Shown here: positions 1 through 60,922 of the stretch, one piece after another | How the letters are laid out: every line of letters starts with the position of its first letter | Position numbering within the stretch: position 1 is the stretch's first letter | Source of the DNA: a virus | Lineage: Duplodnaviria > Caudoviricetes | DNA: 60,922 nucleotides | Virus record (IMG/VR): IMGVR_UViG_3300033183_000054 | Coordinates: 1 to 60,922 of that record | Direction: 5' to 3' (one strand) | Notes under the pieces: model-generated | Database searches by the model: none | What the model saw: the letters and a program-made list of their open reading frames with translations, nothing else | What the model was told of the DNA's origin: nothing | Position numbers and translations under genes: made by a program

Positions 1-1
1 A

Positions 2-109
2 ACAGATTATTTAGAAATGTACGCTTACATTTCAGGAACATCACCTGTATTTGATTATTTAGCTGATTCCAATACTTGCTTTTTTAATGCACACCTAGTG
101 AGCGTATAA
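2..109 (+). CDS. 3' end of a tail-fibre/tip protein, possibly C1q-like (partial)
   Basis: Open frame from the window edge: TDYLEMYAYISGTSPVFDYLADSNTCFFNAHLVSV*. The beta-strand pattern resembles C1q-like fibre tips. Confidence 0.5.
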   Translation, partial: TDYLEMYAYISGTSPVFDYLADSNTCFFNAHLVSV

Positions 110-166
110 TGTCACCACACGAGGAACTATAAGATGTTTGGCATCAGTGCATTTAAGAAGTAGTTA

Positions 167-688
167 ATGAAAGACTTTATCTGGTATTTGAGCGTAGCAT
201 TAGGAGTAGCGTTTGGGTTACTCGTGACAGAGTATGCTCTTGCCGATAATAAAACAATAATACAATATCAGGGCCAACCTGTGCCAAGTGCGATGGCTCC
301 GAGTATGTCAGCATTTAGTCAGGACGTGTGTGCAGTTCCTGTATCTGGAGGAGCGAACACAGGTGTCTTTGCAATTTCAGGGGGGACTGTTATGACAGAC
401 GATAACTGCGTAAGACTAAAGAATGCAAAGGCACTCCATGACATGGGGCTAAAGGTAGCAGCAGTGTCGTTACTCTGTAAAAACCCAGATGTCTGGGATG
501 CTATGGAAATGTCTGGCAGTCCTTGCCCTGTTGGTGGTTCAGTGGGTGATGCAGCAAGATTGGCGTGGTGGGAACTAGAACCTGCTAGATTTAAGAAATT
601 ATACGGTCAGAACTATGAGGTAAAAAAGTCTCAGGTGAAAGATGAAGAAGCTACTACTTACCCTTATAACCCTGACAACGTGGAGTAA
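167..688 (+). CDS. Exported Cys-containing protein of unknown function
   Basis: 173 aa; N-terminal hydrophobic signal ending ALA|D; four Cys in a Gly/Ser-rich core. Confidence 0.7.
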   Translation: MKDFIWYLSVALGVAFGLLVTEYALADNKTIIQYQGQPVPSAMAPSMSAFSQDVCAVPVSGGANTGVFAISGGTVMTDDNCVRLKNAKALHDMGLKVAAVSLLCKNPDVWDAMEMSGSPCPVGGSVGDAARLAWWELEPARFKKLYGQNYEVKKSQVKDEEATTYPYNPDNVE

Positions 689-1745
689 TTATGGATATAC
701 ATGGTATTGTACTTACAATCAAAACGAAAGTGGTTGGTATGATGGAACGAGTATGGTCTGCACTGACATCAGCGTGGAAGTGGCTCTGGAACAACATTAC
801 TGCGTTTGGCACGCACCTAATGACCCGTACTGTGACGTTTATCAAGCGTGCAGTAACTCAGTTGAGTATAGGACTTTATCGTGCAGTGAGCCGAACACTG
901 TTGGCGTGGTTAATGAAGTTAGGGATTATTATTGTCAAACCAATACATATGGGCCTTGGGTCACTACTTCAGAAAATTGTAGCCCAGCACCAGCGACTTG
1001 TATTGATACTGCAGAGACAAGGGAAATAGCATGCGATTCAGGTTACGAAGGAACAATAACTCAGATAAGGCAGTTCAACTGCTCAACTCCATACGCAGAC
1101 GGTGTGTGGTCAGATTGGGTAGAAACAAACAGAAACTGCACGATGAGCGTGACGGACCCCGTATCGCCGTTATCAACGACTATTCCCCAAGCCCCTTCGG
1201 ATGGTTCTTCAACAGACCCAACAAACCCAGTCTCCACCAGTGTACAACCTCCAGCAATAGACAATGTAACTGCACCGGAGAATGCGCAGGTGTTGACGAC
1301 GACTATGCCGGATTTAGTGCAACCGAAGGAGGAGTCTTCCGAGACCCAACCGAAACAAGAATCGAAGAAAGAAGAAAAGAAAGAGGATACTACGAACAAC
1401 TCAGAAGAAACAGAATCGCAGCAAGAATCAGAGCAAAGCGAAGAAGAGAAGGACGAGGAAGAAACGGAGCAAGCGCCTGACGTACCAAAAGGCAAAGAAT
1501 TAGTTCCAGGGTTTGGGCTAACCATGTCACTGGACGTATTAAACTCTGGGATTCAGATAAACGAGATACAACTGAATGATGTATTAACTCTTGTACAGGA
1601 ACAAGAATATGACAGACAACAAAACATTCTCCTTGACCTTGTCTTCCAAGACGATGTTGACGCTGGTCTTGACAGCATTGCCAATATTAGGTGGCGGAGC
1701 TTATTACGGGATAACCCTTTACAACAAGATGCTTTCGGTGATTAA
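642..1745 (+). CDS. Secreted Cys/Trp-rich repeat protein with acidic low-complexity linker
   Basis: Signal peptide MKKLLLTLITLTTWS; two related C..G..(Q/E).R...C...G.W...(E/T)..NC units; P/T-rich then E/K-rich region. Confidence 0.7.
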   Translation: MKKLLLTLITLTTWSNYGYTWYCTYNQNESGWYDGTSMVCTDISVEVALEQHYCVWHAPNDPYCDVYQACSNSVEYRTLSCSEPNTVGVVNEVRDYYCQTNTYGPWVTTSENCSPAPATCIDTAETREIACDSGYEGTITQIRQFNCSTPYADGVWSDWVETNRNCTMSVTDPVSPLSTTIPQAPSDGSSTDPTNPVSTSVQPPAIDNVTAPENAQVLTTTMPDLVQPKEESSETQPKQESKKEEKKEDTTNNSEETESQQESEQSEEEKDEEETEQAPDVPKGKELVPGFGLTMSLDVLNSGIQINEIQLNDVLTLVQEQEYDRQQNILLDLVFQDDVDAGLDSIANIRWRSLLRDNPLQQDAFGD

Positions 1746-2022
1746 TAAGTTTGACGCGAACAAGGTTATATTATTAGAAGAACAACTGAGTGAGCAACGT
1801 GAGAGATATGTTGAGCTGATGCAAATGAATGTTAGATTACAGGAAAAAGCAAGTGAAGCTATAGCTCAAGCCCGTGAAGCAAAAGCTGTAAGTACAGGTA
1901 CAGCAAGGGAAGTAGACGCATCGTTAACAAGTATTAGAAGCGAAGTTGCTTCGCAGATTGACGCGGTTAAGGATAAAATGAAGGCATTACAAAAAGCGAC
2001 GACGAACCCATTAGCTAAATAA
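1609..2022 (+). CDS. Membrane-anchored coiled-coil protein (possible i-spanin-like lysis accessory)
   Basis: AGGA at 1597-1600 before ATG 1609; one TM helix then heptad coiled coil; directly upstream of holin and endolysin. Confidence 0.55.
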   Translation: MTDNKTFSLTLSSKTMLTLVLTALPILGGGAYYGITLYNKMLSVINKFDANKVILLEEQLSEQRERYVELMQMNVRLQEKASEAIAQAREAKAVSTGTAREVDASLTSIRSEVASQIDAVKDKMKALQKATTNPLAK

Positions 2023-2031
2023 GGAGTATAA

Positions 2032-2517
2032 ATGTTAAGCATAATTTCAGGTATATTAGGTTTTGCAACATCAGGTTTACCTAGTGTTTTAGATTTCTTC
2101 AAACAAAAAGGAGATCAGAAGCATGAACAAGCGATGGCTAGATTGGAAATGGAACGAGCCATGGAAATGGCTAAAGCTGGTTATGCGTCACAAGAACGCA
2201 TCGAAGAGTTCCGAACGGATCAAGTCGAGATGGAAACCTATGCGCAAGAAAGACTCGCACTCTACAAACACGATGCTGAAATCTCGAAGAATGCATCTAC
2301 TTGGGTTATTAATCTCCGTGCTAGTGTTCGCCCCGTTATCACCTATCTTATGCTTTTTGTTCTTTTATTTGTCGATGTGGTAGGTTTAATATGGGCTATT
2401 AAGTCAGGCGTAGATTTTGCTACTGCGATGGAAATAGTTTTTAGCAATGAAGAAATGGCAATCTTTGCAAGTATTATAGGGTTCTGGTTTGGCAGTAGGA
2501 GATGGGATAAAAAATAG
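2032..2517 (+). CDS. Holin (GTA-type 3TM holin family-like)
   Basis: AGGAG RBS; LRASVRPVITY and IIGFWFGSR motifs; TM segments; abuts the endolysin. Confidence 0.8.
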   Translation: MLSIISGILGFATSGLPSVLDFFKQKGDQKHEQAMARLEMERAMEMAKAGYASQERIEEFRTDQVEMETYAQERLALYKHDAEISKNASTWVINLRASVRPVITYLMLFVLLFVDVVGLIWAIKSGVDFATAMEIVFSNEEMAIFASIIGFWFGSRRWDKK

Positions 2518-3002
2518 TGAAAACATCAGAGACAGGTATACACCTCATCAAGTTTTTCGAGGGGGTTAGGTATAAGCCATACATGTGCAGTGGTAATGTA
2601 TGGACTGTCGGTTGTGGTCACGCACTATATCCTAGACAACTATGCATGAATTTAGCTGATAGAGCTAAGTTTGATTTAAAACCAGAAGATAACAGAGAAT
2701 GGACGAAAGAAGAGGTAGATGGATTACTTAAATACGACTTACAACGCTTCGAGCTGGGAGTACTTCGTTTGTTGGGTTCTGTGCAACCAACACAAGCTGA
2801 GTTTGATTCTCTTGTCAGCTTTAGCTTTAATCTTGGTTTGGGGACATTTCAGCGATCGACAGTTCGGTCGGCATTTCTACGAGGTGATAAAACGCGTGCT
2901 GGAGAAGTTCTTCTAAAATATTGTCGTGCAGGTGGTCGTGTATTAAAAGGATTACAAAGACGTAGAATGGCAGAACACGCTATGTTTATGTCTGGAGCTT
3001 AA
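2517..3002 (+). CDS. Endolysin, GH24 phage lysozyme
   Basis: GTG start; catalytic region FEG..Y.C..NVWTVGCGH, FDSLVSFSFNLG, GLQRRRMAE. Confidence 0.92.
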   Translation: MKTSETGIHLIKFFEGVRYKPYMCSGNVWTVGCGHALYPRQLCMNLADRAKFDLKPEDNREWTKEEVDGLLKYDLQRFELGVLRLLGSVQPTQAEFDSLVSFSFNLGLGTFQRSTVRSAFLRGDKTRAGEVLLKYCRAGGRVLKGLQRRRMAEHAMFMSGA

Positions 3003-3003
3003 T

Positions 3004-5145
3004 ATGGCATTAAAGAAACTAACATTTAGACCAGGTATCAATCGTGATATAACTAACTATTCACAAGAAGGTGGATGGTATGCCTGCGATAAGATTAGGT
3101 TTAGAAAAGGCTACCCTGAAAAAATAGGTGGTTGGACAGTTGTAAACTTTGACGCTTTCAAAGGTACTTGTCGTGCTATTTTAACCTATGGCACAACAGA
3201 CAATGCACAATTAGTTAACTTTGGTACTAATGCTAAAGTATATGCAATGTCTGGTACAACTGTCCATGACATCACTCCTCTTAGAGCTACGTTTACTACC
3301 ACTGCTACAGACAATATGTTTGAAACGGTGGACACTTCAACGACATTAACAATTAATTTAGCAGGGCATGGAGCTTCAACAGGAGACTTCGTTACTTTTA
3401 CTGGTTCAACAGATGTAGGCGGTATTCCAGCAGCAGAAATAAATACTGAACATGAAGTTACTCGTGTTGTATCAGGTAATGAATTTGAAGTCACAGTAAC
3501 TACGGCAGCAACATCAACTGTAGCAGCAGGTGGTGGTACAAGTATCACAGCAGCATTTCAAATATCTATTGGGTATGGTAGTTCTACTTATGGTTATGGT
3601 TGGGGCGCAGGTACTTGGGGGCGTGGTACTTGGGGTTCAGGTGCATCAACTCCTGTATCTTTACCAGAAAGACTTTTATTCCTAGAACAGTTTAACAACG
3701 ATATGATATTTAATATCCAAGATGGTGAAATGTATTATTGGCAATATAATGCAGCTTTAACAAGTAGAGCAACTGCTTTAAGTTTATTGACTGGTGCTAG
3801 AGCTGTACCACAACAAGTAGGCAAAGCTATGTTTACAACTAGCGGACATTTATTAGCCCTAGCTTGTACAGAATATGCAAGAGCAACTACAGCAGGACAA
3901 ACTATATCAAGCATTACTAATGTAACTACAACTGCCACTGTAACAACTTCAGCAGCACACGGACTAGATGTAGGTGACTGGGTAGAATTAAGTGGTCAAA
4001 CTCCGATTGCTTATAGGGGTGAGTTTCAAGTTACTGAAGTTCCATCAACAACCACATTTAAAGTAGTTTTATTGTCAGACCCAGGCGGTAGTGCTACAAC
4101 TGTAGGTACTTATGTATCTATAGATTACTCAGGTACTTATGACCCATTATTAATTAGATGGGCTGATGTTAATGCAGATACAGGACCTGTTCCAGAAGAA
4201 TGGAAACCAACTGTTACTAATTCAGCAGGTTTCTTAAGAGTTAAAGGTGGTTCTAAAATTATTACTGGATATAACACTAGACAAGAAACACTTATATTCA
4301 CTGATACAACTTTAAACTCATTACAGTTTTTAGGTACAGATGAGGTGTTTGGTCTACAAAGTATTACATCTAATATTAATATTACTGGACCTAATGTAAT
4401 TACTGAAGCTAATAACATTGTTATGTGGATGGGGCATGACCAATTCTTCCTATATGATGGTCGAGTACAAACATTACCATGTACACTAAAACAGTATATC
4501 TTTGATGATATAAACTTAGGTCAAGCTAACTTATTCTTTGCTGGTAGTAACAGAGAGTTTGATGAAGTAATTTGGTTCTATTGTTCTGACAACGCAGTAA
4601 ACATAGATAGATATGTCATATACAACTATCAAGAACAAATCTGGTATTATGGAACACTTAATAGAACTGCATGGTTTGATTCTCAAATTATTAATTATCC
4701 TCTCGCTGCATCTAACGGATATATTTATAAACATGAAGATGGTATTGATGATGGTCAACCTTTATCTGCAGCAGCACAACCTATTAATGCATACATTCAG
4801 TCAGCAGATTTAACTATAGAAGATGGCGAAAGATTTGTATTAACTAAGAGAGTTATACCTGATGTTAACTTCACTACATCAGATGCAACATCAACTCCTG
4901 AAGTAGAAATGACTGTTGGTGTACGTAATTTCCCAGGTGCATTAGTAAGCACTGATGATGTAGCAGGTAATACTTTAACTCGTGATGTTATTACAACAGC
5001 AACAATTGACCAATATACAAACCAAGTATTTGTAAGAGCTCGTGGTCGTCAAATGAACTTTAAGATTGAGTCTAATAAAGTTGGAACTCAATGGGGATTA
5101 GGTTCTGTAAGAATAGACTTTAAACCTGATGGTAGGAGAGGTTAA
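3004..5145 (+). CDS. Tail nozzle / head-closure protein (tail tubular B or P22 gp10-like)
   Basis: 713 aa beta-rich; N-term LTFRPGINRD and C-term RARGRQ..FKIES..W.LG..RID.KPDGRR; lies just before the ejection genes. Confidence 0.7.
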   Translation: MALKKLTFRPGINRDITNYSQEGGWYACDKIRFRKGYPEKIGGWTVVNFDAFKGTCRAILTYGTTDNAQLVNFGTNAKVYAMSGTTVHDITPLRATFTTTATDNMFETVDTSTTLTINLAGHGASTGDFVTFTGSTDVGGIPAAEINTEHEVTRVVSGNEFEVTVTTAATSTVAAGGGTSITAAFQISIGYGSSTYGYGWGAGTWGRGTWGSGASTPVSLPERLLFLEQFNNDMIFNIQDGEMYYWQYNAALTSRATALSLLTGARAVPQQVGKAMFTTSGHLLALACTEYARATTAGQTISSITNVTTTATVTTSAAHGLDVGDWVELSGQTPIAYRGEFQVTEVPSTTTFKVVLLSDPGGSATTVGTYVSIDYSGTYDPLLIRWADVNADTGPVPEEWKPTVTNSAGFLRVKGGSKIITGYNTRQETLIFTDTTLNSLQFLGTDEVFGLQSITSNINITGPNVITEANNIVMWMGHDQFFLYDGRVQTLPCTLKQYIFDDINLGQANLFFAGSNREFDEVIWFYCSDNAVNIDRYVIYNYQEQIWYYGTLNRTAWFDSQIINYPLAASNGYIYKHEDGIDDGQPLSAAAQPINAYIQSADLTIEDGERFVLTKRVIPDVNFTTSDATSTPEVEMTVGVRNFPGALVSTDDVAGNTLTRDVITTATIDQYTNQVFVRARGRQMNFKIESNKVGTQWGLGSVRIDFKPDGRRG

Positions 5146-5807
5146 TGTCACACGAAATAAAACCTGTAACTCCTCCTAATTTAATTGCTGCTACTAATGA
5201 ATATTCAAGAACAAGAAATGAACAGTTAAATAATGAACTTAGACTTTATTTTAATAGATTAAATGCTAACATCAATACAATATCAAGTACTGCGGGTGGG
5301 TCAGCAATTAGCTTTCCACACATTGTGGCTTATTCAGATGCAGATCAATATGCTGGCGGAGATGATACCCCTACAATAGTTAGCTTTAATAATACCTCTG
5401 ATAATGTAGGATTTACATTTAATACAGATGGTACAGCTAATGCATTGTATGATGGCACTTACAAAATTGAGTATAGACTACAAGCAGTTAATACAGAAAA
5501 CGTAGCTTTAGATGTAGTAGTCTGGCTACAAGTTAACGGAGAAGATGTTGCTGATTCAGCAACTAAATACACAATACCAGCTCGAAAGAGTGCAGGGGTA
5601 TATTCTTATAATATATTAGCAAGCTTTGTGTCTTGGGAAACTTTAGAGAATGATAAATTTGCCTTATATTGGGCTACGGAACAAGCATACGATTCAGGTG
5701 TAACTGATGGTATATATTTAGAAGCTACTGCCGCACAAACAAGTCCTTATGCTCACCCAGAGATACCTTCATCTTATGGGGTTATACAGTATATAGGCAG
5801 GGAATAA
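5145..5807 (+). CDS. Virion tail-associated protein
   Basis: 220 aa, coupled to the previous gene; N-terminal coiled coil plus beta domain. Confidence 0.55.
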   Translation: MSHEIKPVTPPNLIAATNEYSRTRNEQLNNELRLYFNRLNANINTISSTAGGSAISFPHIVAYSDADQYAGGDDTPTIVSFNNTSDNVGFTFNTDGTANALYDGTYKIEYRLQAVNTENVALDVVVWLQVNGEDVADSATKYTIPARKSAGVYSYNILASFVSWETLENDKFALYWATEQAYDSGVTDGIYLEATAAQTSPYAHPEIPSSYGVIQYIGRE

Positions 5808-5842
5808 TATGGTATTATACGATTTATTAACAGGTTAATATT

Positions 5843-7813
5843 ATGGATAGCAAGAAACAAGCGCAAGGCATAGCCGCACTCGGTCGTTATGGTGATACTA
5901 CGTTGATGCATATGCGTCCTGACGAGGTAGCACAACTTACGGCTATATCAAGAGCCGGTGGTGGCGACATTACAATCAACCCTAAAACAGGAATGCCAGA
6001 AGCATTTTTAGGTGACTTTTTTAGTGCTTTAGCTCCAACTATTGCTGGCGCTGGGTTAATGGCTACAGGTGTTGGCGGTGCTTATGCTCCGTATTTAGCA
6101 GCAGGTGCAGGCGGTTTAACTGCTTATGCACAAGGTAAACGAGATCCATTAAGTATTGGTATGGGCGCACTTGGTGGTTATAGTGGTGGTCAAATGGTAG
6201 GAAATTTACCTGGTGGGGCTGCACCTACACCAACTGATGCGGCTGGAGCTACTCCGGCAATAGAACCAGGTACAACTGCTACAGCTGTATATAGTCCACA
6301 AGGAGCAGAAAGTGTAAGTATGTTTACTCCTCAAGGGCAAGGAGGTAGTTTAGGTTTTGGGCAGTCTGTGGGTGATGCTGTTAATGTGGGTGTTGGTTCA
6401 ACTCCAGTAGAATCCTTTCAAACTCCAAGACCCGTATTTGAACAACAAAGCTTAGGACCTATATCAAATGCGCCAAGACCTGATTTTAGTGTAGCTCCTA
6501 CTGGAGGGTTTGACGGAACAACTACTGGTAGTTTAATAAGTAATGCTACAGATAATATAACTTCAGGTATACAAACAGGAGCCCAAAACATAATGGGTAA
6601 CTTGAAGAAAACTGGAGAAGGTATAAAAGAACTCTTCACAAAAGAAGGAGCGATGGACGACTATATCTTAAGACAGGGTGGTAGAAGAGTTGATCCGGTT
6701 ACAGGAGAAGTTATTGAAGAAGGTAGTAAGCTTGCGGGATATGTTAAAACAGGATTACCATTTGCTGGCGCAGGCTACGAAGCATACATGAAAGATGTCT
6801 ATGCAGGGTTACCTAAATATGAAGACTCAGCTGGTATGTATGATCCAACAAGAAAACTAAACTTAGGCATGGATACAGGCTTACGTCTATTAGCACAAGG
6901 CGGTAAAGTAGAAAAATTTGCAGAAGGTAATGTTGTAAGAGACCAAAGCTATTATGGTATTGAGCCTCAATATCAACAAGTAAATACTCAGCCAGGTATG
7001 GGATATTCAGTAGGACCGTTACAAGGATATAATAACCCTTATGTGCGAAACGTTCGAGTTCCAGTTCAAGGCTTCGTTGATGTAGGTGGTAAATTCAAAG
7101 CTGACCCTAAAGGTGATATCACCGACATGGAGTACGAAAAAAGATTTAAATACGTAACAGAAGGCGTTAAAAAACCTGAAGATCAAGATGGCGACATGGA
7201 TGCTATCAGTAAAGGGGCTCAGGCAGGTATGGGTATAAACCCAGTAGTAGCATTAAATCTTGCCCAAGGATATGCAGAATCACAACAATCAGGGTTAGAA
7301 GAACAAGGCTTAGGTCAATTACGTAAAGGTGGTGCTGTTAAATACCAACAAGGTGGCAAAACTACTGCTGAAATGAACACAGCAAAAGCAGCAACACCTC
7401 CACCAGCTACTACTTTAGATATGATGGTAGCTAAAAAGAATGAAGAAGAAATGGCTAAACAAGGTATACCGGCAGGTATAAATATAGAAGCTATTAAAAA
7501 ACAAGCTGGTATGGCTGACGGTGGATTAGCTGGATTAACACCAGACGATGGTAAAATGCTAGAAGGTGCTGGAGACGGTGTAAGCGATGATATTCCTGCT
7601 ATGATAGAGGGTGAACAAGAAGCTGCATTGTCAGATGGAGAATTTATAATACCAGCAAGAATAGTATCTGAACTAGGTAATGGTTCTTCTGATGCTGGCG
7701 CTGAAAAGTTATATAGTATGATAGATAGAATACAAGCATTACGTTCAAAAACTATCGGCGATAATAAAGAATACGCGAAGGATACAAACGCAGAAAGGTT
7801 TCTACCTGTTTGA
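5843..7813 (+). CDS. Internal virion (ejection) protein
   Basis: GRYGDTTLMHM..E and INPKTGMPEAF at the N-term; G.GDG.SDDIPAM..LSDGEFIIPA at the C-term; Gly/Ala-rich membrane-like segment. Confidence 0.7.
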   Translation: MDSKKQAQGIAALGRYGDTTLMHMRPDEVAQLTAISRAGGGDITINPKTGMPEAFLGDFFSALAPTIAGAGLMATGVGGAYAPYLAAGAGGLTAYAQGKRDPLSIGMGALGGYSGGQMVGNLPGGAAPTPTDAAGATPAIEPGTTATAVYSPQGAESVSMFTPQGQGGSLGFGQSVGDAVNVGVGSTPVESFQTPRPVFEQQSLGPISNAPRPDFSVAPTGGFDGTTTGSLISNATDNITSGIQTGAQNIMGNLKKTGEGIKELFTKEGAMDDYILRQGGRRVDPVTGEVIEEGSKLAGYVKTGLPFAGAGYEAYMKDVYAGLPKYEDSAGMYDPTRKLNLGMDTGLRLLAQGGKVEKFAEGNVVRDQSYYGIEPQYQQVNTQPGMGYSVGPLQGYNNPYVRNVRVPVQGFVDVGGKFKADPKGDITDMEYEKRFKYVTEGVKKPEDQDGDMDAISKGAQAGMGINPVVALNLAQGYAESQQSGLEEQGLGQLRKGGAVKYQQGGKTTAEMNTAKAATPPPATTLDMMVAKKNEEEMAKQGIPAGINIEAIKKQAGMADGGLAGLTPDDGKMLEGAGDGVSDDIPAMIEGEQEAALSDGEFIIPARIVSELGNGSSDAGAEKLYSMIDRIQALRSKTIGDNKEYAKDTNAERFLPV

Positions 7814-8223
7814 AGCGAGTTGAATTAGTAAATCCTAACCATGTATATCATGTGTGGGATAAAGTAGAAAAACATTTAGAAGGTGGATTAAGTAAATCAG
7901 GTGGTGAGTATAATATACATCATCTAAAACAATATCTAACTTCAGGACAACAAACACTGTTGGTTATTATAGATGAAGAACATAATATTCACGGTGCAAT
8001 AGCAATAGAGTTTACCAACTTTCCAAATGAGCGTATAGCTTATATAACTTCGATAGGTGGTAGACACATGACTTCCCCAGATTTATGGGAACAGTTTGAA
8101 AATATACTTAGACAACTGGGTGCAACGACAATAAGAGGTGGAGCACATGAATCAGTCGCTAGGTTATGGAGAAAATTATTTAAGTTTGAGCAGCGTTACA
8201 TCGTTGTGGAGAAAAGATTATGA
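7810..8223 (+). CDS. GNAT-fold-like virion assembly protein (T7 gp13/P22 gp14 positional analogue)
   Basis: 137 aa between ejection genes; alternating helix/strand pattern ending ARLWRKLFKF. Confidence 0.5.
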   Translation: MKRVELVNPNHVYHVWDKVEKHLEGGLSKSGGEYNIHHLKQYLTSGQQTLLVIIDEEHNIHGAIAIEFTNFPNERIAYITSIGGRHMTSPDLWEQFENILRQLGATTIRGGAHESVARLWRKLFKFEQRYIVVEKRL

Positions 8224-9383
8224 TGTGGTTACATAAAATATTAAGTCCTAAATTTTGGGTAGAAATGTTTACCTTCTATGGTGGCGGTTCGTCAGGCGGC
8301 GGGGGTTCATCTACGACTAAATCTGTTACAACTAACCTACCTGAGTATGCGCAACCGTTCTATGAAGAATTACTAAAACAATCTGGTAAACAGATTTATA
8401 AGACAGGTCCTTCAGGACAGGTAACTGGTATCAAGCAGTATCAACCATATACAGGGCAACGCGTAGCTCCATTTAGTGCTGAACAACAAGCGGTACAACA
8501 AGAAGTTGCAGGTATGACTACACCAGGTCAGTTTCAAACTGCAGCAAGTACATTAGGTACGGTAGGTAGTCAAGCAGGTACAGCAGCTCAAGCAGGGCTT
8601 CAACAAGCATTAGCTTATCAGCCAGGCACTATCACTCCACAACAAGTGCAGACTGGACAGTTTACTCAGCCGGGTGTAGCTCAAAGTTATATGGACCCTT
8701 ATACACAAGCTGTAGTTGACGTACAAAAAAGAGAAGCCTTAAGACAAGCTAATATACAAAAGAACCAAGCGGCTATGGCTTCTATCGGACGAGGCACATT
8801 TGGTGGTGGTCGTGAAGCTTTAATGAAAACAGAACGTGACCGTGCTACACAAGACCTACTAAATAAAATACAAGCTGAAGGTGGTTCAAGGGCTTTCCAA
8901 CAGGCTCAACAAGCATTCCAAGCTGACCAAGCAAGACAACTACAAGCGGCACAAGCTAATCAACAGGCAGCTCTACAAGCAGCTCAAATGGGTCAACAAG
9001 CTCAACAGTTTCAAGCAGGTCTTGGTAAAGATGTAGGGTTAGCTGGATTAGGTACAGGGTTAGAGACTGCAAAAGCAACAGGTCAATTAGGTGCTACAGA
9101 GCAAATGGCAAACCTTGAAAGACTCAAAGCTCAAGCTGCAAGTGCAGGTGAAAAACAAGCATTACAACAAGAGATTAATAACTTGAAGTATCAACAGTTC
9201 AAAGAAGCTCAAGATTACCAAAGAGGTCTCTTGGAGTATCAATCAAACATTCTACGAGGTACTGCAGGTGCTCTTGGTTCTACTCAAGTGGCTTATGCTC
9301 CAGCACCAAGTTTAGCATCACAACTAGGTGGTCTAGGTCTAGCAGGTCTAGGTTTATACAACATTCTAGGTAAACAGGGTTAA
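8220..9383 (+). CDS. DNA ejection/pilot protein
   Basis: GGGSSGGGGSS after a short leader; Gln/Ala-rich helices; Gly-rich hydrophobic C-terminus. Confidence 0.7.
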   Translation: MMWLHKILSPKFWVEMFTFYGGGSSGGGGSSTTKSVTTNLPEYAQPFYEELLKQSGKQIYKTGPSGQVTGIKQYQPYTGQRVAPFSAEQQAVQQEVAGMTTPGQFQTAASTLGTVGSQAGTAAQAGLQQALAYQPGTITPQQVQTGQFTQPGVAQSYMDPYTQAVVDVQKREALRQANIQKNQAAMASIGRGTFGGGREALMKTERDRATQDLLNKIQAEGGSRAFQQAQQAFQADQARQLQAAQANQQAALQAAQMGQQAQQFQAGLGKDVGLAGLGTGLETAKATGQLGATEQMANLERLKAQAASAGEKQALQQEINNLKYQQFKEAQDYQRGLLEYQSNILRGTAGALGSTQVAYAPAPSLASQLGGLGLAGLGLYNILGKQG

Positions 9384-9387
9384 TATT

Positions 9388-10821
9388 ATGTTAGAAGAAA
9401 GATTTGCAAGTCATTTAAGAGCTACAGATGCAAACGGTAACTATATAACTAGCGATGAGAAGTTACTAAATTACTTACAAGATCCAGGCACTATCCCTAG
9501 TATATTAGTGTTAGGTGAAGTAGAGCGTCGTCAAGTAGAGAATAAACAAAGACAACAAATGGAAGCGCAAGCAGCAGGTCCTATGCCTACAGTAAAAGAT
9601 CAAGCATTGATGCAACAAGCTAACGCTCAAAATATGATGACAGGTGGTATTAGCAATCTAGGTGCACAAAGACCTGATATGACTAATGTGCCTCAACCAA
9701 CTGAAATGACAGCTGCAGATAGAGCAAACATGCCAGGTTTACCTGTGCTTGCAAAAGCAGGAGGTTATGTATCAGAATTCAAAGAAGGTGGCGTAGTTGG
9801 TTATCAACTAGGTGGTAATGTTAATATACCGTCAAACACTGTATACCCTAATTATTTAGATCAGCCTAAAGCATTTCAAGGGTTTGACGCTAACATACAA
9901 GCTACACAAGATAATATATTTGCGTTGAAAAAACGTCTAGCTGAATTGAAAAGTGAACCACACGAAAGACCACTATTAATAAGCCAAGTTGAAGCGCAAC
10001 TTAAAGCTGAACTAGACTATTTAAATGCACCTAAAACAGGTGGAGGGTTTACTCCTACAGAGAACCCAATGATGACTCCTGACGAACAAAAATTAGCAGC
10101 TATGAAATCTGGACAAACACTACAAGAAGACCTACCAATAGGTGAAACTACAATAGATAAACCAGGATTAAAAGATCAACCTGCGTCTGTGTTTGAGGGC
10201 GCTAAATTAGATACAGGTAAAGTAGACACTAGAGTATATGATGAGCTTGGTATAGAAGACCCAGCATTGTATGGTCAAGAATCTAAAGAAAGAATGTCAG
10301 AAGCTCTTGGCGATGAATATACAAAAGCAATAGGAGAGCAAAGAAAACGCATCCAGGACCTAAACTTAGATACTCAAAGATCTTTAAGAGGAGCTTACTT
10401 TTTAGATGCAGCTGGAGAACTGTTCAAAGGAAGAGTAGGCGAAGAAGGAGCAGCAATCGGTAATGCTTTAAAGAAAATAGGTGAAGGTGAAAGACTAACT
10501 AAAAAAGAATCTAACGCTTTAACTATGAAACAAGCTGAATTAGATTTACAATTAATAAAAGCTAATGAAGACAGAAAACTAGCATTAGAGAAATACGGAA
10601 TGGACTCTGAAAGATATGCTAGAGATAACAATAGAGCTGTTCAACTAGCTAAACAAAAAGAAGTTGTAGATTATGCTAAATTAGCAAATAACTTAGAAGT
10701 AGCTGAAATAAATGCTAAAAGACAAGGACAATATTTAGCAAGCGTAATGTTAGGCGGTGAAAAGTGTGCAGCACAGTGCCGTAAAGAAGCTATGGATATG
10801 GCTGCGACGATGGAGCCATGA
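9388..10821 (+). CDS. Internal virion protein (frame stays open past TGA to 11070)
   Basis: 477 aa helical protein with xxGG motifs; TGA at 10819-10821 is followed by an uninterrupted in-frame stretch. Confidence 0.65.
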   Translation: MLEERFASHLRATDANGNYITSDEKLLNYLQDPGTIPSILVLGEVERRQVENKQRQQMEAQAAGPMPTVKDQALMQQANAQNMMTGGISNLGAQRPDMTNVPQPTEMTAADRANMPGLPVLAKAGGYVSEFKEGGVVGYQLGGNVNIPSNTVYPNYLDQPKAFQGFDANIQATQDNIFALKKRLAELKSEPHERPLLISQVEAQLKAELDYLNAPKTGGGFTPTENPMMTPDEQKLAAMKSGQTLQEDLPIGETTIDKPGLKDQPASVFEGAKLDTGKVDTRVYDELGIEDPALYGQESKERMSEALGDEYTKAIGEQRKRIQDLNLDTQRSLRGAYFLDAAGELFKGRVGEEGAAIGNALKKIGEGERLTKKESNALTMKQAELDLQLIKANEDRKLALEKYGMDSERYARDNNRAVQLAKQKEVVDYAKLANNLEVAEINAKRQGQYLASVMLGGEKCAAQCRKEAMDMAATMEP

Positions 10822-10842
10822 TATATAAATAATCGTAATAAA

Positions 10843-11070
10843 ATGACAAAGTTGGCTGAGAAAGTTGCAGAAGGCAACCAAGAAGCAATTGATGAGTATC
10901 AAAAATATGCAGATAAAAATGAAAAAATTGTAGACAAATACTTTAATAAATTTATGTCAGACAGAGAAACTATTAGAGGTTCATCTGGAATTGTTGGTGA
11001 TAATACAGCCTCAACAGCAACTAGGGCATTTAATTATGTTCCAGGTAAAGGACTTGTACCTAATCAATAG
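10843..11070 (+). CDS. Probable C-terminal part of the 9388 protein
   Basis: Same frame as 9388; no Shine-Dalgarno before ATG 10843. Confidence 0.45.
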   Translation: MTKLAEKVAEGNQEAIDEYQKYADKNEKIVDKYFNKFMSDRETIRGSSGIVGDNTASTATRAFNYVPGKGLVPNQ

Positions 11071-11082
11071 TAAGGGACCTAA

Positions 11083-14000
11083 ATGGTACAACAAGTAAAT
11101 ATACAAGGGGTTGGTGTAGTAAATTTCCCTGACAACATGTCACAAGAGGAAATAACTAATGCTATCGAAAATGATATATTAAAAAATGCCATACCCAGCC
11201 AACCTGTAACAGAAGACCCTATATTTAAAGTACAAGAACCTCAACCTCTACCAGCAGATGATGACTCTAGTGATTTTATTAGAGGTATTAAGTCTTACAT
11301 TCCACAACAAAAAGAACTACTTGGTGGTGCTCAAGTATTAACAGGTAAAGCATTTGGTTCAGCAGACATGATACAGTCTGGTCTTGACCGAATGGAGCGT
11401 GCACAAAAAGAACAAATCCCACTATCTAAAGAAACAGACTCGTTTACTGCCGCTTTTGAAAAAGGGCTAGGTGCTGTAATAACTGACTATATACCCTATA
11501 TAGCTGGTCAAGGCGTAGGTATGGTTAGTGAAGCTGTATTGTCTGGTGTAGTTGGTAGTATACTTGGCTCTGTAGCAGGACCTGGTGGTACAGTATCAGG
11601 CGGTGTGTCTGGTGTAGTTGCAAAAAACCTAATTAAAAAGGGTATTAAAGAACAGGCAGAAAAAGAAGCAAAAAAATCTGGTCAAGAAGCTGCTGACAAC
11701 TTTGTCAAAAAAGAAATAAATAAACAGCTTGCAGATCCTAAAATTAATAGCGAACTTAGAAAAGAAGTTAACAAAGAAATAGGTAGAAAACTAGGTTACA
11801 CACAGTTAGCAGCTAGGTATGGTGCAGGTGAAACTACAACCCGTGCAGTAGATGAAGCCATTGCAGGTATAGACAATCCAGAAGAACAACTTAAAAAAAT
11901 ACAAGAACTAAGCACAAGTAAGCTTGCAGCAATAAGTACAGCTCATGCACTAGCAGACTACGTAGGTATTAAAATTGGTCTTGGTGCGTTAGAAGGATTA
12001 GCTCCTACTACAAGAAGTATGCTACTAAATGTAGCTAGAAAGATAGGTATTACAGGTTTACAAGAAGCACCTGTTGAAGTAGTACAAAGTGCATTAGAAA
12101 GATATGGTGCAGACTTACCACTGGCAGATAAACAAGCTATGCGTGAATATGTAGACGCTGCTGCAGGCGGATTCTTTATGCCTATCATACCTGCTACTAT
12201 TGGTGGTATTAGAACTCCTAAACCTATAACAGAAGTGTCTGAACAAGAAACTAAAGAAATATTAGATACTGAAATAGAAGATAAACAACCAGAAAGTTAT
12301 AAAGAAAGTAAAGAAGAAAAAGATTCTAAAAAGAAAATAATAGAAGAAGAAAAAACTGCATCTGAGACAGCAGATGATATAATAAAATCAGAAGAAACAA
12401 TAACGGCTCCAGTAAGCACGCAACAAGAAGACATTCAAAGACAACAAGAATTATTTGACTCACAACAACAAATAATCCAACAAGAACAGGAAGTAGAAGC
12501 AGAACAGCTTGATATGTTCCCGCCTCAGATGGACTTATTTGAAGGAGAAGAAGATGCTGGAATTGACGGACGAACAGATATCAGAAGCGATGAGGTTTCT
12601 GGACAGCCCACAACAAGTGATACCCAAGAACCTGGAGAAACTAAACGACCTTCAGTGGCTAGCAGTGGAAGCACTTTTGACACAGCTTCTGGAAGAACAA
12701 TCACAAACAACACTACATTAAAACGTAATGACGTATTAAATTTTACAGACGAAGAATTAAGAAAGTCAGCAAAACTATTTGTAAACAACCCAGACAACCT
12801 ATCTATTATAGCCAGAGAACAAGCTAAAAGAAGAAATGTCAAAGAAAAACAAAAAATAGATGCTGTAGATAGAAACCAAAAGATAGACTCTTTATTAAAT
12901 AGCATACCTTCAAAAAGAGAACCAACAGATGCAGAATTAGCAGAGTACGAAAAGCGAAGAAAAGACTCTCCTAACTATACCCTTGAACAATATATTGCTG
13001 AACAAGACTTTCTAAAAGCACAAAAAGATAACCCTGGTCTTACCTTTGGTAGATTCTTACAAGACTACTCAAGCCCTACACCGCCTGTAATTACAAAAAG
13101 AACAGAATATGACCAGTATGGTAATCCTATTGAGTTTGAAAGTACTGACCCAGAAGCTAACTTAAAAGTTACAGATAATGCAATAATAAAAACTACTCCT
13201 AATTCTGTATTTGATAGTAATCTAAAACCAAAAGTAACTAAGTATCAAACAGATAACAATTTACAAGACTCCCATGTAATCAAAGAAAATGTAGATACAG
13301 AAGGTAACGTAGAAAGTTTTAGTTTAGTACCTAGAGATACTGTAAAAGACACTTCAGTAGGTTCAGTAGCAGAGTATTTTGCAAATAACTGGATAAAAAC
13401 AAAAGAAGCTTGGAGCACAGGCAAACTAAATAAAAAAGGTGAGCCTATATCTAGGAGAGAAGATAAAGTACCAACGCCAATAGAAGTTAGAAAGTTTTTA
13501 AAAGATAATTTAAATAAAGAACAGTTTGAAGATATAAGAAAACAAAAAAAGTTATTTGAAAAAATAGGTATAGCATCTCAAAAACTATTATATAAACGCA
13601 CTGCAGGTTTAGAAGGTATTAGAGAAGCAAGAAAAATAAGGGAGCAAGAATACGATAATATAGCTAGAGAGCAAGGCGGTATGCAGCCTCTGAATGCCCT
13701 GTTCACGGATACATTTGAAAAGACAGGAGCTATAGAAGAAGATGTTCCATCACCTTATGAAAGAACTAAAGATTTTGTTAAAGCTAGAATAGAAGCAATA
13801 AAAGACTGGGCATTTGAAGCAGCCGAGGATGAGTATGCTTTGAAAAGCAAAAAAGAAATAAACAAAGCTATAACTAAGTTAGCAAAAGAAAGAGGGTATG
13901 AAGAAGGGGAGTTTTCAATCAATGATCCATTAGAATTTATAGACCAAGAAGAATATAACACCATAATTAACGAAGCCCCTAATGTAAAAGATAAGATAAG

Positions 14001-17000
14001 ACTAGATAAGTTTAACGATAAGAAAAAAGTACGAGATAAGTTTGCAGAAACATTTAACGCTAGAGAAAAAGCTGTAGCAGAAAAAATGAAAAACATATTT
14101 GCCGGTGCAGTTAGAGCTTCGACTAAATACAAAGCTTCTCAAAAAGTTATTGGTAAGACAGTCACAGATCAAAGAAAAGAAAATGCTCAGTTAAAAAGAA
14201 TAGAAAAAGAACAAGAAGCCGCTAAACAAAGAAAACGTGGTGCACGCATGGGCGAGACTAAAATATTAACGCCTACTCAATTACAAGCTTTAGAAAATAA
14301 AAATACAACTGATGCAAATAATGACGTGATGGAAGCTATAAAATCAGGTAAGTCTATAGCAGAAATTTTAAAAGTCATAGCAGGCAAAAAAGCAGCAAAA
14401 CTTAACTCTACTCAAACAGTTGCTAATATGCTAGCTAAAGTTATATCTAAAATACCAGGATATAACACTAAAATAAAATTAGGTGTAGTTAGAGGCGATA
14501 GGTTTGCACACTTTGATCCACGAACAAACACTATTGTTATAAACAAGAGAATAGAATTTAGTGCTCCTTCTGGTAGGGTAGAATCGCTGGGCAGGATAGT
14601 AGTACACGAAGTTATGCACTCTATGATGGACCACATTATTGACAATAGAAGTGTACTACCACTAAGTCTACAAAAAGAATTAGACACACTAGAAAAACAA
14701 TATGAATATGTATCTCAAACTTTAAATCCAGTTACGCTAGAACTGTTCGGTATAGATTCATTCAAAGAGTTTGTTGCTGAGATGTTTGCTAGTGAAGAAG
14801 TGCAAAAATTAGTTGGTACTCTAGGTAGGTCTAGAAAAGAAAGAGAGTCTGCATTATTTAAGAAAACATACGGTGATGGAAAAGTTTCAGGTTTCTTAAA
14901 AGATATGGCTAACTTCATACTTAAAACTATAAGAACACTTGGAGGGTTTACTCCAGGAATCACTGCGGCAACTACACTTCAATCTATTGAAAACATAATT
15001 ACATCAAAAGAATATGTACCAGCTAGCGAAACATTACAAGGTAAGGGTATATCCTTTGCTCCTAAAAAAGCTAAAGACATAGGAGACTCTACTCCTCAAA
15101 AAATAAGAGAGACAAACAGAGCAGCTGCAAAAGATTATGAATATAGATCGTGGTTTGGTAATGCTTTCAATACATTCAAAGACTTGTTTGCAAGCGGTGA
15201 AAAGTCAATGACTAACTTAATTAGACGCTTCCAAAACGATAGAATAATATTGAAAAAAATACAGGACGTAGCAAGCAACGCAGGAATATTAACTAGAAGT
15301 GGTAAGTATTTTAACAATATATACGACCAAGTAACTTTAGCTTTAGGTAGAGCGGATAAAATTTTAAGAGAAACTGTAAAGGGTCCTATAGATGATTTTA
15401 CTGAAGCTTTTTCAAGTTATTTAAAATACACTAAACAAAACGAAAGAGATGCGGTAGGAGACTTACAATCATGGCTCACAGCATTTCATGAAGCAGAACG
15501 ACGCCTTGTTAAATTTTTAAGATTTGTTCCTCTAAGTACAAAAGACAATATAACTCTAAGTTCAGGTAGACAAACGAGCGCTGCTCAACTGAGAAGAGAT
15601 ATATTTAAAATACTTACAACTAATAGAAATTTAACAAAACAACAGATTAAGAAATACAGAGACTTACTACAGTCTTTAGCAGATAACTATGCAGATACAA
15701 ATGGACAAAGCTTTAGAGCAGAGGATAGATATAAGTCTATTGATATGAATGACATTGAGTATAGTGTTGTGGGTAAAGGTAAAGGCGAAGGTCCTCTAAC
15801 AGTCACTGAAAGAGATGCTTTAATAGAAGAGTATAACAACCTTCCTGAAGAACAAAAAGCAATCATAGATAAAATAAGAAAGGCTATGAAAGTTATTCAA
15901 GAACAAACCAAAGAATTAAACTTTAAAGCTAACTACATGCCTGTACAAGCTAAAAATATGATTGAATTCTATGGATGGGAAAACTATATACCATTAAAAG
16001 GAAAAACTGAAATAAAAGGAGAGAACGAAGAGTTTCTTGATATTCAAGGCAAGAGATTATCAGGTGATTTAAGAAGAATGGAAAGCACATTTGAAAAAGG
16101 TGCAGAGCAAGCACAAGACCCGTTTGTACAAGTGTTAGTAGATGCAACTGTTGCAGGAGCAAGAGCAGGTAGAAAAGGTCTAACTCAGTCTATAAAAAAT
16201 GCTATAAACACTGATGTATCATACGTAGATGAAAAAGGTAATAAAGTTAAGAAAAGATTAATAGATGGTGAAATAAAAACATATTCTTTTGACGAAAGGT
16301 TTTTAGATGAAATAAAAGAGGATATGAATGACAAGAAAAAGATACTTCACTTTAATGAAGACGGTTCTGTCGATGTAATAAAATTAAAAGACGACGCAGT
16401 ATTAGAAGCAGTTCGTAGAACATATAGAGACTCTCATCCTTTGCTAGATTTAGCCAATGGAGTTACAGGATTATTAGGACAACTACATACTAGATTCAAT
16501 CCTGCTTTCCCAGTATTAAACTTTGTTCGTGATGCATTAACTAACGCTTATGTTATTGCTGCCGAGATAGGACCACGAAGTAGTTTTGATTACCTAACAC
16601 TTGTAGCAGAACAAGTAGTAAAAGGTGGTATGAAAGATACAGCTACAATAGCAAACCTATATAACCAAAACGGTATAGATGGTATAAGAAGGTATGCTAA
16701 AGAACAAGCTAGAAAAGGTAATACTTATCCTCAGTCAGTTATAGAATACCTTGATGAAGGGGGTAACATCGCCTATGTTCAAGGTTTATCTGTTGCAGGA
16801 ACTATGCATACTCTTTCTTCTAAACTAAATAAAAATAAAATATTACAGTCAACAGAAGGCATAACTAAATTCTTTGATAGTGTCATGCTTACTTTTGAAT
16901 TAGCATCTCGTGTTGCAGGTTATCGTGTATATAAACAAGATTTTATGACTGCAAATAAAAATAAAATAATTAACAAAGCCCAGTTAGAAAAAGCAGCTAG

Positions 17001-18291
17001 AGAAGCAGCAGCTGCATATGCTAAAAACTTTGCAAACTTTGAACAAACCGGTGAATATGGTAGAGCGTTAGGTGCATGGTTTATGTTCTTTAGACCGGCA
17101 GCTACCGGTGCAGTTAGAGCTTTAGAAGGTATAGGTCCAGGTTTAAGACGATGGCAAAACGTAGAAGCTCAACTACCAGACTATGTTAGAAACGACCCAC
17201 AAAAACTAGCTCAAACTAAAGCTAACTTTGAAAAAAGACAAAAGGCATCTAGAGCTGTTATATTCTCGTCCGTAGGTATGGGGCTTACCGTATACTACTT
17301 AGCTGCAGCATTATCAGGTGACGACGATGATAATAATAACAAAACGTTTGGTGATGACATGAGACGTTGGACTCGTTACGCTAGGTTTGCAATACCAGGC
17401 ACAGACACTGTATTACAGATACCTTGGGGTTTTGGTAACGGCGGACTTGCCGCATTTGGTGCTCAAATAGCAGGGTTAGCTTCAGGGAAAGAAAACCCAC
17501 CAAGAGAAGTTATAGGTAATATGATTGAGATACTTATGGATTCTTACTTACCTCTTCCTATATCACGTATCAATCCTTTAGAATCACCTGGACACGCAAC
17601 TGCATTTTTAACAGATTCGTTTGTACCTTCAGTTGCAAGACCTTTGTTTGAATATGCTATGAATATGAATGCGTTTGGACAACAGATATATAATACAAGA
17701 AGGTCTAGAGTGGGTGATGCTTATACTGGAGGAGATAACATACCAGATATGTATAAAGACGGAGCTATACTATTAAGTGAGATGACAGACGGATACTTAA
17801 GTTGGAGCCCTAACACCATGTACTTCTTTGCCAACAACCTTGCAGACGGCTGGACACGTATTATGCAAAACACTTACGGACTAGGACTAACATTAGCAGG
17901 ACAAAAAGATTTTGATCCAAAAAGAGACCTACAAATATTTGACAGCTTCTTATCTAAATACTCTAAAGCAGACCAACGGGCTTATGGTAGAGTAAGAAAC
18001 ATTGTAGAGGCAAAACAAAAACGATTAGATGCTAATAAAAATAACCCAGAAGTATATGATCGTTATGTAAATAATAATCCATTAGATCCTATTATAGTAG
18101 AAACGTTTAATACTATAGAAGCTAAAAGGATTAATCCAGCAAGAGCCGATGTAAATGAAATAAGACGTATGCCAGGACTTACACCTAAAGAAAGAAGTGA
18201 TTTGTTAGAACCTAGGAAAGAGGTATTAGATGCATACACTAAAGGTCTTACTGCAGAAATAGAAGTTATGCTAGAAATAGCTGAGGAATAA
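11083..18291 (+). CDS. Giant internal virion polyvalent protein with zincin metallopeptidase motif and LPD38-like C-terminus
   Basis: 2402 aa; VVHEVMHS (HExxH) with downstream EFVAE; C-terminal hydrophobic helices and QIPWGFG; last gene of the virion arm. Confidence 0.75.
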   Translation: MVQQVNIQGVGVVNFPDNMSQEEITNAIENDILKNAIPSQPVTEDPIFKVQEPQPLPADDDSSDFIRGIKSYIPQQKELLGGAQVLTGKAFGSADMIQSGLDRMERAQKEQIPLSKETDSFTAAFEKGLGAVITDYIPYIAGQGVGMVSEAVLSGVVGSILGSVAGPGGTVSGGVSGVVAKNLIKKGIKEQAEKEAKKSGQEAADNFVKKEINKQLADPKINSELRKEVNKEIGRKLGYTQLAARYGAGETTTRAVDEAIAGIDNPEEQLKKIQELSTSKLAAISTAHALADYVGIKIGLGALEGLAPTTRSMLLNVARKIGITGLQEAPVEVVQSALERYGADLPLADKQAMREYVDAAAGGFFMPIIPATIGGIRTPKPITEVSEQETKEILDTEIEDKQPESYKESKEEKDSKKKIIEEEKTASETADDIIKSEETITAPVSTQQEDIQRQQELFDSQQQIIQQEQEVEAEQLDMFPPQMDLFEGEEDAGIDGRTDIRSDEVSGQPTTSDTQEPGETKRPSVASSGSTFDTASGRTITNNTTLKRNDVLNFTDEELRKSAKLFVNNPDNLSIIAREQAKRRNVKEKQKIDAVDRNQKIDSLLNSIPSKREPTDAELAEYEKRRKDSPNYTLEQYIAEQDFLKAQKDNPGLTFGRFLQDYSSPTPPVITKRTEYDQYGNPIEFESTDPEANLKVTDNAIIKTTPNSVFDSNLKPKVTKYQTDNNLQDSHVIKENVDTEGNVESFSLVPRDTVKDTSVGSVAEYFANNWIKTKEAWSTGKLNKKGEPISRREDKVPTPIEVRKFLKDNLNKEQFEDIRKQKKLFEKIGIASQKLLYKRTAGLEGIREARKIREQEYDNIAREQGGMQPLNALFTDTFEKTGAIEEDVPSPYERTKDFVKARIEAIKDWAFEAAEDEYALKSKKEINKAITKLAKERGYEEGEFSINDPLEFIDQEEYNTIINEAPNVKDKIRLDKFNDKKKVRDKFAETFNAREKAVAEKMKNIFAGAVRASTKYKASQKVIGKTVTDQRKENAQLKRIEKEQEAAKQRKRGARMGETKILTPTQLQALENKNTTDANNDVMEAIKSGKSIAEILKVIAGKKAAKLNSTQTVANMLAKVISKIPGYNTKIKLGVVRGDRFAHFDPRTNTIVINKRIEFSAPSGRVESLGRIVVHEVMHSMMDHIIDNRSVLPLSLQKELDTLEKQYEYVSQTLNPVTLELFGIDSFKEFVAEMFASEEVQKLVGTLGRSRKERESALFKKTYGDGKVSGFLKDMANFILKTIRTLGGFTPGITAATTLQSIENIITSKEYVPASETLQGKGISFAPKKAKDIGDSTPQKIRETNRAAAKDYEYRSWFGNAFNTFKDLFASGEKSMTNLIRRFQNDRIILKKIQDVASNAGILTRSGKYFNNIYDQVTLALGRADKILRETVKGPIDDFTEAFSSYLKYTKQNERDAVGDLQSWLTAFHEAERRLVKFLRFVPLSTKDNITLSSGRQTSAAQLRRDIFKILTTNRNLTKQQIKKYRDLLQSLADNYADTNGQSFRAEDRYKSIDMNDIEYSVVGKGKGEGPLTVTERDALIEEYNNLPEEQKAIIDKIRKAMKVIQEQTKELNFKANYMPVQAKNMIEFYGWENYIPLKGKTEIKGENEEFLDIQGKRLSGDLRRMESTFEKGAEQAQDPFVQVLVDATVAGARAGRKGLTQSIKNAINTDVSYVDEKGNKVKKRLIDGEIKTYSFDERFLDEIKEDMNDKKKILHFNEDGSVDVIKLKDDAVLEAVRRTYRDSHPLLDLANGVTGLLGQLHTRFNPAFPVLNFVRDALTNAYVIAAEIGPRSSFDYLTLVAEQVVKGGMKDTATIANLYNQNGIDGIRRYAKEQARKGNTYPQSVIEYLDEGGNIAYVQGLSVAGTMHTLSSKLNKNKILQSTEGITKFFDSVMLTFELASRVAGYRVYKQDFMTANKNKIINKAQLEKAAREAAAAYAKNFANFEQTGEYGRALGAWFMFFRPAATGAVRALEGIGPGLRRWQNVEAQLPDYVRNDPQKLAQTKANFEKRQKASRAVIFSSVGMGLTVYYLAAALSGDDDDNNNKTFGDDMRRWTRYARFAIPGTDTVLQIPWGFGNGGLAAFGAQIAGLASGKENPPREVIGNMIEILMDSYLPLPISRINPLESPGHATAFLTDSFVPSVARPLFEYAMNMNAFGQQIYNTRRSRVGDAYTGGDNIPDMYKDGAILLSEMTDGYLSWSPNTMYFFANNLADGWTRIMQNTYGLGLTLAGQKDFDPKRDLQIFDSFLSKYSKADQRAYGRVRNIVEAKQKRLDANKNNPEVYDRYVNNNPLDPIIVETFNTIEAKRINPARADVNEIRRMPGLTPKERSDLLEPRKEVLDAYTKGLTAEIEVMLEIAEE

Positions 18292-18492
18292 TTAGCCGAT
18301 ACGCCACGTCCTTACACCAAGCATACCTTCATATACTACAGCGTAACACTTAACTTTTATTTTTTCTTTTTTAGATTTTGTTTCTATGGTGTAGATTAGA
18401 CTAGAGGGTCTAGTCGTAGGTATGAAAAAACTATCCCCTCGTTCCATATATAAGAATGGTAGTATCCATTCAGGCTCACTTGTTCTCAGCAT
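18292..18492 (-). CDS. Small hypothetical phage protein
   Basis: 66 aa with PF..M..GDSFFIP and GVRTWR; last gene of the replication arm. Confidence 0.65.
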   Translation of the reverse strand: MLRTSEPEWILPFLYMERGDSFFIPTTRPSSLIYTIETKSKKEKIKVKCYAVVYEGMLGVRTWRIG

Positions 18493-21421
18493 TTATTTCT
18501 TTCACTATCTCATCTAAAAACTTAGCAGATTCTATTTCAATAGTAGATACTGCACCTAAGCTAGCAGCAGGTTTCCAACCGGCACCCATACGCTTCTTAT
18601 GCTTACGAGTCTTGTACCCCATCTTATTCATATTTTCTATGAATGCGTCTACACTTGCTCCTTCTTTAGCTAGGAACTCTGCAAAAGCACGCGTCTCTAT
18701 ATTATATAAACTACTATCTATATCAGCTCTAACGACTAGGTGAGATGCTCTAACATCTGCAGAAGCGTTACCGTCCTCAATAGTTAAAGTACCTAAGTGG
18801 TTAGAGTTAAGGAACCTTTGTAGTACGTCAACGTAATCCGCTTTGTTAATCTCAATGACATTGTTCTTAGTATTAATCATATCATTAACTACGTGATTGT
18901 AGATACGCTCTAAGTCATAATCAATAATACCAAGTTCGTTAGCTATTTCTGCTCCTGTAAATGTACAAGCTATAGCATTGTGGTAGAACCTATACACAGC
19001 ATCTTTTGAATAGTCATTCATGAATCTCTCTACCCAGTAATCAAACCTAGCTTTTATTTTTTCTTTTGGAGTTTCCATTAAGTATCTAATATATTCACGA
19101 CCTGCATGCCCATAGTTCTTAGTGAACGGATTAAATATCTCTGCCCCTATCAAAGCGTCGTTTTTAAGTATGCTAGGAGAACCAACTTTAAATTCAAGAA
19201 CCCTTGCTAGCTCACCGTTAGGGTCTATCTTCAACCCAGCTAATTTAGTTATCACCGAGTGGTTTGATGTAAAGATAACAACCATAGATGCTTCACCTTC
19301 ATGAGGACGTTCTTCGTCTACAGATGCTTCCATTCTAACTTTAGGTTTACCTTGTGATACATTGTGAATAAAGTTACCTGTCTCTTCACCGTTTTGGTTA
19401 CCCATCTCATCAAACAAGAATGGTACATTCTTCAAAGCTATGATACGTTGGTTCAATGCATTAGGTGTTGCTTGTGCATTTCTCTTACCATCTTTTGTAC
19501 CAACCATATGTAGAGGTTTAGGGTGACCCCATATACTAATACTACCGAATGATGCACCTGTTTTAGCTGTACCAGATTCTGTGTTGTATAAAGTTATAGT
19601 AATAGCTGGAGTAGAACATTCTAAGAACTCAAATAATGGAGATGCAAACCCAGTCATTAATACAAACGCATGTAGTTCAAACTCTTTTTGGTTTAGTTTT
19701 TGAGCTGCTTTTTTCCATTCATCATAACTACCGGTAGGCTCCATATATTTAGCTAGTGTCTTAGCATTACCAGCTAGTGCAGTATCAGCTTCAATTATTT
19801 GCCCATCTATATTTCTTATTTCTGTTTTACCAAACACATAGGATGAACATTTGTCAGCCCAACCAAGTTGTTTACGTAGCATATCAGGATCAGTATGGTC
19901 TATAAGCCAATCTGCCCACTCATAAATATAATCCATAATATAACTTCCTTGTTTAGTTTTTTGGTCATATATAATTCCGTTCTTTGTAACTATCTCTTTG
20001 AACTTAGACAAATCATATAGCTCATTCATCTTCATTCTAAATACACGTTCATTACCTTGTTTATTTGCTTTAGATGGTAAGACTGCTTTCATATCTAACA
20101 TCTCTCCATCTTTCTCACAATAGATACGACGTATAGGATAGAGTAAATGCTTTAGTGCAAGTACAGGTTTTTGTGCTATTGGATTACCTTCTTCATCATG
20201 TACTACTGGAGGCTGATAATATATACCACCTGAGTTAGCGCCGATAGACCAACCCTTCTTAGCTATTTCCGATGGTAGTCCTACAAACTCTTTATTAGTT
20301 GTTAGTTCTCCCCCTTCATCTTTTTTAACTATAGCTATAGGCGCAGGTATAAACTCTCTAAACATATTGATAGGTGATTTAATATTACCTTTAAACTTAC
20401 ACCCATCACATAGCCCTGATTTGTATTTACTAAACTGCTCACAGGTATGCGGTTTGCCTTGCGTTTCATTAGCTTTGAACTCTGTCTCACTAGGCAAATA
20501 ATCATCATGCCCTTTAGATAGTTCGTGTATAGCTTCTGCCCTGTCTTCACAATGTTGAGCAATAGATAGTATAGAGAACCATTCATCGTATCCAACATCG
20601 TTAGGCTTAGTTTGTAGTATGCGCTCGATCTGCGCACAACCAGTGCCCGCTATACTTTCTTTTGCAATCCTGTCAAACGATACTTTGAAGTTGTCTAACT
20701 TAGCGGCTTTCTTTTCCTCGTCAGACATAGGCAGTTTAGCTGCTTGTTTTAAAATATCATTTACTGATAGCTCAACCTCACCTAGTATCTCTTTGAACAT
20801 ACCAAATTTGTAGACAGTTAACTCATCAGACATTATCTTAGCTGGAGCTTTGTCTCGTTTTGGTTTGTTGTTAATCGTGTCAGGACAACGCATGATCCTA
20901 GAGATGTCGCACATAACACTCTCGTCTACTAACAGATTATTGTTTTGACAAAAGGTTAAGAACTTTTTAGCATACGGCTCCCACTCTGTAATAGGTATGT
21001 CTTCATCAAATAAATAGTATGCGTGTATACCGTTACCTGAGTCTACCCATACAGGATCAGGCATGCCTGTATTTTCTATAAAGTTAGTTAAAGCATCTAT
21101 AGCATCTTGTTTAGTTTCATATGTCTTACCAGCTTTTGCTTTCTCAGGATCAACGTCTAGATCAAGATATAAACAACGCCTGTAATCTACATTCAACTTT
21201 TCTTTTACTCTGCCCTTACGTACTGGACTAAGGTACGAAGATATAGCAAAGAAGATGTTTTTGTCCTCCCCCTGTTTCTCTTGAATAGATTTTACAGTGT
21301 CAGGTATTTCAGCTTTAGACTCGACCCACTCATGAGCCATAGTGCCTTTGTCTGTAACCCAAGCTACACAGTAGTTCTTTCCTGAATCAGGTAGTGCTTT
21401 GTTGTAAAATTCTTGTGTCAT
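18476..21421 (-). CDS. AEP-type primase fused to DUF927-like helicase
   Basis: LYLDLD, DSGNGIHAYY and RIMRCP AEP motifs; Cys cluster C..F....GLC.GC; P-loop-like ESGTAKT and Walker B FLFDE. Confidence 0.85.
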   Translation of the reverse strand: MTQEFYNKALPDSGKNYCVAWVTDKGTMAHEWVESKAEIPDTVKSIQEKQGEDKNIFFAISSYLSPVRKGRVKEKLNVDYRRCLYLDLDVDPEKAKAGKTYETKQDAIDALTNFIENTGMPDPVWVDSGNGIHAYYLFDEDIPITEWEPYAKKFLTFCQNNNLLVDESVMCDISRIMRCPDTINNKPKRDKAPAKIMSDELTVYKFGMFKEILGEVELSVNDILKQAAKLPMSDEEKKAAKLDNFKVSFDRIAKESIAGTGCAQIERILQTKPNDVGYDEWFSILSIAQHCEDRAEAIHELSKGHDDYLPSETEFKANETQGKPHTCEQFSKYKSGLCDGCKFKGNIKSPINMFREFIPAPIAIVKKDEGGELTTNKEFVGLPSEIAKKGWSIGANSGGIYYQPPVVHDEEGNPIAQKPVLALKHLLYPIRRIYCEKDGEMLDMKAVLPSKANKQGNERVFRMKMNELYDLSKFKEIVTKNGIIYDQKTKQGSYIMDYIYEWADWLIDHTDPDMLRKQLGWADKCSSYVFGKTEIRNIDGQIIEADTALAGNAKTLAKYMEPTGSYDEWKKAAQKLNQKEFELHAFVLMTGFASPLFEFLECSTPAITITLYNTESGTAKTGASFGSISIWGHPKPLHMVGTKDGKRNAQATPNALNQRIIALKNVPFLFDEMGNQNGEETGNFIHNVSQGKPKVRMEASVDEERPHEGEASMVVIFTSNHSVITKLAGLKIDPNGELARVLEFKVGSPSILKNDALIGAEIFNPFTKNYGHAGREYIRYLMETPKEKIKARFDYWVERFMNDYSKDAVYRFYHNAIACTFTGAEIANELGIIDYDLERIYNHVVNDMINTKNNVIEINKADYVDVLQRFLNSNHLGTLTIEDGNASADVRASHLVVRADIDSSLYNIETRAFAEFLAKEGASVDAFIENMNKMGYKTRKHKKRMGAGWKPAASLGAVSTIEIESAKFLDEIVKEINAENK

Positions 21422-21452
21422 TTTTCATGATTTCTATATAAAAGTTAAAATA

Positions 21453-21749
21453 CTAAAGACTCTCCAAATAAACTTTTGCAAACTTAGACGTCTTCGCCGG
21501 CAGGTGACCTGTCTTCAAGTCATCTTCCACTGTCTTAATAAAGTTCTTAATCTTAGTATAATTCTTTTCTCTTACATATTTACCACGAAACCAACTATGA
21601 ATCGACATACGAGACACCCCGAAAGCTTTAGCAACATGCGTAGCAGGTAAATTTGCTTTTACACATATTCTTGCAAGCTGTACACCAATTCTTTCAGGGT
21701 CGGCTCGGTCTAACTCAATTAAGAATTGTCCGCTGTATGGTCTTGCCAT
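21453..21749 (-). CDS. HTH (XRE/Cro-like) DNA-binding protein
   Basis: ATHVAKAFGVSRMSIHSWFRG helix-turn-helix; AGGAG RBS before ATG 21749. Confidence 0.8.
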   Translation of the reverse strand: MARPYSGQFLIELDRADPERIGVQLARICVKANLPATHVAKAFGVSRMSIHSWFRGKYVREKNYTKIKNFIKTVEDDLKTGHLPAKTSKFAKVYLESL

Positions 21750-21757
21750 AATGTCTC

Positions 21758-22630
21758 CTAGTCTTTGGTTGCCCACTTATTCATAATATCTGAAATATCA
21801 TTTGCCTTTTCTACTGGCTCAGATTCCTTTCTTACTACAGGTTCTTCAACAACTTCCTCAGCTTGCACTGGTTCAGGTTGAGCCTGCTTAACAGGTTCCT
21901 CAGCTTTTGAGTCGGTTTGATATACAGTTAATTTAATTGCTTGTTCCGCTGCAGAAGACTTAGCTTGTTTCTGTAAAACTTCTACATCTTCAATATTTAC
22001 AGCAGCTGCGGGTGAGAACAGTAGCTTCGGCACTGATGACTTAGAGTCAAACTGCATTCTAGTTACTATCCTACCGGCACTTACATTGTTGTTTGCAAGC
22101 ATCTGAATATATGGTCTGAATGGGTATTTACCACCCTCTTCTTTACCAAAGCATGACGTAGCAGGTAACACCATTTGCATAACATCACCTGATGGATCAT
22201 TAGGTAATACTACGGCTATACGCCAGGACAATCTACATGCGCTCCCTGTACCACCCACGCCTGAACCTTTTACACTAAACTGACACGTGTCGCATGATTT
22301 AGCTTGTGGAGTTTCACACTCAGGTGAAGGAACGTTTGAATCATTTGACCAACAAGTTGGGCTCACCTTCTCCCCTTCCTTATAGGTCGATGCATAAAAT
22401 GTTCGCGAGGCATTGTGAGACATCTTAACAATGATGACATTCATGAAATTATCTTCAATTGTAGATACCTCTTTCCCGTTGACCACTTTATGAAAGTTTT
22501 TACCGCGTATCGAAATACGCTTTGCACCGCCACCGCTAACACCGCCAGCAACAGCAAGTGTATCTTCATCCAGCCCTGTTTGAACAATGGCTGAACTGTT
22601 CTGTAAAATAGTTTGTAAATCTGTACTCAT
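21758..22630 (-). CDS. Replication protein, probably ssDNA-binding or recombination related
   Basis: 290 aa in the replication operon; Cys motifs (PTCWS, C..C, ACR) and an acidic/Pro tail. Confidence 0.55.
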   Translation of the reverse strand: MSTDLQTILQNSSAIVQTGLDEDTLAVAGGVSGGGAKRISIRGKNFHKVVNGKEVSTIEDNFMNVIIVKMSHNASRTFYASTYKEGEKVSPTCWSNDSNVPSPECETPQAKSCDTCQFSVKGSGVGGTGSACRLSWRIAVVLPNDPSGDVMQMVLPATSCFGKEEGGKYPFRPYIQMLANNNVSAGRIVTRMQFDSKSSVPKLLFSPAAAVNIEDVEVLQKQAKSSAAEQAIKLTVYQTDSKAEEPVKQAQPEPVQAEEVVEEPVVRKESEPVEKANDISDIMNKWATKD

Positions 22631-22641
22631 TTATCTTCTCC

Positions 22642-23046
22642 TTAAGACTTGGTAGGTTTTCGTACTACAACTTTGAATTCTCGCATACTACTTATACCCG
22701 GTGGCAAGCCTTCATCGTCTCGGTTGGTTAAAAATTCTTTAAAGTTAGACTGGTGTAGTCTTTGTTGTAATAGTTCAATTGCTTGGTTCTCCATAACAAA
22801 CTTTTTAAAGTTATCCCAGTCTCCACAAACGTAGTTCTCTCTTGTGGTTTTAATTATAGTGCCATTACCAGTACGGATACTGTCGGCATTTATTTCATTA
22901 CATGAATTTAGTAATACTTGTTCTAACTGAGCTAAGTCGTTTGCCAATTCTCTATCTTTCGCATCATGTTCTCTAGACAATCTATCACGTTCATCTCTTA
23001 TAGTCAAATAAGTTTTTACTAATTCATCAAGGTTAACATCACTCAT
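22642..23046 (-). CDS. Hypothetical replication-module protein
   Basis: Coiled-coil N-term; DWDNFKKFV and LPPG motifs. Confidence 0.65.
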   Translation of the reverse strand: MSDVNLDELVKTYLTIRDERDRLSREHDAKDRELANDLAQLEQVLLNSCNEINADSIRTGNGTIIKTTRENYVCGDWDNFKKFVMENQAIELLQQRLHQSNFKEFLTNRDDEGLPPGISSMREFKVVVRKPTKS

Positions 23047-24608
23047 GATTCTATTTCCTCTCGATATAAGTCAACTAATTTTGTATGTTGATCTACCTTA
23101 CCCCGTAGCATCCCATACATCCTCTTTTCAACATCAGAACCTTCTAGGTGAACAACAGTCATCTTGTTCTTTTGTCCTACCCTATCCATCCTAGCAATAC
23201 ACTGTAGATAAACTTCGACAGACATAACAGGAGACCAAAACACAACTGTGTCTGCTCTAGTCAACGTCACTCCGTGAGAAGCTGATTGTGGTTGTATTAC
23301 CAAGACTCTAGGTTCGTCCTGAGATTGAAACTTTTGTATGATGTCTGCTCTGTCTGTAGCTTTGACATCACCATGTATCTGTTCTGTAGTTACTCCATTA
23401 TCTATTAAGAACTTAGATACAAAATTTATTGTATGCCTATACGGCACAAAGACTAATACTTTATTGTCTGTTTCTTGTACTGTTTCTAGTAGCGCAGATA
23501 GTCTAGGTTTTATATCAAACTCCACAACTTCATGACTGTCTGAATACACTGCGCCACCTGATATTTGTAATAGTTTATTTAAGTTAGCCGCCGCATTGAC
23601 TGATGTAATTTGTTCACCAGCCGCTTCTATTAGCATCTGATCTTTTAATGCTTTGTAATATTTCTTAGCTGATGACGTTAGTTCTATCTCTCTTGTCTGA
23701 TACATTACGTCAGGTAAATCTAAACATTGATTCTTTGCAAACCGTATAGCTGGGTTCAAAGCCTTGAACACATCTTCTTTTGATGTAGGGCGTGGTAACC
23801 ACTTAAACCTGGATACTTGATACATGACTTTATCTCGCCACGCATTTTTAAATTTAGGTATACGATGTGGGCATACTAACTTAGCTAAACCATATGCATC
23901 TAGTGGAGACTGAGAAGCAGGTGTACCTGTTAACATCCATAGTCTTGTATCAATGTTAACTATCTTATTCATAGTTTTAAACCTTGTGGTTGTAGTAGAC
24001 TTATAAGCATTACATTCATCTATCACAATCAAATCAAAGTTACCACGAATAATCTCATCTCGTACTATGTTTACCCCATCATAATTAATAATTACAAACT
24101 CATAATCAGAGTTTATTATCTTACGTCTTTTATCTGCTGTACCATGGCACACTATAGAAGTTCTGTGCATACATGTATTAAAGATATCGCCCTGCCAAGC
24201 TGAATACATAATAGATAAAGGGCATACAATCAATACTCGTTTGATCTTACCTTGATTCATTAGGTAATCCGCAGCCCATAATACAGATGATGTCTTACCT
24301 GTACCAGCTTCATTAAAACAAAATGCTTTCTTGTTTATAGATAAGAATTCTGCCGTTACTTTTTGATGTTCAAACGGTTTATACAAACCACACCACTCAT
24401 AGTCACGAGTGATAGGTGAAGGAAGATTCTTTTTAAATCTTACTAGCTGGTTTAGCCTAGTCATTTCTTCTAGACCCCAGTAAATCAGTAGTTCAGTTAC
24501 AGTATCATCTCTCTTTATAACTTCACTTTTAGATATATCTTTTAATATAATATCTGCTGACTCATTTTTTAAAGTTAGTTTTACGGCTTGGTCTTGTAAT
24601 AATTCCAT
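23043..24608 (-). CDS. SNF2-family (SF2) helicase
   Basis: EAGTGKT, IDE (motif II), LTGTP, HGVTLT and QCIARMDRVGQ motifs. Confidence 0.92.
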   Translation of the reverse strand: MELLQDQAVKLTLKNESADIILKDISKSEVIKRDDTVTELLIYWGLEEMTRLNQLVRFKKNLPSPITRDYEWCGLYKPFEHQKVTAEFLSINKKAFCFNEAGTGKTSSVLWAADYLMNQGKIKRVLIVCPLSIMYSAWQGDIFNTCMHRTSIVCHGTADKRRKIINSDYEFVIINYDGVNIVRDEIIRGNFDLIVIDECNAYKSTTTTRFKTMNKIVNIDTRLWMLTGTPASQSPLDAYGLAKLVCPHRIPKFKNAWRDKVMYQVSRFKWLPRPTSKEDVFKALNPAIRFAKNQCLDLPDVMYQTREIELTSSAKKYYKALKDQMLIEAAGEQITSVNAAANLNKLLQISGGAVYSDSHEVVEFDIKPRLSALLETVQETDNKVLVFVPYRHTINFVSKFLIDNGVTTEQIHGDVKATDRADIIQKFQSQDEPRVLVIQPQSASHGVTLTRADTVVFWSPVMSVEVYLQCIARMDRVGQKNKMTVVHLEGSDVEKRMYGMLRGKVDQHTKLVDLYREEIES

Positions 24609-24637
24609 ATTCTACTTACAGTTTAAATAACACTATA

Positions 24638-24665
24638 AGTATATACCAACTTATTAATAAGTCAA
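24638..24665 (-). promoter_or_regulatory. Sigma70-type promoter for the helicase-primase operon
   Basis: TTGACT-16 bp-TATACT on the - strand in the gap upstream of the helicase. Confidence 0.6.
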
Positions 24666-24672
24666 GTTATAT

Positions 24673-24990
24673 TTACGTTCTTTTTTTACGTTCTCTTTTA
24701 CTTGTTTCAGAAACAAGCTTACCAGATGAGTTACGTTTGAACGAACGGTTTTTAGATTTAGACTGAATAGTCACACCGTGTTTGTTTTTGCCCCCTTTTG
24801 ATAAAGCTTTACGATGGGCTACATCTTTACCCTCACGCTTATCTGCTTTACCGTTGCCGTTAGCATCTTTCCCTGTTTTATCTATCTTACGACGAGCACG
24901 TTGACGTTCCATGCGATTCTCATGTTCGCCTCGAGCTTTCTGTTGTTGATACTCTTTTTTATATGGTCTCTTTTTGTTTACGTAAGCCAT
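24673..24990 (-). CDS. Small basic HNH-like protein
   Basis: KDVAHRKALSKGGKN...SKSKNRS resembles the HNH core. Confidence 0.65.
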   Translation of the reverse strand: MAYVNKKRPYKKEYQQQKARGEHENRMERQRARRKIDKTGKDANGNGKADKREGKDVAHRKALSKGGKNKHGVTIQSKSKNRSFKRNSSGKLVSETSKRERKKRT

Positions 24991-25414
24991 GAAATGCTAC
25001 CCTCATACACCAATTAATATATTCATCTACCGGCATATCTGTTCTAAAGTTATTGACTGCTCGACAGACAATCTGAATATTATCATAATTATACTCTTTT
25101 CCAGCATTAATTCTATCTATACTTGCATTAGTTAATATGGTAGTTCCACGCTTATGTATACAAGTAAGTTCTACTCCTGATAGAGCACATTTATAATCTT
25201 GTTCTGCTGTCTTGCTTATTAATTGTGCAACGGTTAGTGTGTGATTTTGTTTTTTAGATAAGAGATGTTTATAGTATCTATCCCAGTCATTGTTCTCTCT
25301 AGCATATCTTTGGTTGACTCTATATACTTTGTTACATTCAGGAGAACAATTAAGATACTTTGGGTGGTTGGTTTCAAACTCTGTATTACATGTAATACAC
25401 GTTCTCTTATACAC
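24959..25414 (-). CDS. Zn-finger plus His-Me finger (homing-type) endonuclease
   Basis: CxxC..CxxxC N-term; CALSG, SIDRIN..K.Y..DNIQIVC..VN. Confidence 0.75.
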   Translation of the reverse strand: MYKRTCITCNTEFETNHPKYLNCSPECNKVYRVNQRYARENNDWDRYYKHLLSKKQNHTLTVAQLISKTAEQDYKCALSGVELTCIHKRGTTILTNASIDRINAGKEYNYDNIQIVCRAVNNFRTDMPVDEYINWCMRVAFHGLRKQKETI

Positions 25415-25416
25415 AA

Positions 25417-26073
25417 CTAACTCCTATTAAACTCGCAACTCTGTACTGGACACCACTTACACAATGGTGTCGGGTTTGCTTGCCACTTGTCATTATCATA
25501 TGACGTTTCTAATCTCTTTAGCGGTTGTTCAAACATAGCCCATGATTTATCCATGTCTTTTCTGAGATACTCTTCACTGACAAAACTATTGTGCATAACA
25601 AACAGTAATCCAGCCTTTATCTTTTTTACATCAGGGAAGTAAGTAAATAACATTAGTGACATCAAACGTAACTGCTTTGGATCAGGATATTTGTTGCTTC
25701 CTGTTTTATAATCTATAATGAAAGCGTAATCACCATCAACTATAACTAAGTCAGCTATGCCTCTAACCCATCTATCTTCACTCTTAAAGTCACATGGCTC
25801 TCTGTTATAAGTCAAAGCCATTTCATATTCACAATACTTCTCACCCGGTATTGATATTAGTTTATCTACAAAGGGTTTAAATCTTTGGTAGTTTTTAGCT
25901 AACTCAACTCCATCTCTTACATAGTCTTCTAAAGCTTTGTGGACTTCGGTACCATAACGCATTTGTTCAGTTTCTTTTACGGTATAATTTTTAAGAACTC
26001 TGATTTCATGGTACTTTTTAGGGCAGTTCTGATATTCCTTTAGGCTAGAATAAGACCATGTGAATACTGCCAT
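25417..26073 (-). CDS. PD-(D/E)XK exonuclease (RecB/Cas4-like)
   Basis: WSYSSL..Y..CP, GTEVH, RGIAD, IIDYKTG and C-terminal CKWCP...C. Confidence 0.9.
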   Translation of the reverse strand: MAVFTWSYSSLKEYQNCPKKYHEIRVLKNYTVKETEQMRYGTEVHKALEDYVRDGVELAKNYQRFKPFVDKLISIPGEKYCEYEMALTYNREPCDFKSEDRWVRGIADLVIVDGDYAFIIDYKTGSNKYPDPKQLRLMSLMLFTYFPDVKKIKAGLLFVMHNSFVSEEYLRKDMDKSWAMFEQPLKRLETSYDNDKWQANPTPLCKWCPVQSCEFNRS

Positions 26074-26125
26074 TACTTTTCTTTTTTCTTGGTGCTGTAT
26101 CTATTAAAATAATTCTTATCAAATC

Positions 26126-26227
26126 TCATTTCTTTTCCTTTTTATTACCAAAAATTCTTTCGTATCCTTCATCAAATTTCTTTTTATCAGTAGGTCTTTG
26201 TTGACTACCTTTTCCACCATCACCCAT
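26126..26227 (-). CDS. 33-aa small protein (not in ORF track)
   Basis: MGDGGKGSQQRPTDKKKFDEGYERIFGNKKEKK; AGGAG upstream; coupled to neighbours. Confidence 0.6.
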   Translation of the reverse strand: MGDGGKGSQQRPTDKKKFDEGYERIFGNKKEKK

Positions 26228-26807
26228 AATTATACTCCTGACCCCATATTTTTTGAGGTATTCTTGTTATATGAGAGTTTTTAGTCACAGATATTTTCAA
26301 TCTATCTTTTCTAAACCCTCTATGATCTGAATAATAAGTTCCATCTCTTAGTCTAAATGTTGCACCCCAGTTTCCTTTTGTGCGAGCCATATACATAACA
26401 CCAACATTTAATCTTCCTGCTAGCCTGTCAAAAACCTGCATGTTATTTAGATTGGTGTACGATGGATATTTTTTATAAAAATTAGTTATGTTATCGTCTT
26501 CTACCACTGGAGCCAAAAATATAGGGTAACTTACATCAGGTCTAGTTTGATAAGCTACCATTTGTTCAAAATATTTGGCTAAGTCTGACCAGCTAGTATA
26601 TCTAGATAAAGCCTTCTTACACTCTATACCAAAAAATATATGTCCTCCTTCATACGGTGCTTTGACTAAATAGTCTAATCTTGCCCACCCACTCTTAAGT
26701 TCATATTCTTCTTCATATCTCCAACCATCTTTCTTTTTTGAGTTAAGATACTTTCTAACTATGTTGCTAGCAAATACTTCATCTTTTATAAAATGTTTAG
26801 GCTCCAT
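26220..26807 (-). CDS. Putative restriction-endonuclease-fold protein
   Basis: EYEL...RLDYLV...GIECKK fits the (P)D..(D/E)xK pattern; start overlaps the polymerase stop. Confidence 0.5.
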   Translation of the reverse strand: MEPKHFIKDEVFASNIVRKYLNSKKKDGWRYEEEYELKSGWARLDYLVKAPYEGGHIFFGIECKKALSRYTSWSDLAKYFEQMVAYQTRPDVSYPIFLAPVVEDDNITNFYKKYPSYTNLNNMQVFDRLAGRLNVGVMYMARTKGNWGATFRLRDGTYYSDHRGFRKDRLKISVTKNSHITRIPQKIWGQEYNYG

Positions 26808-28672
26808 CAACAGTCCCCATAGTTTTCTGCATACTCGCCTTCGCAAGTTATAGGTAAATCTTCACCCCACTTAGGAGGTTTAGACATCTCGTCCATAATA
26901 AACTTCAGTGCTTTATCTTTATCTTCTTCAGGTGCAGTACATACAATAGCATCATGAACAGTTAACACAGGTTTGTATTTGTCCGCTACTTTAACCATCT
27001 GTTCGCCTATGATAATTCTAGCTAATGCTTGAACCACGTTCTCTACAACTGAACCACCCCAAATATTTACGACTCCTCGTCTAGAAGAATATATGTATGA
27101 TTCTCTGTCTGATTCTGTATCCCTTTGTAGCTCAGGATAATATATCATTAGTCCGTTTGGTAGTTTCAATCCATCTTTTGTAACCAATACACATTTATGT
27201 TTGTCAAGGTAATAAGATTCTTTATCTTTCCAGTGTGCCATATTGCGTAAAGCTAAATCACATTTCTCCCACAACTGAATAACTTTATTGTTAACATCTC
27301 TGTAAACTCTGACTAATCTTTTACATTCTTCGTCTGAAAGGTCAGCACCAGGTGGGGAAGTCTTCAAAGTATGTTGCAACTTTGACCACCCAGTACCATA
27401 ACCTAAACCTAGAGTACAGGTTTTACCAACAAATCGTTCTGTCTTGTTTCGTTTATCTATCTTTCTGTTGTAGACTTTACTTGCAAACTCAGAGTAAACA
27501 TCTTCTCCGTCTCTATATAATTTAACGATGTTCTCTTGTCCAGCTAACCATACAAGCACCCTAGCCTCAATCTGTGAGGAATCGCAGTTTATGATGACAT
27601 GTCCTTTTGGTGGTAACACTGCGTTCTTCAAGGCTTTCTTCTTTGCATCACGACTTGGTAAGTTTTGAAAGTTAACCTTGTCTGAGCCTGACCATCTTCC
27701 TGTATGCGCCCCGTAGTATTTAAGTGGGATAGGTAGTTTGCCACTGTTACGCACAGCAATATCTAAGAATCTCTCTATTCTTGACTCTTCGATTGTAGAC
27801 TTTGTACCAAGTCTCACTGCACATAGTTCTTGTATAAATGGGTTCTCGTGTTCTTGTAGTTCTATAAACCCAACATCATTCTTTGCTAAAGCATACGTCT
27901 CTTTGCCAGTGGTCGAACTAATCTTTGTAGGCACTTCAACTCCTAGTTCTTCTAACAACTCAGCAAACTGTTTGTTACTAGCCAACTTTTTACGTACACA
28001 CTCTTCGTCTTCGCATTCTAATCTGTTCTTCAGACCAGCTAACAAGTTTTGTTTTTCTTCTTGTACTTCCTCTAATCTATTAATTAGTATTGCATCATCT
28101 AATCTAAGCGTAGGCTCAGTGTACATTCTCAATGTAATGTCTATAAGTTTTAGTTCATCCATAGGAAATGTCTTAGATAATATCTTGAATAAGTCGTAGG
28201 TTAGTTTGACGTCGTTCTTACAGTATTGACCATACTGATGTAGTTCATGGTCTGCGAAGTCTTCTAGTCGTTTACCTTTAGCATCCAGAACCTCAGTGCC
28301 TTTCTGTCCTATGTTATATCGTTCAGCGAGGGCTTTCAAACTACCGCCGGCATTAACACCGTGTATTGCACGAGCCATTGATAAGGTGTCAAGGTAAGCA
28401 AGAGGAACAATGTTAAATATCCATGATAGTATTGCACCATCAAATATTGTATTGTGGCAGAGTAACATTGTGTCACTCCAGTCTATCTTGTCTAATTCTA
28501 GTTTGAGTTCGTCATGCGAACCAGTAAACCATTTAGTTTGACCTTCATCTATCTTAAGTGCATATCCGATGACTTGAAATCTGTCATCTTTTATATACTC
28601 TTCTGTTGTTAGTCTAGATAGACTAAACCCTGTGTCGTAAAACGTCTCAAAATCGAGAGTTACTATTTGCAT
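26807..28672 (-). CDS. polA: Family A DNA polymerase with 3'-5' exonuclease domain
   Basis: LDFET and HNTIFD exo motifs; HTGRWSG; motif A DSSQIEAR; motif B RFVGKTCTLGLGYG; motif C TVHD. Confidence 0.95.
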   Translation of the reverse strand: MQIVTLDFETFYDTGFSLSRLTTEEYIKDDRFQVIGYALKIDEGQTKWFTGSHDELKLELDKIDWSDTMLLCHNTIFDGAILSWIFNIVPLAYLDTLSMARAIHGVNAGGSLKALAERYNIGQKGTEVLDAKGKRLEDFADHELHQYGQYCKNDVKLTYDLFKILSKTFPMDELKLIDITLRMYTEPTLRLDDAILINRLEEVQEEKQNLLAGLKNRLECEDEECVRKKLASNKQFAELLEELGVEVPTKISSTTGKETYALAKNDVGFIELQEHENPFIQELCAVRLGTKSTIEESRIERFLDIAVRNSGKLPIPLKYYGAHTGRWSGSDKVNFQNLPSRDAKKKALKNAVLPPKGHVIINCDSSQIEARVLVWLAGQENIVKLYRDGEDVYSEFASKVYNRKIDKRNKTERFVGKTCTLGLGYGTGWSKLQHTLKTSPPGADLSDEECKRLVRVYRDVNNKVIQLWEKCDLALRNMAHWKDKESYYLDKHKCVLVTKDGLKLPNGLMIYYPELQRDTESDRESYIYSSRRGVVNIWGGSVVENVVQALARIIIGEQMVKVADKYKPVLTVHDAIVCTAPEEDKDKALKFIMDEMSKPPKWGEDLPITCEGEYAENYGDC

Positions 28673-28854
28673 TCTGCTAGTGCTTTCTTTATTCGTTTTC
28701 TATGTGATGGGTCAAGTATGTCTACCATAGTAAACATAATATGATATATACATGCCCACTGGTCACGAGTTAAATTATTTGGTTTTTCCTTAGTCCCTAT
28801 AATCTTACGAAGGTGTTGCATTATATAATCGTGTTGCTTTTTAGTTATTTGCAT
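28663..28854 (-). CDS. Hypothetical protein
   Basis: 63 aa, coupled within the operon. Confidence 0.6.
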   Translation of the reverse strand: MQITKKQHDYIMQHLRKIIGTKEKPNNLTRDQWACIYHIMFTMVDILDPSHRKRIKKALAECK

Positions 28855-29060
28855 CAGTGCATTTTCTTTCTGTTTTGTTTATTTTTATTTTGTATGTAAT
28901 CACGTACTTCTTTAAATACCTTTCCTGTTTTTTCTGCTCCCCAACTTAAAGGGACTGCTAATTGTATTTTACTATCTTCTCCAGTTATTATAACTTCTGA
29001 TTCTAATTCTAATCTTTCCAATGCTTCTTTAAACGATTCTATAAATTCATCATTTGTCAT
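28854..29060 (-). CDS. Hypothetical protein
   Basis: Start refined to MTNDEF. Confidence 0.55.
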   Translation of the reverse strand: MTNDEFIESFKEALERLELESEVIITGEDSKIQLAVPLSWGAEKTGKVFKEVRDYIQNKNKQNRKKMH

Positions 29061-29193
29061 TTTTGCTCTCTTTCTCTGCTTTGCAGTATCCGTGTGCATC
29101 AAAGGTAAACCCACACCACCACTTTTTCTTGTCGTAGTATTTGGCGGGGTTCTTGCACTTGTTGCATTTTCTGTCGTATGTTTTTATTGCCAT
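29050..29193 (-). CDS. 47-aa Cys-rich protein (not in ORF track)
   Basis: MAIKTYDRKCNKCKNPAKYYDKKKWWCGFTFDAHGYCKAEKESKNDK; fills the gap and overlaps both neighbours. Confidence 0.6.
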   Translation of the reverse strand: MAIKTYDRKCNKCKNPAKYYDKKKWWCGFTFDAHGYCKAEKESKNDK

Positions 29194-29420
29194 AGTGACA
29201 CGATTAATGCGACGGCAACTATAATTAAAGTTGCTATGTATGCTTTCGTAGTTTCATTCATATTAGAGTCATGGTCTTTAATTTCATTATATCGTGTATA
29301 GCCGTAGGCTTCTTTCATTGTGCGTGGAGTCGTTTGCGTTGCATTGTGTGGTTCAAAGAACCGATAACCTTGCTTAAGATTTTTTCTCCATATTCTGACC
29401 GTCTTATTGCTTACGTTCAT
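29184..29420 (-). CDS. Small protein with C-terminal TM helix
   Basis: TPRTMKEAYG then hydrophobic YIATLIIVAVALIVSLW. Confidence 0.6.
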   Translation of the reverse strand: MNVSNKTVRIWRKNLKQGYRFFEPHNATQTTPRTMKEAYGYTRYNEIKDHDSNMNETTKAYIATLIIVAVALIVSLWQ

Positions 29421-29595
29421 AGTTCTTCCTTTCTTTTTTAACCTGTCTAATTCTAGCTTCTCGTTCTTCATCTGACATATAATACCACTTTTCTAAGTCT
29501 TCGTAAGTCCTAAAACAGCTTATGCACCGAGACTCACCATCTATCTCCTCATAGCGACATATCTCAGTGCAAGGACTGATAGGTTTTTTCATCAT
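29404..29595 (-). CDS. DUF1289-like Cys-rich protein
   Basis: SPC..IC......C..C.RT..D...W signature. Confidence 0.8.
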   Translation of the reverse strand: MMKKPISPCTEICRYEEIDGESRCISCFRTYEDLEKWYYMSDEEREARIRQVKKERKNYERKQ

Positions 29596-29897
29596 GCTCT
29601 TTGTGATTTTTTTCGTGGTTTAATAAACGCATCTGGTTCAATAACATGAAGTTTTTTAATGGCGTCTGATAACATTTTAGTATGAGTATCTTTTATCTTT
29701 TGCTCTAATGAATCCCACTCTTTACCTGTTTTACTATTACTAGAAACAGCTTTTAGATAGTTTCTTGACCCTTCTGATAATATAATTTTTACTGGCTCAG
29801 GATGTTTTTCCAAATAGTTTGTTATTTGCTTCATGCGTTTGTCTAACTTTTCTTTATGCTCTTGTTCTAATTTATCTTGTAGTTCTTTATTAGTCAT
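29592..29897 (-). CDS. Hypothetical protein
   Basis: Operonic ORF; start refined to MTNKEL. Confidence 0.55.
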   Translation of the reverse strand: MTNKELQDKLEQEHKEKLDKRMKQITNYLEKHPEPVKIILSEGSRNYLKAVSSNSKTGKEWDSLEQKIKDTHTKMLSDAIKKLHVIEPDAFIKPRKKSQRA

Positions 29898-29898
29898 G

Positions 29899-30090
29899 TT
29901 ACTTCCTTTCATATTTTTCATTTTCGTCACGACATTCTACACTGCACCAACGTCGCTTATCTTTCACGGGGTCACCGCACCATATACAAACACCTGTATC
30001 ATTTTCTTTGACTTCGGTATTTATAGTTCTCATTGTCATATCTAATGCTTTCTGCACTTGGTCATTAGCTTTATCTATTTCATCAGCCAC
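29899..30090 (-). CDS. TraR/DksA-like C4 zinc-finger protein
   Basis: N-terminal DEIDKA helix plus CxxC...C..EC. Confidence 0.75.
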   Translation of the reverse strand: MADEIDKANDQVQKALDMTMRTINTEVKENDTGVCIWCGDPVKDKRRWCSVECRDENEKYERK

Positions 30091-30367
30091 TTAGTTTACC
30101 TAATTGTTTCATCCATGACGTACTTCTACTTGTGGTCTTCCGCTTTGGTGGTAACTTAATATCACCTTTAGCTTCCATGTCGTTTAAGATAGTAGATTTA
30201 TAACCTGTCCATTGAGTAATTGTTGTTCTTGTTGCGTTTGGGTACTTTTCCTGAACCTCTTTTACTTTAGCTACTTTCTCTTCATATGGCACGTTTCTTT
30301 TATATGCCGGTTGTCTTTGTATTTTCTTTTCAGTTAATGCTGTTTCCCATTTAGTTCTTTTACTCAA
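30083..30367 (-). CDS. Hypothetical basic protein, possible HTH
   Basis: TRTTITQWTGYKSTILNDM could form an HTH. Confidence 0.55.
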   Translation of the reverse strand: MSKRTKWETALTEKKIQRQPAYKRNVPYEEKVAKVKEVQEKYPNATRTTITQWTGYKSTILNDMEAKGDIKLPPKRKTTSRSTSWMKQLGKLSG

Positions 30368-30555
30368 AATCTACATTCCCCCACTAATTCTAATGCTCTG
30401 TGATATTCCGACTTATACACAGGTTTATCTAATTTAATTATTTTGTCGTTCGGATGTTTTTCAATATACCACTCATAGTCCTTCTTTGTCCACCTGTATT
30501 TTTTAATTATTTCACCTTCAAAGTCTAGTAATGCGTGTGTAAATATGCTATCCAT
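30364..30555 (-). CDS. Hypothetical protein
   Basis: 63 aa; AAGGGG RBS. Confidence 0.6.
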   Translation of the reverse strand: MDSIFTHALLDFEGEIIKKYRWTKKDYEWYIEKHPNDKIIKLDKPVYKSEYHRALELVGECRF

Positions 30556-30603
30556 TTATGCCCCTTCGGTAATAAAACATAGAAAGCGAGCTGATACCAG
30601 TTC

Positions 30604-30828
30604 TCAATCTTCGCAGTTACCACCGACGCAAAACTTTCCGTTAAGAATTTCATCAGCGATGTCATCACTTATTGTCTTACGTTCAGCTTCATCTATATCA
30701 TGCTCAATCTTTTTACAGGCATCGGATTTAAGTAGTAAATTTAACTCTTCAATAATAGCTTCCGATTCTTCTGTCTGCTCTTGGCTTTCAATCAGTCTTT
30801 TAATTCGTAAAAATAAATCTTCACTCAT
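30604..30828 (-). CDS. Hypothetical acidic protein
   Basis: AAGGAG RBS; C-term C.GGNCED. Confidence 0.6.
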   Translation of the reverse strand: MSEDLFLRIKRLIESQEQTEESEAIIEELNLLLKSDACKKIEHDIDEAERKTISDDIADEILNGKFCVGGNCED

Positions 30829-31105
30829 TAGCTTTCTCCTTCAAGTAATCTTCCAGTTCTTTGGCATACCATATAATTTTACCTACGTCGTTAATCATAT
30901 CTTCATCGTGTCCCTTGTATCCTAGACGTGTGATGTATTTAATAATTGTGCCACGCAGATAACCTATGTATTCTTCCATGGTCAGTTTTGAACGTATTAT
31001 CTTTATAGTCTCTATCCCCTTTTTATAGTGTGGGGGATGATTAACCATGTCAACTGCTTTCGTGGGATTTCCCACGGCTTCTCTTCCGTCTGTCTCTGTG
31101 TTCAT
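30821..31105 (-). CDS. DUF3310 (T7 gp1.7-like) protein
   Basis: DMVNHPPHY..GIE and G..IKY..R...K....D..K..WY. Confidence 0.85.
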   Translation of the reverse strand: MNTETDGREAVGNPTKAVDMVNHPPHYKKGIETIKIIRSKLTMEEYIGYLRGTIIKYITRLGYKGHDEDMINDVGKIIWYAKELEDYLKEKANE

Positions 31106-31394
31106 TTTTAGCCTTTCTAATTATACTGTTTAGTTCATCAATATTAGTCTCATCAACCACAATACTAATGCCCCCAGCAAAGTGTATATCAGTTAAGTGT
31201 TTCATCTGTAACGCCGTCGGTTTGTTGCCATTGGCTTTGCACTCAATACCATAAAATGTCCCTTTCCAACAAGCAATAATGTCAGGCACTCCACTAGCAC
31301 CATAACCTCCTGTCGCAGGCATAAAGAAGTAAGCATCTAGCTTAGTTAAAATTTTTTTAGCTTTATCTTTAATCTTCTTTTCGGGGGTAGTCAT
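31050..31394 (-). CDS. VRR-NUC nuclease (Holliday-junction resolvase-like)
   Basis: TPE..K, G..GVPDII, GIECK, PT.LQ, AGG motifs. Confidence 0.88.
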   Translation of the reverse strand: MTTPEKKIKDKAKKILTKLDAYFFMPATGGYGASGVPDIIACWKGTFYGIECKANGNKPTALQMKHLTDIHFAGGISIVVDETNIDELNSIIRKAKNEHRDRRKRSRGKSHESS

Positions 31395-31731
31395 TGTAGA
31401 AACTTCCTGTGAGTTCATAAAAGTCATTAACGTGAATGATAACAACATACATACTTTCAGATGCTCGCCATGCAGTATCAGGGTCGCCTATTTCTTCATG
31501 GCAATTAAATACATCCATAGCATTTAATTCGTGGTCTTCTTTGTAGCTTGTGGCAATACAGTTAGCCACAGTGATTTTTGATTTGATGAAACTTGGTAGG
31601 GTTTTTAGGCTATATCGTCTACGAAAGTTTTTAGCCACGTAGACGATATAAACATCGTCTTCCTTGTATACAGGAACACGAACATAATCTGTTAGTTTAA
31701 AATGTGGTATTGGTTCTAGTTCTTTAAACAT
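31369..31731 (-). CDS. Hypothetical protein
   Basis: 120 aa operonic ORF. Confidence 0.65.
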   Translation of the reverse strand: MFKELEPIPHFKLTDYVRVPVYKEDDVYIVYVAKNFRRRYSLKTLPSFIKSKITVANCIATSYKEDHELNAMDVFNCHEEIGDPDTAWRASESMYVVIIHVNDFYELTGSFYNDYPRKED

Positions 31732-32761
31732 CCGTTACAATCGTTGTAAGCATTTTAAAAGTATTACTATAATCACCGATGCCGTATGTAAGTATACCAA
31801 AGTCTTTATGGAATATGTTTGCATCGCTATACCAACCATTACCTTCTAAGAAATAATTATCATATATCTTCTTTGAGTTTTGTTCGTCAGGTTCATAACC
31901 GACTTTAAACATAGTTAGTTTTGGTATGATACTTTCAAAGTGTTCATAATCTTGTATATCGACGTAGCGTTTCATGTGTAAGATTTCTAAGTCTTTCGTA
32001 TCTAGTCTATCTTGTCTATCAATCACTTTAGCTTGTCCAATAATATACCCGTCGTAGTATCTAGAAGTCATCAAAAAGTGAAATGGTTTTCTAATACTTT
32101 GTTGTGCTATTTCTAGACCTGATTCAATATCTTCGTTTATTTTGTGTAATTTGTCAAGTGTATCCGCATAGAGTTTAGCAGTATTACCATCAACAATTAC
32201 ATCTTTACCTGATGCTTTTTCGATAAGTAATTGTAATGCTACACCACCGATAGTAGTGTTATCCCTTCTACTCATTAACTTATCTAAGTCTACGACAAGT
32301 GTTGATAAATCTCTTGCCATTTTTTTAGTTTGCATCATGTTAATTTCATCACCTACGTGGTCGATAGATTTTTCTCGGTCTTTAATCTTCTTCATTAACC
32401 TATTTAAGTGTATTGAAGTAAGGCTATATCTATCCCCTTGTTCTTTTATTATATTAGGTGATATGTATGTGTAGTTATCAACCCATTGGTCTCTATGATT
32501 TATTTTCTCTACTATAACGATACATTTAGGTAGTCCGTCATCTAAACCCATCAACCACCCATCACGTTTTTCAGTATCAGTATCGGTAGATACTTCATAC
32601 CCACTCCATGAAGATTTCATATTTACTTTGTTAATAACTTTGTATTTAAAAGCGTGATTGATTTCCTCAATAAATGGTCTTGCAATTCCCATCAGATTAG
32701 AATATTTCTGATGAGCGTAGTCGTCAATAAATAGTTTTTTGCTATCGTTTACAGTGGTCAT
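31724..32761 (-). CDS. Hypothetical early protein
   Basis: 345 aa; GAGGAG RBS. Confidence 0.75.
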   Translation of the reverse strand: MTTVNDSKKLFIDDYAHQKYSNLMGIARPFIEEINHAFKYKVINKVNMKSSWSGYEVSTDTDTEKRDGWLMGLDDGLPKCIVIVEKINHRDQWVDNYTYISPNIIKEQGDRYSLTSIHLNRLMKKIKDREKSIDHVGDEINMMQTKKMARDLSTLVVDLDKLMSRRDNTTIGGVALQLLIEKASGKDVIVDGNTAKLYADTLDKLHKINEDIESGLEIAQQSIRKPFHFLMTSRYYDGYIIGQAKVIDRQDRLDTKDLEILHMKRYVDIQDYEHFESIIPKLTMFKVGYEPDEQNSKKIYDNYFLEGNGWYSDANIFHKDFGILTYGIGDYSNTFKMLTTIVTDV

Positions 32762-33645
32762 TATATTCTCCCTCTAAGTTTAATTTCAATATCGTGGTTT
32801 GAACCTGCGAAAAATTTATCCTCGCAAGGTGTTACTCTCTCTTTGTAAGCATCGTCATAAAAATTCCTGAGTTCATGTATGATTGCCTTGTCATAATGTT
32901 TTAACAGATGACGCTTGAATGCATCAGGAAAGAATTGCGTTCTTTGACATGGATAGCATGTATATGCTTTCAGTGCAAAATGTATTGCATCTTTGTTTTG
33001 TAGATACTCTTTACTAGACGTGTTTCTAAACTTATCGCTTACTATTATATTTACTATTTCATTAGGTTCTAATGTAGTTAGCCAAGGTAAGACTTGTTTG
33101 AAAATACTAGCATTCTCTTTCTTAATCTTGTTTGTGGTCTTTCGATTAAGAATCTTCTCAACGATATCATACTCATACCCTTCCACAACCTTGTCAGTAT
33201 CCATGTAATATCGTATACCTTTTCGTATTGGTATTACAGTGTAGTAGTCTTTAGAAAATATCCTTGAATAACAAAAGCCACCACGTCGTTTTTCATTGTA
33301 GAAAGTTTGTCCTTCTCGGAATCCATAGTCTAGCCAACCTTCAGTTGCGTTTAGTGTTTTAAGTATTTGTGTCTCGCCTTGTGAATATCCCCATTTCTCA
33401 TGTGGATTGAATTCTACAATGTTCATAGGAAACACTGATAGTAAAAGGTTTTCTTTACCGTAGAACACGTCAAACATAGCTATCCGATTTACACCCTTGT
33501 CATCTTTCTCGTAGTGAGCAGTGAAATATTTAGTTGATGAATACCTTCTTTCATCCCAACAATAGTCTTCGGTATACCTACCTCTGATTGGTTCTTGTGT
33601 GTTTACTATATCGCACAGTTTGTCATATGTTATATTCTCTAGCAT
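32761..33645 (-). CDS. Hypothetical early protein
   Basis: 294 aa; TAATG coupling at both ends. Confidence 0.75.
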   Translation of the reverse strand: MLENITYDKLCDIVNTQEPIRGRYTEDYCWDERRYSSTKYFTAHYEKDDKGVNRIAMFDVFYGKENLLLSVFPMNIVEFNPHEKWGYSQGETQILKTLNATEGWLDYGFREGQTFYNEKRRGGFCYSRIFSKDYYTVIPIRKGIRYYMDTDKVVEGYEYDIVEKILNRKTTNKIKKENASIFKQVLPWLTTLEPNEIVNIIVSDKFRNTSSKEYLQNKDAIHFALKAYTCYPCQRTQFFPDAFKRHLLKHYDKAIIHELRNFYDDAYKERVTPCEDKFFAGSNHDIEIKLRGRI

Positions 33646-33896
33646 TACTCATTCCCTTCTATACATTCTTTGTCTGTCTTGATATAAACAGTGCTGACTG
33701 GGTCAGCCTGTTCATACACCGTGTTGTTTTTACATAGATAAGTTATCGGTTCGTCGTATAAGAAACTCATATACATTAGATACCCTCTGTATCCCGACAT
33801 ACCAACAACCACACCCAACGCAAACCAAAACAACAATATAAAATAGTATGCGTATTCTCTTTCTATAATTACTTTGTGTCCTCTAACATTACTCAT
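33645..33896 (-). CDS. Small membrane protein
   Basis: One TM helix and a C-terminal Cys pair; GGAGG RBS. Confidence 0.65.
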   Translation of the reverse strand: MSNVRGHKVIIEREYAYYFILLFWFALGVVVGMSGYRGYLMYMSFLYDEPITYLCKNNTVYEQADPVSTVYIKTDKECIEGNE

Positions 33897-34048
33897 GACG
33901 AGACCTCCTCTGCTTGAAAGTCAGCATCCCAAACTTGCCACTCAGTTTCTTCTTGAGCCTTTCGGATTGCTTGTTCTTCTGTTTGTGCAAACACTGTAAT
34001 AGGTTTGCAATACTGCGTTATACTAACTCTATATACTTTACTATTCAT
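33893..34048 (-). CDS. 51-aa protein (not in ORF track)
   Basis: MNSKVYRVSITQYCKPITVFAQTEEQAIRKAQEE...; GAGGAG RBS; ATGA overlap with the next gene. Confidence 0.7.
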   Translation of the reverse strand: MNSKVYRVSITQYCKPITVFAQTEEQAIRKAQEETEWQVWDADFQAEEVSS

Positions 34049-34062
34049 CTTCTTCTCCTCTG

Positions 34063-35262
34063 TTAGTGGGAATTCCCACGGTTATACTTCACAATCTTGC
34101 CTGTCGGAACACGCAAGTCCTCGTTCTCTGTTACTAGCCACAGTGTTGGATAAGATATATTCCACTCAAGGTTATCTGTGCCATAGAAGTTACCATCAGT
34201 AAATACAATCAAACCCTGTGCGTTGATGTTGTTATCGTTGATATACTTAGGAATACATTGTGGGTCAGTGCCACCACCACCTTTTGGCTTGACCTGATTC
34301 TGTATGTCTGTATAGTCATCAGCAAACTCTTGGATACCATGCACTTCTGTATCCCACCATAGCAGTTTAATTTTTTCAGGATTAGCGACCTCACAGATTG
34401 AAACCAGTTCTGACGTGAACTCAGTAAGTTCTCGTGTGCCGATAGAGCCTGATGTGTCAATGGCAACAACAAGTTCACCCACTCTCTCATTCTCAGTGAT
34501 TGGTAAGTATATGTCGTTGACCATGTGTCGCTTGTTGAACCTACGCCAAGAGTATTCGTCTGTTCCTCGTGTTACTGACATAATGAATTCTCTCAACACA
34601 GTTCGCCAGTCGACCTTCGGTGCTAGTAAGTCCTCAATCGTTCTAGGAATCTTAGCACCAAGTCTGCCAGCCAATACTGAACCCTCACGCAGTGCCTTGT
34701 CGATACTGTCGGATAGTTCATTAGATTGTTTCTCAGACATTGTCTGACCATGTTCAAAGTCGTGTTCGTCCATAGTATTGCCATTACCATCGCCATACTT
34801 TTGTTCAAACTCTTGTGGTCTGTTTTGTCGCATATCTTTCAAGTCGTTGTATACCTCACGCACCGACCAGTTGTGATACTTGTCATCGACCAGTCCACCC
34901 TCAGGTAGTCTAAGAAACCCATGCTCTTTGATGTTCACAATTACATCGTTGACAACATAATCTGCTGACATGTTGACCAGTTGGGGGTCGTCCTTAAACT
35001 CACGCTTGAACCTAGCGACGTGCTTGAGAGCGACGTGTAAGTTCTCGTGAAGAACCAATGCTCGTAGTTCTTCGTCTTTAAGTTTAGATACAAACGACCG
35101 ACCATACTTCTTATTCACACCATCGGTGTATGCCGTAATATTCTCATCAATGATTTCGCTTTTACCCATCATCATTACACCTGAATACAAAGCAGTCTCG
35201 TGATGTTTCATCAAAGCTATATGAGCTTTCTTCAGTCTTGTTTCTTCTGTTATTCTATTCAT
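34063..35262 (-). CDS. DUF2201-type metallopeptidase-vWA protein
   Basis: TAYTDG, LHENLH (HExxH), IDTSGS MIDAS, GGGGT and FTDG; AGGAG RBS before MNRIT. Confidence 0.9.
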   Translation of the reverse strand: MNRITEETRLKKAHIALMKHHETALYSGVMMMGKSEIIDENITAYTDGVNKKYGRSFVSKLKDEELRALVLHENLHVALKHVARFKREFKDDPQLVNMSADYVVNDVIVNIKEHGFLRLPEGGLVDDKYHNWSVREVYNDLKDMRQNRPQEFEQKYGDGNGNTMDEHDFEHGQTMSEKQSNELSDSIDKALREGSVLAGRLGAKIPRTIEDLLAPKVDWRTVLREFIMSVTRGTDEYSWRRFNKRHMVNDIYLPITENERVGELVVAIDTSGSIGTRELTEFTSELVSICEVANPEKIKLLWWDTEVHGIQEFADDYTDIQNQVKPKGGGGTDPQCIPKYINDNNINAQGLIVFTDGNFYGTDNLEWNISYPTLWLVTENEDLRVPTGKIVKYNRGNSH

Positions 35263-35272
35263 TGATAGTCTC

Positions 35273-36328
35273 CTAGAATAAGTCAAAGTTTTCTTCGCAC
35301 CACTTAGCAATCTGTTTGTTACCTCGTGCTATGTCTCGTGCTTTCTTAGATTTAACCATCATGGTAAAGAACACGGCTTGCATCTCACTGCTTGGTAGTC
35401 TGTTTACAAACTTCATGAAGTCAGATAACTCGTCCTGTGTCTTGAGTATGTCCACAGCTTGGAACATAATCATAAGTTGTGCTGATATTTCAGATGGTAT
35501 AGCTATCTTGTCAGGGTTATCTAAGATGTCTTGGAACTTAGGTAATTTTTTCTCTAGCGATAAGAACGCTGACATATCCGACGATGCACTCGTGCCGATA
35601 GTGCCTGACAATGCTGACATTGTAGCCTTATCTCCTAGTGTGTCTCTGTTAGAAACAATGACGGAAGACTTAGCCAATGAGCGTGGCGAGACAAAACTCA
35701 GTTGATGTTTCTTCGGATTGAAGATGTAGGGGTTGTCCTCTTGGTTATCATCTAAGTAACTTGCTAGTGAACGAGGAAACATGTGAACCCATGCTCTGAT
35801 AAGCGGATGTATGTCGTTATCAGTTGCCCATATTAGCCAGTCATCTACTTGTGGTTTTTCCATTTGCAAGATACAAACCCTGTTACCCGCATGGGCTAGC
35901 ATAGTGTCGCCTACTCCGTCGGATTGGTTGTTCGATGTGCCAAACACAATAGAACCTTCAGGCAGTGGTGTATCACCTACGCATCTCTCTAGCATTAGCC
36001 TTGTAAAGATAACTTGTAGTAGCTTAGGGGATTTCATAAACTCGTCGAGCAATATAACTTTTGGTTTATCACTTTCTAGTTTGAATATAGAACCCACGTA
36101 GCTTTCCAATGTTTTAGTATCATGGTTAGGAATAGTCATAGCTATGTCTGACATATCTTTCACTGGGCAGTCAACATAGATGTAGTCGTATTTGTCGCCC
36201 AAGTCTTCCTCTAGCATGTGAAGTAATGATGTCTTACCACACCCAGGCTCGGATTGTATGATTGGTGTAATCTCTTTACCGATAGTTGGGATAAGTGTTC
36301 GTAGTTCTTTAATTGTTACTGTGTGCAT
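35273..36328 (-). CDS. MoxR-type AAA+ ATPase
   Basis: SEPGCGKT Walker A; LLDE Walker B; NR and SPRS motifs; next to the vWA gene. Confidence 0.9.
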   Translation of the reverse strand: MHTVTIKELRTLIPTIGKEITPIIQSEPGCGKTSLLHMLEEDLGDKYDYIYVDCPVKDMSDIAMTIPNHDTKTLESYVGSIFKLESDKPKVILLDEFMKSPKLLQVIFTRLMLERCVGDTPLPEGSIVFGTSNNQSDGVGDTMLAHAGNRVCILQMEKPQVDDWLIWATDNDIHPLIRAWVHMFPRSLASYLDDNQEDNPYIFNPKKHQLSFVSPRSLAKSSVIVSNRDTLGDKATMSALSGTIGTSASSDMSAFLSLEKKLPKFQDILDNPDKIAIPSEISAQLMIMFQAVDILKTQDELSDFMKFVNRLPSSEMQAVFFTMMVKSKKARDIARGNKQIAKWCEENFDLF

Positions 36329-36361
36329 TATGCTCTCCTTTATGTGTGGGAAATCCCACGA

Positions 36362-37273
36362 TTAGAATTGAAATTTAGAAAGTATGTCTTCTACGTCGTT
36401 CTTAACACGCTCTCTTGTGCTATCACTTACTCGTAGCTTTTCACTGTCAACACCTTGTAGGGTATCGTCTAATTGATTCGCTACTGACCTAAGTCTTGTG
36501 CTATGTTCATCATCAGTTAGTTGGAAGTTCCTGATTGTTTCGCATAACTCTTTTGCTTTCTCGATGGTGCTATCATAGATTTTGCGTTTCTTAGTTGTGG
36601 TCTTGCCGTCTTTTGTAACCTCTTGCGTTCCACAACAGTGTGCGATGCTTTCCATGACATTCGTGATTCGTTCTGTTTGTTGATGTAATACATTCTTAAC
36701 TATCTCCTCAGCTTGTTTTTGGTATTGTAGTTTCAAGTCGCTCGCCAAGTCTTGTGCTACTTGACAACGAAAGTCTTGCTCAGGCACTTCAGAAACATAC
36801 AGGTTACATGCAAACTTACTTCTGACTTCGTCAACACTTGGGTAATCATCTGCGTTATACATATCACCCTGACTGAAAGCCATGTTTGATTTAATAGTGT
36901 CATACCTATCACAGAAATCATCTAGTAGTCTGTAAAACTCTGTCTGATGTTCGTCATACTCAGATTTGAATTTCTCTAAGTTGATTGTAGGTAATAAGTC
37001 TTGACTGACGTTCCATCGGTATGTGTTGCGTTTAGCCCAGTTGTAAATGGTCTGTCGATAGTTCACCAAGTCTTTGTGATAGATGTTGTTAGCTAATAGA
37101 TTTTTAACAAACCTACCTGCGTTACTGTCTGCTCGTTTAAGTTTGGTTACCTCTGATGAGATACCTCTGTCTTGTTTTGTTGCTGACCAAACATTTACGT
37201 CTACTGATACCAATACTGCTGATGTGGCTAGTGATGTAATATGTTTAGGTTGTTGTAGTTCGACGTAGTGCAT
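36362..37273 (-). CDS. DUF3150-like protein
   Basis: Helical 303 aa with DDYP...VRSKF; usual position upstream of phage AAA/vWA pairs. Confidence 0.65.
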   Translation of the reverse strand: MHYVELQQPKHITSLATSAVLVSVDVNVWSATKQDRGISSEVTKLKRADSNAGRFVKNLLANNIYHKDLVNYRQTIYNWAKRNTYRWNVSQDLLPTINLEKFKSEYDEHQTEFYRLLDDFCDRYDTIKSNMAFSQGDMYNADDYPSVDEVRSKFACNLYVSEVPEQDFRCQVAQDLASDLKLQYQKQAEEIVKNVLHQQTERITNVMESIAHCCGTQEVTKDGKTTTKKRKIYDSTIEKAKELCETIRNFQLTDDEHSTRLRSVANQLDDTLQGVDSEKLRVSDSTRERVKNDVEDILSKFQF

Positions 37274-37360
37274 GTCGTTCTCCTATAAAGTTAATATGTA
37301 TCGTGGGAAATCCCACGCTCTCTGTTGCTACTTAACGCTAGTGTTGCTACGCATGGTTTA

Positions 37361-37413
37361 TAATTCTCTCTAACCATAATAATATTATAGCAAACTTTAC
37401 TAATTCTACAATA
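37361..37413 (-). promoter_or_regulatory. Extended -10 sigma70 promoter, copy 1 of a duplicated block
   Basis: TTGTAG-16 bp-TATAAT with TGn on the - strand; -10 at 37384-37389; near-identical to 38971-39023. Confidence 0.75.
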
Positions 37414-37450
37414 GCCTAGCACGACTATTTTTGTTCGGTGTATTGCTCTG

Positions 37451-37603
37451 TTAGCTATCCTCCTCTCTGTCAAAGTCAAGTTCAATATCAGACAAGTCTT
37501 CTGTCTGTTCTTCCTCAGGATACTCCCACACCCTGTCCTTTTTATTTATGTTCTTGCGATTGTGCATGATAATTTTCCAATCATCTTTGTTTGTCATACT
37601 CAT
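37451..37603 (-). CDS. 50-aa protein with acidic tail (not in ORF track)
   Basis: AGGAG RBS; MSMTNKDDWKIIMHNRKN...DFDREEDS. Confidence 0.6.
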   Translation of the reverse strand: MSMTNKDDWKIIMHNRKNINKKDRVWEYPEEEQTEDLSDIELDFDREEDS

Positions 37604-37710
37604 GGTTTTTCTCCTAATCTATGTCTTAACACCTCAACAACCAAATCTAAAGATTCGCCGTCCGTCGTATTTTTATCAAGTATTACCTTAAGTAGTTCTT
37701 TGTCAGTCAT
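37600..37710 (-). CDS. 36-aa protein (not in ORF track)
   Basis: MTDKELLKVILDKNTTDGESLDLVVEVLRHRLGEKP; ATGA overlap with the next gene. Confidence 0.5.
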   Translation of the reverse strand: MTDKELLKVILDKNTTDGESLDLVVEVLRHRLGEKP

Positions 37711-37718
37711 ATTTAAAT

Positions 37719-37919
37719 TCACTTGATTAGTCCCCCTTTATTGTTGATGCCTTTTAAGTCATCGTAGTTTGTGAACACCATGTAGTTTGATTTGTGCATC
37801 GGTGCTACACAGTGCTTTACTTTCTCGGCTTGTTTCTCCCCACAGTCAAGACAAACCTTGAAACCTAGTTTTGCTCTATCGCTAGAGAATTCATTACCAC
37901 ACGTTATGCAGTTAGTCAT
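37719..37919 (-). CDS. C4 zinc-finger protein (TraR/DksA-type finger)
   Basis: C..CG..F...R..LG...C..C; AAGGAG RBS. Confidence 0.7.
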   Translation of the reverse strand: MTNCITCGNEFSSDRAKLGFKVCLDCGEKQAEKVKHCVAPMHKSNYMVFTNYDDLKGINNKGGLIK

Positions 37920-38172
37920 AGTCTATCTCCTTATTGCGTAATGCGTCGGCTATCAAGTGAACTAAGTCATTTATATCTTTGGTGTCGATATAGTGTTCGA
38001 TTAGTTCTTGAATACAATACTTTTGCTCTGCGTTCTCGTATTGCTCAGGCACACATCTTTCTTCTAATACTTTATAAGCCATCGCATACTTGTCTGTCGG
38101 TGTTGGGCAATTAACTTCCACCTCGTTCACCCAATACGTCCATGCGTCGTCTTCAATACTTGGCATACTCAT
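37912..38172 (-). CDS. Hypothetical protein
   Basis: GGAGAG RBS before MSMPSIE. Confidence 0.6.
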   Translation of the reverse strand: MSMPSIEDDAWTYWVNEVEVNCPTPTDKYAMAYKVLEERCVPEQYENAEQKYCIQELIEHYIDTKDINDLVHLIADALRNKEIDYD

Positions 38173-38405
38173 TCCATCTCTCCCCACCATCTGCGTTCGT
38201 CTACCAAGCGTTCTGCTAGCTCATCATCAGAAAGTTTATTGTATGAAAGACACCCATCTTCATGTAGTCTAACTATTTCTTCTACTAAGTCTTTATGGCT
38301 AGAGCTTTCCCATGACTTTTCTTTATAGTCTAATAACATATCTAATATCTCATCTCGACTATATCTAGCTTTGGTCTCTGTTATTAAATAATCTCTGTCG
38401 CTCAT
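38169..38405 (-). CDS. Hypothetical acidic protein, paralogue of 38408-38668
   Basis: YSRD...EI..L...G.....SD..LAE pattern shared with its neighbour. Confidence 0.65.
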   Translation of the reverse strand: MSDRDYLITETKARYSRDEILDMLLDYKEKSWESSSHKDLVEEIVRLHEDGCLSYNKLSDDELAERLVDERRWWGEME

Positions 38406-38407
38406 AT

Positions 38408-38668
38408 CTAGTCCCCCCACTCGTCGTTGTTATCAAATATTTCTACGCATTTCTCTGCTAGTTGTTTATCACTCATCTCGTTAATTGCATGGACGCCATT
38501 AATATTAAGTTCGACTATCTCAGCAATCAATTCGTCCCCACTGTATGTATTAGATAACTTGTCTACTATGTCGTCTAAGATTTTCTCTATCATCATGTCC
38601 CTAGAATAGTTTGACATTACCTCTAGCTTTTTGTAATGCGTGTTTGAAGTTTCTAAGCTACTACTCAT
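38408..38668 (-). CDS. Hypothetical acidic protein, paralogue of 38169-38405
   Basis: Same shared pattern; GAGG RBS. Confidence 0.65.
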   Translation of the reverse strand: MSSSLETSNTHYKKLEVMSNYSRDMMIEKILDDIVDKLSNTYSGDELIAEIVELNINGVHAINEMSDKQLAEKCVEIFDNNDEWGD

Positions 38669-38868
38669 AGCCCACCTCGCATTAGATAAGTTAGCATACC
38701 GACTGATAAGAACATTAGAATAACTAAGATAACAAACACAACCGACAATATCGTATCAAGTTTGCGTTGTCTAATTAGTTCTCTGCGTTCCAATAATGGA
38801 TAATCAGGTATTGATTGGTGATACTTTTCCCAGTATTTCTCCATTTGTTCCAAGTCTTTTTTGTGCAT
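38665..38868 (-). CDS. Small membrane protein, first gene of an early operon
   Basis: TTAACTTTATAGGAG leader; C-terminal TM helix. Confidence 0.7.
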   Translation of the reverse strand: MHKKDLEQMEKYWEKYHQSIPDYPLLERRELIRQRKLDTILSVVFVILVILMFLSVGMLTYLMRGGL

Positions 38869-38970
38869 CTCGTTCTCCTATAAAGTTAATAATTTGTAAA
38901 AATTATCGTGGGAAATCCCACGGTCTGGATAGAGCAAAACAAAATGAAACCATGTAAAACCAAACATATA

Positions 38971-39023
38971 AAATTATCTCTAACCATACTAATATTATAC
39001 CAAACTTTACTAATTTACCAATA
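38971..39023 (-). promoter_or_regulatory. Extended -10 sigma70 promoter, copy 2
   Basis: TTGGTA-16 bp-TATAAT with TGn; -10 at 38994-38999. Confidence 0.75.
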
Positions 39024-39112
39024 TGTGAGTTGAAGTATTTTTGTTGGATTAAGTTGAGTTGAATTGTGGTCTCCACTCTTAGTTTACGAATGGCTGAAAC
39101 TTCGTGATGTTG

Positions 39113-39497
39113 TAAGTGCTTGATTTTACAGGCTTGTTCCAGTTGTTCCAGTCTAAAACCTCGCTATAACTTTACTATAGGAACAGTGGAACAAAATTGG
39201 AACACGGCTAAGTGCTTGATTTTACTAGGTTTTATATAGATATATATTATATTATTTTAATAATAATTAGTTTGTTCCAGTTGTTCCAGTGAAAACAGGA
39301 CGGTGTTTTTTGTAGTTGTTTAGTTTTGCACTGCGAAATCAAACCTCTTGATGACTAAATCTCTCAAAACCATATACATAGTGTCCCAAGACTGGAACAT
39401 TGGAACAAAGTTAGCTAAGTCCTTGACTTCGTTGACAAAAACCTGTTCCAAGCCCCCCTTCGTAGACTGGAACAAAACCCCGTTTTGCATGGAACAA
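39113..39497. repeat. Putative replication origin: GGAACA/TGTTCC iterons, IHF sites, AT-rich core
   Basis: About 12 GGAACA/TGTTCC copies in both orientations; AATCAAGCACTTA (IHF consensus WATCAANNNNTTR) on the - strand at 39113-39125 and 39209-39221; nearly pure A/T at 39230-39269. Confidence 0.65.
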
Positions 39498-39718
39498 CAT
39501 GATTTTCTAGCAAATTCAAACTTAAAAAAGCATCGCTAAATTATATCTCTAGCGATAGCATGGTTCTCACCTCGTAGCGTGGGAAATCCCACGCAAACTT
39601 TACAAACGGCGTCAGCGACGTCGACGACACATAACTGGTATCAGTTAAGAATTAATTTAGCGTCGTAGACTGCGATAGCGACCTCGTCGTATCTAACTGG
39701 TTTCAAGAATTTAGGGCG

Positions 39719-39754
39719 AAAAAAAAACCCTGCCTGACCGAAGCCAGACAGGGT
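39719..39754 (-). terminator. Rho-independent terminator
   Basis: ACCCTGTCTGGC-TTCG-GTCAGGCAGGG followed by a T run on the - strand, just after the 39762 stop. Confidence 0.9.
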
Positions 39755-39761
39755 GTGAGAG

Positions 39762-40469
39762 TTATGAGTTAAGAACTTTGTCAAGTTCGTTGATTAAGGT
39801 TTCAACCTTTTCTGCCTTTTGAGCATTAAGCTTGTCACCGTTTTTGATACCATTGCGGTATAGTTTGACAAAACTTGCGAAGCCTTTAACCATACGAGCA
39901 TTGAAGGGTAAGACTTCAACGCTTGAGCCAGACTCTGTATTATCTTTCGCATACAAAGACTTGACTGCGTTTTTAAGATCACGAAACTTGTCACGCTTGT
40001 AATCTTGTGCTGATTCACGCCATGCCTTGTAGAATTCCTTCTTAGCAGGACCGATTGGATCAGCGTTCTCACCCTTAGTCGCAGACAAGGATTGATACTC
40101 ACCCTTTGGCATAGCCCACGCCAAGCGTGATTCTAAGACCATGTCGGGCTTGTCATCGCTAGGAACTAACTGCTTACCAGCAACGATCTTGACGGGTATT
40201 TTCTCACCCTTCTCACGCTCCCAGTTTTCAAAGAACGCAGTCGTTGTTTGATCTTTGACTTCGTTTGCCATGTTAGCAAAGCCGTCATCAATCACGGCGT
40301 TAGCGTCCTTAGTCAGCTTAGACTTTGCGACCTTGTCTATTAGCTTTTTATCAGCGTATTTAAGAACGATACCAAGATACATAGAAGCACCTTGTTTTAC
40401 CATACTTGAGCCCTTACAAACTAAACCTACAGACTCATTAATTAAAGTTTTTGTATTTAAGTTTGACAT
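39762..40469 (-). CDS. Monocistronic early protein of unknown function
   Basis: 235 aa; own promoter, TAACTTTATAAGGAG leader and terminator. Confidence 0.85.
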   Translation of the reverse strand: MSNLNTKTLINESVGLVCKGSSMVKQGASMYLGIVLKYADKKLIDKVAKSKLTKDANAVIDDGFANMANEVKDQTTTAFFENWEREKGEKIPVKIVAGKQLVPSDDKPDMVLESRLAWAMPKGEYQSLSATKGENADPIGPAKKEFYKAWRESAQDYKRDKFRDLKNAVKSLYAKDNTESGSSVEVLPFNARMVKGFASFVKLYRNGIKNGDKLNAQKAEKVETLINELDKVLNS

Positions 40470-40528
40470 AATGTCACTCCTTATAAAGTTAGTAAAATAT
40501 GAACGGCAGAATTACCGAACATGAGTCA

Positions 40529-40557
40529 TTTATATAATTAGTTATATGCTAAGTCAA
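40529..40557 (-). promoter_or_regulatory. Sigma70-type promoter
   Basis: TTGACT-17 bp-TATAAA upstream of 40469. Confidence 0.55.
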
Positions 40558-40653
40558 ATAAGTAGGGCTTAGCGTGGGAATTCCCACGCATCGAACTCGA
40601 CCAAACCGACAAAATCGACCTCGACGGAGTCGACGACACATAACTGGTATCAA

Positions 40654-40669
40654 GGGAGCCGAAGCTCCC
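40654..40669 (-). terminator. UUCG-capped hairpin (terminator or stabiliser)
   Basis: GGGAGC-TTCG-GCTCCC on the - strand right after the 40675 stop; only a short T tail. Confidence 0.6.
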
Positions 40670-40674
40670 AAGAC

Positions 40675-40818
40675 TTACTCCCATAGTAAAAAGAAATAGA
40701 TACCGAGATTAACCATCGCGACACCTACGAACATAATGGCAAGGGGGTTCATTGCGAACCCCAGTAACGTTGCCACTAATCCACACATACATGCAATCAA
40801 TGCGAATATCTCTTTCAT
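40675..40818 (-). CDS. 47-aa two-TM membrane protein (not in ORF track)
   Basis: MKEIFALIACMCGLVATLLGFAMNPLAIMFVGVAMVNLGIYFFLLWE; TAATG coupling and GAGGAG upstream. Confidence 0.7.
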   Translation of the reverse strand: MKEIFALIACMCGLVATLLGFAMNPLAIMFVGVAMVNLGIYFFLLWE

Positions 40819-41045
40819 TATTTATACTCCTCGATGTAAGTTTCAAGTTGTTGCTTAACGTTCTCAGCTACGAGAGCGTAAACCTTTGGGTCTATAATAT
40901 CTACAGTTGTAGAGTTGTCCCCATTCTCTGCGTAATGTTTGATAGCCCTATGTGCTTCGTTCATTAATGCAGTGATTACAAACGTGCTACCTAATACTTC
41001 ATAGTTAACAATGTTACTAACTATGTCTGTTACTTTCTTACTCAT
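40818..41045 (-). CDS. Hypothetical early protein
   Basis: TTAACTTTATAAGGAG leader; 75 aa. Confidence 0.75.
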   Translation of the reverse strand: MSKKVTDIVSNIVNYEVLGSTFVITALMNEAHRAIKHYAENGDNSTTVDIIDPKVYALVAENVKQQLETYIEEYK

Positions 41046-41099
41046 ACTAAACTCCTTATAAAGTTAATAAACACATCACAATATGTAATGCATGAATCC

Positions 41100-41128
41100 T
41101 TTTTACTATAACCGAATACCTATGTCAA
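41100..41128 (-). promoter_or_regulatory. Sigma70-type promoter
   Basis: TTGACA-17 bp-TAAAAA upstream of 41045. Confidence 0.55.
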
Positions 41129-41287
41129 ATAACCTACCCCTCCCCCACCAACCACATTACAACAGATGGGACCCACGCTACGCTACGCACTAAGATTTAC
41201 ACAAATTACCAGACAAAAATTGAAATACTAGACCCCCCACCCCCCTTACTTTACAAACACCCCCCGTCAAGGGGACCCAAAAAGATG

Positions 41288-41315
41288 TTGCAAAATAAAA
41301 TATTAGGCATATAAT
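41288..41315 (+). promoter_or_regulatory. Sigma70 promoter of the predicted sRNA
   Basis: TTGCAA-16 bp-TATAAT. Confidence 0.7.
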
Positions 41316-41321
41316 GAAATT

Positions 41322-41421
41322 AGGTCAGTGAGGGTTCCTTACTTACTCTCTCCTCTCGATCCTTACTGATTCCTATAAAGTTAGTAACACCAGCCCGGTT
41401 TCTTTCGCCGGGCTTTTTATT
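41322..41421 (+). ncRNA. Predicted ~95-nt small RNA
   Basis: Promoter; 14-bp stem 41323-41336/41358-41371 that needs G.U pairs and so forms only on +; CU-rich loop; linker; terminator; no ATG. Confidence 0.7.
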
Positions 41422-41422
41422 T
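41392..41422 (+). terminator. Rho-independent terminator
   Basis: AGCCCGG-loop-CCGGGCT then TTTTATTT. Confidence 0.85.
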
Positions 41423-41555
41423 GAGATTGAGTCGCATTTCTGTTTTTATTTTTTTAATCTGTATGATGCAGGTATGAAAACTATATTTAAATACTTAGAT
41501 GAGATTGCGGCGCTCGGTTTGAGCTTGACGTTCTACGTGATCTGGCTATACTTAC

Positions 41556-41900
41556 TTATAACTCTTTAGGGTCGAACCCATATAAGGACGCTATATGTTT
41601 GATGATGAGTTTAAAACGTTTGTTGTCATGGCTGTCGTAGTCTTCATTTTTTTCCTTATACACAGCTAAGTGAGCCATCTCATGTAAGAGTGTCTTACAG
41701 ATTGTGTCGAAGTGACCATTCTTAGCGCTACTTATATAGATCGTATCTTCATCGGGTGCAAACTCACCCATAATATCTTTGCGTCTTGTAACCTTGAATC
41801 TAAGCTGACCAGGATGAGGCATATTTATCTTATCGAATGGTGGCATTTTGACGAAGGTCTTATATAAGAGTTTAAGGTTTTCGTCGGTTAATATAGTCAC
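41556..41900 (-). CDS. SprT-like zinc metalloprotease
   Basis: TLLHEMAHL (HExxH) with downstream H...F; GTG start. Confidence 0.8.
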   Translation of the reverse strand: MTILTDENLKLLYKTFVKMPPFDKINMPHPGQLRFKVTRRKDIMGEFAPDEDTIYISSAKNGHFDTICKTLLHEMAHLAVYKEKNEDYDSHDNKRFKLIIKHIASLYGFDPKEL

Positions 41901-41958
41901 GAACGAGACCTACCTAAAGACCATAGGTTAACTGGACCAAACTCTGTATCTTTCCATT

Positions 41959-42159
41959 CTATAGACATGTTGTTGGATATGCTGGAGTAAACCCTTCAGG
42001 TAAAAATAAATAGCCTTGCATGATGCAAGCGGTTGACCACTGTGGGTAATCAGGTCTGAGGCACTCATCGAAGTATTGATGAGCATGGGCGCAGGATTCG
42101 AAGTTACCTATGTAATGTCGATCGTTATCTACATACAGATATAAAACCCACTCAAACAT
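41959..42159 (-). CDS. Hypothetical Cys-containing protein
   Basis: Start refined to MFEWVLYL; the longer track ORF overlaps the terminase small-subunit candidate. Confidence 0.5.
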   Translation of the reverse strand: MFEWVLYLYVDNDRHYIGNFESCAHAHQYFDECLRPDYPQWSTACIMQGYLFLPEGFTPAYPTTCL

Positions 42160-42238
42160 CTCTTTATTATACTCTTTTTTAAATATTATGTTACAATTCG
42201 ATTTATTAGCTGCAATTTCAAGGTGTAAACAGCGACAC

Positions 42239-42805
42239 ATGACAGAAAACAAAGAGCCATTAGTACCCCCAGTAGAAGAAAATATACCTTTACCTAAAGG
42301 GGCTAGAGATGCTTTACCTGAATTAACTCCAAAAGAAGAACTATTAGCTAGAAGTAAAACAATAAAGCTGATTGCGGATATCAATGGAGAAACTATTGAG
42401 CCAACTAAGGATCAAGTTGATGATGCTACTAAGATGGCTGAAGAAATGATGGAGAATAGGGACTTAAAACACGAGTTTGCTAACTATCCTAACGAAACTA
42501 TAGCGTTTTTGACAGGTTTGGTTGAGTCAACTAGCCATATGGTAGTAAAAGACCTAGCAGATATTAAGTTATCAGTGCTAAATGGGCTATTACAAGAGGC
42601 AGCAACGGCTAAATCGGCTCGTGAACGTATCTCAGCATGGTCTAGAATAGGCGAAATAGACGGAGTTGATGCATTTAAAAAGAAAACTGAGGTTACACAT
42701 GTCACTAAATCAGGTAAAGAACTCGAAGAAGAGCTGAAAAAGACCATTGAGGAGCTAAAAGGTAAGGTAGTTGAAGGTGAAGTGATAGAAGACGACGATG
42801 ATTAG
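42239..42805 (+). CDS. Putative terminase small subunit
   Basis: Helical protein overlapping the terL start; called mainly on position. Confidence 0.65.
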   Translation: MTENKEPLVPPVEENIPLPKGARDALPELTPKEELLARSKTIKLIADINGETIEPTKDQVDDATKMAEEMMENRDLKHEFANYPNETIAFLTGLVESTSHMVVKDLADIKLSVLNGLLQEAATAKSARERISAWSRIGEIDGVDAFKKKTEVTHVTKSGKELEEELKKTIEELKGKVVEGEVIEDDDD

Positions 42806-44324
42806 CCAACAAGACCTTGATTTATTAGAAAAAGCACTACCAAACATGTCTGAAAGGGACAGACAACGTAATTTAAAGCTGTTAACAGACTATAAAAAAG
42901 AAATAACTAAAGAACGTGGCGCAAAAAGGTTCTTAGACTTTATTAAACATGTATATCCAAACTATATTATAGGAGAACATCATAGGCGACTGGCGCAACT
43001 CTTTGAGGATATTGCGGACGGCAAAAAGAAAAGGATTATTGTCAATATTGCACCGCGACACGGTAAAAGTGAACTTATATCCTACTTGGCTCCGGCATGG
43101 TTCTTGGGTAAGCACCCTGCCAAAAAGGTTATCATGGCATCTCACACTGCTGACCTTGCGGTTAACTTTGGTCGTAGAGTACGTAACCTCGTGGGTTCAG
43201 ACTTATATAAAGATGTGTTTCCCGAAATCGAACTTCAAGCAGATTCTAAGTCGGCTTCGCGATGGGGTACTAATTTTAACGGTGAGTATTTTGCCATTGG
43301 TGTGGGCGGCGCTCTTGCTGGACGAGGCGCAGACTTATTTATCATCGACGACCCTCACTCTGAGCAAGATGCAAAACTTGGAAAACCAGATGTATTCTTA
43401 CCAGCATGGGAATGGTTTCAGTCAGGTCCCTTACAACGGCTTATGCCCGGAGGCGCAATTATTGTCGTTATGACGCGGTGGTCTAAGCTAGACTTGACTG
43501 GTCAGATTGTTAATCAGATGGTGAAGAACGATGAAGTAGATGATTGGGAGGTAGTGGAGTTCCCGGCTATACTAGAAAATAAGCAAGGCGAAGAAGTACC
43601 TCTATGGGGAGACTTCTGGAGTTTAGAAGAACTAAGAGCTAGACGTGCTGCGTTAGATGTTAGGTATTGGAATGCACAATATATGCAAAACCCAGTATCT
43701 GAAGAAGGTGCGTTGATAAAAAGGGAGTGGTGGAACATATGGGAAGAAGACAATCCACCGCCATGTGAGTTTATTATTATGACATTGGACGCTGCTCAAG
43801 AAGCAAACAACCGCTCTGACTACAATGCTCTAACCACTTGGGGAGTATTTTTTAACGAAGAAACCAATAATTATAATATAATACTGTTAAACGCAATTAA
43901 GAAACGTCTAGAATTCCCAGAGCTAAAGCAGCTTTGCATAGAAGAATATAGAGATTGGGAACCTGACTCCTTTGTTGTGGAGAAAAAATCTAACGGGGCT
44001 GCACTTTACCAAGAGTTCAGAAGGATGGGTATACCCGTAGGAGAATTCACACCAGGAAAAGGACAGGATAAGATTAGTCGAGTCAACGCTATATCTGATT
44101 TATTTAGTTCAGGTATTGTCTGGGCTCCAGAACATAGATGGGCAAATGAAGTGATAGAAGAATGTAATGACTTTCCTTCAGGTGCCAATGATGACTTAGT
44201 TGACGCAACGACGTTAGCTTTAATGCGTTTTAGACAAGGTGGGTTTATAAGGTTACCAAGTGATGAAGAAGATGAGATACCTGGGTTTAGAGGCTATAAC
44301 CATAAGCGGTTGTATGCTTTATAA
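42798..44324 (+). CDS. terL: Terminase large subunit
   Basis: APRHGKS Walker A; GRGAD..IIDDP Walker B; MTRW; nuclease LDAA, DY.A and DD.VDA. Confidence 0.97.
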   Translation: MISQQDLDLLEKALPNMSERDRQRNLKLLTDYKKEITKERGAKRFLDFIKHVYPNYIIGEHHRRLAQLFEDIADGKKKRIIVNIAPRHGKSELISYLAPAWFLGKHPAKKVIMASHTADLAVNFGRRVRNLVGSDLYKDVFPEIELQADSKSASRWGTNFNGEYFAIGVGGALAGRGADLFIIDDPHSEQDAKLGKPDVFLPAWEWFQSGPLQRLMPGGAIIVVMTRWSKLDLTGQIVNQMVKNDEVDDWEVVEFPAILENKQGEEVPLWGDFWSLEELRARRAALDVRYWNAQYMQNPVSEEGALIKREWWNIWEEDNPPPCEFIIMTLDAAQEANNRSDYNALTTWGVFFNEETNNYNIILLNAIKKRLEFPELKQLCIEEYRDWEPDSFVVEKKSNGAALYQEFRRMGIPVGEFTPGKGQDKISRVNAISDLFSSGIVWAPEHRWANEVIEECNDFPSGANDDLVDATTLALMRFRQGGFIRLPSDEEDEIPGFRGYNHKRLYAL

Positions 44325-44442
44325 AATATTAAACAGATTGTGGAAGATTGTGTGGTGGGTAAAAACACTTACACTTATTATATATTATCTTCTCATAATA
44401 CAAATTAAAAAATTATTAGGAACTTACAATGGCAGCGAATGA
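44314..44442 (+). CDS. 42-aa hydrophobic peptide between terL and portal
   Basis: MLYKILNRLWKIVWWVKTLTLIIYYLLIIQIKKLLG...; overlaps both neighbours. Confidence 0.4.
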   Translation: MLYKILNRLWKIVWWVKTLTLIIYYLLIIQIKKLLGTYNGSE

Positions 44443-46885
44443 TATAGATAAAGGTTTAGCTCAAGCTCCTCTAGGACTATCTGAAGATGAAATGAAAAAG
44501 ATGATTGGTTCAGGAATAGAACCAGACATAGAAATCGAAATCGAAGACCCAGAATCAGTAAGTATTAAAGCGGGCGGAATGGAAATTGAAATAGACCCAG
44601 ATGCTGAAGACGACTTTAGTAAAAATTTAGCAGAAGACATAGATGAAGAAGCTCTAGCAAAATTAGCTGATGAATTATTAGAAGATTATGAGGGGGACCT
44701 AACAGCACGACGTGATTGGCTAGATACATACGTTGATGGTTTAGATTTATTAGGTCTTAAATTAGAAGACAGATCAGAACCATGGGAAGGTGCGTGTAAT
44801 GTCTTTCACCCATTGATGACAGAAACTCTAGTTAAGTTCCAAGCAGAAACAATGACCGAAACATTCCCAGCTGCCGGTCCAGTCAAAACACAAATAATTG
44901 GTGACCTTACAGAAGAAAAAGAAGAAGCAGCTAAACGTGTACAAGACGACATGAATTATCAGCTTACACAAAAAATGGTTGAGTACAGACCTGAACATGA
45001 ACGTATGTTATGGGGTTTAGGGTTAGCTGGTAACGCATTTAAGAAAGTTTATTATGACCCATCATTAGAACGTCAGGTGTCTATGTATATTCCTGCTGAA
45101 GATTTGGTTGTGCCTTATGGTGCTTCAGATTTAGAATCAGCAGAACGAGTTACACATGTAATGCGTAAGACTGGTAATGAATTACGTAAGCTACAAGTCG
45201 CAGGTTTCTATCGTGATATTGACTTAGGTGAACCTTCACATGACTTAGAAGAAGTTGAAAAGAAAATTGCAGAGAAGATGGGTTTCAATGCAACAACAGA
45301 TAACCGCTTCAAAATTTTAGAAATGCATGTTGACTTAGACTTAGAAGGCTACGAAGATGAAGACGACGGCGAGAAAACAGGTATTGCATTGCCTTACGTT
45401 GTAACAATTGAAAGATCAACACAAGAAGTTTTATCTATTAGACGTAACTGGAACCCAGACGACAAAACTAAACAGAAACGTCAGCACTTTGTACATTATG
45501 GTTATGTACCAGGATTTGGTTTCTACTGTTTTGGTTTGATTCATTTAATAGGTGCGTTTGCAAAATCAGGCACAATGCTATTAAGACAATTGGTAGACGC
45601 GGGTACATTATCTAACCTTCCTGGTGGTTTCAAATCACGTGGTCTTAGAATTAAAGGAGATGAAACTCCAATAGCTCCAGCAGAATTCCGTGATGTGGAT
45701 GTACCTTCTGGTACTATCCGTGACAATATTATGGCTCTACCTTATAAAGAGCCAAGCCAAGTTTTAAATCAGTTGATGAACCAGATTATTGATGAAGGAA
45801 GAAGATTTGCTTCAGCGGCTGATTTAAAAGTATCTGATATGTCAGCTAACGCTCCAGTTGGTACTACACTAGCTATTTTAGAGAGAACATTAAAAGTAAT
45901 GAGTGCAGTACAAGCTCGTATTCACTATGCAATGAAACAAGAGTTCAAACTCTTAAAAGGCATTATACGTGACTTTACTGACTCATCATATACATATGAA
46001 CCAGCTGACGGAAGTAAAAGAGTTAAACAAGCTGACTATGATACAGTAGAAGTTATTCCTGTATCTGATCCTAACGCAGCAACAATGTCACAGAAAGTTG
46101 TTCAGTATCAAGCTGTTATGCAGTTAGCGCAAGCTAACCCACAGATTTATGACATGGTTGAACTTAATAAACAGATGTTAGAAGTATTAGGTGTTAAGAA
46201 TATAGATAAACTAATTCCACAATCTGACAAGGCTAAACCTCAAGACCCTGTATCAGAAAACATGAATATACTTAACAGTAAACCTGTTAAAGCATTTATA
46301 TACCAAGATCATGAAGCTCATATCAAAACACATATGGCATTTATGAATGATCCAAAACTAAGACAGATGGTTGGACAAAGCCCAAATGCAGGAGTATTAC
46401 AAGCAGCTATGGAAGCACACATAGCAGAACATTTAGCTTACCAATACAGAAAAGAAATAGAAGACCAAGTAGGTGTACCCTTACCTGCACCTAACGAGGA
46501 AATGGACGAATCAGTCGAACTTGATCTCTCAAGAGTTGTTGCAAAAGGAGCTGAACAGTTATTACAAAAAGATATACAAGAAGCTCAAGCACAAGAGATT
46601 ATGCAGAAACAACAAGATCCTATCTTGCAAATGCAACAGAAAGAGTTGCAAATTAAGGAACTCGAAGCTCAAGCAAAAGCTCAGAAGATGCAAGCAGATA
46701 CTGCATTAGACCAAGCTAAACTTGAACTAGAGAAGATGAAACTAGAATCTGAAGAAAGAATTGCTGGTGCTAAGATTGGTGCTAACGCAGTGATGGATAA
46801 CAGAAAAATAGAATCACAAGAATTAATCGCAGGAACTAAAATAGGAGTTGAAGCAGTAAAAAATAAAAACACAAGAAAGGAATAA
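44429..46885 (+). CDS. Portal protein
   Basis: 818 aa after terL; G.AFKKVYYD; long Gln-rich coiled-coil C-terminus like a P22-type barrel. Confidence 0.9.
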   Translation: MAANDIDKGLAQAPLGLSEDEMKKMIGSGIEPDIEIEIEDPESVSIKAGGMEIEIDPDAEDDFSKNLAEDIDEEALAKLADELLEDYEGDLTARRDWLDTYVDGLDLLGLKLEDRSEPWEGACNVFHPLMTETLVKFQAETMTETFPAAGPVKTQIIGDLTEEKEEAAKRVQDDMNYQLTQKMVEYRPEHERMLWGLGLAGNAFKKVYYDPSLERQVSMYIPAEDLVVPYGASDLESAERVTHVMRKTGNELRKLQVAGFYRDIDLGEPSHDLEEVEKKIAEKMGFNATTDNRFKILEMHVDLDLEGYEDEDDGEKTGIALPYVVTIERSTQEVLSIRRNWNPDDKTKQKRQHFVHYGYVPGFGFYCFGLIHLIGAFAKSGTMLLRQLVDAGTLSNLPGGFKSRGLRIKGDETPIAPAEFRDVDVPSGTIRDNIMALPYKEPSQVLNQLMNQIIDEGRRFASAADLKVSDMSANAPVGTTLAILERTLKVMSAVQARIHYAMKQEFKLLKGIIRDFTDSSYTYEPADGSKRVKQADYDTVEVIPVSDPNAATMSQKVVQYQAVMQLAQANPQIYDMVELNKQMLEVLGVKNIDKLIPQSDKAKPQDPVSENMNILNSKPVKAFIYQDHEAHIKTHMAFMNDPKLRQMVGQSPNAGVLQAAMEAHIAEHLAYQYRKEIEDQVGVPLPAPNEEMDESVELDLSRVVAKGAEQLLQKDIQEAQAQEIMQKQQDPILQMQQKELQIKELEAQAKAQKMQADTALDQAKLELEKMKLESEERIAGAKIGANAVMDNRKIESQELIAGTKIGVEAVKNKNTRKE

Positions 46886-46888
46886 TAA

Positions 46889-47080
46889 ATGGATTCAACG
46901 TTAAAACTCCTCGCTGAAAAGCTTGGTGAGGAAAGGCAACGCATTAGTGATGATCTAGTTATGGGAAGAGCTGAAGAACATGCACAATACATGCATGGCT
47001 GTGGCATTATCCGTGGCTTTGACATTGCACAAGGATTAATTTCCGATATAGCAAAATTACAGGAGGATGACGATGACTGA
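46889..47080 (+). CDS. Small head-region protein
   Basis: Y...CG.IRG motif; follows the portal. Confidence 0.7.
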   Translation: MDSTLKLLAEKLGEERQRISDDLVMGRAEEHAQYMHGCGIIRGFDIAQGLISDIAKLQEDDDD

Positions 47081-47492
47081 AATCATAACTCCTAATAAAA
47101 CAATAGTGGACTTCAAAGGCAAGCAAGTCAAAGCTGAAGAAGAAACACAAGAACAAAAACCGGCTCAATTACCAGAAGTCAAAGGGTATCGCATTTTATG
47201 TGCTGTACCTAATGTAAATGAAAAGTATGAGAGTGGGCTAATTAAAGCAGATAAAACAAGGCATATTGAAGAACACTCAACTGTAGTTTTATTTGTTATC
47301 AAATTAGGAGATATGGCTTACGCAGACAAAGACAGATTTCCTACAGGACCTTGGTGTAAAGAAGGTGACTTCGTAATCACTAGGGCATATTCTGGAACTC
47401 GAATCAAAATACATGGTAAAGAGTTTCGCATCATTAACGACGATACCGTAGAAGCAGTGGTCGATGACCCACGCGGATACGAACGCGCATAA
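47067..47492 (+). CDS. groES: GroES-like co-chaperonin
   Basis: P...G.RIL, SGLI, V.K.G, K.GDFV...YSG..IKI.GKEFRIINDD.V.AVV. Confidence 0.88.
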   Translation: MTMTEIITPNKTIVDFKGKQVKAEEETQEQKPAQLPEVKGYRILCAVPNVNEKYESGLIKADKTRHIEEHSTVVLFVIKLGDMAYADKDRFPTGPWCKEGDFVITRAYSGTRIKIHGKEFRIINDDTVEAVVDDPRGYERA

Positions 47493-47503
47493 GGAGTTGA
47501 AGT

Positions 47504-48547
47504 ATGGCAAATATAATTAATGAAATACCAGCAGAACTCGAAGAAGAGGAAACAACGGAAGTTGAACTTGAATCATCTGAAGATAAAGCTGATTATGAAG
47601 AAGCTGTAGAAGCTAAAAAAGAAGTTAAAAAAGAAACTAAAACAGAACCTGAATTTGAGATTGAAGAGGAAGATGATACTCCTCCAGAAGACAGGGGACG
47701 TGAACCACTACCGGATAACATTAAAAAAGAATTAGATGAAGATAATCTAGAAGACTACTCAGCGAGAGTTAAAGAACGTATTGCTCAAATGAAGAAATAC
47801 AATCACGACACTCGTAGAGAAAAAGAAGCTATTGAAAGAGAAAGAGACGAAGCTATTGCAAATGCTAGAAGAGTCTTAGAAGAAAATCAAAAGCTAAGAA
47901 AAACTTTATCTACTGGAGAAGAAGATTATCTTAAAACACTAAAAGAAAAGTATGAGTCCGATGTTAATTATGCTAAACGTGAATATCGCGAAGCATATGA
48001 TTCAGGAGACCCAGAAAAGATTGTTGAAGCTCAAAGTAAACTAAACGAAGCTCAGTTCAAATTACAGAACGCTATGGGCATGAAACCTCAATATAATACT
48101 TTACAAGAGGACCAAAGTAGTGTACAAATAGCACAACAGCAAAATTATACGTCTCAAGCACCAAAACCAGACTCAAAAGCTACTGCGTGGCAAGAAAAGA
48201 ACACCTGGTTTGGCAGAAATAAGGTTATGACTGCTACCGCTTTGGGATTGCATGATGAATTAGTTAGTGAGGGTATTGACCCAACATCTGACCAGTATTA
48301 CCGTCGTATAGATGATACGATGCATAAATTGTTTCCAGATCATTTTGGGGACGCTGAAGAATCGTTGGAAGGACAACCTGCCCAACGCACTAAAAAACCT
48401 TCTACTGTTGTTGCTCCTGCAACCCGGTCGACCGCACCTAAAAAGGTAAGATTGACTAAAACACAGTTAGCTTTAGCTAAGAAATTTAAGCTAACACCAG
48501 AGCAATATGCAAGAGAACTTTTAAAAACGGAGAACGCAAATGGATAA
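47504..48547 (+). CDS. Capsid scaffolding protein
   Basis: Acidic N-term, long coiled coil, C-term LAKKFKLTPEQYA; lies before the capsid genes. Confidence 0.75.
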   Translation: MANIINEIPAELEEEETTEVELESSEDKADYEEAVEAKKEVKKETKTEPEFEIEEEDDTPPEDRGREPLPDNIKKELDEDNLEDYSARVKERIAQMKKYNHDTRREKEAIERERDEAIANARRVLEENQKLRKTLSTGEEDYLKTLKEKYESDVNYAKREYREAYDSGDPEKIVEAQSKLNEAQFKLQNAMGMKPQYNTLQEDQSSVQIAQQQNYTSQAPKPDSKATAWQEKNTWFGRNKVMTATALGLHDELVSEGIDPTSDQYYRRIDDTMHKLFPDHFGDAEESLEGQPAQRTKKPSTVVAPATRSTAPKKVRLTKTQLALAKKFKLTPEQYARELLKTENANG

Positions 48548-48986
48548 ACGTCAAGATAGAGATTTAGAAGTAAGAGAAACAACCGACCAAAGAAGTAAAC
48601 AATGGGCACCCCCATCACTACTTCCAGAATTTAAAAAGAAACCAGGTTGGGCGTATAGATGGATTAGAATTACTTTAGCTAACGAGGCGGATAACCGTAA
48701 TGCTTCTTCAAAAATGCGTGAAGGCTGGGAACCTGTGAAACATTCAGAGCACCCAGAAATAAATTTACCGGTAAGCTCCAATGGCAACTTTAAAGATGCC
48801 GTAGAAGTTGGTGGCTTACTACTTTGTAAAATGCCACAAGAAATGGTAGATCAGAGAAACGAGTATTACAAGAAAAAAGCAGAAGGTCAGGCAGAAGCAG
48901 TTGATAATAGCTTTTTAAAAGAAAATGACCCGCGTATGCCTCTATTCTCCGATAAAAAGTCTACTAAATCTTTCGGCAAAGGTTAA
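48540..48986 (+). CDS. Head-region protein
   Basis: W.PPSLLP, YRWIR, REGWEPV and GGLLLCK motifs. Confidence 0.7.
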   Translation: MDKRQDRDLEVRETTDQRSKQWAPPSLLPEFKKKPGWAYRWIRITLANEADNRNASSKMREGWEPVKHSEHPEINLPVSSNGNFKDAVEVGGLLLCKMPQEMVDQRNEYYKKKAEGQAEAVDNSFLKENDPRMPLFSDKKSTKSFGKG

Positions 48987-49007
48987 AATCTTTAAGGAGA
49001 TGATATT

Positions 49008-49610
49008 ATGGCAACAACAGCCGCAGCTTACGGTTTAAAAGCCGTTAATTTGATCGGTGGTCAGCCTTATGCTGGTTCTACACGTCAAATTAAAATCGCG
49101 TCTGGATATAATACTAACATCTTCAACGGAAGCGTCGTATCAATCGTAGCGGCAGGTACAATCGAATTAGTAACAACAATCGGTTCATCCGCTTCTAAAT
49201 TCCCTGCAGGTACTGTAGGTGTTTTCGTTGGATGTTCTTATACAGATCCAAACACTAAACAAAAATTATTCAAACAATACTGGCCAGCTGGCACAGTAGC
49301 TTCTGACGCAGTTGCATACGTAATTGACGATCCAGATGTTGTATTCCAAATTCAAGCTGACGATACAGTTCCTCAAACAGCTCTTGGTGCTAACGCTCCA
49401 TTAGCGAACGTACAGTCAACTTCTACAGGTGATACAGCTACAGGTAACTCAAACGTAGCATTAGACGCAACTGTTGTACAAACAGAAGCAGCTTTCAGAA
49501 TCGTGGATTTTGTTGATTCAACTACATCAAGCGTAGGCGATGCTTACACTGATGTGTTAGTTAAATTCAACGGTGTAAACCACGGTTACAATAACGGTAC
49601 TGGTATTTAA
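49008..49610 (+). CDS. Capsid decoration / minor capsid protein
   Basis: TAAGGAG RBS; small-residue-rich beta protein directly before the MCP. Confidence 0.7.
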   Translation: MATTAAAYGLKAVNLIGGQPYAGSTRQIKIASGYNTNIFNGSVVSIVAAGTIELVTTIGSSASKFPAGTVGVFVGCSYTDPNTKQKLFKQYWPAGTVASDAVAYVIDDPDVVFQIQADDTVPQTALGANAPLANVQSTSTGDTATGNSNVALDATVVQTEAAFRIVDFVDSTTSSVGDAYTDVLVKFNGVNHGYNNGTGI

Positions 49611-49622
49611 GGAGAATAAACC

Positions 49623-50534
49623 ATGGCAATTTCAAGAGCTCAGTTATTAAAAGAACTGCTCCCAGGTCTTAATGCTTTATTCGGTATGGAATACCAGCGT
49701 TATGGCGAAGAGCACAAAGAAATCTACGAAACAGAATCATCAGAAAGAAGTTTCGAAGAAGAAACAAAACTATCAGGCTTCGCAGCTGCCCCTAACAAGG
49801 CTGAAGGCGCTGCAATTGCGTATGACAACGCACAAGAAGCTTGGACAGCTAGATATAATCACGAAACCATTGCTTTAGGTTTCTCACTAACAGAAGAAGC
49901 TGTTGAAGATAACCTCTACGACACTTTATCTGCTCGTTACACTAAAGCATTAGCTCGTGCTATGTCTTACACAAAACAAGTTAAAGCTGCTAACGTTTTA
50001 AACAACGGCTTTGACGGTACTAACTACCCAGGCGGTGACGCTAAAGCATTATTTGCTACAGATCACCCATTAGTAAACGGCGGTACAAATAGCAATACGC
50101 AGTCAACAGCTGCTGACTTAAACGAAACTTCATTAGAAAACGCAGTTATTCAGTTAGCTGGTTGGACAGATGAAAGAGGTTTATTAATTGCTGCTAAACC
50201 ACGTAAACTAATTATCCCACCAGCACTACAGTTTGTGGCTACTCGTTTATTAGAAACTGACCAAAGAGTTGGTACTGCTGATAACGATACAAACGCATTA
50301 CGTAGTAACGGTGCGATCCCAGAAGGATACACAGTAAATCACTTCTTAACAGATACTGATGCATACTTCTTAACAACCGATGTTCCTAACGGTATGAAGC
50401 ACTTCGAAAGAACTGCATTAACTACTTCTATGGACGGCGACTTCGACACAGGTAACGTACGTTACAAAGCTCGTGAGCGTTATTCATTCGGTTGGTCAGA
50501 TCCCCTCGGTATGTGGGGCTCACAAGGTGCTTAA
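49623..50534 (+). CDS. Major capsid protein (HK97 fold)
   Basis: MAISRAQLLKELLPGLNALFG; P..LI.PPAL; KARERYSFGWSD; strong RBS and downstream terminator. Confidence 0.93.
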   Translation: MAISRAQLLKELLPGLNALFGMEYQRYGEEHKEIYETESSERSFEEETKLSGFAAAPNKAEGAAIAYDNAQEAWTARYNHETIALGFSLTEEAVEDNLYDTLSARYTKALARAMSYTKQVKAANVLNNGFDGTNYPGGDAKALFATDHPLVNGGTNSNTQSTAADLNETSLENAVIQLAGWTDERGLLIAAKPRKLIIPPALQFVATRLLETDQRVGTADNDTNALRSNGAIPEGYTVNHFLTDTDAYFLTTDVPNGMKHFERTALTTSMDGDFDTGNVRYKARERYSFGWSDPLGMWGSQGA

Positions 50535-50558
50535 TTAGTTAAGTACTTTCTCTCCTCG

Positions 50559-50587
50559 AAGACCCAGTTTCGGCTGGGTTTTCTTTT
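50559..50587 (+). terminator. Rho-independent terminator after the MCP
   Basis: AAGACCCAGT-TTCG-GCTGGGTTTT then CTTTT. Confidence 0.88.
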
Positions 50588-50682
50588 ACCTATAACTAAT
50601 GGTTTTCTTTATAGTTTTTCTTTTTAATATCAATACAATACATATATCAGCTATGCTGAAATTTAATTTAAGGAGAATCATT

Positions 50683-50754
50683 ATGTGGACAACACCATCA
50701 GCAACAGAAATGAGATTTGGTTTTGAAGTAACAATGTACGTATGTAACAAGTAA
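50683..50754 (+). CDS. pqqA: PQQ precursor peptide PqqA (23 aa; not in ORF track)
   Basis: MWTTPSATEMRFGFEVTMYVCNK shows the W..P leader and GFE-x-x-x-Y motif; TAAGGAG RBS at 50669-50675. Confidence 0.95.
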   Translation: MWTTPSATEMRFGFEVTMYVCNK

Positions 50755-50849
50755 GTATATAATTTAAAAACTTATTATCTATTCGGTACGGTGGCTAGGA
50801 AACAGCCTGAATCGTTTAAAAGGGATAATATTTTAAAAGCACCAACATT

Positions 50850-50872
50850 AAAGGGCCTAGTGTCCTTTTTTG
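50850..50872 (+). terminator. Terminator closing the pqqA unit
   Basis: AAAGGGC-CTAGT-GTCCTTT then TTTT. Confidence 0.6.
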
Positions 50873-50901
50873 TTGTATAATGTCTATAAAATGTGTATCA
50901 T
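50873..50901 (+). promoter_or_regulatory. Sigma70-type promoter of the post-capsid operon
   Basis: TTGTAT-17 bp-TATCAT. Confidence 0.55.
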
Positions 50902-50909
50902 TTAGTTAT

Positions 50910-50966
50910 TCGGGAAACATCGACTTATCTAACTGCCCCGACAGACGCATACACGATAGATAAGTT
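50910..50966 (+). ncRNA. Predicted pseudoknotted 5'-leader RNA
   Basis: TCGGG(50910-14)/CCCGA(50937-41) crosses GACTTATCTA(50922-31)/TAGATAAGTT(50957-66). Confidence 0.55.
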
Positions 50967-50989
50967 TAACTTTGTATGGAGACATTATA

Positions 50990-51466
50990 ATGGCAAGATC
51001 AACCTTTTCAGGTCCAGTCACATCTAATGCTGGCTTTAATGGACCAGTCGTAGTAGACAATACTACACTCAACACAGGCGCAGCGGTTACAACAACTCTT
51101 ACACGCGCTCAATCAGGAACATTATTTGAAGTAGACGGCACAGACGACATTGTTGTTAATATGCCAGCTCTAAGCACAGATAACCCAGGTACAACCTATG
51201 AATTTTTTGTAACCACAGCCGTTGGTTCAGGTAAAACAGTAACATTTGTGTTACCAGGTTCAGCAGTATCTAATTTCTATGGCGCTTTATCTCTTATGGG
51301 TGGCGCAGCGGCTAACCCAGCAAGTGACGTTGCAGGTGATACATTAACATTAGTAGCTACAACAGCAGTTAATGCAAGAGTTAAACTAACATGTATTTCT
51401 GATGACGGTACTAACTCTACATGGAAAGCTGAAACACTTTCTACACCAATAGCAACTATTGCATAA
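50990..51466 (+). CDS. Virion structural protein (possible capsid fibre/decoration)
   Basis: MARSTFSGPV start after GGAG; Thr/Gly-rich beta protein. Confidence 0.7.
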   Translation: MARSTFSGPVTSNAGFNGPVVVDNTTLNTGAAVTTTLTRAQSGTLFEVDGTDDIVVNMPALSTDNPGTTYEFFVTTAVGSGKTVTFVLPGSAVSNFYGALSLMGGAAANPASDVAGDTLTLVATTAVNARVKLTCISDDGTNSTWKAETLSTPIATIA

Positions 51467-51479
51467 TAGGAGATAAATT

Positions 51480-51998
51480 ATGTCTATGCAATCAGATGTA
51501 AAACAGGCATTTATAAATCAGTCTGGTTACCCTACACCCTATGAAAGATTGCGTATTAAAGGTATCGCTGTTAAAGGGTCCTCATCCGCAGGACAACTTG
51601 ACGTGTTTTCTACGAACGCTACTCCTGTTGCAGGAACTTATGGTCAGTCTGGTTCAACTATTACTGTTACCAAAGTGGGTCACGGGTTATCAACAGGAGA
51701 TAAGATTGGCATTGCTTATACTGCCGGTACAGGTGGAACAGCAGTGTGTGGAAACGTAGTTATTACAGTAACCGGCGATGATACTTTTACAATATCTTGT
51801 ATCAATTCATATACAATTACGGGTGATCCTGCCTGCCGATATGTTACAAATGGTGGCTCATGGTTAATGACATTTACATTAGCTGCTACTGATATTTACA
51901 ACAATTACTTTAATATACCTGACCAAGGAATACTAGTAGAGAAAAAAGTATATTGTTCTATGTCAAATGTTAGTGCCGCAACTATATTTTATGCATAA
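51480..51998 (+). CDS. Virion structural protein
   Basis: MQSDVK...IPDQGIL...TIFY frame with an inserted HGLSTGD beta module also seen in the 3004 protein. Confidence 0.65.
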   Translation: MSMQSDVKQAFINQSGYPTPYERLRIKGIAVKGSSSAGQLDVFSTNATPVAGTYGQSGSTITVTKVGHGLSTGDKIGIAYTAGTGGTAVCGNVVITVTGDDTFTISCINSYTITGDPACRYVTNGGSWLMTFTLAATDIYNNYFNIPDQGILVEKKVYCSMSNVSAATIFYA

Positions 51999-52294
51999 TG
52001 GCAACGACTAAGAAAAAAGGAATGGGTATTAAAACTTCTGTAAAGTCGGGCAACTTTCGTCCGACCAAGCAGGGTGCGGGTATGACTAAGAAAGGTGTTG
52101 CAGCCTATCGCAAAGCCAACCCAGGTTCTAAATTAAAAACAGCGGTTACGGGTAAAGTCAAACCTGGGTCTAAAGATGCAAAACGACGTAAGTCATTTTG
52201 TGCTAGGTCTGCAGGACAGATGAAGCAGTTTCCAAAGGCAGCTAAAGACCCTAACTCAAGATTACGTCAAGCAAGACGTAGGTGGAAGTGTTAA
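51998..52294 (+). CDS. Small very basic protein
   Basis: G.T.KG..AY...NPGS.LK, RRKSFCAR and DPNSR...ARRRWKC. Confidence 0.75.
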   Translation: MATTKKKGMGIKTSVKSGNFRPTKQGAGMTKKGVAAYRKANPGSKLKTAVTGKVKPGSKDAKRRKSFCARSAGQMKQFPKAAKDPNSRLRQARRRWKC

Positions 52295-52295
52295 C

Positions 52296-52520
52296 ATGGA
52301 AAAGATGCAAGAAACAGTAGCTGTTCACTCGGCAGAGATTGAACACATGAAGAAAGACATAGATCACATCATGGCTAAAGTTGACAAGATGGACAGGTCT
52401 ATTGATGAAATTAAAGAAACATTGGCTGAATTTAAAGGTGGTAAAAGAGTGGCAATGTGGTTCTTTGGTTTTATTGGTGTAATTGCAGGGTCTATAGTGA
52501 CTTGGTTTATGGGTAAATAA
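52296..52520 (+). CDS. Coiled-coil protein with C-terminal TM helix (XhlA/holin-like layout)
   Basis: Heptad repeat then MWFFGFIGVIAGSIVTWF. Confidence 0.65.
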   Translation: MEKMQETVAVHSAEIEHMKKDIDHIMAKVDKMDRSIDEIKETLAEFKGGKRVAMWFFGFIGVIAGSIVTWFMGK

Positions 52521-52681
52521 TGTTTAAAAGGATATTAAAAATGTTTGAAAAAGAAAATCATGAACAACATGAAGAAAAAGTTGAGGCTATAAAAAAAGAA
52601 GCTAAACCTAAAAAGTTTGACGCTAAAGCCCATAGAGAAAAAATAAAAGCTATGGAATTTGCAAATGCCAGCAAAAAGTAA
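52520..52681 (+). CDS. 53-aa charged protein (not in ORF track)
   Basis: TAATG coupling; MFKRILKMFEKENHEQ... Confidence 0.55.
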   Translation: MFKRILKMFEKENHEQHEEKVEAIKKEAKPKKFDAKAHREKIKAMEFANASKK

Positions 52682-52802
52682 AAAACAGTATCAGTTTATG
52701 AAAGCGGTAGCCAATAATCCTAAGTTTGCAAAGAAGGTAGGTGTACCTACAAAAGTAGGTAAAGAATTTACAAAGAAACCAAAGTCCAAAAGGAGAAAAT
52801 AA
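52665..52802 (+). CDS. 45-aa basic protein (not in ORF track)
   Basis: MPAKSKKQYQFMKAVANNPKFAKKVGVPTKVGKEF... Confidence 0.7.
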   Translation: MPAKSKKQYQFMKAVANNPKFAKKVGVPTKVGKEFTKKPKSKRRK

Positions 52803-53158
52803 TGGGCGACGAAAAAAAGAAAAAAGTAATTAAACCTGAAGACGAAAAAAAGCGTATTAAGGACATGGCTAAAGAAGAACGCATGAAAAAAATTCTTACT
52901 AAAGATATGGAAACGTTCGGACCTAGAGAAGAATCTAAACCTATGAAATCTATGAAGTCTAAGGACCCAATGGTTGGAGTAGTTAAAGAACCAGGACCTA
53001 TGAGTGGAAATATGCTTAAGGAAAAGAAAAAAGCTGGCGGTAAGATTGGTATGGGTATGACTAAGAATAATTATAAAAAAGGTGGCAAAGTTTCCTCTTG
53101 CTCTAAACGAGCTGATGGCTGTGCTAAACGTGGTAAAACTAAAGGACGGATGGTTTAA
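52802..53158 (+). CDS. Basic protein with KKGG...GKTKGRMV C-terminus
   Basis: AGGAG RBS; shared C-terminal motif. Confidence 0.75.
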   Translation: MGDEKKKKVIKPEDEKKRIKDMAKEERMKKILTKDMETFGPREESKPMKSMKSKDPMVGVVKEPGPMSGNMLKEKKKAGGKIGMGMTKNNYKKGGKVSSCSKRADGCAKRGKTKGRMV

Positions 53159-53160
53159 TT

Positions 53161-53340
53161 ATGAAACCTGTAGACAAAGAAAAAAACCCTGGACTAGCTA
53201 AACTACCAACGGAAGTTCGTAACAAAATGGGCTACATGAAAAAAGGTGGTAAAGTTGGGTATAAAAAAGGCGGTAAAGTTAAAAAGTGCAAACGTGATGG
53301 TATTTGCAAAAAAGGTAAGACAAAAGGACGCATGGTATGA
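53161..53340 (+). CDS. 59-aa basic protein with KKGG...GKTKGRMV C-terminus (not in ORF track)
   Basis: MKPVDKEKNPGLAKLPTEVRNKMGYMKKGGKVGYKKGGKVKKCKRDGICKKGKTKGRMV. Confidence 0.75.
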   Translation: MKPVDKEKNPGLAKLPTEVRNKMGYMKKGGKVGYKKGGKVKKCKRDGICKKGKTKGRMV

Positions 53341-53519
53341 TGAAATGTCGTGGCATGGGCAAAGCCATGAAGCCTGTAGCATTTAAAAATGGCGGTTCTA
53401 CTAAAAATAAAACCAACAAAGACGCATGCTACCACAAAGTAAAAGCAAGCTACAAGGTATTTCCTAGTGCATACGCATCTGGTGCTATTGCTAAGTGCAG
53501 AAAGAATAAAGGTAAATAA
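53337..53519 (+). CDS. Small basic protein
   Basis: RGMG, FKNGG and DACY.KVK..Y.VFPSAYASG.I.KCRK. Confidence 0.7.
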   Translation: MMKCRGMGKAMKPVAFKNGGSTKNKTNKDACYHKVKASYKVFPSAYASGAIAKCRKNKGK

Positions 53520-53520
53520 A

Positions 53521-53922
53521 ATGGTAGATAAGACTAAAAGAAAAGACTATATGAAGTCTAGAATTACTGAAGGCAAAAAAGAAAAAGGAGCTAAACATTT
53601 AGATTCTAGTAATCAACCTACAGCTAGACAAAAAGGATATGCTAAAGGTTTAAAAGAGCAGAAAGATTTTATGGAAGGTTCTAAAGCTAGAAAGTATTTA
53701 GGTGAACTTTATGGTGTTGGGTTTAGTGAAAAAACAGAACTACCTACTTTAAAAGATAGTGATGAAAGACTAAAAAATAATACTGGTGCTCAAGGAAGAA
53801 ACCAAGGACGTAAGGACATGGCTGAAGCTAAAAAGAAAAACATGAAAAAAGGTGGCATCGTTAAAAAATGCAAACGAGACGGTATTTGTAAAAGAGGTAA
53901 AACTAGAGGTAGAATGGTTTAA
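53521..53922 (+). CDS. Basic protein with KKGG...GKTRGRMV C-terminus
   Basis: Start refined to MVDKTK; third copy of the motif. Confidence 0.7.
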   Translation: MVDKTKRKDYMKSRITEGKKEKGAKHLDSSNQPTARQKGYAKGLKEQKDFMEGSKARKYLGELYGVGFSEKTELPTLKDSDERLKNNTGAQGRNQGRKDMAEAKKKNMKKGGIVKKCKRDGICKRGKTRGRMV

Positions 53923-54203
53923 TGGCAGTTCGTAAGACAGCTAAAGGCGCCGCACTAAAACGTTGGTTCCAAGAAGATTGGAAAGATGTTAGAACAGGCA
54001 AAGCGTGTGGTAGACAAAAAGGAGAATCACGTGGAACTCCTTATTGCAGACCTAGCAAACGTGTATCAAGTAAAACTCCTAAGACATCAGGAGAAATGAC
54101 TGCAGCTGAGAAGAAGTCTAGAATAGCTCAGAAGAAAAGTTTAGGGCAACCAGCAGGTAAACCGAGAAGAGTTGCCCCACTAAAACGTAGAAGGAAGAAA
54201 TAA
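53922..54203 (+). CDS. Small very basic protein
   Basis: L.RWF.E.W, CGR and PYCRP..RVS.KTP.T..E. Confidence 0.75.
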   Translation: MAVRKTAKGAALKRWFQEDWKDVRTGKACGRQKGESRGTPYCRPSKRVSSKTPKTSGEMTAAEKKSRIAQKKSLGQPAGKPRRVAPLKRRRKK

Positions 54204-54884
54204 ATGGCTACATCAGGAACAGCAACATTTAATTTAGACTTAAATAATATAGTCGAAGAAGCGTTCGAGCGATGCGGTGCTGAACTACGTACAGGTTATG
54301 ATTTAAGAACTGCAAGACGTAGTCTAAACTTACTTACTGCAGAATGGGCTAACCGAGGCGTTAACCTATGGACTATTGATGAGGGTTCAGTGACACTAAC
54401 TTCAGGTACAAACAATTATAATCTACCTGCGGATACCATTGACTTAATCGAACAAGTAGTAAGAACAGGTACAGGACAGAATCAACAAGACATTAACATT
54501 ACTAGAATCTCTGCTCCTACATGGGGAACAATACCAAACAAAAATGCAACAGGTCGACCAATACAAGTATGGATAAATAGACAAGCAAGTCAACCACAAA
54601 TTAATGTATGGCCTGCACCAGATAACAATAATTACACATTTGTCTATTGGAGATTGAAGCGTATTGAGGACGCAGGGAACGGCGTTAATACTCAAGACAT
54701 ACCGTTTAGATTTTTACCTTGTTTAGTAGCAGGATTAGCTTTTTATTTAAGTATGAAACTACCAGGTGCTGATATAAGAACTCAAATGCTAAAACAAGAA
54801 TATGAAGAACAGTGGTTATTAGCTTCAACTGAAGATAGAGAAAAAGCCGATTTAAGACTTGCACCCCGTCGGCAATATTTATAA
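54204..54884 (+). CDS. Head-tail adaptor / tail tubular A-like protein
   Basis: I.EEAFERCG, ARRSLNLL..EW.NRG.NLW, VWP.PD and L..GLA.YL. Confidence 0.7.
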   Translation: MATSGTATFNLDLNNIVEEAFERCGAELRTGYDLRTARRSLNLLTAEWANRGVNLWTIDEGSVTLTSGTNNYNLPADTIDLIEQVVRTGTGQNQQDINITRISAPTWGTIPNKNATGRPIQVWINRQASQPQINVWPAPDNNNYTFVYWRLKRIEDAGNGVNTQDIPFRFLPCLVAGLAFYLSMKLPGADIRTQMLKQEYEEQWLLASTEDREKADLRLAPRRQYL

Positions 54885-54893
54885 GGAAACGCT

Positions 54894-55247
54894 ATGGGAC
54901 GAAAGTATACGTCTGGTAAACATACCATAGCAGAATGTGATAGATGTGGTTTTAGGTATAAGCTAAAAGAACTAAAAGACTTATTTATAAAAACTACAGA
55001 CACTAATATTAAAGTCTGCAAAGAGTGTTGGGAACCAGACCATCCACAGAACATGCAAGGTATGTATCCTGTTGATGACCCACAGGCAGTAGAAGACCCA
55101 AGACCAGATAAAAACTTGGAGATACAAAGAGATTATCAGTATGGTTGGAATCCTGTTGGACTTAATAATCCACTTGCATTACCAGACGTAGAAGATGATT
55201 TGGAAGGTACCGGCGGGGTTGGCACGGTTACTGTAACAACAACTTAG
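54894..55247 (+). CDS. Zn-binding virion-region protein
   Basis: CDRCGF and VC.ECWE.DHPQ...DPQA..DPRPD. Confidence 0.7.
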   Translation: MGRKYTSGKHTIAECDRCGFRYKLKELKDLFIKTTDTNIKVCKECWEPDHPQNMQGMYPVDDPQAVEDPRPDKNLEIQRDYQYGWNPVGLNNPLALPDVEDDLEGTGGVGTVTVTTT

Positions 55248-55256
55248 GAGTATAAT

Positions 55257-55424
55257 ATGAACAAAGATAGAAAAGGCTGCAATACTACATATAAACAACC
55301 AGAGATGGTTGCAGTGCCTAACACAGCTGGATATCCGTCAAAAGATGTTAAGACTGAAGGTGTAGTAACACGCGGTAACGGTGCAGCAACAAAAGGTACA
55401 AAAGCACGCGGCCCAATGGCATAA
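55257..55424 (+). CDS. 55-aa protein (not in ORF track)
   Basis: AGGAG RBS; ends RGNGAATKGTKARGPMA. Confidence 0.7.
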   Translation: MNKDRKGCNTTYKQPEMVAVPNTAGYPSKDVKTEGVVTRGNGAATKGTKARGPMA

Positions 55425-55433
55425 GGATAAAGA

Positions 55434-56069
55434 ATGACTTACGCAGAATTAGTAGCAGCGATACAGTCTTATACTGAGAACCAGTATAGTACAACTGACG
55501 TAAATACATTTATACAACAGGCTGAACAACGTATATATAATTCAGTTCAATTGCCCGACTTACGTAAAAATGTTACAGGTAACATGACAAGTGGTAATAA
55601 ATATTTTAGTTTACCTAGTGATTGGTTATCTACATTTAGTATTGCTGTAATTAACGCTGATAATGAATACACATACTTATTAAACAAAGATGTAAACTTT
55701 ATTAGAGAATCATTCCCTGATACTGATTCAGGGTTTTATGGACAGCCACAATATTATGCTATATTCGATGATACAACAATGTTGCTTGGTCCTACACCAG
55801 ATGCTAATTATAACTCTGAGCTTCATTACTATTATTACCCTGAGTCTATTGTTACAGCTGGCAACACTTGGTTGGGTGATAATTTTGACACTGCTCTATT
55901 CTATGGAGCGTTGTTGGAAGCAGCTGCGTTTATGAAAGAAGAGGGTGATGTACTTACAGTATATGCTCAAAAATATAACGAAGCTATGGGACTTCTTCAG
56001 AACTTAGGAGAAGGTAAAAATAGGAGAGATGCTTACAGAAGTGGGCAAGAAAGGATAGCAGTTAAGTAA
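55434..56069 (+). CDS. Second head-tail adaptor-like protein
   Basis: MTY.EL..AI..YTE, FI..AE.RI, GPTPD..Y and L.YG.L.EA..FMK. Confidence 0.7.
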   Translation: MTYAELVAAIQSYTENQYSTTDVNTFIQQAEQRIYNSVQLPDLRKNVTGNMTSGNKYFSLPSDWLSTFSIAVINADNEYTYLLNKDVNFIRESFPDTDSGFYGQPQYYAIFDDTTMLLGPTPDANYNSELHYYYYPESIVTAGNTWLGDNFDTALFYGALLEAAAFMKEEGDVLTVYAQKYNEAMGLLQNLGEGKNRRDAYRSGQERIAVK

Positions 56070-56353
56070 TGAAAGAAATGAACTTTGGTGATTTACAGTT
56101 TGATGTAATTACTTCAAAAGCAAACCAGGGTCATTCACCTGAACAGATAGCGGAAATGGCGTTAGCAAAAATAATTTATGTAGCTCAAGATGCTAATCCG
56201 TTAATACGTGAGCAAGCAGAAGCGTACAAAAACCACATTAGACAAGTTCTAGTGCAATATATGAAAAAGGCTATTAAGTCTAATCATACAACAATAGCGA
56301 ATAAACTGCGTGAAGCAGGACATTCAGATTTAATTAAAATTTTGGAGATATAA
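56069..56353 (+). CDS. Hypothetical tail-region protein
   Basis: 94 aa helical, coupled. Confidence 0.7.
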   Translation: MKEMNFGDLQFDVITSKANQGHSPEQIAEMALAKIIYVAQDANPLIREQAEAYKNHIRQVLVQYMKKAIKSNHTTIANKLREAGHSDLIKILEI

Positions 56354-56354
56354 A

Positions 56355-56801
56355 ATGGCAATTACTCAAGCAATGTGTACGTCATTTAAAGTGGACTTAT
56401 TGAATGGTATTCACGCTTTTGGTACTACAGTCGCTCGTGCAGGTACAACTGCTGACACTATGTACATGGCTTTATACACATCATCAGCTACTTTAGGTGC
56501 GACAACAACAGCTTACACAGCTACTAACGAAGTATCAGGTACTGGATATTCTGCTGGTGGTCAAGCACTTACTGCAGTTGCTCCTACATCATCAGGTACA
56601 ACAGCGTACTTAGACTTTGATGATGAAACATGGACATCTTCTACTATTACAGCACGTGGTGCGTTGATTTATAATTCAACACAATCAAACAAATCTGTAG
56701 CAGTATTAGACTTTGGTGCAGACAAAACATCAACAGCAGGTGACTTTACTGTAGTATTCCCTACAGCTGACGCTTCTAACGCTATTATTAGAATAGCCTA
56801 A
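56355..56801 (+). CDS. Tail structural protein
   Basis: Thr/Ala/Gly-rich; ARGALIYN...VLDFG.DK. Confidence 0.7.
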   Translation: MAITQAMCTSFKVDLLNGIHAFGTTVARAGTTADTMYMALYTSSATLGATTTAYTATNEVSGTGYSAGGQALTAVAPTSSGTTAYLDFDDETWTSSTITARGALIYNSTQSNKSVAVLDFGADKTSTAGDFTVVFPTADASNAIIRIA

Positions 56802-56813
56802 TAGGAGGCTAAT

Positions 56814-57329
56814 ATGGCTCTTGTTGTTAAAGACAGGGTAAAAGAAACTACTACCACGACAGGTACAGGCACTTTAACACTAGCTGGAGCAGTGACTGAC
56901 TATCAAGCTTTCTCTGCTATTGGCGATGGTAATACAACGTATTACACCATTCAGTTAAGTACAAGTGATGAGTGGGAAGTAGGTCTTGGTACATATACTG
57001 CATCAGGTACGACTTTATCTCGTGATACTATTCTTGCGTCCTCTAATTCAGGAAGTGCAGTTAATTTTTCTGCAGGAACTAAAGATGTATTTGTTGTGTA
57101 TCCAGCAGGTAAAGCAGTATACGGAGATGCAAATGGGGATGTTACAGTTTCTGGAGTTGTACGAGGCACAGAACTAGAGGCATCAAATGGTATAGTTACA
57201 AACAATGAGACCGTTGGTGCTAATTATACTTTTCCTACAGGATATAATGGAATGAGTGTAGGACCAATTACTATTGGTAGTGGGGTTACAGTAACAATAC
57301 CGTCAGGGCAACGCTGGGTAGTACTGTAA
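56814..57329 (+). CDS. Tail-fibre proximal / branching protein
   Basis: DRVKETTTTTGTG N-term, EWEVG.G, and C-term SVGPITI..GVTVTIPSGQRWV. Confidence 0.7.
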   Translation: MALVVKDRVKETTTTTGTGTLTLAGAVTDYQAFSAIGDGNTTYYTIQLSTSDEWEVGLGTYTASGTTLSRDTILASSNSGSAVNFSAGTKDVFVVYPAGKAVYGDANGDVTVSGVVRGTELEASNGIVTNNETVGANYTFPTGYNGMSVGPITIGSGVTVTIPSGQRWVVL

Positions 57330-57971
57330 ATGTTTTCCGATAGCCCTTTAGCCACCTCCGCCTTTTCGGCGTTAGGGAACATAAGTGTTTCCGTAGCTGT
57401 TACGGGTGTACAAGGAACTACTGGACTAGGGAACGAAACTGTTGTTGCAGATGCAAATGTATTCCCAACAGGAGTAAATGCAACAGGTAATATAGGTGAT
57501 GTAACAATCACTGCAGATGCAAATGTAAGTGTTACAGGAGTAGCAGGAACTACAGCACTAGGTACAGCTGACGCAACAGGTGATGCAAATGTAAGTGTTA
57601 CAGGTGAAGCAGGCACTACAACAGTAGGTGATGTAACAATCACCGCAGGTGCAAATGTAAGTGTTACAGGTGTACAAGGTACAACAGGATTAGGAAGTGC
57701 AACTGTTACAGGGGACGCAAATGTTCCTATATCTTTAACACCAAGACTACGAAGTGGTTTAGGTAATGTAACAGTAGTAGAAGGTTCAGGAACTACTGTA
57801 AATGTAACAGGAGTAGAAGCACAAGGACAAACTAATGTATTTACTCTTGTATGGGGTGAAATAGATACTAATCAAACACCAAACTGGACAGATGTAACAA
57901 CAACACAATCGCCTAACTGGACAGATGTAACAACAACACAATCGCCTAACTGGACGGAGATAGCAGCATGA
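57330..57971 (+). CDS. Tail protein with internal repeats
   Basis: 22-aa (66-nt) ANVSVTG repeats and 11-aa NWTDVTTTQSP repeats. Confidence 0.7.
   Translation: MFSDSPLATSAFSALGNISVSVAVTGVQGTTGLGNETVVADANVFPTGVNATGNIGDVTITADANVSVTGVAGTTALGTADATGDANVSVTGEAGTTTVGDVTITAGANVSVTGVQGTTGLGSATVTGDANVPISLTPRLRSGLGNVTVVEGSGTTVNVTGVEAQGQTNVFTLVWGEIDTNQTPNWTDVTTTQSPNWTDVTTTQSPNWTEIAA
57882..57955 (+). repeat. Exact 33-nt in-frame tandem repeat (2.2 units)
   Basis: AACTGGACAGATGTAACAACAACACAATCGCCT starts at 57882 and 57915; partial copy at 57948. Confidence 0.95.
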
Positions 57972-58174
57972 TAAAAATAGAAGCAAATAAAAAAGAAGAT
58001 GGCACAGTAGAATGTGCTTACGAAGTAGAACTTGAATGTTTAAATTGTGGTATGAAAGTAGACGCTGAAGAATATAGTTTAGGCACATGCTCTGACTGTG
58101 GTGAAGCTTGGAACGAAAAACGTCACACTAAAGTATATGCTACAAGTATTCCAATGGAAGGACAATCGAGTTAA
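57968..58174 (+). CDS. Small Zn-ribbon protein
   Basis: C.NCG and CSDCG pairs. Confidence 0.65.
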   Translation: MIKIEANKKEDGTVECAYEVELECLNCGMKVDAEEYSLGTCSDCGEAWNEKRHTKVYATSIPMEGQSS

Positions 58175-58199
58175 AATAGCATAAAATCAAGGATAAATT

Positions 58200-59153
58200 A
58201 TGGCAAGTACATATTCAGATTTAAAAATTGAGTTAATTGGTACCGGTGACCAATCAGGTGTATGGGGTGTTACGACCAATACTAACTTAGGTACAGCAAT
58301 TGAAGAAGCTATTACCGGTTCTGCTGATGTTAGTTTTTCTAGTGCCGACGTTACTTTAACTTTAACTGATACTAACACAACTCAATCAGCTCGTAATTTA
58401 AGATTAAACTTAACAGGCACTTCTGGTGGCGCTCGTAACTTAATTGTCCCAGCAATTGAAAAATTCTATATTATTAATAATGGACTTGCCGATACTGTTA
58501 CAGTTAAAAATAGTTCTGGCACAGGTATTGCTGTTCCAGCTGGTAAAAGCACATTAGTTTATAACGATGCAACCAATGTAGTTAGTGTAATTACAGATTT
58601 AGTTTCATTATCCACATCAGGCGCTGATATTAACGGAGGAAACATAGATGGTACTACTATTGGTGCTAGTTCTGCAGCAGCAGCTACCTTTACCAATCTA
58701 ACAGCAAGTGGAAGTTTAGCAGGAACCGCATTTAGTGACTATTTAGCTTCGCCTCCAGCAATCGGTGGTACAGCGGCGGCGGCGGGTACATTTACAGGAA
58801 TCACAATCTCTGGTGGAACTTTAACAACACCGGCAACATTAACTTTCTCAACCACAGCAAGTGTAAGATTACCAAATGGTACAACAGCTGAAAGACCAGG
58901 CACTCCACTAGCTGGTATGATAAGGTATAATAGTGACAATACAAAGTTTGAAGGGTATACTACTACTTGGGGAAGTATTGGCGGAGGAGCCACAGGTGGC
59001 GGTGCTGATGAAGTCTTTCAAGAAAATGAATTAATAGTAACAACAAGTTACACCCTATCTACAGGAAAAAGTGCAATGAGTGTAGGGCCTATTACAATTA
59101 ACTCAGGTGCTACAGTAACTATCCCAAGCGGACAACGCTGGGTTATATTATAA
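58200..59153 (+). CDS. Tail fibre protein
   Basis: MASTYS.L..EL..TG...G.WG..TN.NL N-term; GTTAERP..G.IRYN; same C-terminal module as 56814. Confidence 0.8.
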   Translation: MASTYSDLKIELIGTGDQSGVWGVTTNTNLGTAIEEAITGSADVSFSSADVTLTLTDTNTTQSARNLRLNLTGTSGGARNLIVPAIEKFYIINNGLADTVTVKNSSGTGIAVPAGKSTLVYNDATNVVSVITDLVSLSTSGADINGGNIDGTTIGASSAAAATFTNLTASGSLAGTAFSDYLASPPAIGGTAAAAGTFTGITISGGTLTTPATLTFSTTASVRLPNGTTAERPGTPLAGMIRYNSDNTKFEGYTTTWGSIGGGATGGGADEVFQENELIVTTSYTLSTGKSAMSVGPITINSGATVTIPSGQRWVIL

Positions 59154-59162
59154 GGAAATTAT

Positions 59163-59723
59163 ATGTCGACTATAATTAACGCAGATACATCAGACGGATT
59201 AAAGTTTACCTCTGACACATCTGGTGAGATAAAACTACAGAGTGCTGGTACAGATATTGCTACAGTCAATAGCAGTGGTATTACAATGGCAAGTGGTAAA
59301 GATATGGTATCTACAGGTCATGTATTACAAGTAGTACAAGCACAAATAGCAACCGACCAAAGCACGACAAGCACTAGCTATGTAACTTCTAATTTAAGTG
59401 CATCTATTACACCAAGTTCTACATCAAGTAAAATATTAGTAATGTTAAATGGTGGAAATACTTTTAATAACACAAATGGAAACGATGTATTAGTTACTTT
59501 TTATAGAGATGGTTCAGCAGTAGAAACTGGACCGCATGCTTTAATTGAAAATACACCAGGAACAAATTCATTTAAAAGTAATTGGAGTGCTTGTTATTTA
59601 GATAGTCCATCTACAACATCATCTGTAACATATACTCCATACTACAAAGTAAAGGCTGGAACTGGTTATTTTAATCAAGCTACTGCTAGGATAATGCTTA
59701 CATTAATGGAGATTGCAGGATAA
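59163..59723 (+). CDS. Short tail-fibre tip / receptor-binding protein
   Basis: G.VLQVVQ, ITPSSTSSKILV, LDSP.TTS..TY and TLMEIA. Confidence 0.7.
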   Translation: MSTIINADTSDGLKFTSDTSGEIKLQSAGTDIATVNSSGITMASGKDMVSTGHVLQVVQAQIATDQSTTSTSYVTSNLSASITPSSTSSKILVMLNGGNTFNNTNGNDVLVTFYRDGSAVETGPHALIENTPGTNSFKSNWSACYLDSPSTTSSVTYTPYYKVKAGTGYFNQATARIMLTLMEIAG

Positions 59724-59998
59724 TGAATAAACACGAAGCAATATATAAATTATATACGAATGTTGTAACTATTAATGGTGATACAGCATATGATGCAAAT
59801 GGTAACGAAGTATCATACGATGCTGATGCAGTTCAAAGTAAAATAGATTCTGAAGCATATAAAGATGATAGAGCATCTGCATATAAATCAATAATAGAAC
59901 AACTAGATATGATGTACTGGGACAAAGTCAATGGCACATCGACATGGAAAGAACACATTGATGCAGTCAAGGCTGCACATCCTAAACCAACGGAGTAA
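59723..59998 (+). CDS. Tail-fibre-associated chaperone-like protein
   Basis: Y...R..AY..I.EQLD..Y.D...G...W...I..VK..HPK. Confidence 0.65.
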   Translation: MNKHEAIYKLYTNVVTINGDTAYDANGNEVSYDADAVQSKIDSEAYKDDRASAYKSIIEQLDMMYWDKVNGTSTWKEHIDAVKAAHPKPTE

Positions 59999-60000
59999 CT

Positions 60001-60922
60001 ATGGCTCAAATTAATTTACAAGGCGATACATCAGGAAGTATTAGCATATCAGCACCTAGTGTAGCTGGAACTAATACATTAACGCTACCAGCAACAACAC
60101 AGACACTAGCAACACAGAATGCTCTTGGTGTTCGTAACCTTATCATCAATGGTGATATGAGAATTGCACAGAGAGCGACAAGTAAAACTGGTATTACAAG
60201 TGGTGCATATTACACAACTGATAGATGGAGAACTGTTATAACATCTGGTGGAACTTGGACAGAAACACAAGATACAGATGTGCCAAGTGGACAAGGTTTT
60301 TCTTATAGTAGAAAATTTCAATGCACTATTGCAAATGCAAGTTTAAGTGCTGGTAGTGTTTTTGCTGACCAAACAAAGCTTGAAGGTCAGATGTTACAAC
60401 ACCTTAAAAAGGGAACATCCTCTGCTGAAAAATTAACATTATCTTTTTGGGTTAAGTCTAATAAAACTGGAACTATTATTGCAGAGTTTGAAGATATAAA
60501 TAATGCAAGAACTATAGGTCATCAAGTAACCATAGACACTGCTGACACATGGGAAAAGAAAACTTGGACTTTAGATGGTGACACTACAGGTGCATTAGAT
60601 AATGATAATGGTACATCATTAAATCTTAATTTTATCATAGTTGCTGGAACAGATTTTACATCAGGAACTTTAAATCAAGACACATGGGTGTCAAGAGTAA
60701 ATGCTAATAGATGGGTAGGATGTGACAACTATGCAGACTCTATTTCCAACTACATCAACATCACAGGTGTCCAACTAGAAGTAGGTGATACAGCTACACC
60801 ATTTGAACACAGACCATACGATATGGAATTAGCTAGATGTCAGAGGTATTATTCTGAATTAAAAGCAAGTAATGCTTACACAGGTTTTGGTGCTGGAGTT
60901 TGTCGCAGTGCAACCACAGTAA
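60001..60922 (+). CDS. Tail-fibre tip protein with carbohydrate-binding-like domain (partial)
   Basis: GGAG RBS; RNLIINGDM.IAQR, DRW, TLSFWVKS, ITGVQLEVG..ATPFEHR...EL.RCQRYY; runs off the window end. Confidence 0.8.
   Translation, partial: MAQINLQGDTSGSISISAPSVAGTNTLTLPATTQTLATQNALGVRNLIINGDMRIAQRATSKTGITSGAYYTTDRWRTVITSGGTWTETQDTDVPSGQGFSYSRKFQCTIANASLSAGSVFADQTKLEGQMLQHLKKGTSSAEKLTLSFWVKSNKTGTIIAEFEDINNARTIGHQVTIDTADTWEKKTWTLDGDTTGALDNDNGTSLNLNFIIVAGTDFTSGTLNQDTWVSRVNANRWVGCDNYADSISNYINITGVQLEVGDTATPFEHRPYDMELARCQRYYSELKASNAYTGFGAGVCRSATTV

Follow-up and report, generated by a model that had tools for sequence, protein, structure and literature searches.

What does the short + strand stretch at positions 41288-41422 of this phage DNA encode, and does its product act on the phage's own early genes? 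The window, that is the whole 60,922-nt stretch of DNA analysed here, is the phage record IMGVR_UViG_3300033183_000054, which represents a whole uncultured phage and is 97% complete. No close relative was found among the named phages: megablast of 40500-42500 against them gave 0 matches, and the nearest named phages by the TerL protein are only ~50% identical. No match to the integrase families PF00589 or PF00239 was found in the record. Contigs of two sequencing runs (X2 and X4) carry a near-identical unit, and contigs of run X1 cover 40738-41134, outside the unit. No run recorded as RNA was listed for the region, and the RNA library X6 gave no aligned contig. The first-pass annotation, made from the letters alone, had described the unit as a small antisense RNA gene at the early/late junction. 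The location turned out to be wrong: the junction is at ~42160-42190, and the unit is a small + strand island ~0.8 kb inside the - strand block. No called - strand gene overlaps it, so that a cis-antisense arrangement of the OOP or sar type is not present. An Rfam search, which had been proposed as a check, assigned no family at the gathering threshold anywhere in the 60,922-nt record; at E values up to 10, the region 41050-41600 gave sub-threshold matches only, to unrelated and mostly terminator-bearing sRNAs.

The unit is built as a self-contained non-coding gene (Table 1). The promoter hexamers and spacing described in the first-pass annotation were recovered in the sequence and by a promoter scan, with 10 of 12 hexamer positions matching. 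This match alone is not above chance because 18 promoter-like sites were found in 36000-43000 compared to 20.4 expected. The RNA is predicted to start near 41322, a position placed from the -10 hexamer only. Its 5' hairpin consists of 16 pairs, not the 14 bp counted earlier, with a 2-nt bulge; the G.U wobbles noted previously are there, as three of the pairs are G.U or U.G. The hairpin carries the expected 21-nt pyrimidine-rich loop (41337-41357) with CUCCU in it. The difference between the strands is as had been claimed: the + strand RNA (41320-41425) folds with -31.7 kcal/mol (z -4.22; 0 of 200 shuffles as good), and the - strand of the same region with -24.0 (z -1.20; 25 of 200). The 17-nt segment at 41371-41387 and the terminator follow in the order described, and the T-run of the latter is on the + side only. 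Positions 41376-41391 have an unpaired probability of ~0.5-0.99 in the ensemble. There is no ATG in the unit of this phage, and its GTG frame is lost in a relative (L066). A putative promoter of its own, a U-tailed terminator, the lack of a conserved frame and an accessible seed are properties of a trans-encoded sRNA gene. As far as sequence can tell, 41288-41422 (+) is quite probably a real non-coding RNA gene with a product of ~95-100 nt.

Table 1. Features of the putative small-RNA unit, its immediate surroundings and its predicted target leaders
Feature	Position	Strand	Basis or value
Conserved C-rich box (C-box; G-rich on the - strand), just upstream of the unit	41186-41270		Relatives with and without the unit
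Putative sigma-70-type promoter: -35 TTGCAA (41288-41293), 16 nt, -10 TATAAT (41310-41315)	41288-41315	+	Sequence and promoter scan
Two-tier 5' hairpin, 4 outer and 12 inner pairs	41321-41375	+	Folding
Exposed seed UCCUAUAAAGUUAGUAA (41371-41387), antisense to the enhancer and Shine-Dalgarno part of early leaders	41371-41391	+	Ensemble and duplexes
Intrinsic terminator: stem 41392-41399 with 41407-41414, then U-tract	41392-41422	+	Terminator scan and fold
Conserved block GAnTGATTCnCnTTTCTG directly after the terminator	41423-41442	+	Comparison of relatives
31-aa hydrophobic small ORF, a neighbour outside the RNA	41474-41569	+	Kept in L003 and L026
Predicted target 1: leader of 75-aa early gene 40818-41045	41054-41070	-	Duplex -22.5 kcal/mol; cofold rank 3 of 78
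Predicted target 2: leader of 235-aa early gene 39762-40469	40479-40495	-	Duplex -21.3 kcal/mol; cofold rank 5 of 78
Predicted target 3: leader of 67-aa gene 38665-38868	38876-38892	-	Duplex -20.5 kcal/mol; cofold rank 2 of 78
Predicted target 4: leader of 303-aa gene 36362-37273	37281-37297	-	Duplex -19.8 kcal/mol; cofold rank 1 of 78

Four - strand early genes have a sequence like the seed over their ribosome-binding sites, and a mismatch search confirmed the earlier claim on this point. With up to 3 mismatches the 17-mer has six matches, all on the + strand and the unit itself included, compared to 0.47 expected, and none of 100 shuffled 17-mers reached six. The other five are at 38876 (1 mismatch), 37281 and 40479 (2 each), 41054 (3) and 21074 (2), the last of which falls within a coding region. 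The exact string TAACTTTATA occurs seven times, always on the - strand: in the four leaders, in the unit and twice inside the primase/helicase gene. All four leader sites are immediately upstream of the ATG starts of the genes listed in Table 1. The leaders read UUAxUAACUUUAUA(A)GGAG and contain the T7 gene 10 'epsilon' motif. The second of them is exact at 14 of 14 positions in this phage and at 17 of 17 in G001. The weaker match that had been reported in a late leader (50967-50980) is present with 1 mismatch. The statement that each target heads an early transcription unit holds in part: promoter-like sites precede three of the four genes, and none was found for the gene starting at 36362. 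The leader of target 3 has TTGGTA-16-TATAAT ~125 nt upstream of it.

Duplexes of the seed with the four leaders comprise 16-23 bp and have energies of -19.8 to -22.5 kcal/mol. Duplex energies of the whole body, calculated without intramolecular structure, do not discriminate, since any purine-rich start region can pair with the CU-rich loop; seed-only and cofold calculations took their place. The first-pass annotation expected the four leaders to top such a ranking. With the seed alone they take places 1-4 among 78 start regions (-19.3 to -20.9; next best -16.0, median -8.6), and in structure-aware cofolding of the whole RNA they take places 1, 2, 3 and 5. The hairpin and terminator stay intact in the cofolds with three of the four leaders. 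Two further pairings, of 11 nt with the portal gene and of 10 nt between the loop and the start region of 22642-23046, were discarded, as both are at about the chance level by a rough k-mer count.

Relatives were examined at 29 viral loci identified via the neighbouring SprT-like gene. The pattern of C-box plus promoter added 6 viral and 16 metagenome loci, one of the latter (L062) being an unrelated GC-rich match, and a terminator pattern added 3 more. A degenerate terminator pattern led to no locus beyond one already found, and the 75-aa neighbour gene used as a query gave no related viral loci. The small-RNA gene exists in four body types, A to D, with alleles A, B1-B4, C and D; type D was found by a covariance model in L008, L009 and L016. 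In alleles seen whole, the -35 and -10 hexamers are 16-17 nt apart, the body measures 48-74 nt with a pyrimidine content of 57-66%, and the T-run of the terminator is on the + strand only. Among alleles A and B1-B4 the spacer has diverged, but not the hexamers or the distance between them; the corresponding promoters are TTGCAC-17-TATAGT in type C and TTGACA-16-TATAAT in type D. All body types have one or more CU-rich hairpins. The five full units that were folded gave z-scores of -2.6 to -5.1, and the + strand folds better than the - strand in 11 of 12 full-unit sequences. Reading across the compared alleles revealed no common ORF on either strand, and coding on the - strand of the unit was rejected, as the frames differ between alleles.

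The unit is a discrete insert, as can be seen from relatives that lack it. In L003, L013, L015, L020 and L023 the C-box is joined straight to the downstream block, and one metagenome contig matches the record up to 41419 and is unlike it beyond that point. About half of the relatives covering the junction have no unit there, and it is therefore dispensable. A role of the C-box as a replication origin was also considered, and was dropped in view of iteron-like repeats at 39100-39500. The hairpin of L066 differs from that of the record by two double-sided changes (U-A to A-U and A-U to G-C) and has two unpaired cells, and 0 of 17 seed positions are changed. The seed is likewise identical in L053 and L066, though the L066 hairpin differs at several positions. 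The basal pair of the terminator is G-C in type A and C-G in type B. Covariation was counted per type, as MAFFT aligns types A and B poorly; there are 2 double-sided pairs in type A, a count reached by 49 of 500 shuffles, and 1 in type B (199 of 500 shuffles). Both counts are weak because distinct sequences are few.

Covariation between the seed and the leaders, which had been suggested as a check, is found in some alleles. The seeds of alleles A, B3 and B4 match the leader dialect of their own genome and not those of others. Seed A gives energies of -17.3 to -24.5 on the 4 type-A genomes compared to -5.6 to -15.9 on 9 others, and seeds B3 and B4 (best and second-best match) give -19.8 to -28.4 on the 3 B3/B4 genomes compared to -4.7 to -20.4 elsewhere. 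None of 300 shuffled seeds was as good as A, B2, B3 or B4 on their own genomes. The B2 seed beats the shuffles, yet without any advantage for its own genome over others, and its signal may thus be generic anti-Shine-Dalgarno content. For B1 and C, complementarity to the early leaders of their own genomes is no greater than expected by chance, being equalled by 97-146 and 33-64 of 300 shuffles, respectively. The comparison covers A, B1-B4 and C; the type D contigs end before the early genes. Since the genomes with allele A are closely related, common ancestry partly accounts for the joint occurrence of seed and leader dialect in them. The seed repeats the leaders directly, on their own strand, and might be a young sequence that originated through duplication of a leader. 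Sequence and comparison show how the unit is built, that it is conserved as a module, that it is complementary to the leaders and that, in three alleles, this complementarity is genome-specific.

The favored reading, held tentatively with a probability of about 0.4, is that the unit encodes a trans-acting antisense RNA that represses translation of early genes by a logic like that of the P1/P7 c4 RNA. Host RNA polymerase would transcribe the unit from the near-consensus sigma-70-type promoter, and the unit's own intrinsic terminator would end the RNA. With its stable hairpin at the 5' end, its U-tailed terminator hairpin and, between them, an exposed stretch rich in A and U, the product would be built like a base-pairing regulator. 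This stretch is antisense to the enhancer and Shine-Dalgarno part of four early mRNAs whose genes are on the other strand, at a distance of 0.3 to 4 kb. As the RNA accumulates during early infection, it would pair with ~16-23 nt of each leader and occlude the ribosome-binding site. Translation of the four early genes would be lowered together, which would constitute negative feedback or an early shut-off timer. We infer transcription, stability of the RNA, pairing in vivo and repression, as well as any need for a chaperone. Several operons could be silenced in this way, or host mRNAs acted upon.

It is unlikely, though worth serious consideration, that the unit is a real small RNA gene for which the phage's own early leaders are not the main targets. 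Host mRNAs would be the target instead, or an RNA-binding factor of host or phage that the RNA binds or sponges, the CU-rich, anti-Shine-Dalgarno-like loops and tails would be the active parts, and the 17-nt match of allele A would be a by-product of that allele's origin. All alleles, including B1, C and D, have UUCCUU/CUCC in loops or single strands, and the pyrimidine content of the bodies fits this explanation. B1 and C are without a match to their own leaders, and the family therefore persists in the absence of such an extended match and may have a core function other than anti-leader pairing. Known phage sRNAs often act on host genes, to judge from the accessible parts of the sources: PreS acts on host dnaN (bioRxiv 10.1101/2024.10.31.621285), and DicF and AgvB are phage sRNAs that act on host genes (PMC12197685). 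However, the specificity of seeds A, B3 and B4 for the leader dialects of their own genomes extends past the Shine-Dalgarno part, and there is no pointer to a particular protein partner in the sequences analysed.

The unit lies directly upstream of a same-direction + strand gene in every allele, the 31-aa ORF here and a 66-aa gene in relatives. It might accordingly be the 5' leader of this cassette gene, with premature termination or attenuation making the short RNA as a by-product or a cis regulator; we consider this quite unlikely. Such RNAs are common in virulent Pseudomonas phages, for which the available part of the source gives 29 candidate 5'-UTR RNAs formed by premature termination (PMC10914365). 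A mini-ORF (AAGG, 5 nt, ATG) in the type B loci L019 and L024, with a synonymous change, is consistent with a leader, but it is missing from type A and is different in L025. Furthermore, the unit-less relatives retain the downstream block, a -10-like hexamer and the gene, and the cassette therefore appears to be independent of the unit's promoter. The block, which directly follows the C-box in these relatives, may be part of a separate promoter/operator for the downstream gene, and the ATG of the 31-aa ORF is preceded by TATGAT and 6 nt. In L003 the ORF is identical apart from two residues, and its differences in L026 are mostly synonymous in an alignment read by eye. An alternative antiterminator pairing, by which an attenuator might work, is not present in the minimum-energy fold or in the centroid; the two are the same, contain the terminator and have its stem bases paired in the ensemble. 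The downstream gene varies (31 aa, 66 aa, 197 aa, a secreted 66-aa protein), whereas the build of the unit is constant.

It is very unlikely that the unit encodes no functional RNA. The unit would then be what is left of a lost early gene on the - strand, namely its hairpin and leader, with a terminator beside it and a chance promoter-like site on the + strand. On the - strand a hairpin precedes each of the leaders at 40479, 38876 and 37281, and the unit itself, read on that strand, is a hairpin followed by TTACTAACTTTATAGGA with no ORF after it. The lack of enrichment of promoter-like sites in the region and the dispensability of the unit in many relatives also agree with a relic. On the other hand, the hexamers, their spacing and their position are kept across alleles with diverged spacers and bodies, the terminator U-tract is on the + strand only in every allele, the hairpin is retained despite changes on both of its sides, the seed is constant where the adjacent hairpin has changed, and the alleles share no - strand ORF. 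The conserved promoter, terminator and hairpin thus weaken the idea of a relic leader, though the seed may have evolved from one. A type I toxin-antitoxin-like pair of the RNA and the 31-aa ORF, suggested by a conserved peptide with a hydrophobic C-terminal half 52 nt past the terminator, is extremely unlikely and was rejected, as the RNA has no complementarity to the ORF start region (cofold ddG -1.7, seed duplex -4.0) and the unit is next to other genes in most relatives.

To our knowledge, there has been almost no work on regulatory RNAs in virulent and uncultured phages, and the phage antisense RNAs we know of come from a few temperate model phages and mostly have one target gene. A keyword search of the open-access literature found no description of a circuit like the one proposed. 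If the antisense reading is true, one small RNA co-ordinately closes several early genes via their shared enhancer and Shine-Dalgarno sequence, and the early-to-middle switch would have a simple timer made of RNA only. The alleles and the matching leader dialects would then be natural compensatory variants for RNA-target co-evolution. If the RNA acts on the host or on a protein instead, the family is still a new, recurrent phage non-coding RNA.

Bacterial sRNAs with C/U-rich anti-Shine-Dalgarno seeds and sRNAs of the Hfq type have a 5' hairpin, an exposed seed and a Rho-independent terminator with a U-tail. The unit has the same build, with the seed over the Shine-Dalgarno sequence of several mRNAs, but it is phage-encoded and its predicted targets are the phage's own genes. 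Lambda OOP and P22 sar are short phage antisense RNAs with their own promoter and terminator, cis-antisense to a single target gene; in the case of P22 sar, the ribosome-binding site is covered. The unit also appears to specify a short phage RNA with its own promoter and terminator and predicted antisense pairing. Unlike OOP and sar, it has four predicted targets located 0.3-4 kb away and overlaps none of them. The 5'-UTR ncRNAs of virulent Pseudomonas phages are similar to the unit in having a promoter, an early terminator and a gene downstream, and they are conserved within a genus; the part of the source available to us proposes no trans targets for them (PMC10914365), whereas a specific anti-leader seed is found here. 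The gene downstream of the unit, unlike theirs, seems to be under its own control region.

In T4, many early mRNAs are shut at the ribosome-binding site by RegA, a translational repressor protein, and RegB, an endoribonuclease. The proposed logic of joint early-mRNA shutdown at the ribosome-binding site is the same, but the effector would be an RNA and not a protein. The c4 RNA is made from the transcript of its target's operon and controls one antirepressor operon in temperate phages. According to the accessible part of the source, the c4 RNA of P1 and P7 is not cis-antisense, its short exposed stretches pair with sites that include the ribosome-binding site and thereby block translation, and its alleles differ between related phages, resulting in heteroimmunity (PMC12197685). 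Like c4 (immI region), the unit would be a phage-encoded small RNA with predicted trans pairing at the ribosome-binding site and with alleles that differ between relatives. It differs from c4 in having its own promoter on the opposite strand, four separate predicted early targets and no integrase match in the phage, and there is no Rfam match that would indicate homology in sequence or structure.

In a broader view, rather unlikely as it stands, the RNA alleles and the leader dialects of this virulent phage lineage would together determine specificity by means of RNA. Each phage would make an RNA copy of its ribosome landing pad, comprising an anti-enhancer and an anti-Shine-Dalgarno sequence. 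Its own early genes would be shut off on schedule, and those of a later-arriving phage of the same dialect would be equally blocked, while neighbouring genes with leaderless-looking starts would escape the block. Such a system would correspond, at the level of RNA, to the early shut-off by RegA/RegB in T4 and also to the c4 heteroimmunity of P1/P7, but in a non-temperate marine/estuarine phage.

The unit at 41288-41422 lies about 0.8 kb inside the minus-strand block, between the SprT-like gene and the gene of a 75-residue protein. The phage is represented by a complete viral record of 60,922 bases, estimated to be 97% complete. No named phage proved to be a close relative by megablast, and the TerL protein shares about 50% identity with its counterparts in a few pelagiphages and uncultured phages. 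The record has no match to integrase or resolvase families (PF00589, PF00239). Pfam gave nothing above its cut-offs for the four early genes whose leaders are discussed below, and PHROGs no match for the two searched, those of 235 and 303 residues. No RNA polymerase family was seen in a Pfam scan of the 2402-residue protein.

Features of the window around and beyond the candidate small-RNA unit
Feature	Position	Strand	Remarks
2402-aa protein	11083-18291	+	'large polyvalent protein' domain PF18857 near C-terminus
Early/replication genes	18476 to ~42160	-	include primase/helicase, helicase, DNA polymerase
Early genes with matching leaders	36362-37273, 38665-38868, 39762-40469, 40818-41045	-	303, 67, 235 and 75 aa
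TGGAACA/TGTTCCA repeats	39100-39500		some tandem (- strand view)
AT-rich run	~39230-39290		beside the repeats
CGTGGGA(A/T)(A/T)TCCCACG palindromes	33893-34100, 36328-36345, 37302-37317, 38907-38922, 39575-39592		just 5' of several - strand middle genes
C-rich box	41186-41270		- strand G-runs, ...GGGGGGTGGGGGGTCTAG...
Candidate small-RNA unit	41288-41422	+	
Unit promoter		+	TTGCAA-16-TATAAT
17-mer within the seed	41371-41387		
Conserved block	41423-41442		GAnTGATTCnCnTTTCTG
Starts 6 nt after -10-like hexamer	41462-41476	+	
Starts 6 nt after -10-like hexamer	42159-42194	-	
31-aa ORF	41474-41569	+	14-nt overlap with end of SprT-like gene
SprT-like gene, 114 aa	41556-41900		PF10263
Late genes	from 42188	+	TerL at 42798, portal at 44429

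Several other features of the region deserve mention. The many TGGAACA/TGTTCCA copies, among which ACTGGAACAACTGGAACAA occurs twice, look iteron-like, and the site could be a replication origin. The palindromes are replaced by another, CCTGACAnnnTGTCAGG, in equivalent places of the related genomes G002 and G003, and resemble an operator, a processing site or a promoter hairpin that is specific to the genome. Several genes, in the window and in the related loci L003 and L018/L071, start exactly 6 nt 3' of a -10-like hexamer (TATAAT-AAAGAG-ATG, TATGAT-GCAGGT-ATG, TATAGT-TGGCGT-ATG, TATAAT-GAATGA-ATG), which suggests that their mRNAs may be leaderless.

The first-pass annotation described a self-contained RNA gene, and all its elements (promoter, hairpin, loop, exposed stretch and terminator) are present. 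Sixteen pairs, including three G.U pairs, form the hairpin, whose pyrimidine loop measures 21 nt; next come the exposed stretch, or seed, and then the terminator, whose T-run is on the plus strand only. The fold energy is -31.7 kcal/mol (z -4.22) for the plus strand, compared to -24.0 (z -1.20) for the minus strand, and the seed is unpaired in the fold ensemble. The 17-mer has six matches with at most 3 mismatches in the window, where 0.47 are expected, and four of the six are directly 5' of the ATG of minus-strand genes. Read on the minus strand, these leaders are TTA(C/T)TAACTTTATA(A)GGAG, 6-7 nt and ATG. They contain the motif UUAACUUUAA, which one account gives as the T7 gene 10 epsilon enhancer (PMC9590205).

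Twenty-nine related viral loci were found through the SprT-like gene. A pattern consisting of the end of the C-rich box and the promoter hexamers gave 6 viral and 16 metagenome loci, one of which (L062, metagenome) is an unrelated, GC-rich match, and a terminator pattern gave 3 more. The conserved order, in the window's orientation, is the C-rich box, an optional short unit, the block and one to three plus-strand cassette genes converging on the SprT-like gene. The window's cassette consists of the 31-aa ORF only; elsewhere there is a 66-aa gene, a 206-aa gene or others. This ORF, which has a hydrophobic C-terminal half, is kept in L003 and differs in L026 mostly by synonymous changes (alignment read by eye); it probably encodes a genuine small membrane protein. 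The unit is absent from L003, L013, L015, L020 and L023, where the C-rich box joins the block directly, and from L005 and L006, where a cassette gene follows the box immediately. Nearly every relative keeps the box, whether it has a unit or not, and the box is better conserved than the unit. In 25 of 29 cases (L002-L030) the viral contig with the SprT-like gene stops at most 2.2 kb downstream of this gene; assembly seems to be broken by the variable cassette or by the G/C homopolymer box.

The units fall into several types. Type A comprises the window, the near-identical L010 type, L066 and the cut copies L064 and L065; B1-B4 are further alleles; type C is found in L018/L071, L072 and L073. 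A covariance model made from the type B units recovers types A (E ~2e-4 to 5e-4) and C (E ~0.004-0.01), detects no further copy in the window, and identified type D (L008, L009, L016), which follows the 206-aa gene behind a consensus TTGACA-16-TATAAT. In L073 (223-390) the type C unit is preceded by a small ORF, PIN/VapC-like by eye, in place of the C-rich box; the unit thus moves between contexts. The type B RNA begins with 12-14 nt that recur unchanged, in the same sense and not as a complement, near the start of the portal gene (codons ~15-19) in three of three genomes (G002 44025, G004 6329, L024 4258); this may be chance or a trace of recombination.

Comparison of the alleles indicates that the small-RNA gene is probably real. 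Bodies and promoter spacers have diverged, but the -35 and -10 hexamers are kept, as is the distance between them. The terminator stem survives a basal G-C to C-G switch, and its U-tract is on the plus strand in every allele. The body always has one or two hairpins displaying CU-rich sequence, and in types A-C 12-25 unpaired nucleotides come next. Five folded units have z-scores of -2.6 to -5.1, and the full unit is stabler on the plus strand in 11 of 12 sequences, the exception being B3. In L066 the type A stem persists despite two double-sided changes and has two unpaired cells, and in L025 and L069 the inner stem of type B has U-A instead of A-U as its apical pair (read from folds and alignments). 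With 3-5 distinct sequences per type, formal covariation counts were not significant (2 pairs, 49/500 shuffles; 1 pair, 199/500). No reading frame is common to the alleles on either strand. One metagenome contig matches the window as far as 41419 and is different beyond that point, which places a module boundary at the terminator.

Two readings treat the unit as a leader. A 5' leader with premature termination, a device described as common in virulent phages (PMC10914365), is improbable, because relatives without the unit keep the block, the -10-like hexamer and the gene. A relic leader, which accounts for the same-strand repeat of the leaders and leaves the conserved promoter, terminator and hairpin unexplained, is harder still to credit. 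A type I toxin-antitoxin pair with the 31-aa ORF can be dismissed almost entirely, as no complementarity between the two was found.

From computed complementarity and accessibility we infer, with a probability of about 0.4, that the RNA represses the four early leaders. The first-pass annotation expected these to rank highest. The seed alone places them 1-4 of 78 window start regions (-19.3 to -20.9; next -16.0, median -8.6); whole-RNA cofolding, which takes the RNA's own structure into account, places them 1, 2, 3 and 5 of 78. Their cofold ddG is -18.2 to -16.7, compared to a median of -5.8, and the hairpin and terminator stay closed with three of the four. Covariation of seed and leaders, also anticipated, was borne out in two independent dialects, or leader versions, but not in alleles B1 and C. 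With seed A the range is -17.3 to -24.5 for the four type-A genomes, against -5.6 to -15.9 for the nine others. On the three genomes of types B3 and B4, which have leaders of the form TCTTTTAACTAT(A)T(A)(A)GGAG, seeds B3 and B4 give -19.8 to -28.4 (best and second-best hits), compared to -4.7 to -20.4 elsewhere. None of 300 shuffled seeds did as well on the own genome for A, B2, B3 or B4, although B2 scored no better there than on other genomes; for B1 and C, 97-146 and 33-64 of 300 did. That a real RNA acts mainly on targets other than the phage's own early leaders is unlikely, if less so than the leader readings; the CU-rich display is the only feature common to all alleles.

The promoter, of host sigma-70 type like those of nearby early minus-strand genes, implies that the RNA would be present from the start of infection. 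In each leader, pairing would extend from about -27 to -8 and take in the Shine-Dalgarno GGA, a position over which base-pairing RNAs block ribosome entry. The simplest model would be delayed, co-ordinate repression of the four genes.

The regulatory logic would be closest to that of the c4 RNA of P1 and P7, whose exposed stretches are described as base-pairing to a ribosome-binding site in another part of the phage and as conferring allele-specific immunity (PMC12197685). The genetic layout is unlike c4, however, and Rfam detects no c4 homology in the window. A keyword search of the open-access literature found no earlier description of such a circuit. Lambda OOP and P22 sar are cis-antisense RNAs, whereas the unit RNA is not; in T4 the early shut-off proposed here is performed by proteins, RegA and RegB. 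Judged by its sequence and by comparison with relatives, the unit RNA would differ from the described phage antisense RNAs and yet belong among them.

Follow-up and report, generated by a model that had tools for sequence, protein, structure and literature searches.

Why would a phage carry pqqA, the gene for the peptide from which PQQ is made, on its own behind the capsid gene? One PqqA is consumed per PQQ molecule, and PQQ is the cofactor of the XoxF methanol dehydrogenase. In the window, by which we mean the whole stretch of 60,922 nucleotides analysed here (IMG/VR record IMGVR_UViG_3300033183_000054), we found an intact pqqA on the + strand at 50683..50754, which runs from ATG 50683 to TAA 50754, encodes 23 amino acids plus a stop and translates as MWTTPSATEMRFGFEVTMYVCNK. 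The peptide covers the full length of both PqqA HMMs and scores far over their cut-offs (PF08042, 41.3 bits with a cut-off of 21.1; the equivalog TIGR02107, 43.3 bits with a cut-off of 20). It is the sole PqqA HMM match in the whole record, and the cross-linking residues Glu15 and Tyr19 are present with the E-x-x-x-Y spacing, as E15-V-T-M-Y19. The 72-nt ORF is thus confirmed as a genuine, host-type pqqA, the identity that a sequence-only reading of this DNA had claimed for it. That reading had also described the ORF as lying between two terminators behind a TAAGGAG ribosome-binding site (RBS), which inspection of the sequence and a terminator scan bore out, and as too short for the list of open reading frames; this is right for the 23-aa form, but an in-frame 51-aa ORF starting at ATG 50599 is in that list. 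The 23-aa form is to be preferred, because the N-terminal extension is not kept in relatives and both the RBS and the HMMs fit the shorter product. Members of the PqqA family are very short ORFs (about 20-40 aa) with their own RBS, as is this one with its 23 aa and TAAGGAG motif, and pqqBCDE are their genomic company, which is missing from the window. The missing company is not disqualifying, since most pqqA copies of Methylophilaceae hosts are orphans as well, as described in PMC4109929.

The record itself is a 61-kb, HTVC023P-like phage genome, about 97% complete by CheckV, which encodes TerL, a portal-like gene, the capsid, DNA polymerase A and an SNF2 helicase. In this ~97%-complete record the searches for PqqB, PqqC, PqqD and PqqE all came back without a match, as the earlier reading had stated, and no radical-SAM relative of any kind was found; the window likewise gave no match to a PQQ-repeat (PF13360) dehydrogenase. 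It has no integrase match, and a lytic-looking phage is the best explanation. We therefore have what defines an auxiliary metabolic gene in terms of position, namely a host-type metabolic gene flanked by viral genes in a bona fide virus genome. The Pelagibacter phage HTVC023P resembles the window in the order of this module (a GroES-like gene, three genes, then the capsid) and in its capsid (~66% amino-acid identity, ~67% nucleotide identity of the gene), but it has a spacer of only 154 nt after the capsid gene and no pqqA match, and its host is SAR11.

All elements of the locus lie on the + strand. The major capsid protein gene upstream (49623..50534; Pfam matches Phage_capsid_4, 45.8 bits, and Mu-like_gpT, 42.1 bits) is followed at 50558..50589 by an intrinsic-terminator-like hairpin and T run, with an 11-pair stem at 50558-50583 that includes 5 GC pairs and with a T-rich tail, and such a hairpin with T run follows the capsid gene in 15 of 15 aligned relatives. 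The box AATGGTTTTCTTTA at 50598..50611 stands out by partly conserved columns when 15 intergenic regions between capsid and pqqA are aligned; the idea of a phage promoter motif was rejected, since the box is not enriched in the window (10 matches with up to 3 mismatches, 16.7 expected). A putative weak -10 element, TACAAT at 50634..50639, is suggested by the alignment, in which most relatives have an ATAAT-like element 5-8 nt before the 5' hairpin, and a consensus promoter scan found no + strand promoter at the cassette. The hairpin, a short stem-loop (TCAGC-TAT-GCTGA, 50647..50659) detected by fold search just upstream of the RBS, is matched in relatives by hairpins of differing sequence at the same place, and in 80% of 118 viral and 82% of 120 host loci the 48 nt upstream of pqqA give a better fold than their shuffles do. 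The Shine-Dalgarno motif TAAGGAG (50669..50675) ends 7 nt before the ATG, and an SD-like motif is found in all 126 viral pqqA loci having enough upstream sequence. Downstream of the gene lies an extra 3' UTR element of ~90 nt (50767..50856), common only to the window and one relative, L088 (90% identity over 90 nt), missing in all other relatives of the alignment and matched by no host locus. A second terminator-like hairpin (50850..50875, a 7-pair stem at 50850-50868 plus T run) closes the cassette and is kept in relatives as GGGGC-loop-GCCCC-TTTTTT; between 50400 and 51100 we counted four terminator-like sites, where shuffles gave 0.4. Directly past it come TATAAT (50876..50881), the conserved -10-like element for the next structural gene (GT(T/A)ATAAT in relatives), and that gene itself (MARSTFSGPV..., 50990..51466), an ORF whose conserved N-terminus is a landmark for the downstream edge of the insertion site. 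A structured RNA was also considered and rejected, as no Rfam family matched and the fold of the whole cassette is not above shuffles (z = -0.99). Taken as a unit, 5' hairpin, RBS, ORF and terminator are best explained as a moron-like accessory cassette, small and self-contained, with a putative promoter: the terminators and the presence/absence polymorphism typical of morons are seen, and the promoter is a weak -10-like element deduced from the alignment.

The polymorphism is evident among close relatives. Only 10 of 69 close capsid relatives have the cassette, and four relatives that are 99-100% complete have no pqqA anywhere, in a search that included a positive control; since most close relatives do without it, the gene is dispensable. 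The insertion, ~250-350 nt in size, sits between the capsid gene and the structural gene that follows, a spacer whose median length is 167 nt in loci lacking pqqA (n=12) versus 488 nt in those carrying it (n=10). The order capsid then pqqA is seen again at 18 further loci (17 IMG/VR contigs plus L232, a contig from a genome collection), and one RNA-library contig runs from the pqqA of a relative into the next gene, so that a chimeric join with host DNA, an artefact that the sequence-only reading had kept in view, is unlikely. In a quick capsid tree, for which six of the 18 pqqA-positive rows had been added from the pqqA-selected set and L259 and L075 were left out (fewer than 270 aligned residues), 14 of the 18 rows form one clade with the window (SH-aLRT 86) and four fall elsewhere, two of these carrying different PqqA types. 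The gene has thus been inherited through a clade with ~15% capsid divergence, and different PqqA types occupy the same post-capsid slot. The cassette is an accessory element that appears to have been gained repeatedly.

With regard to the expression late in infection that the sequence-only reading had supposed, a strong terminator separates pqqA from the capsid gene and only the weak -10-like element precedes it. RNA-library contigs cover the pqqA ORF and diverge at the stop codon, a pattern that may include host transcripts and DNA carry-over, and because of this divergence most of them would come from hosts or other phages; for the relative's contig that continues into the next gene, carry-over of DNA is likewise possible. 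In three RNA libraries from marine or salt-marsh sites, contig depth summed over the pqqA bin reached ~65,000-100,000, with capsid bins at tens to ~1000. We rejected this depth as a sign of phage expression, as beyond the stop codon the contigs run on into other contexts, and the depth of contigs can neither rank genes nor measure expression.

The gene is not restricted to this lineage. A tblastn search of 50,697 phage records, with a Methylophilaceae-type peptide as query and E up to 1, such that distant PqqA types in other phages may escape it, detected intact pqqA in 10 genuine phage records. Nine of these are isolates with OM43 or LD28 hosts (P19250A, Venkman, MEP301, MEP401, MEP402 and four Melnitz phages), a count of carriers among the matches and not nine of nine. 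HIM624-A, MEP431-434, Venkman EXVC038S, MG-MTP1 and RSA-MFP1, which are in the taxonomy and may lie outside the searched collection, were not among the matches. All ten peptides tested from the phage records pass TIGR02107, and in all ten records inspected the gene is absent from the annotation or called on the wrong strand. The cultured methylophages resemble the window in having a pqqA of 23-24 aa with an RBS and 68-91% identity to the window peptide, but their backbones are unrelated and none has the gene behind the capsid: in P19250A, Venkman and MEP301 recombination genes are close by (in the latter two pqqA is on the strand opposite to its neighbours), in MEP401/402 it heads an operon and in Melnitz it precedes tRNA-Leu. 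A degenerate DNA pattern scan found pqqA in at least 120 IMG/VR contigs; this count and that of the host-genome scan (at least 120 each) are lower bounds and not random samples. None of the 120 IMG/VR loci listed has pqqB-E, while the same queries detect pqqB-E genes in 17-27 of 120 host loci. Altogether, 128 viral loci fall into 19 context clusters, 127 of them have an intact ORF by the rule of our script, and five of the five cultured methylophage lineages sampled carry the gene.

The peptide also points to the host. Scanning one genome per species for EMRFGFEVTMY gave at least 120 loci, and among the 120 listed 91 bear the names Methylophilaceae, Methylophilales, OM43 or genera of the family, 24 have broader labels and 5 other names; among these matches the window-type peptide seems almost confined to Methylophilaceae genomes. 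Every cultured phage carrier infects OM43 or LD28, and among the loci listed viruses and hosts have the same commonest peptide. The host of the window phage is therefore probably a member of the Methylophilaceae, marine OM43, in line with what had been suspected from the sequence. The exact window peptide is not among 128 host ORFs sampled, and its two differences each occur singly in hosts; at the nucleotide level the nearest relatives are viral copies (95.7% and 92.8%), with sampled host copies at most 89.9% identical. Methylophilaceae have 3-12 pqqA copies per genome versus a single pqqBCDEFG set, according to PMC4109929, and in an OM43-like MAG we found 3 copies on contigs separate from pqqC and pqqE. 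These chromosomal orphans are like the window copy in peptide type, often with an identical peptide, and in being short mRNAs bracketed by hairpins with a strong RBS away from pqqB-E; the window copy differs in lying between structural genes of a virus genome. In OM43, xoxF is described as always the top transcript (PMC5120137). A host link through L232, a phage contig of the same lineage found in a 3.3-Mb genome labelled Gammaproteobacteria, was discarded, since that genome itself lacks pqqA, pqqC and pqqE; L232 probably got into it by contamination.

We then come to what keeps the gene in these phages. The 107 distinct viral nucleotide sequences encode 43 peptides, and pN/pS over codons outside the search pattern is ~0.27 (101 distinct sequences); over codons 2-8 and 20-23 it is 0.30 in hosts and 0.34 in viruses. 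The Glu and Tyr columns were fixed by the search pattern and are conserved by construction, and Arg11 is invariant across the viral set despite five different codons. pqqA is thus kept by purifying selection in viruses, judging from these substitution patterns, and synonymous change alongside a conserved protein shows selection on the peptide. We hypothesise, with fair confidence, that the gene is an auxiliary metabolic gene supplying a consumable PQQ precursor, a reading in which expression, processing to PQQ and benefit to the phage are what we infer. Because the phage encodes none of the maturation enzymes, its PqqA would have to be processed by PqqB-E (and F/G) of the infected Methylophilaceae host. 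The extra peptide could then maintain cofactor supply, and hence methanol-derived energy, through infection, since one PqqA is used per PQQ and PQQ serves XoxF, the host's top transcript; the 3-12 host pqqA copies beside a single pqqBCDEFG set agree with this dosage logic. PQQ is a stable cofactor that can be used again, so it is an assumption that more of it has to be made during a single infection cycle. Moreover, over-expression of pqq genes in engineering gave modest PQQ gains only (reports cited in PMC9851590), which suggests that PqqA may not be the limiting step.

Other explanations can be considered for the same observations. The cassette could be passenger DNA, a short and highly transcribed host gene that phages acquire again and again through illegitimate recombination and keep for some time although it does them no good; being tiny it is cheap to carry, and it would fit that no more than 10 of 69 close capsid relatives have the cassette and none of the four complete ones does. 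We consider this unlikely, however, given that the ORF is intact in 127 of 128 viral loci and has an SD motif in 126 of 126, that viral pN/pS (0.27) is like that of host copies, and that the gene is spread over 19 genomic contexts and each of the five methylophage lineages sampled in culture and inherited through a clade with ~15% capsid divergence. Selection on the peptide also bears on whether the locus is instead a patch of homology, attP-like, for integration into or recombination with the host chromosome. Phage and host copies do share 85-90% nucleotide identity over the 72 nt, and pqqA adjoins recombination genes in podoviruses and P19250A; the conserved protein with synonymous change, the universal RBS, a best host identity of 89.9% with no long identical core and a window without integrase leave this idea with hardly any probability, and its attP version is largely refuted for the window by the last two points.

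If the peptide is what matters, its product might have a use other than energy. PQQ could flood the periplasm or the surroundings and close a PqqU-like TonB-dependent receptor, keeping out superinfecting phages or stopping progeny from adsorbing to debris. Such closure of PqqU by bound PQQ is described for E. coli, where it blocks the PqqU-dependent phage IsaakIselin (PMC12124388), and OM43-like genomes have 2-4 TonB-dependent receptors; nothing links these to PqqU, PQQ or methylophages, however, and one receptor common to 19 unrelated phage contexts is unlikely, which makes this a rather improbable explanation. Even less probable, in our judgement, is a decoy, a regulator or a substrate of another enzyme, with the peptide tying up PqqD and PqqE instead of raising PQQ. 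Nothing specific speaks for it beyond the binding of precursor peptides to the PqqD chaperone before modification (PMC9851590), while the phage peptides keep every conserved position, many being identical to host peptides, and neither a radical-SAM nor any other RiPP enzyme is encoded in the window. Supply of the consumable precursor therefore remains the reading that we prefer.

The window gene is not the first of its kind, because phage pqqA was reported from Lake Baikal in 2020. PqqA was described there in VP_266, an uncultured T4-like Methylophilaceae phage population, and proposed as an auxiliary metabolic gene boosting methanol oxidation in Methylophilaceae, the same type of phage-borne PQQ precursor as ours (Coutinho et al. 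2020, PMC7678222). The sequence-only reading, which had asked for such a literature check, therefore holds in part: PqqA, its stand-alone position, the Methylophilaceae host and the non-chimeric join stand, the feeding of the host pathway stays a proposal, and its novelty was overrated. VP_266 is freshwater, T4-like and also has a methanol dehydrogenase gene, and radical SAM proteins are encoded by VP_139, its sister population (PMC7678222), whereas the window phage is marine or estuarine, 61-kb and HTVC023P-like, with pqqA as the only PQQ-related gene found, in a defined post-capsid cassette. The breadth of pqqA across phage lineages appears unreported; the supplementary tables of PMC7678222 and PMC13188868 and the isolate papers may list it.

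ORFs shorter than about 90 nt are passed over by common gene callers. Cyanophage psbA is a phage copy of the fastest-used component of the host's energy-harvesting machinery, and by analogy pqqA could be read in the same way, although psbA encodes a full protein with experimental support and PqqA is a substrate of 23 aa on which four or more host enzymes must act. Whether pqqA is the signature auxiliary gene of Methylophilaceae phages, a counterpart of psbA captured repeatedly and independently, always without the enzymes, and unseen because its ORF is below gene-caller size, is a matter on which we are evenly divided. If so, precursor peptide supply, and not enzymes, would limit PQQ-dependent methanol oxidation in infected cells, and the hosts of uncultured methylophages could be predicted from the peptide type. 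Among the major consumers of methanol and other one-carbon compounds in coastal seas and lakes are OM43 and its freshwater relatives, whose XoxF needs PQQ. A phage gene topping up the sole stoichiometrically consumed PQQ ingredient would mean that infection reshapes one-carbon oxidation, and would mark PqqA supply as a control point of this process. A simple PqqA search would add to the marine catalogue an auxiliary gene that standard annotation misses and would give a family-level host marker for well over 100 uncultured viral contigs; direct testing is feasible, as cultures exist of several phages with pqqA and of their hosts. As a side observation on habitat, marine, estuary and lagoon DNA runs contain ~0.35-0.39 of the sampled words, a weak hint of where the phage lives.

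The ORF, the ribosome-binding site and the two flanking terminators described in the sequence-only reading proved right in every detail. Within the stretch 50588-50872, a 72-nt ORF runs on the + strand from the ATG at 50683 to the TAA at 50754 (translation MWTTPSATEMRFGFEVTMYVCNK), preceded by the ribosome-binding site TAAGGAG (50669-50675, +). The ORF stands downstream of the major capsid gene (49623..50534, +; matches to Phage_capsid_4 and Mu gpT), after which comes a terminator hairpin of 11 pairs (50558-50583, +); the terminator scan placed a second terminator-like hairpin at 50850-50868 (+), and found four such sites in the 700 nt around the cassette, compared with 0.4 expected. The proposed identity was borne out by profile search, since the peptide matched both curated PqqA models used above cut-off and over their full length: PF08042 (41.3 bits, cut-off 21.1) and the equivalog model TIGR02107 (43.3 bits, cut-off 20). 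E15 and Y19 form its E-x-x-x-Y pair, and this is the only pqqA copy in the whole window record. A longer in-frame reading, a 51-aa ORF starting at 50599, is unsupported: the ribosome-binding site, the HMM and the aligned relatives give no backing to its extension.

The 15 aligned capsid-pqqA spacers share a common plan: the capsid terminator comes first, then a partly conserved box (AATGGTTTTCTTTA in the window), an ATAAT-like element, a 5' hairpin kept in position and variable in sequence, the ribosome-binding site, pqqA and a GC-rich terminator. Directly 3' of the latter is a conserved TATAAT, followed by the long leader of the next structural gene. The promoter scan found no + strand consensus promoter at the cassette, whose promoter is uncertain; the conserved box is not repeated as a motif across the window, and the predicted fold of the cassette is no better than that of shuffled sequences. 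The stretch from the pqqA stop to the terminator contains a ~90-nt element (50767-50856) that is 90% identical to its counterpart in locus L088, the only relative that has it; it is missing from the other relatives and the host loci and has no Rfam match. By eye, it may form a stem with two compensating changes.

The window is the entire 60,922 bp IMG/VR record, 97% complete, with a G+C content of 38% and neither tRNA genes nor Rfam matches. Its structural genes encode a terminase large subunit, an 818-aa portal-like protein, a GroES-like protein and the capsid, and its replication genes a family A DNA polymerase, an SNF2 helicase, a PD-(D/E)XK nuclease and a DUF927 primase-like protein. The closest capsid gene is that of the Pelagibacter phage HTVC023P (67% nt and ~66% aa identity), which has the same module order of GroES-like gene, three genes and capsid. 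Searches of the record gave no match to PqqB, PqqC, PqqD, PqqE or any radical-SAM relative, which supports the earlier claim of a stand-alone pqqA, nor to a PQQ-repeat dehydrogenase or a tyrosine integrase.

A pattern scan of IMG/VR recovered the GFEVTMY core in at least 120 contigs; all 120 listed carry an intact PqqA ORF, and pqqB, C, D or E was found in none of these 120 loci. The window's capsid protein is common to 20 listed IMG/VR contigs and to the genome-collection contig L232, and in 18 of these 21 pqqA has the orientation of the capsid gene and sits 85-1,900 nt past the capsid stop. Among the best 80 capsid relatives (82-98% aa identity), 69 have a complete capsid gene and at least 400 nt after it, and 10 of these 69 have a post-capsid pqqA. 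Where the next gene is recognisable, relatives free of pqqA have a median spacer from the capsid of 167 nt (n=12), and those that carry it one of 488 nt (n=10); in HTVC023P the spacer is 154 nt. A whole-sequence search found no pqqA anywhere in five long cassette-free relatives, four of them 99-100% complete, and recovered it in 5/5 positive controls. An assembly chimera is very unlikely, because the same junction recurs in independent contigs.

In the capsid tree (88 rows), one clade of 15 holds 14 of the 18 pqqA-positive rows, including the window (SH-aLRT 86), and the other four fall outside it; the pqqA label needs 6 changes, compared with 16.3 when labels are shuffled (0/500 shuffles as low). 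Two outlying positive phages carry different PqqA types in the same post-capsid slot. Other types (e.g. ...YEKIRLGFEVTMYFKNS, ...EYTEMRFGFEVTMYIANK) occur in relatives of the window phage, at loci L026, L032 and L110 (post-capsid slot) and L033 (elsewhere), which suggests independent captures from other PQQ-making hosts. Taken together, presence and absence among relatives, the tree and the other PqqA types show that descent within a sub-clade accounts for most occurrences of the cassette, that the cassette was also acquired or exchanged independently, and that this phage type can do without it. One pqqA-free phage nested in the positive clade (L282, IMGVR_UViG_3300025280_001003; spacer 186 nt) looks like a clean cassette loss.

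Beyond these relatives, tblastn of the window peptide against 50,697 phage records matched 12. Ten comprise nine isolates on OM43 or LD28 hosts (P19250A, Venkman, MEP301, MEP401, MEP402 and four Melnitz phages) and one uncultured spring podovirus. The other two, contigs filed as 'Acinetobacter phage MD-2021a', were set aside as apparent host DNA, since they carry the complete ppk-pqqABCDE region of a bacterium; in one (L009, CAKLQF020000010.1 104210-112263), ppk, pqqA-E and a membrane dipeptidase stand in bacterial order, and its 144-kb contig looks like host chromosome rather than phage. In the seven phage loci inspected (one standing for the four Melnitz records), the ORF and ribosome-binding site are intact in 7/7 and TIGR02107 is passed in 7/7 (34-41 bits). 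None of these records annotates pqqA: there is no feature in P19250A (L002:2524-2595), Venkman (L003:2504-2575), MEP301 (L004:2513-2584), MEP401 (L005:1018-1089) and MEP402 (L007:621-692), and an opposite-strand hypothetical protein is called over the same bases in the spring podovirus ctXG6705 (L006:2119-2190) and Melnitz (L008:3995-4069). The settings differ: in Venkman, MEP301 and the spring podovirus, pqqA adjoins recombination genes and is encoded against the direction of its neighbours; it is convergent with downstream genes in P19250A, heads an operon in MEP401 and MEP402, and precedes tRNA-Leu in Melnitz. Clustered by shared neighbouring proteins, 128 viral pqqA loci fall into 19 components. 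Viral and host pqqA share the same mRNA-like layout, with hairpins on both sides that fold better than shuffles and an SD motif in 126/126 viral and 115/125 host loci.

The host family proposed earlier, Methylophilaceae, gained support from a scan for EMRFGFEVTMY in one genome per prokaryote species, which gave at least 120 loci, sorted by record title. Of the 120 listed, 91 are labelled Methylophilaceae, Methylophilales, OM43 or genera of that family, 24 bear broader labels (Burkholderiales, Betaproteobacteria, Nitrosomonadales, Proteobacteria), and 5 belong to an Acidovorax MAG (two contigs), a Rhodocyclaceae MAG, a Pseudomonadales MAG and the phage contig L232. Among the matches listed, the commonest viral peptide is also the commonest host peptide. 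The exact window peptide is not among 128 host ORFs and is one residue off each of two host variants; at the nucleotide level it comes closest to viral copies, with 95.7% identity inside its own lineage and 92.8% to copies in two other contexts, and the best match among the host loci sampled reaches 89.9%. Contigs from RNA libraries share identical stretches with the capsid gene in seawater and salt-marsh runs and in one run labelled 'freshwater'. From the peptide type, these sources and the 38% G+C, the host is best inferred to be of the OM43 type, marine or estuarine. In RNA-library runs X15, X16 and X18, contigs matching the pqqA ORF (window 50688-50751) reach a summed depth of ~65,000-100,000, far above the rest of the stretch, and branch to other contexts at the stop codon. 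The depth hints that pqqA-type mRNAs, not attributable to the window phage, are among the most abundant in coastal metatranscriptomes. The 12-kb contig L232 (G001:C455) is of the window lineage (capsid 84% identical, pqqA behind it) and sits in a 3.3-Mb assembly labelled Gammaproteobacteria without pqqA, pqqC or pqqE of its own; it is either a contaminant or an unexplained association.

We hypothesise that phage pqqA probably supplies precursor for host PQQ synthesis, a function and timing that we infer. Each XoxF requires one PQQ, and an extra pqqA under the phage's own signals, the same lever as the hosts' own amplification of pqqA, would keep precursor available as host transcription declines. 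PqqA is a precursor made on the ribosome: PqqE, together with PqqD, cross-links its Glu to its Tyr, PqqB, PqqC and peptidases then process the product, and one PqqA is consumed per PQQ (PMC12124388, PMC9851590). In OM43, xoxF is always the top-abundance transcript (PMC5120137). Methylophilaceae amplify pqqA alone, with 3-12 copies beside a single pqqBCDEFG set (PMC4109929), and an OM43-sized marine MAG fits these numbers, with three pqqA copies, none on the contig with pqqC and pqqE. The identity of phage and host peptides is in keeping with a substrate that host PqqD and PqqE have to recognise.

Against precursor supply, PQQ is reusable and most relatives lack pqqA. Over-expression studies cited in PMC9851590 gave modest gains. 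As less likely rival explanations, pqqA could be a neutral passenger or its stretch a recombination patch, the phage PqqA could act as a decoy peptide, or PQQ could serve to mask a receptor, as in the case of PqqU phages of E. coli. Against the passenger, viral pqqA is under purifying selection: 117 codon-aligned viral ORFs comprise 107 distinct nucleotide sequences and 43 peptides, the commonest peptide is encoded by 18 different DNA sequences, Arg11 is invariant with five codons used, and pN/pS is 0.27 over codons outside those fixed by the search pattern (over the shared codon set, 0.30 in hosts and 0.34 in viruses). The role of phage pqqA is directly testable in existing phage-host cultures.

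The proviso that phage pqqA might already be reported was justified: it is known as a kind because Coutinho et al. described in 2020 a T4-like population of Methylophilaceae phages from Lake Baikal that encodes PqqA alongside a methanol dehydrogenase, suggesting the same role (PMC7678222), and here it stands in a new phage backbone. A 2026 reservoir study counted viral pqqA, pqqD and pqqE as phosphorus-related genes (PMC13188868), and the accessible text of a 2024 RiPP survey names PqqA solely as a bacterial family whose members are co-expressed with defence systems (PMC11118758). The accessible main texts on Melnitz and MEP401/402 make no mention of phage pqqA, those on MEP301 and Venkman have zero occurrences of 'pqq', and the main texts of the global-ocean auxiliary-gene catalogue (PMC11360552) and the MG-MTP1 paper do not mention it; no literature linking HTVC023P with OM43 was found. 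As far as the main texts searched go, the defined post-capsid cassette and its presence/absence polymorphism, the occurrence of pqqA in each of the five sampled lineages of cultured methylophages, and the consistency with which it stands alone appear new, and pqqA has the look of a hallmark that recurs among methylotroph phages and has been overlooked.

Elsewhere in the window, a 2,402-aa ORF (11083-18291, +) lies in a low-G+C part of the genome (33-37%). Three adjacent small, very basic ORFs (52802-53158, 53161-53340, 53467-53922) share a nearly identical C-terminal motif (…KKGG.V…C.KR.DG.C.KRGKT.GRMV) and are possibly paralogous internal virion or DNA-binding proteins.
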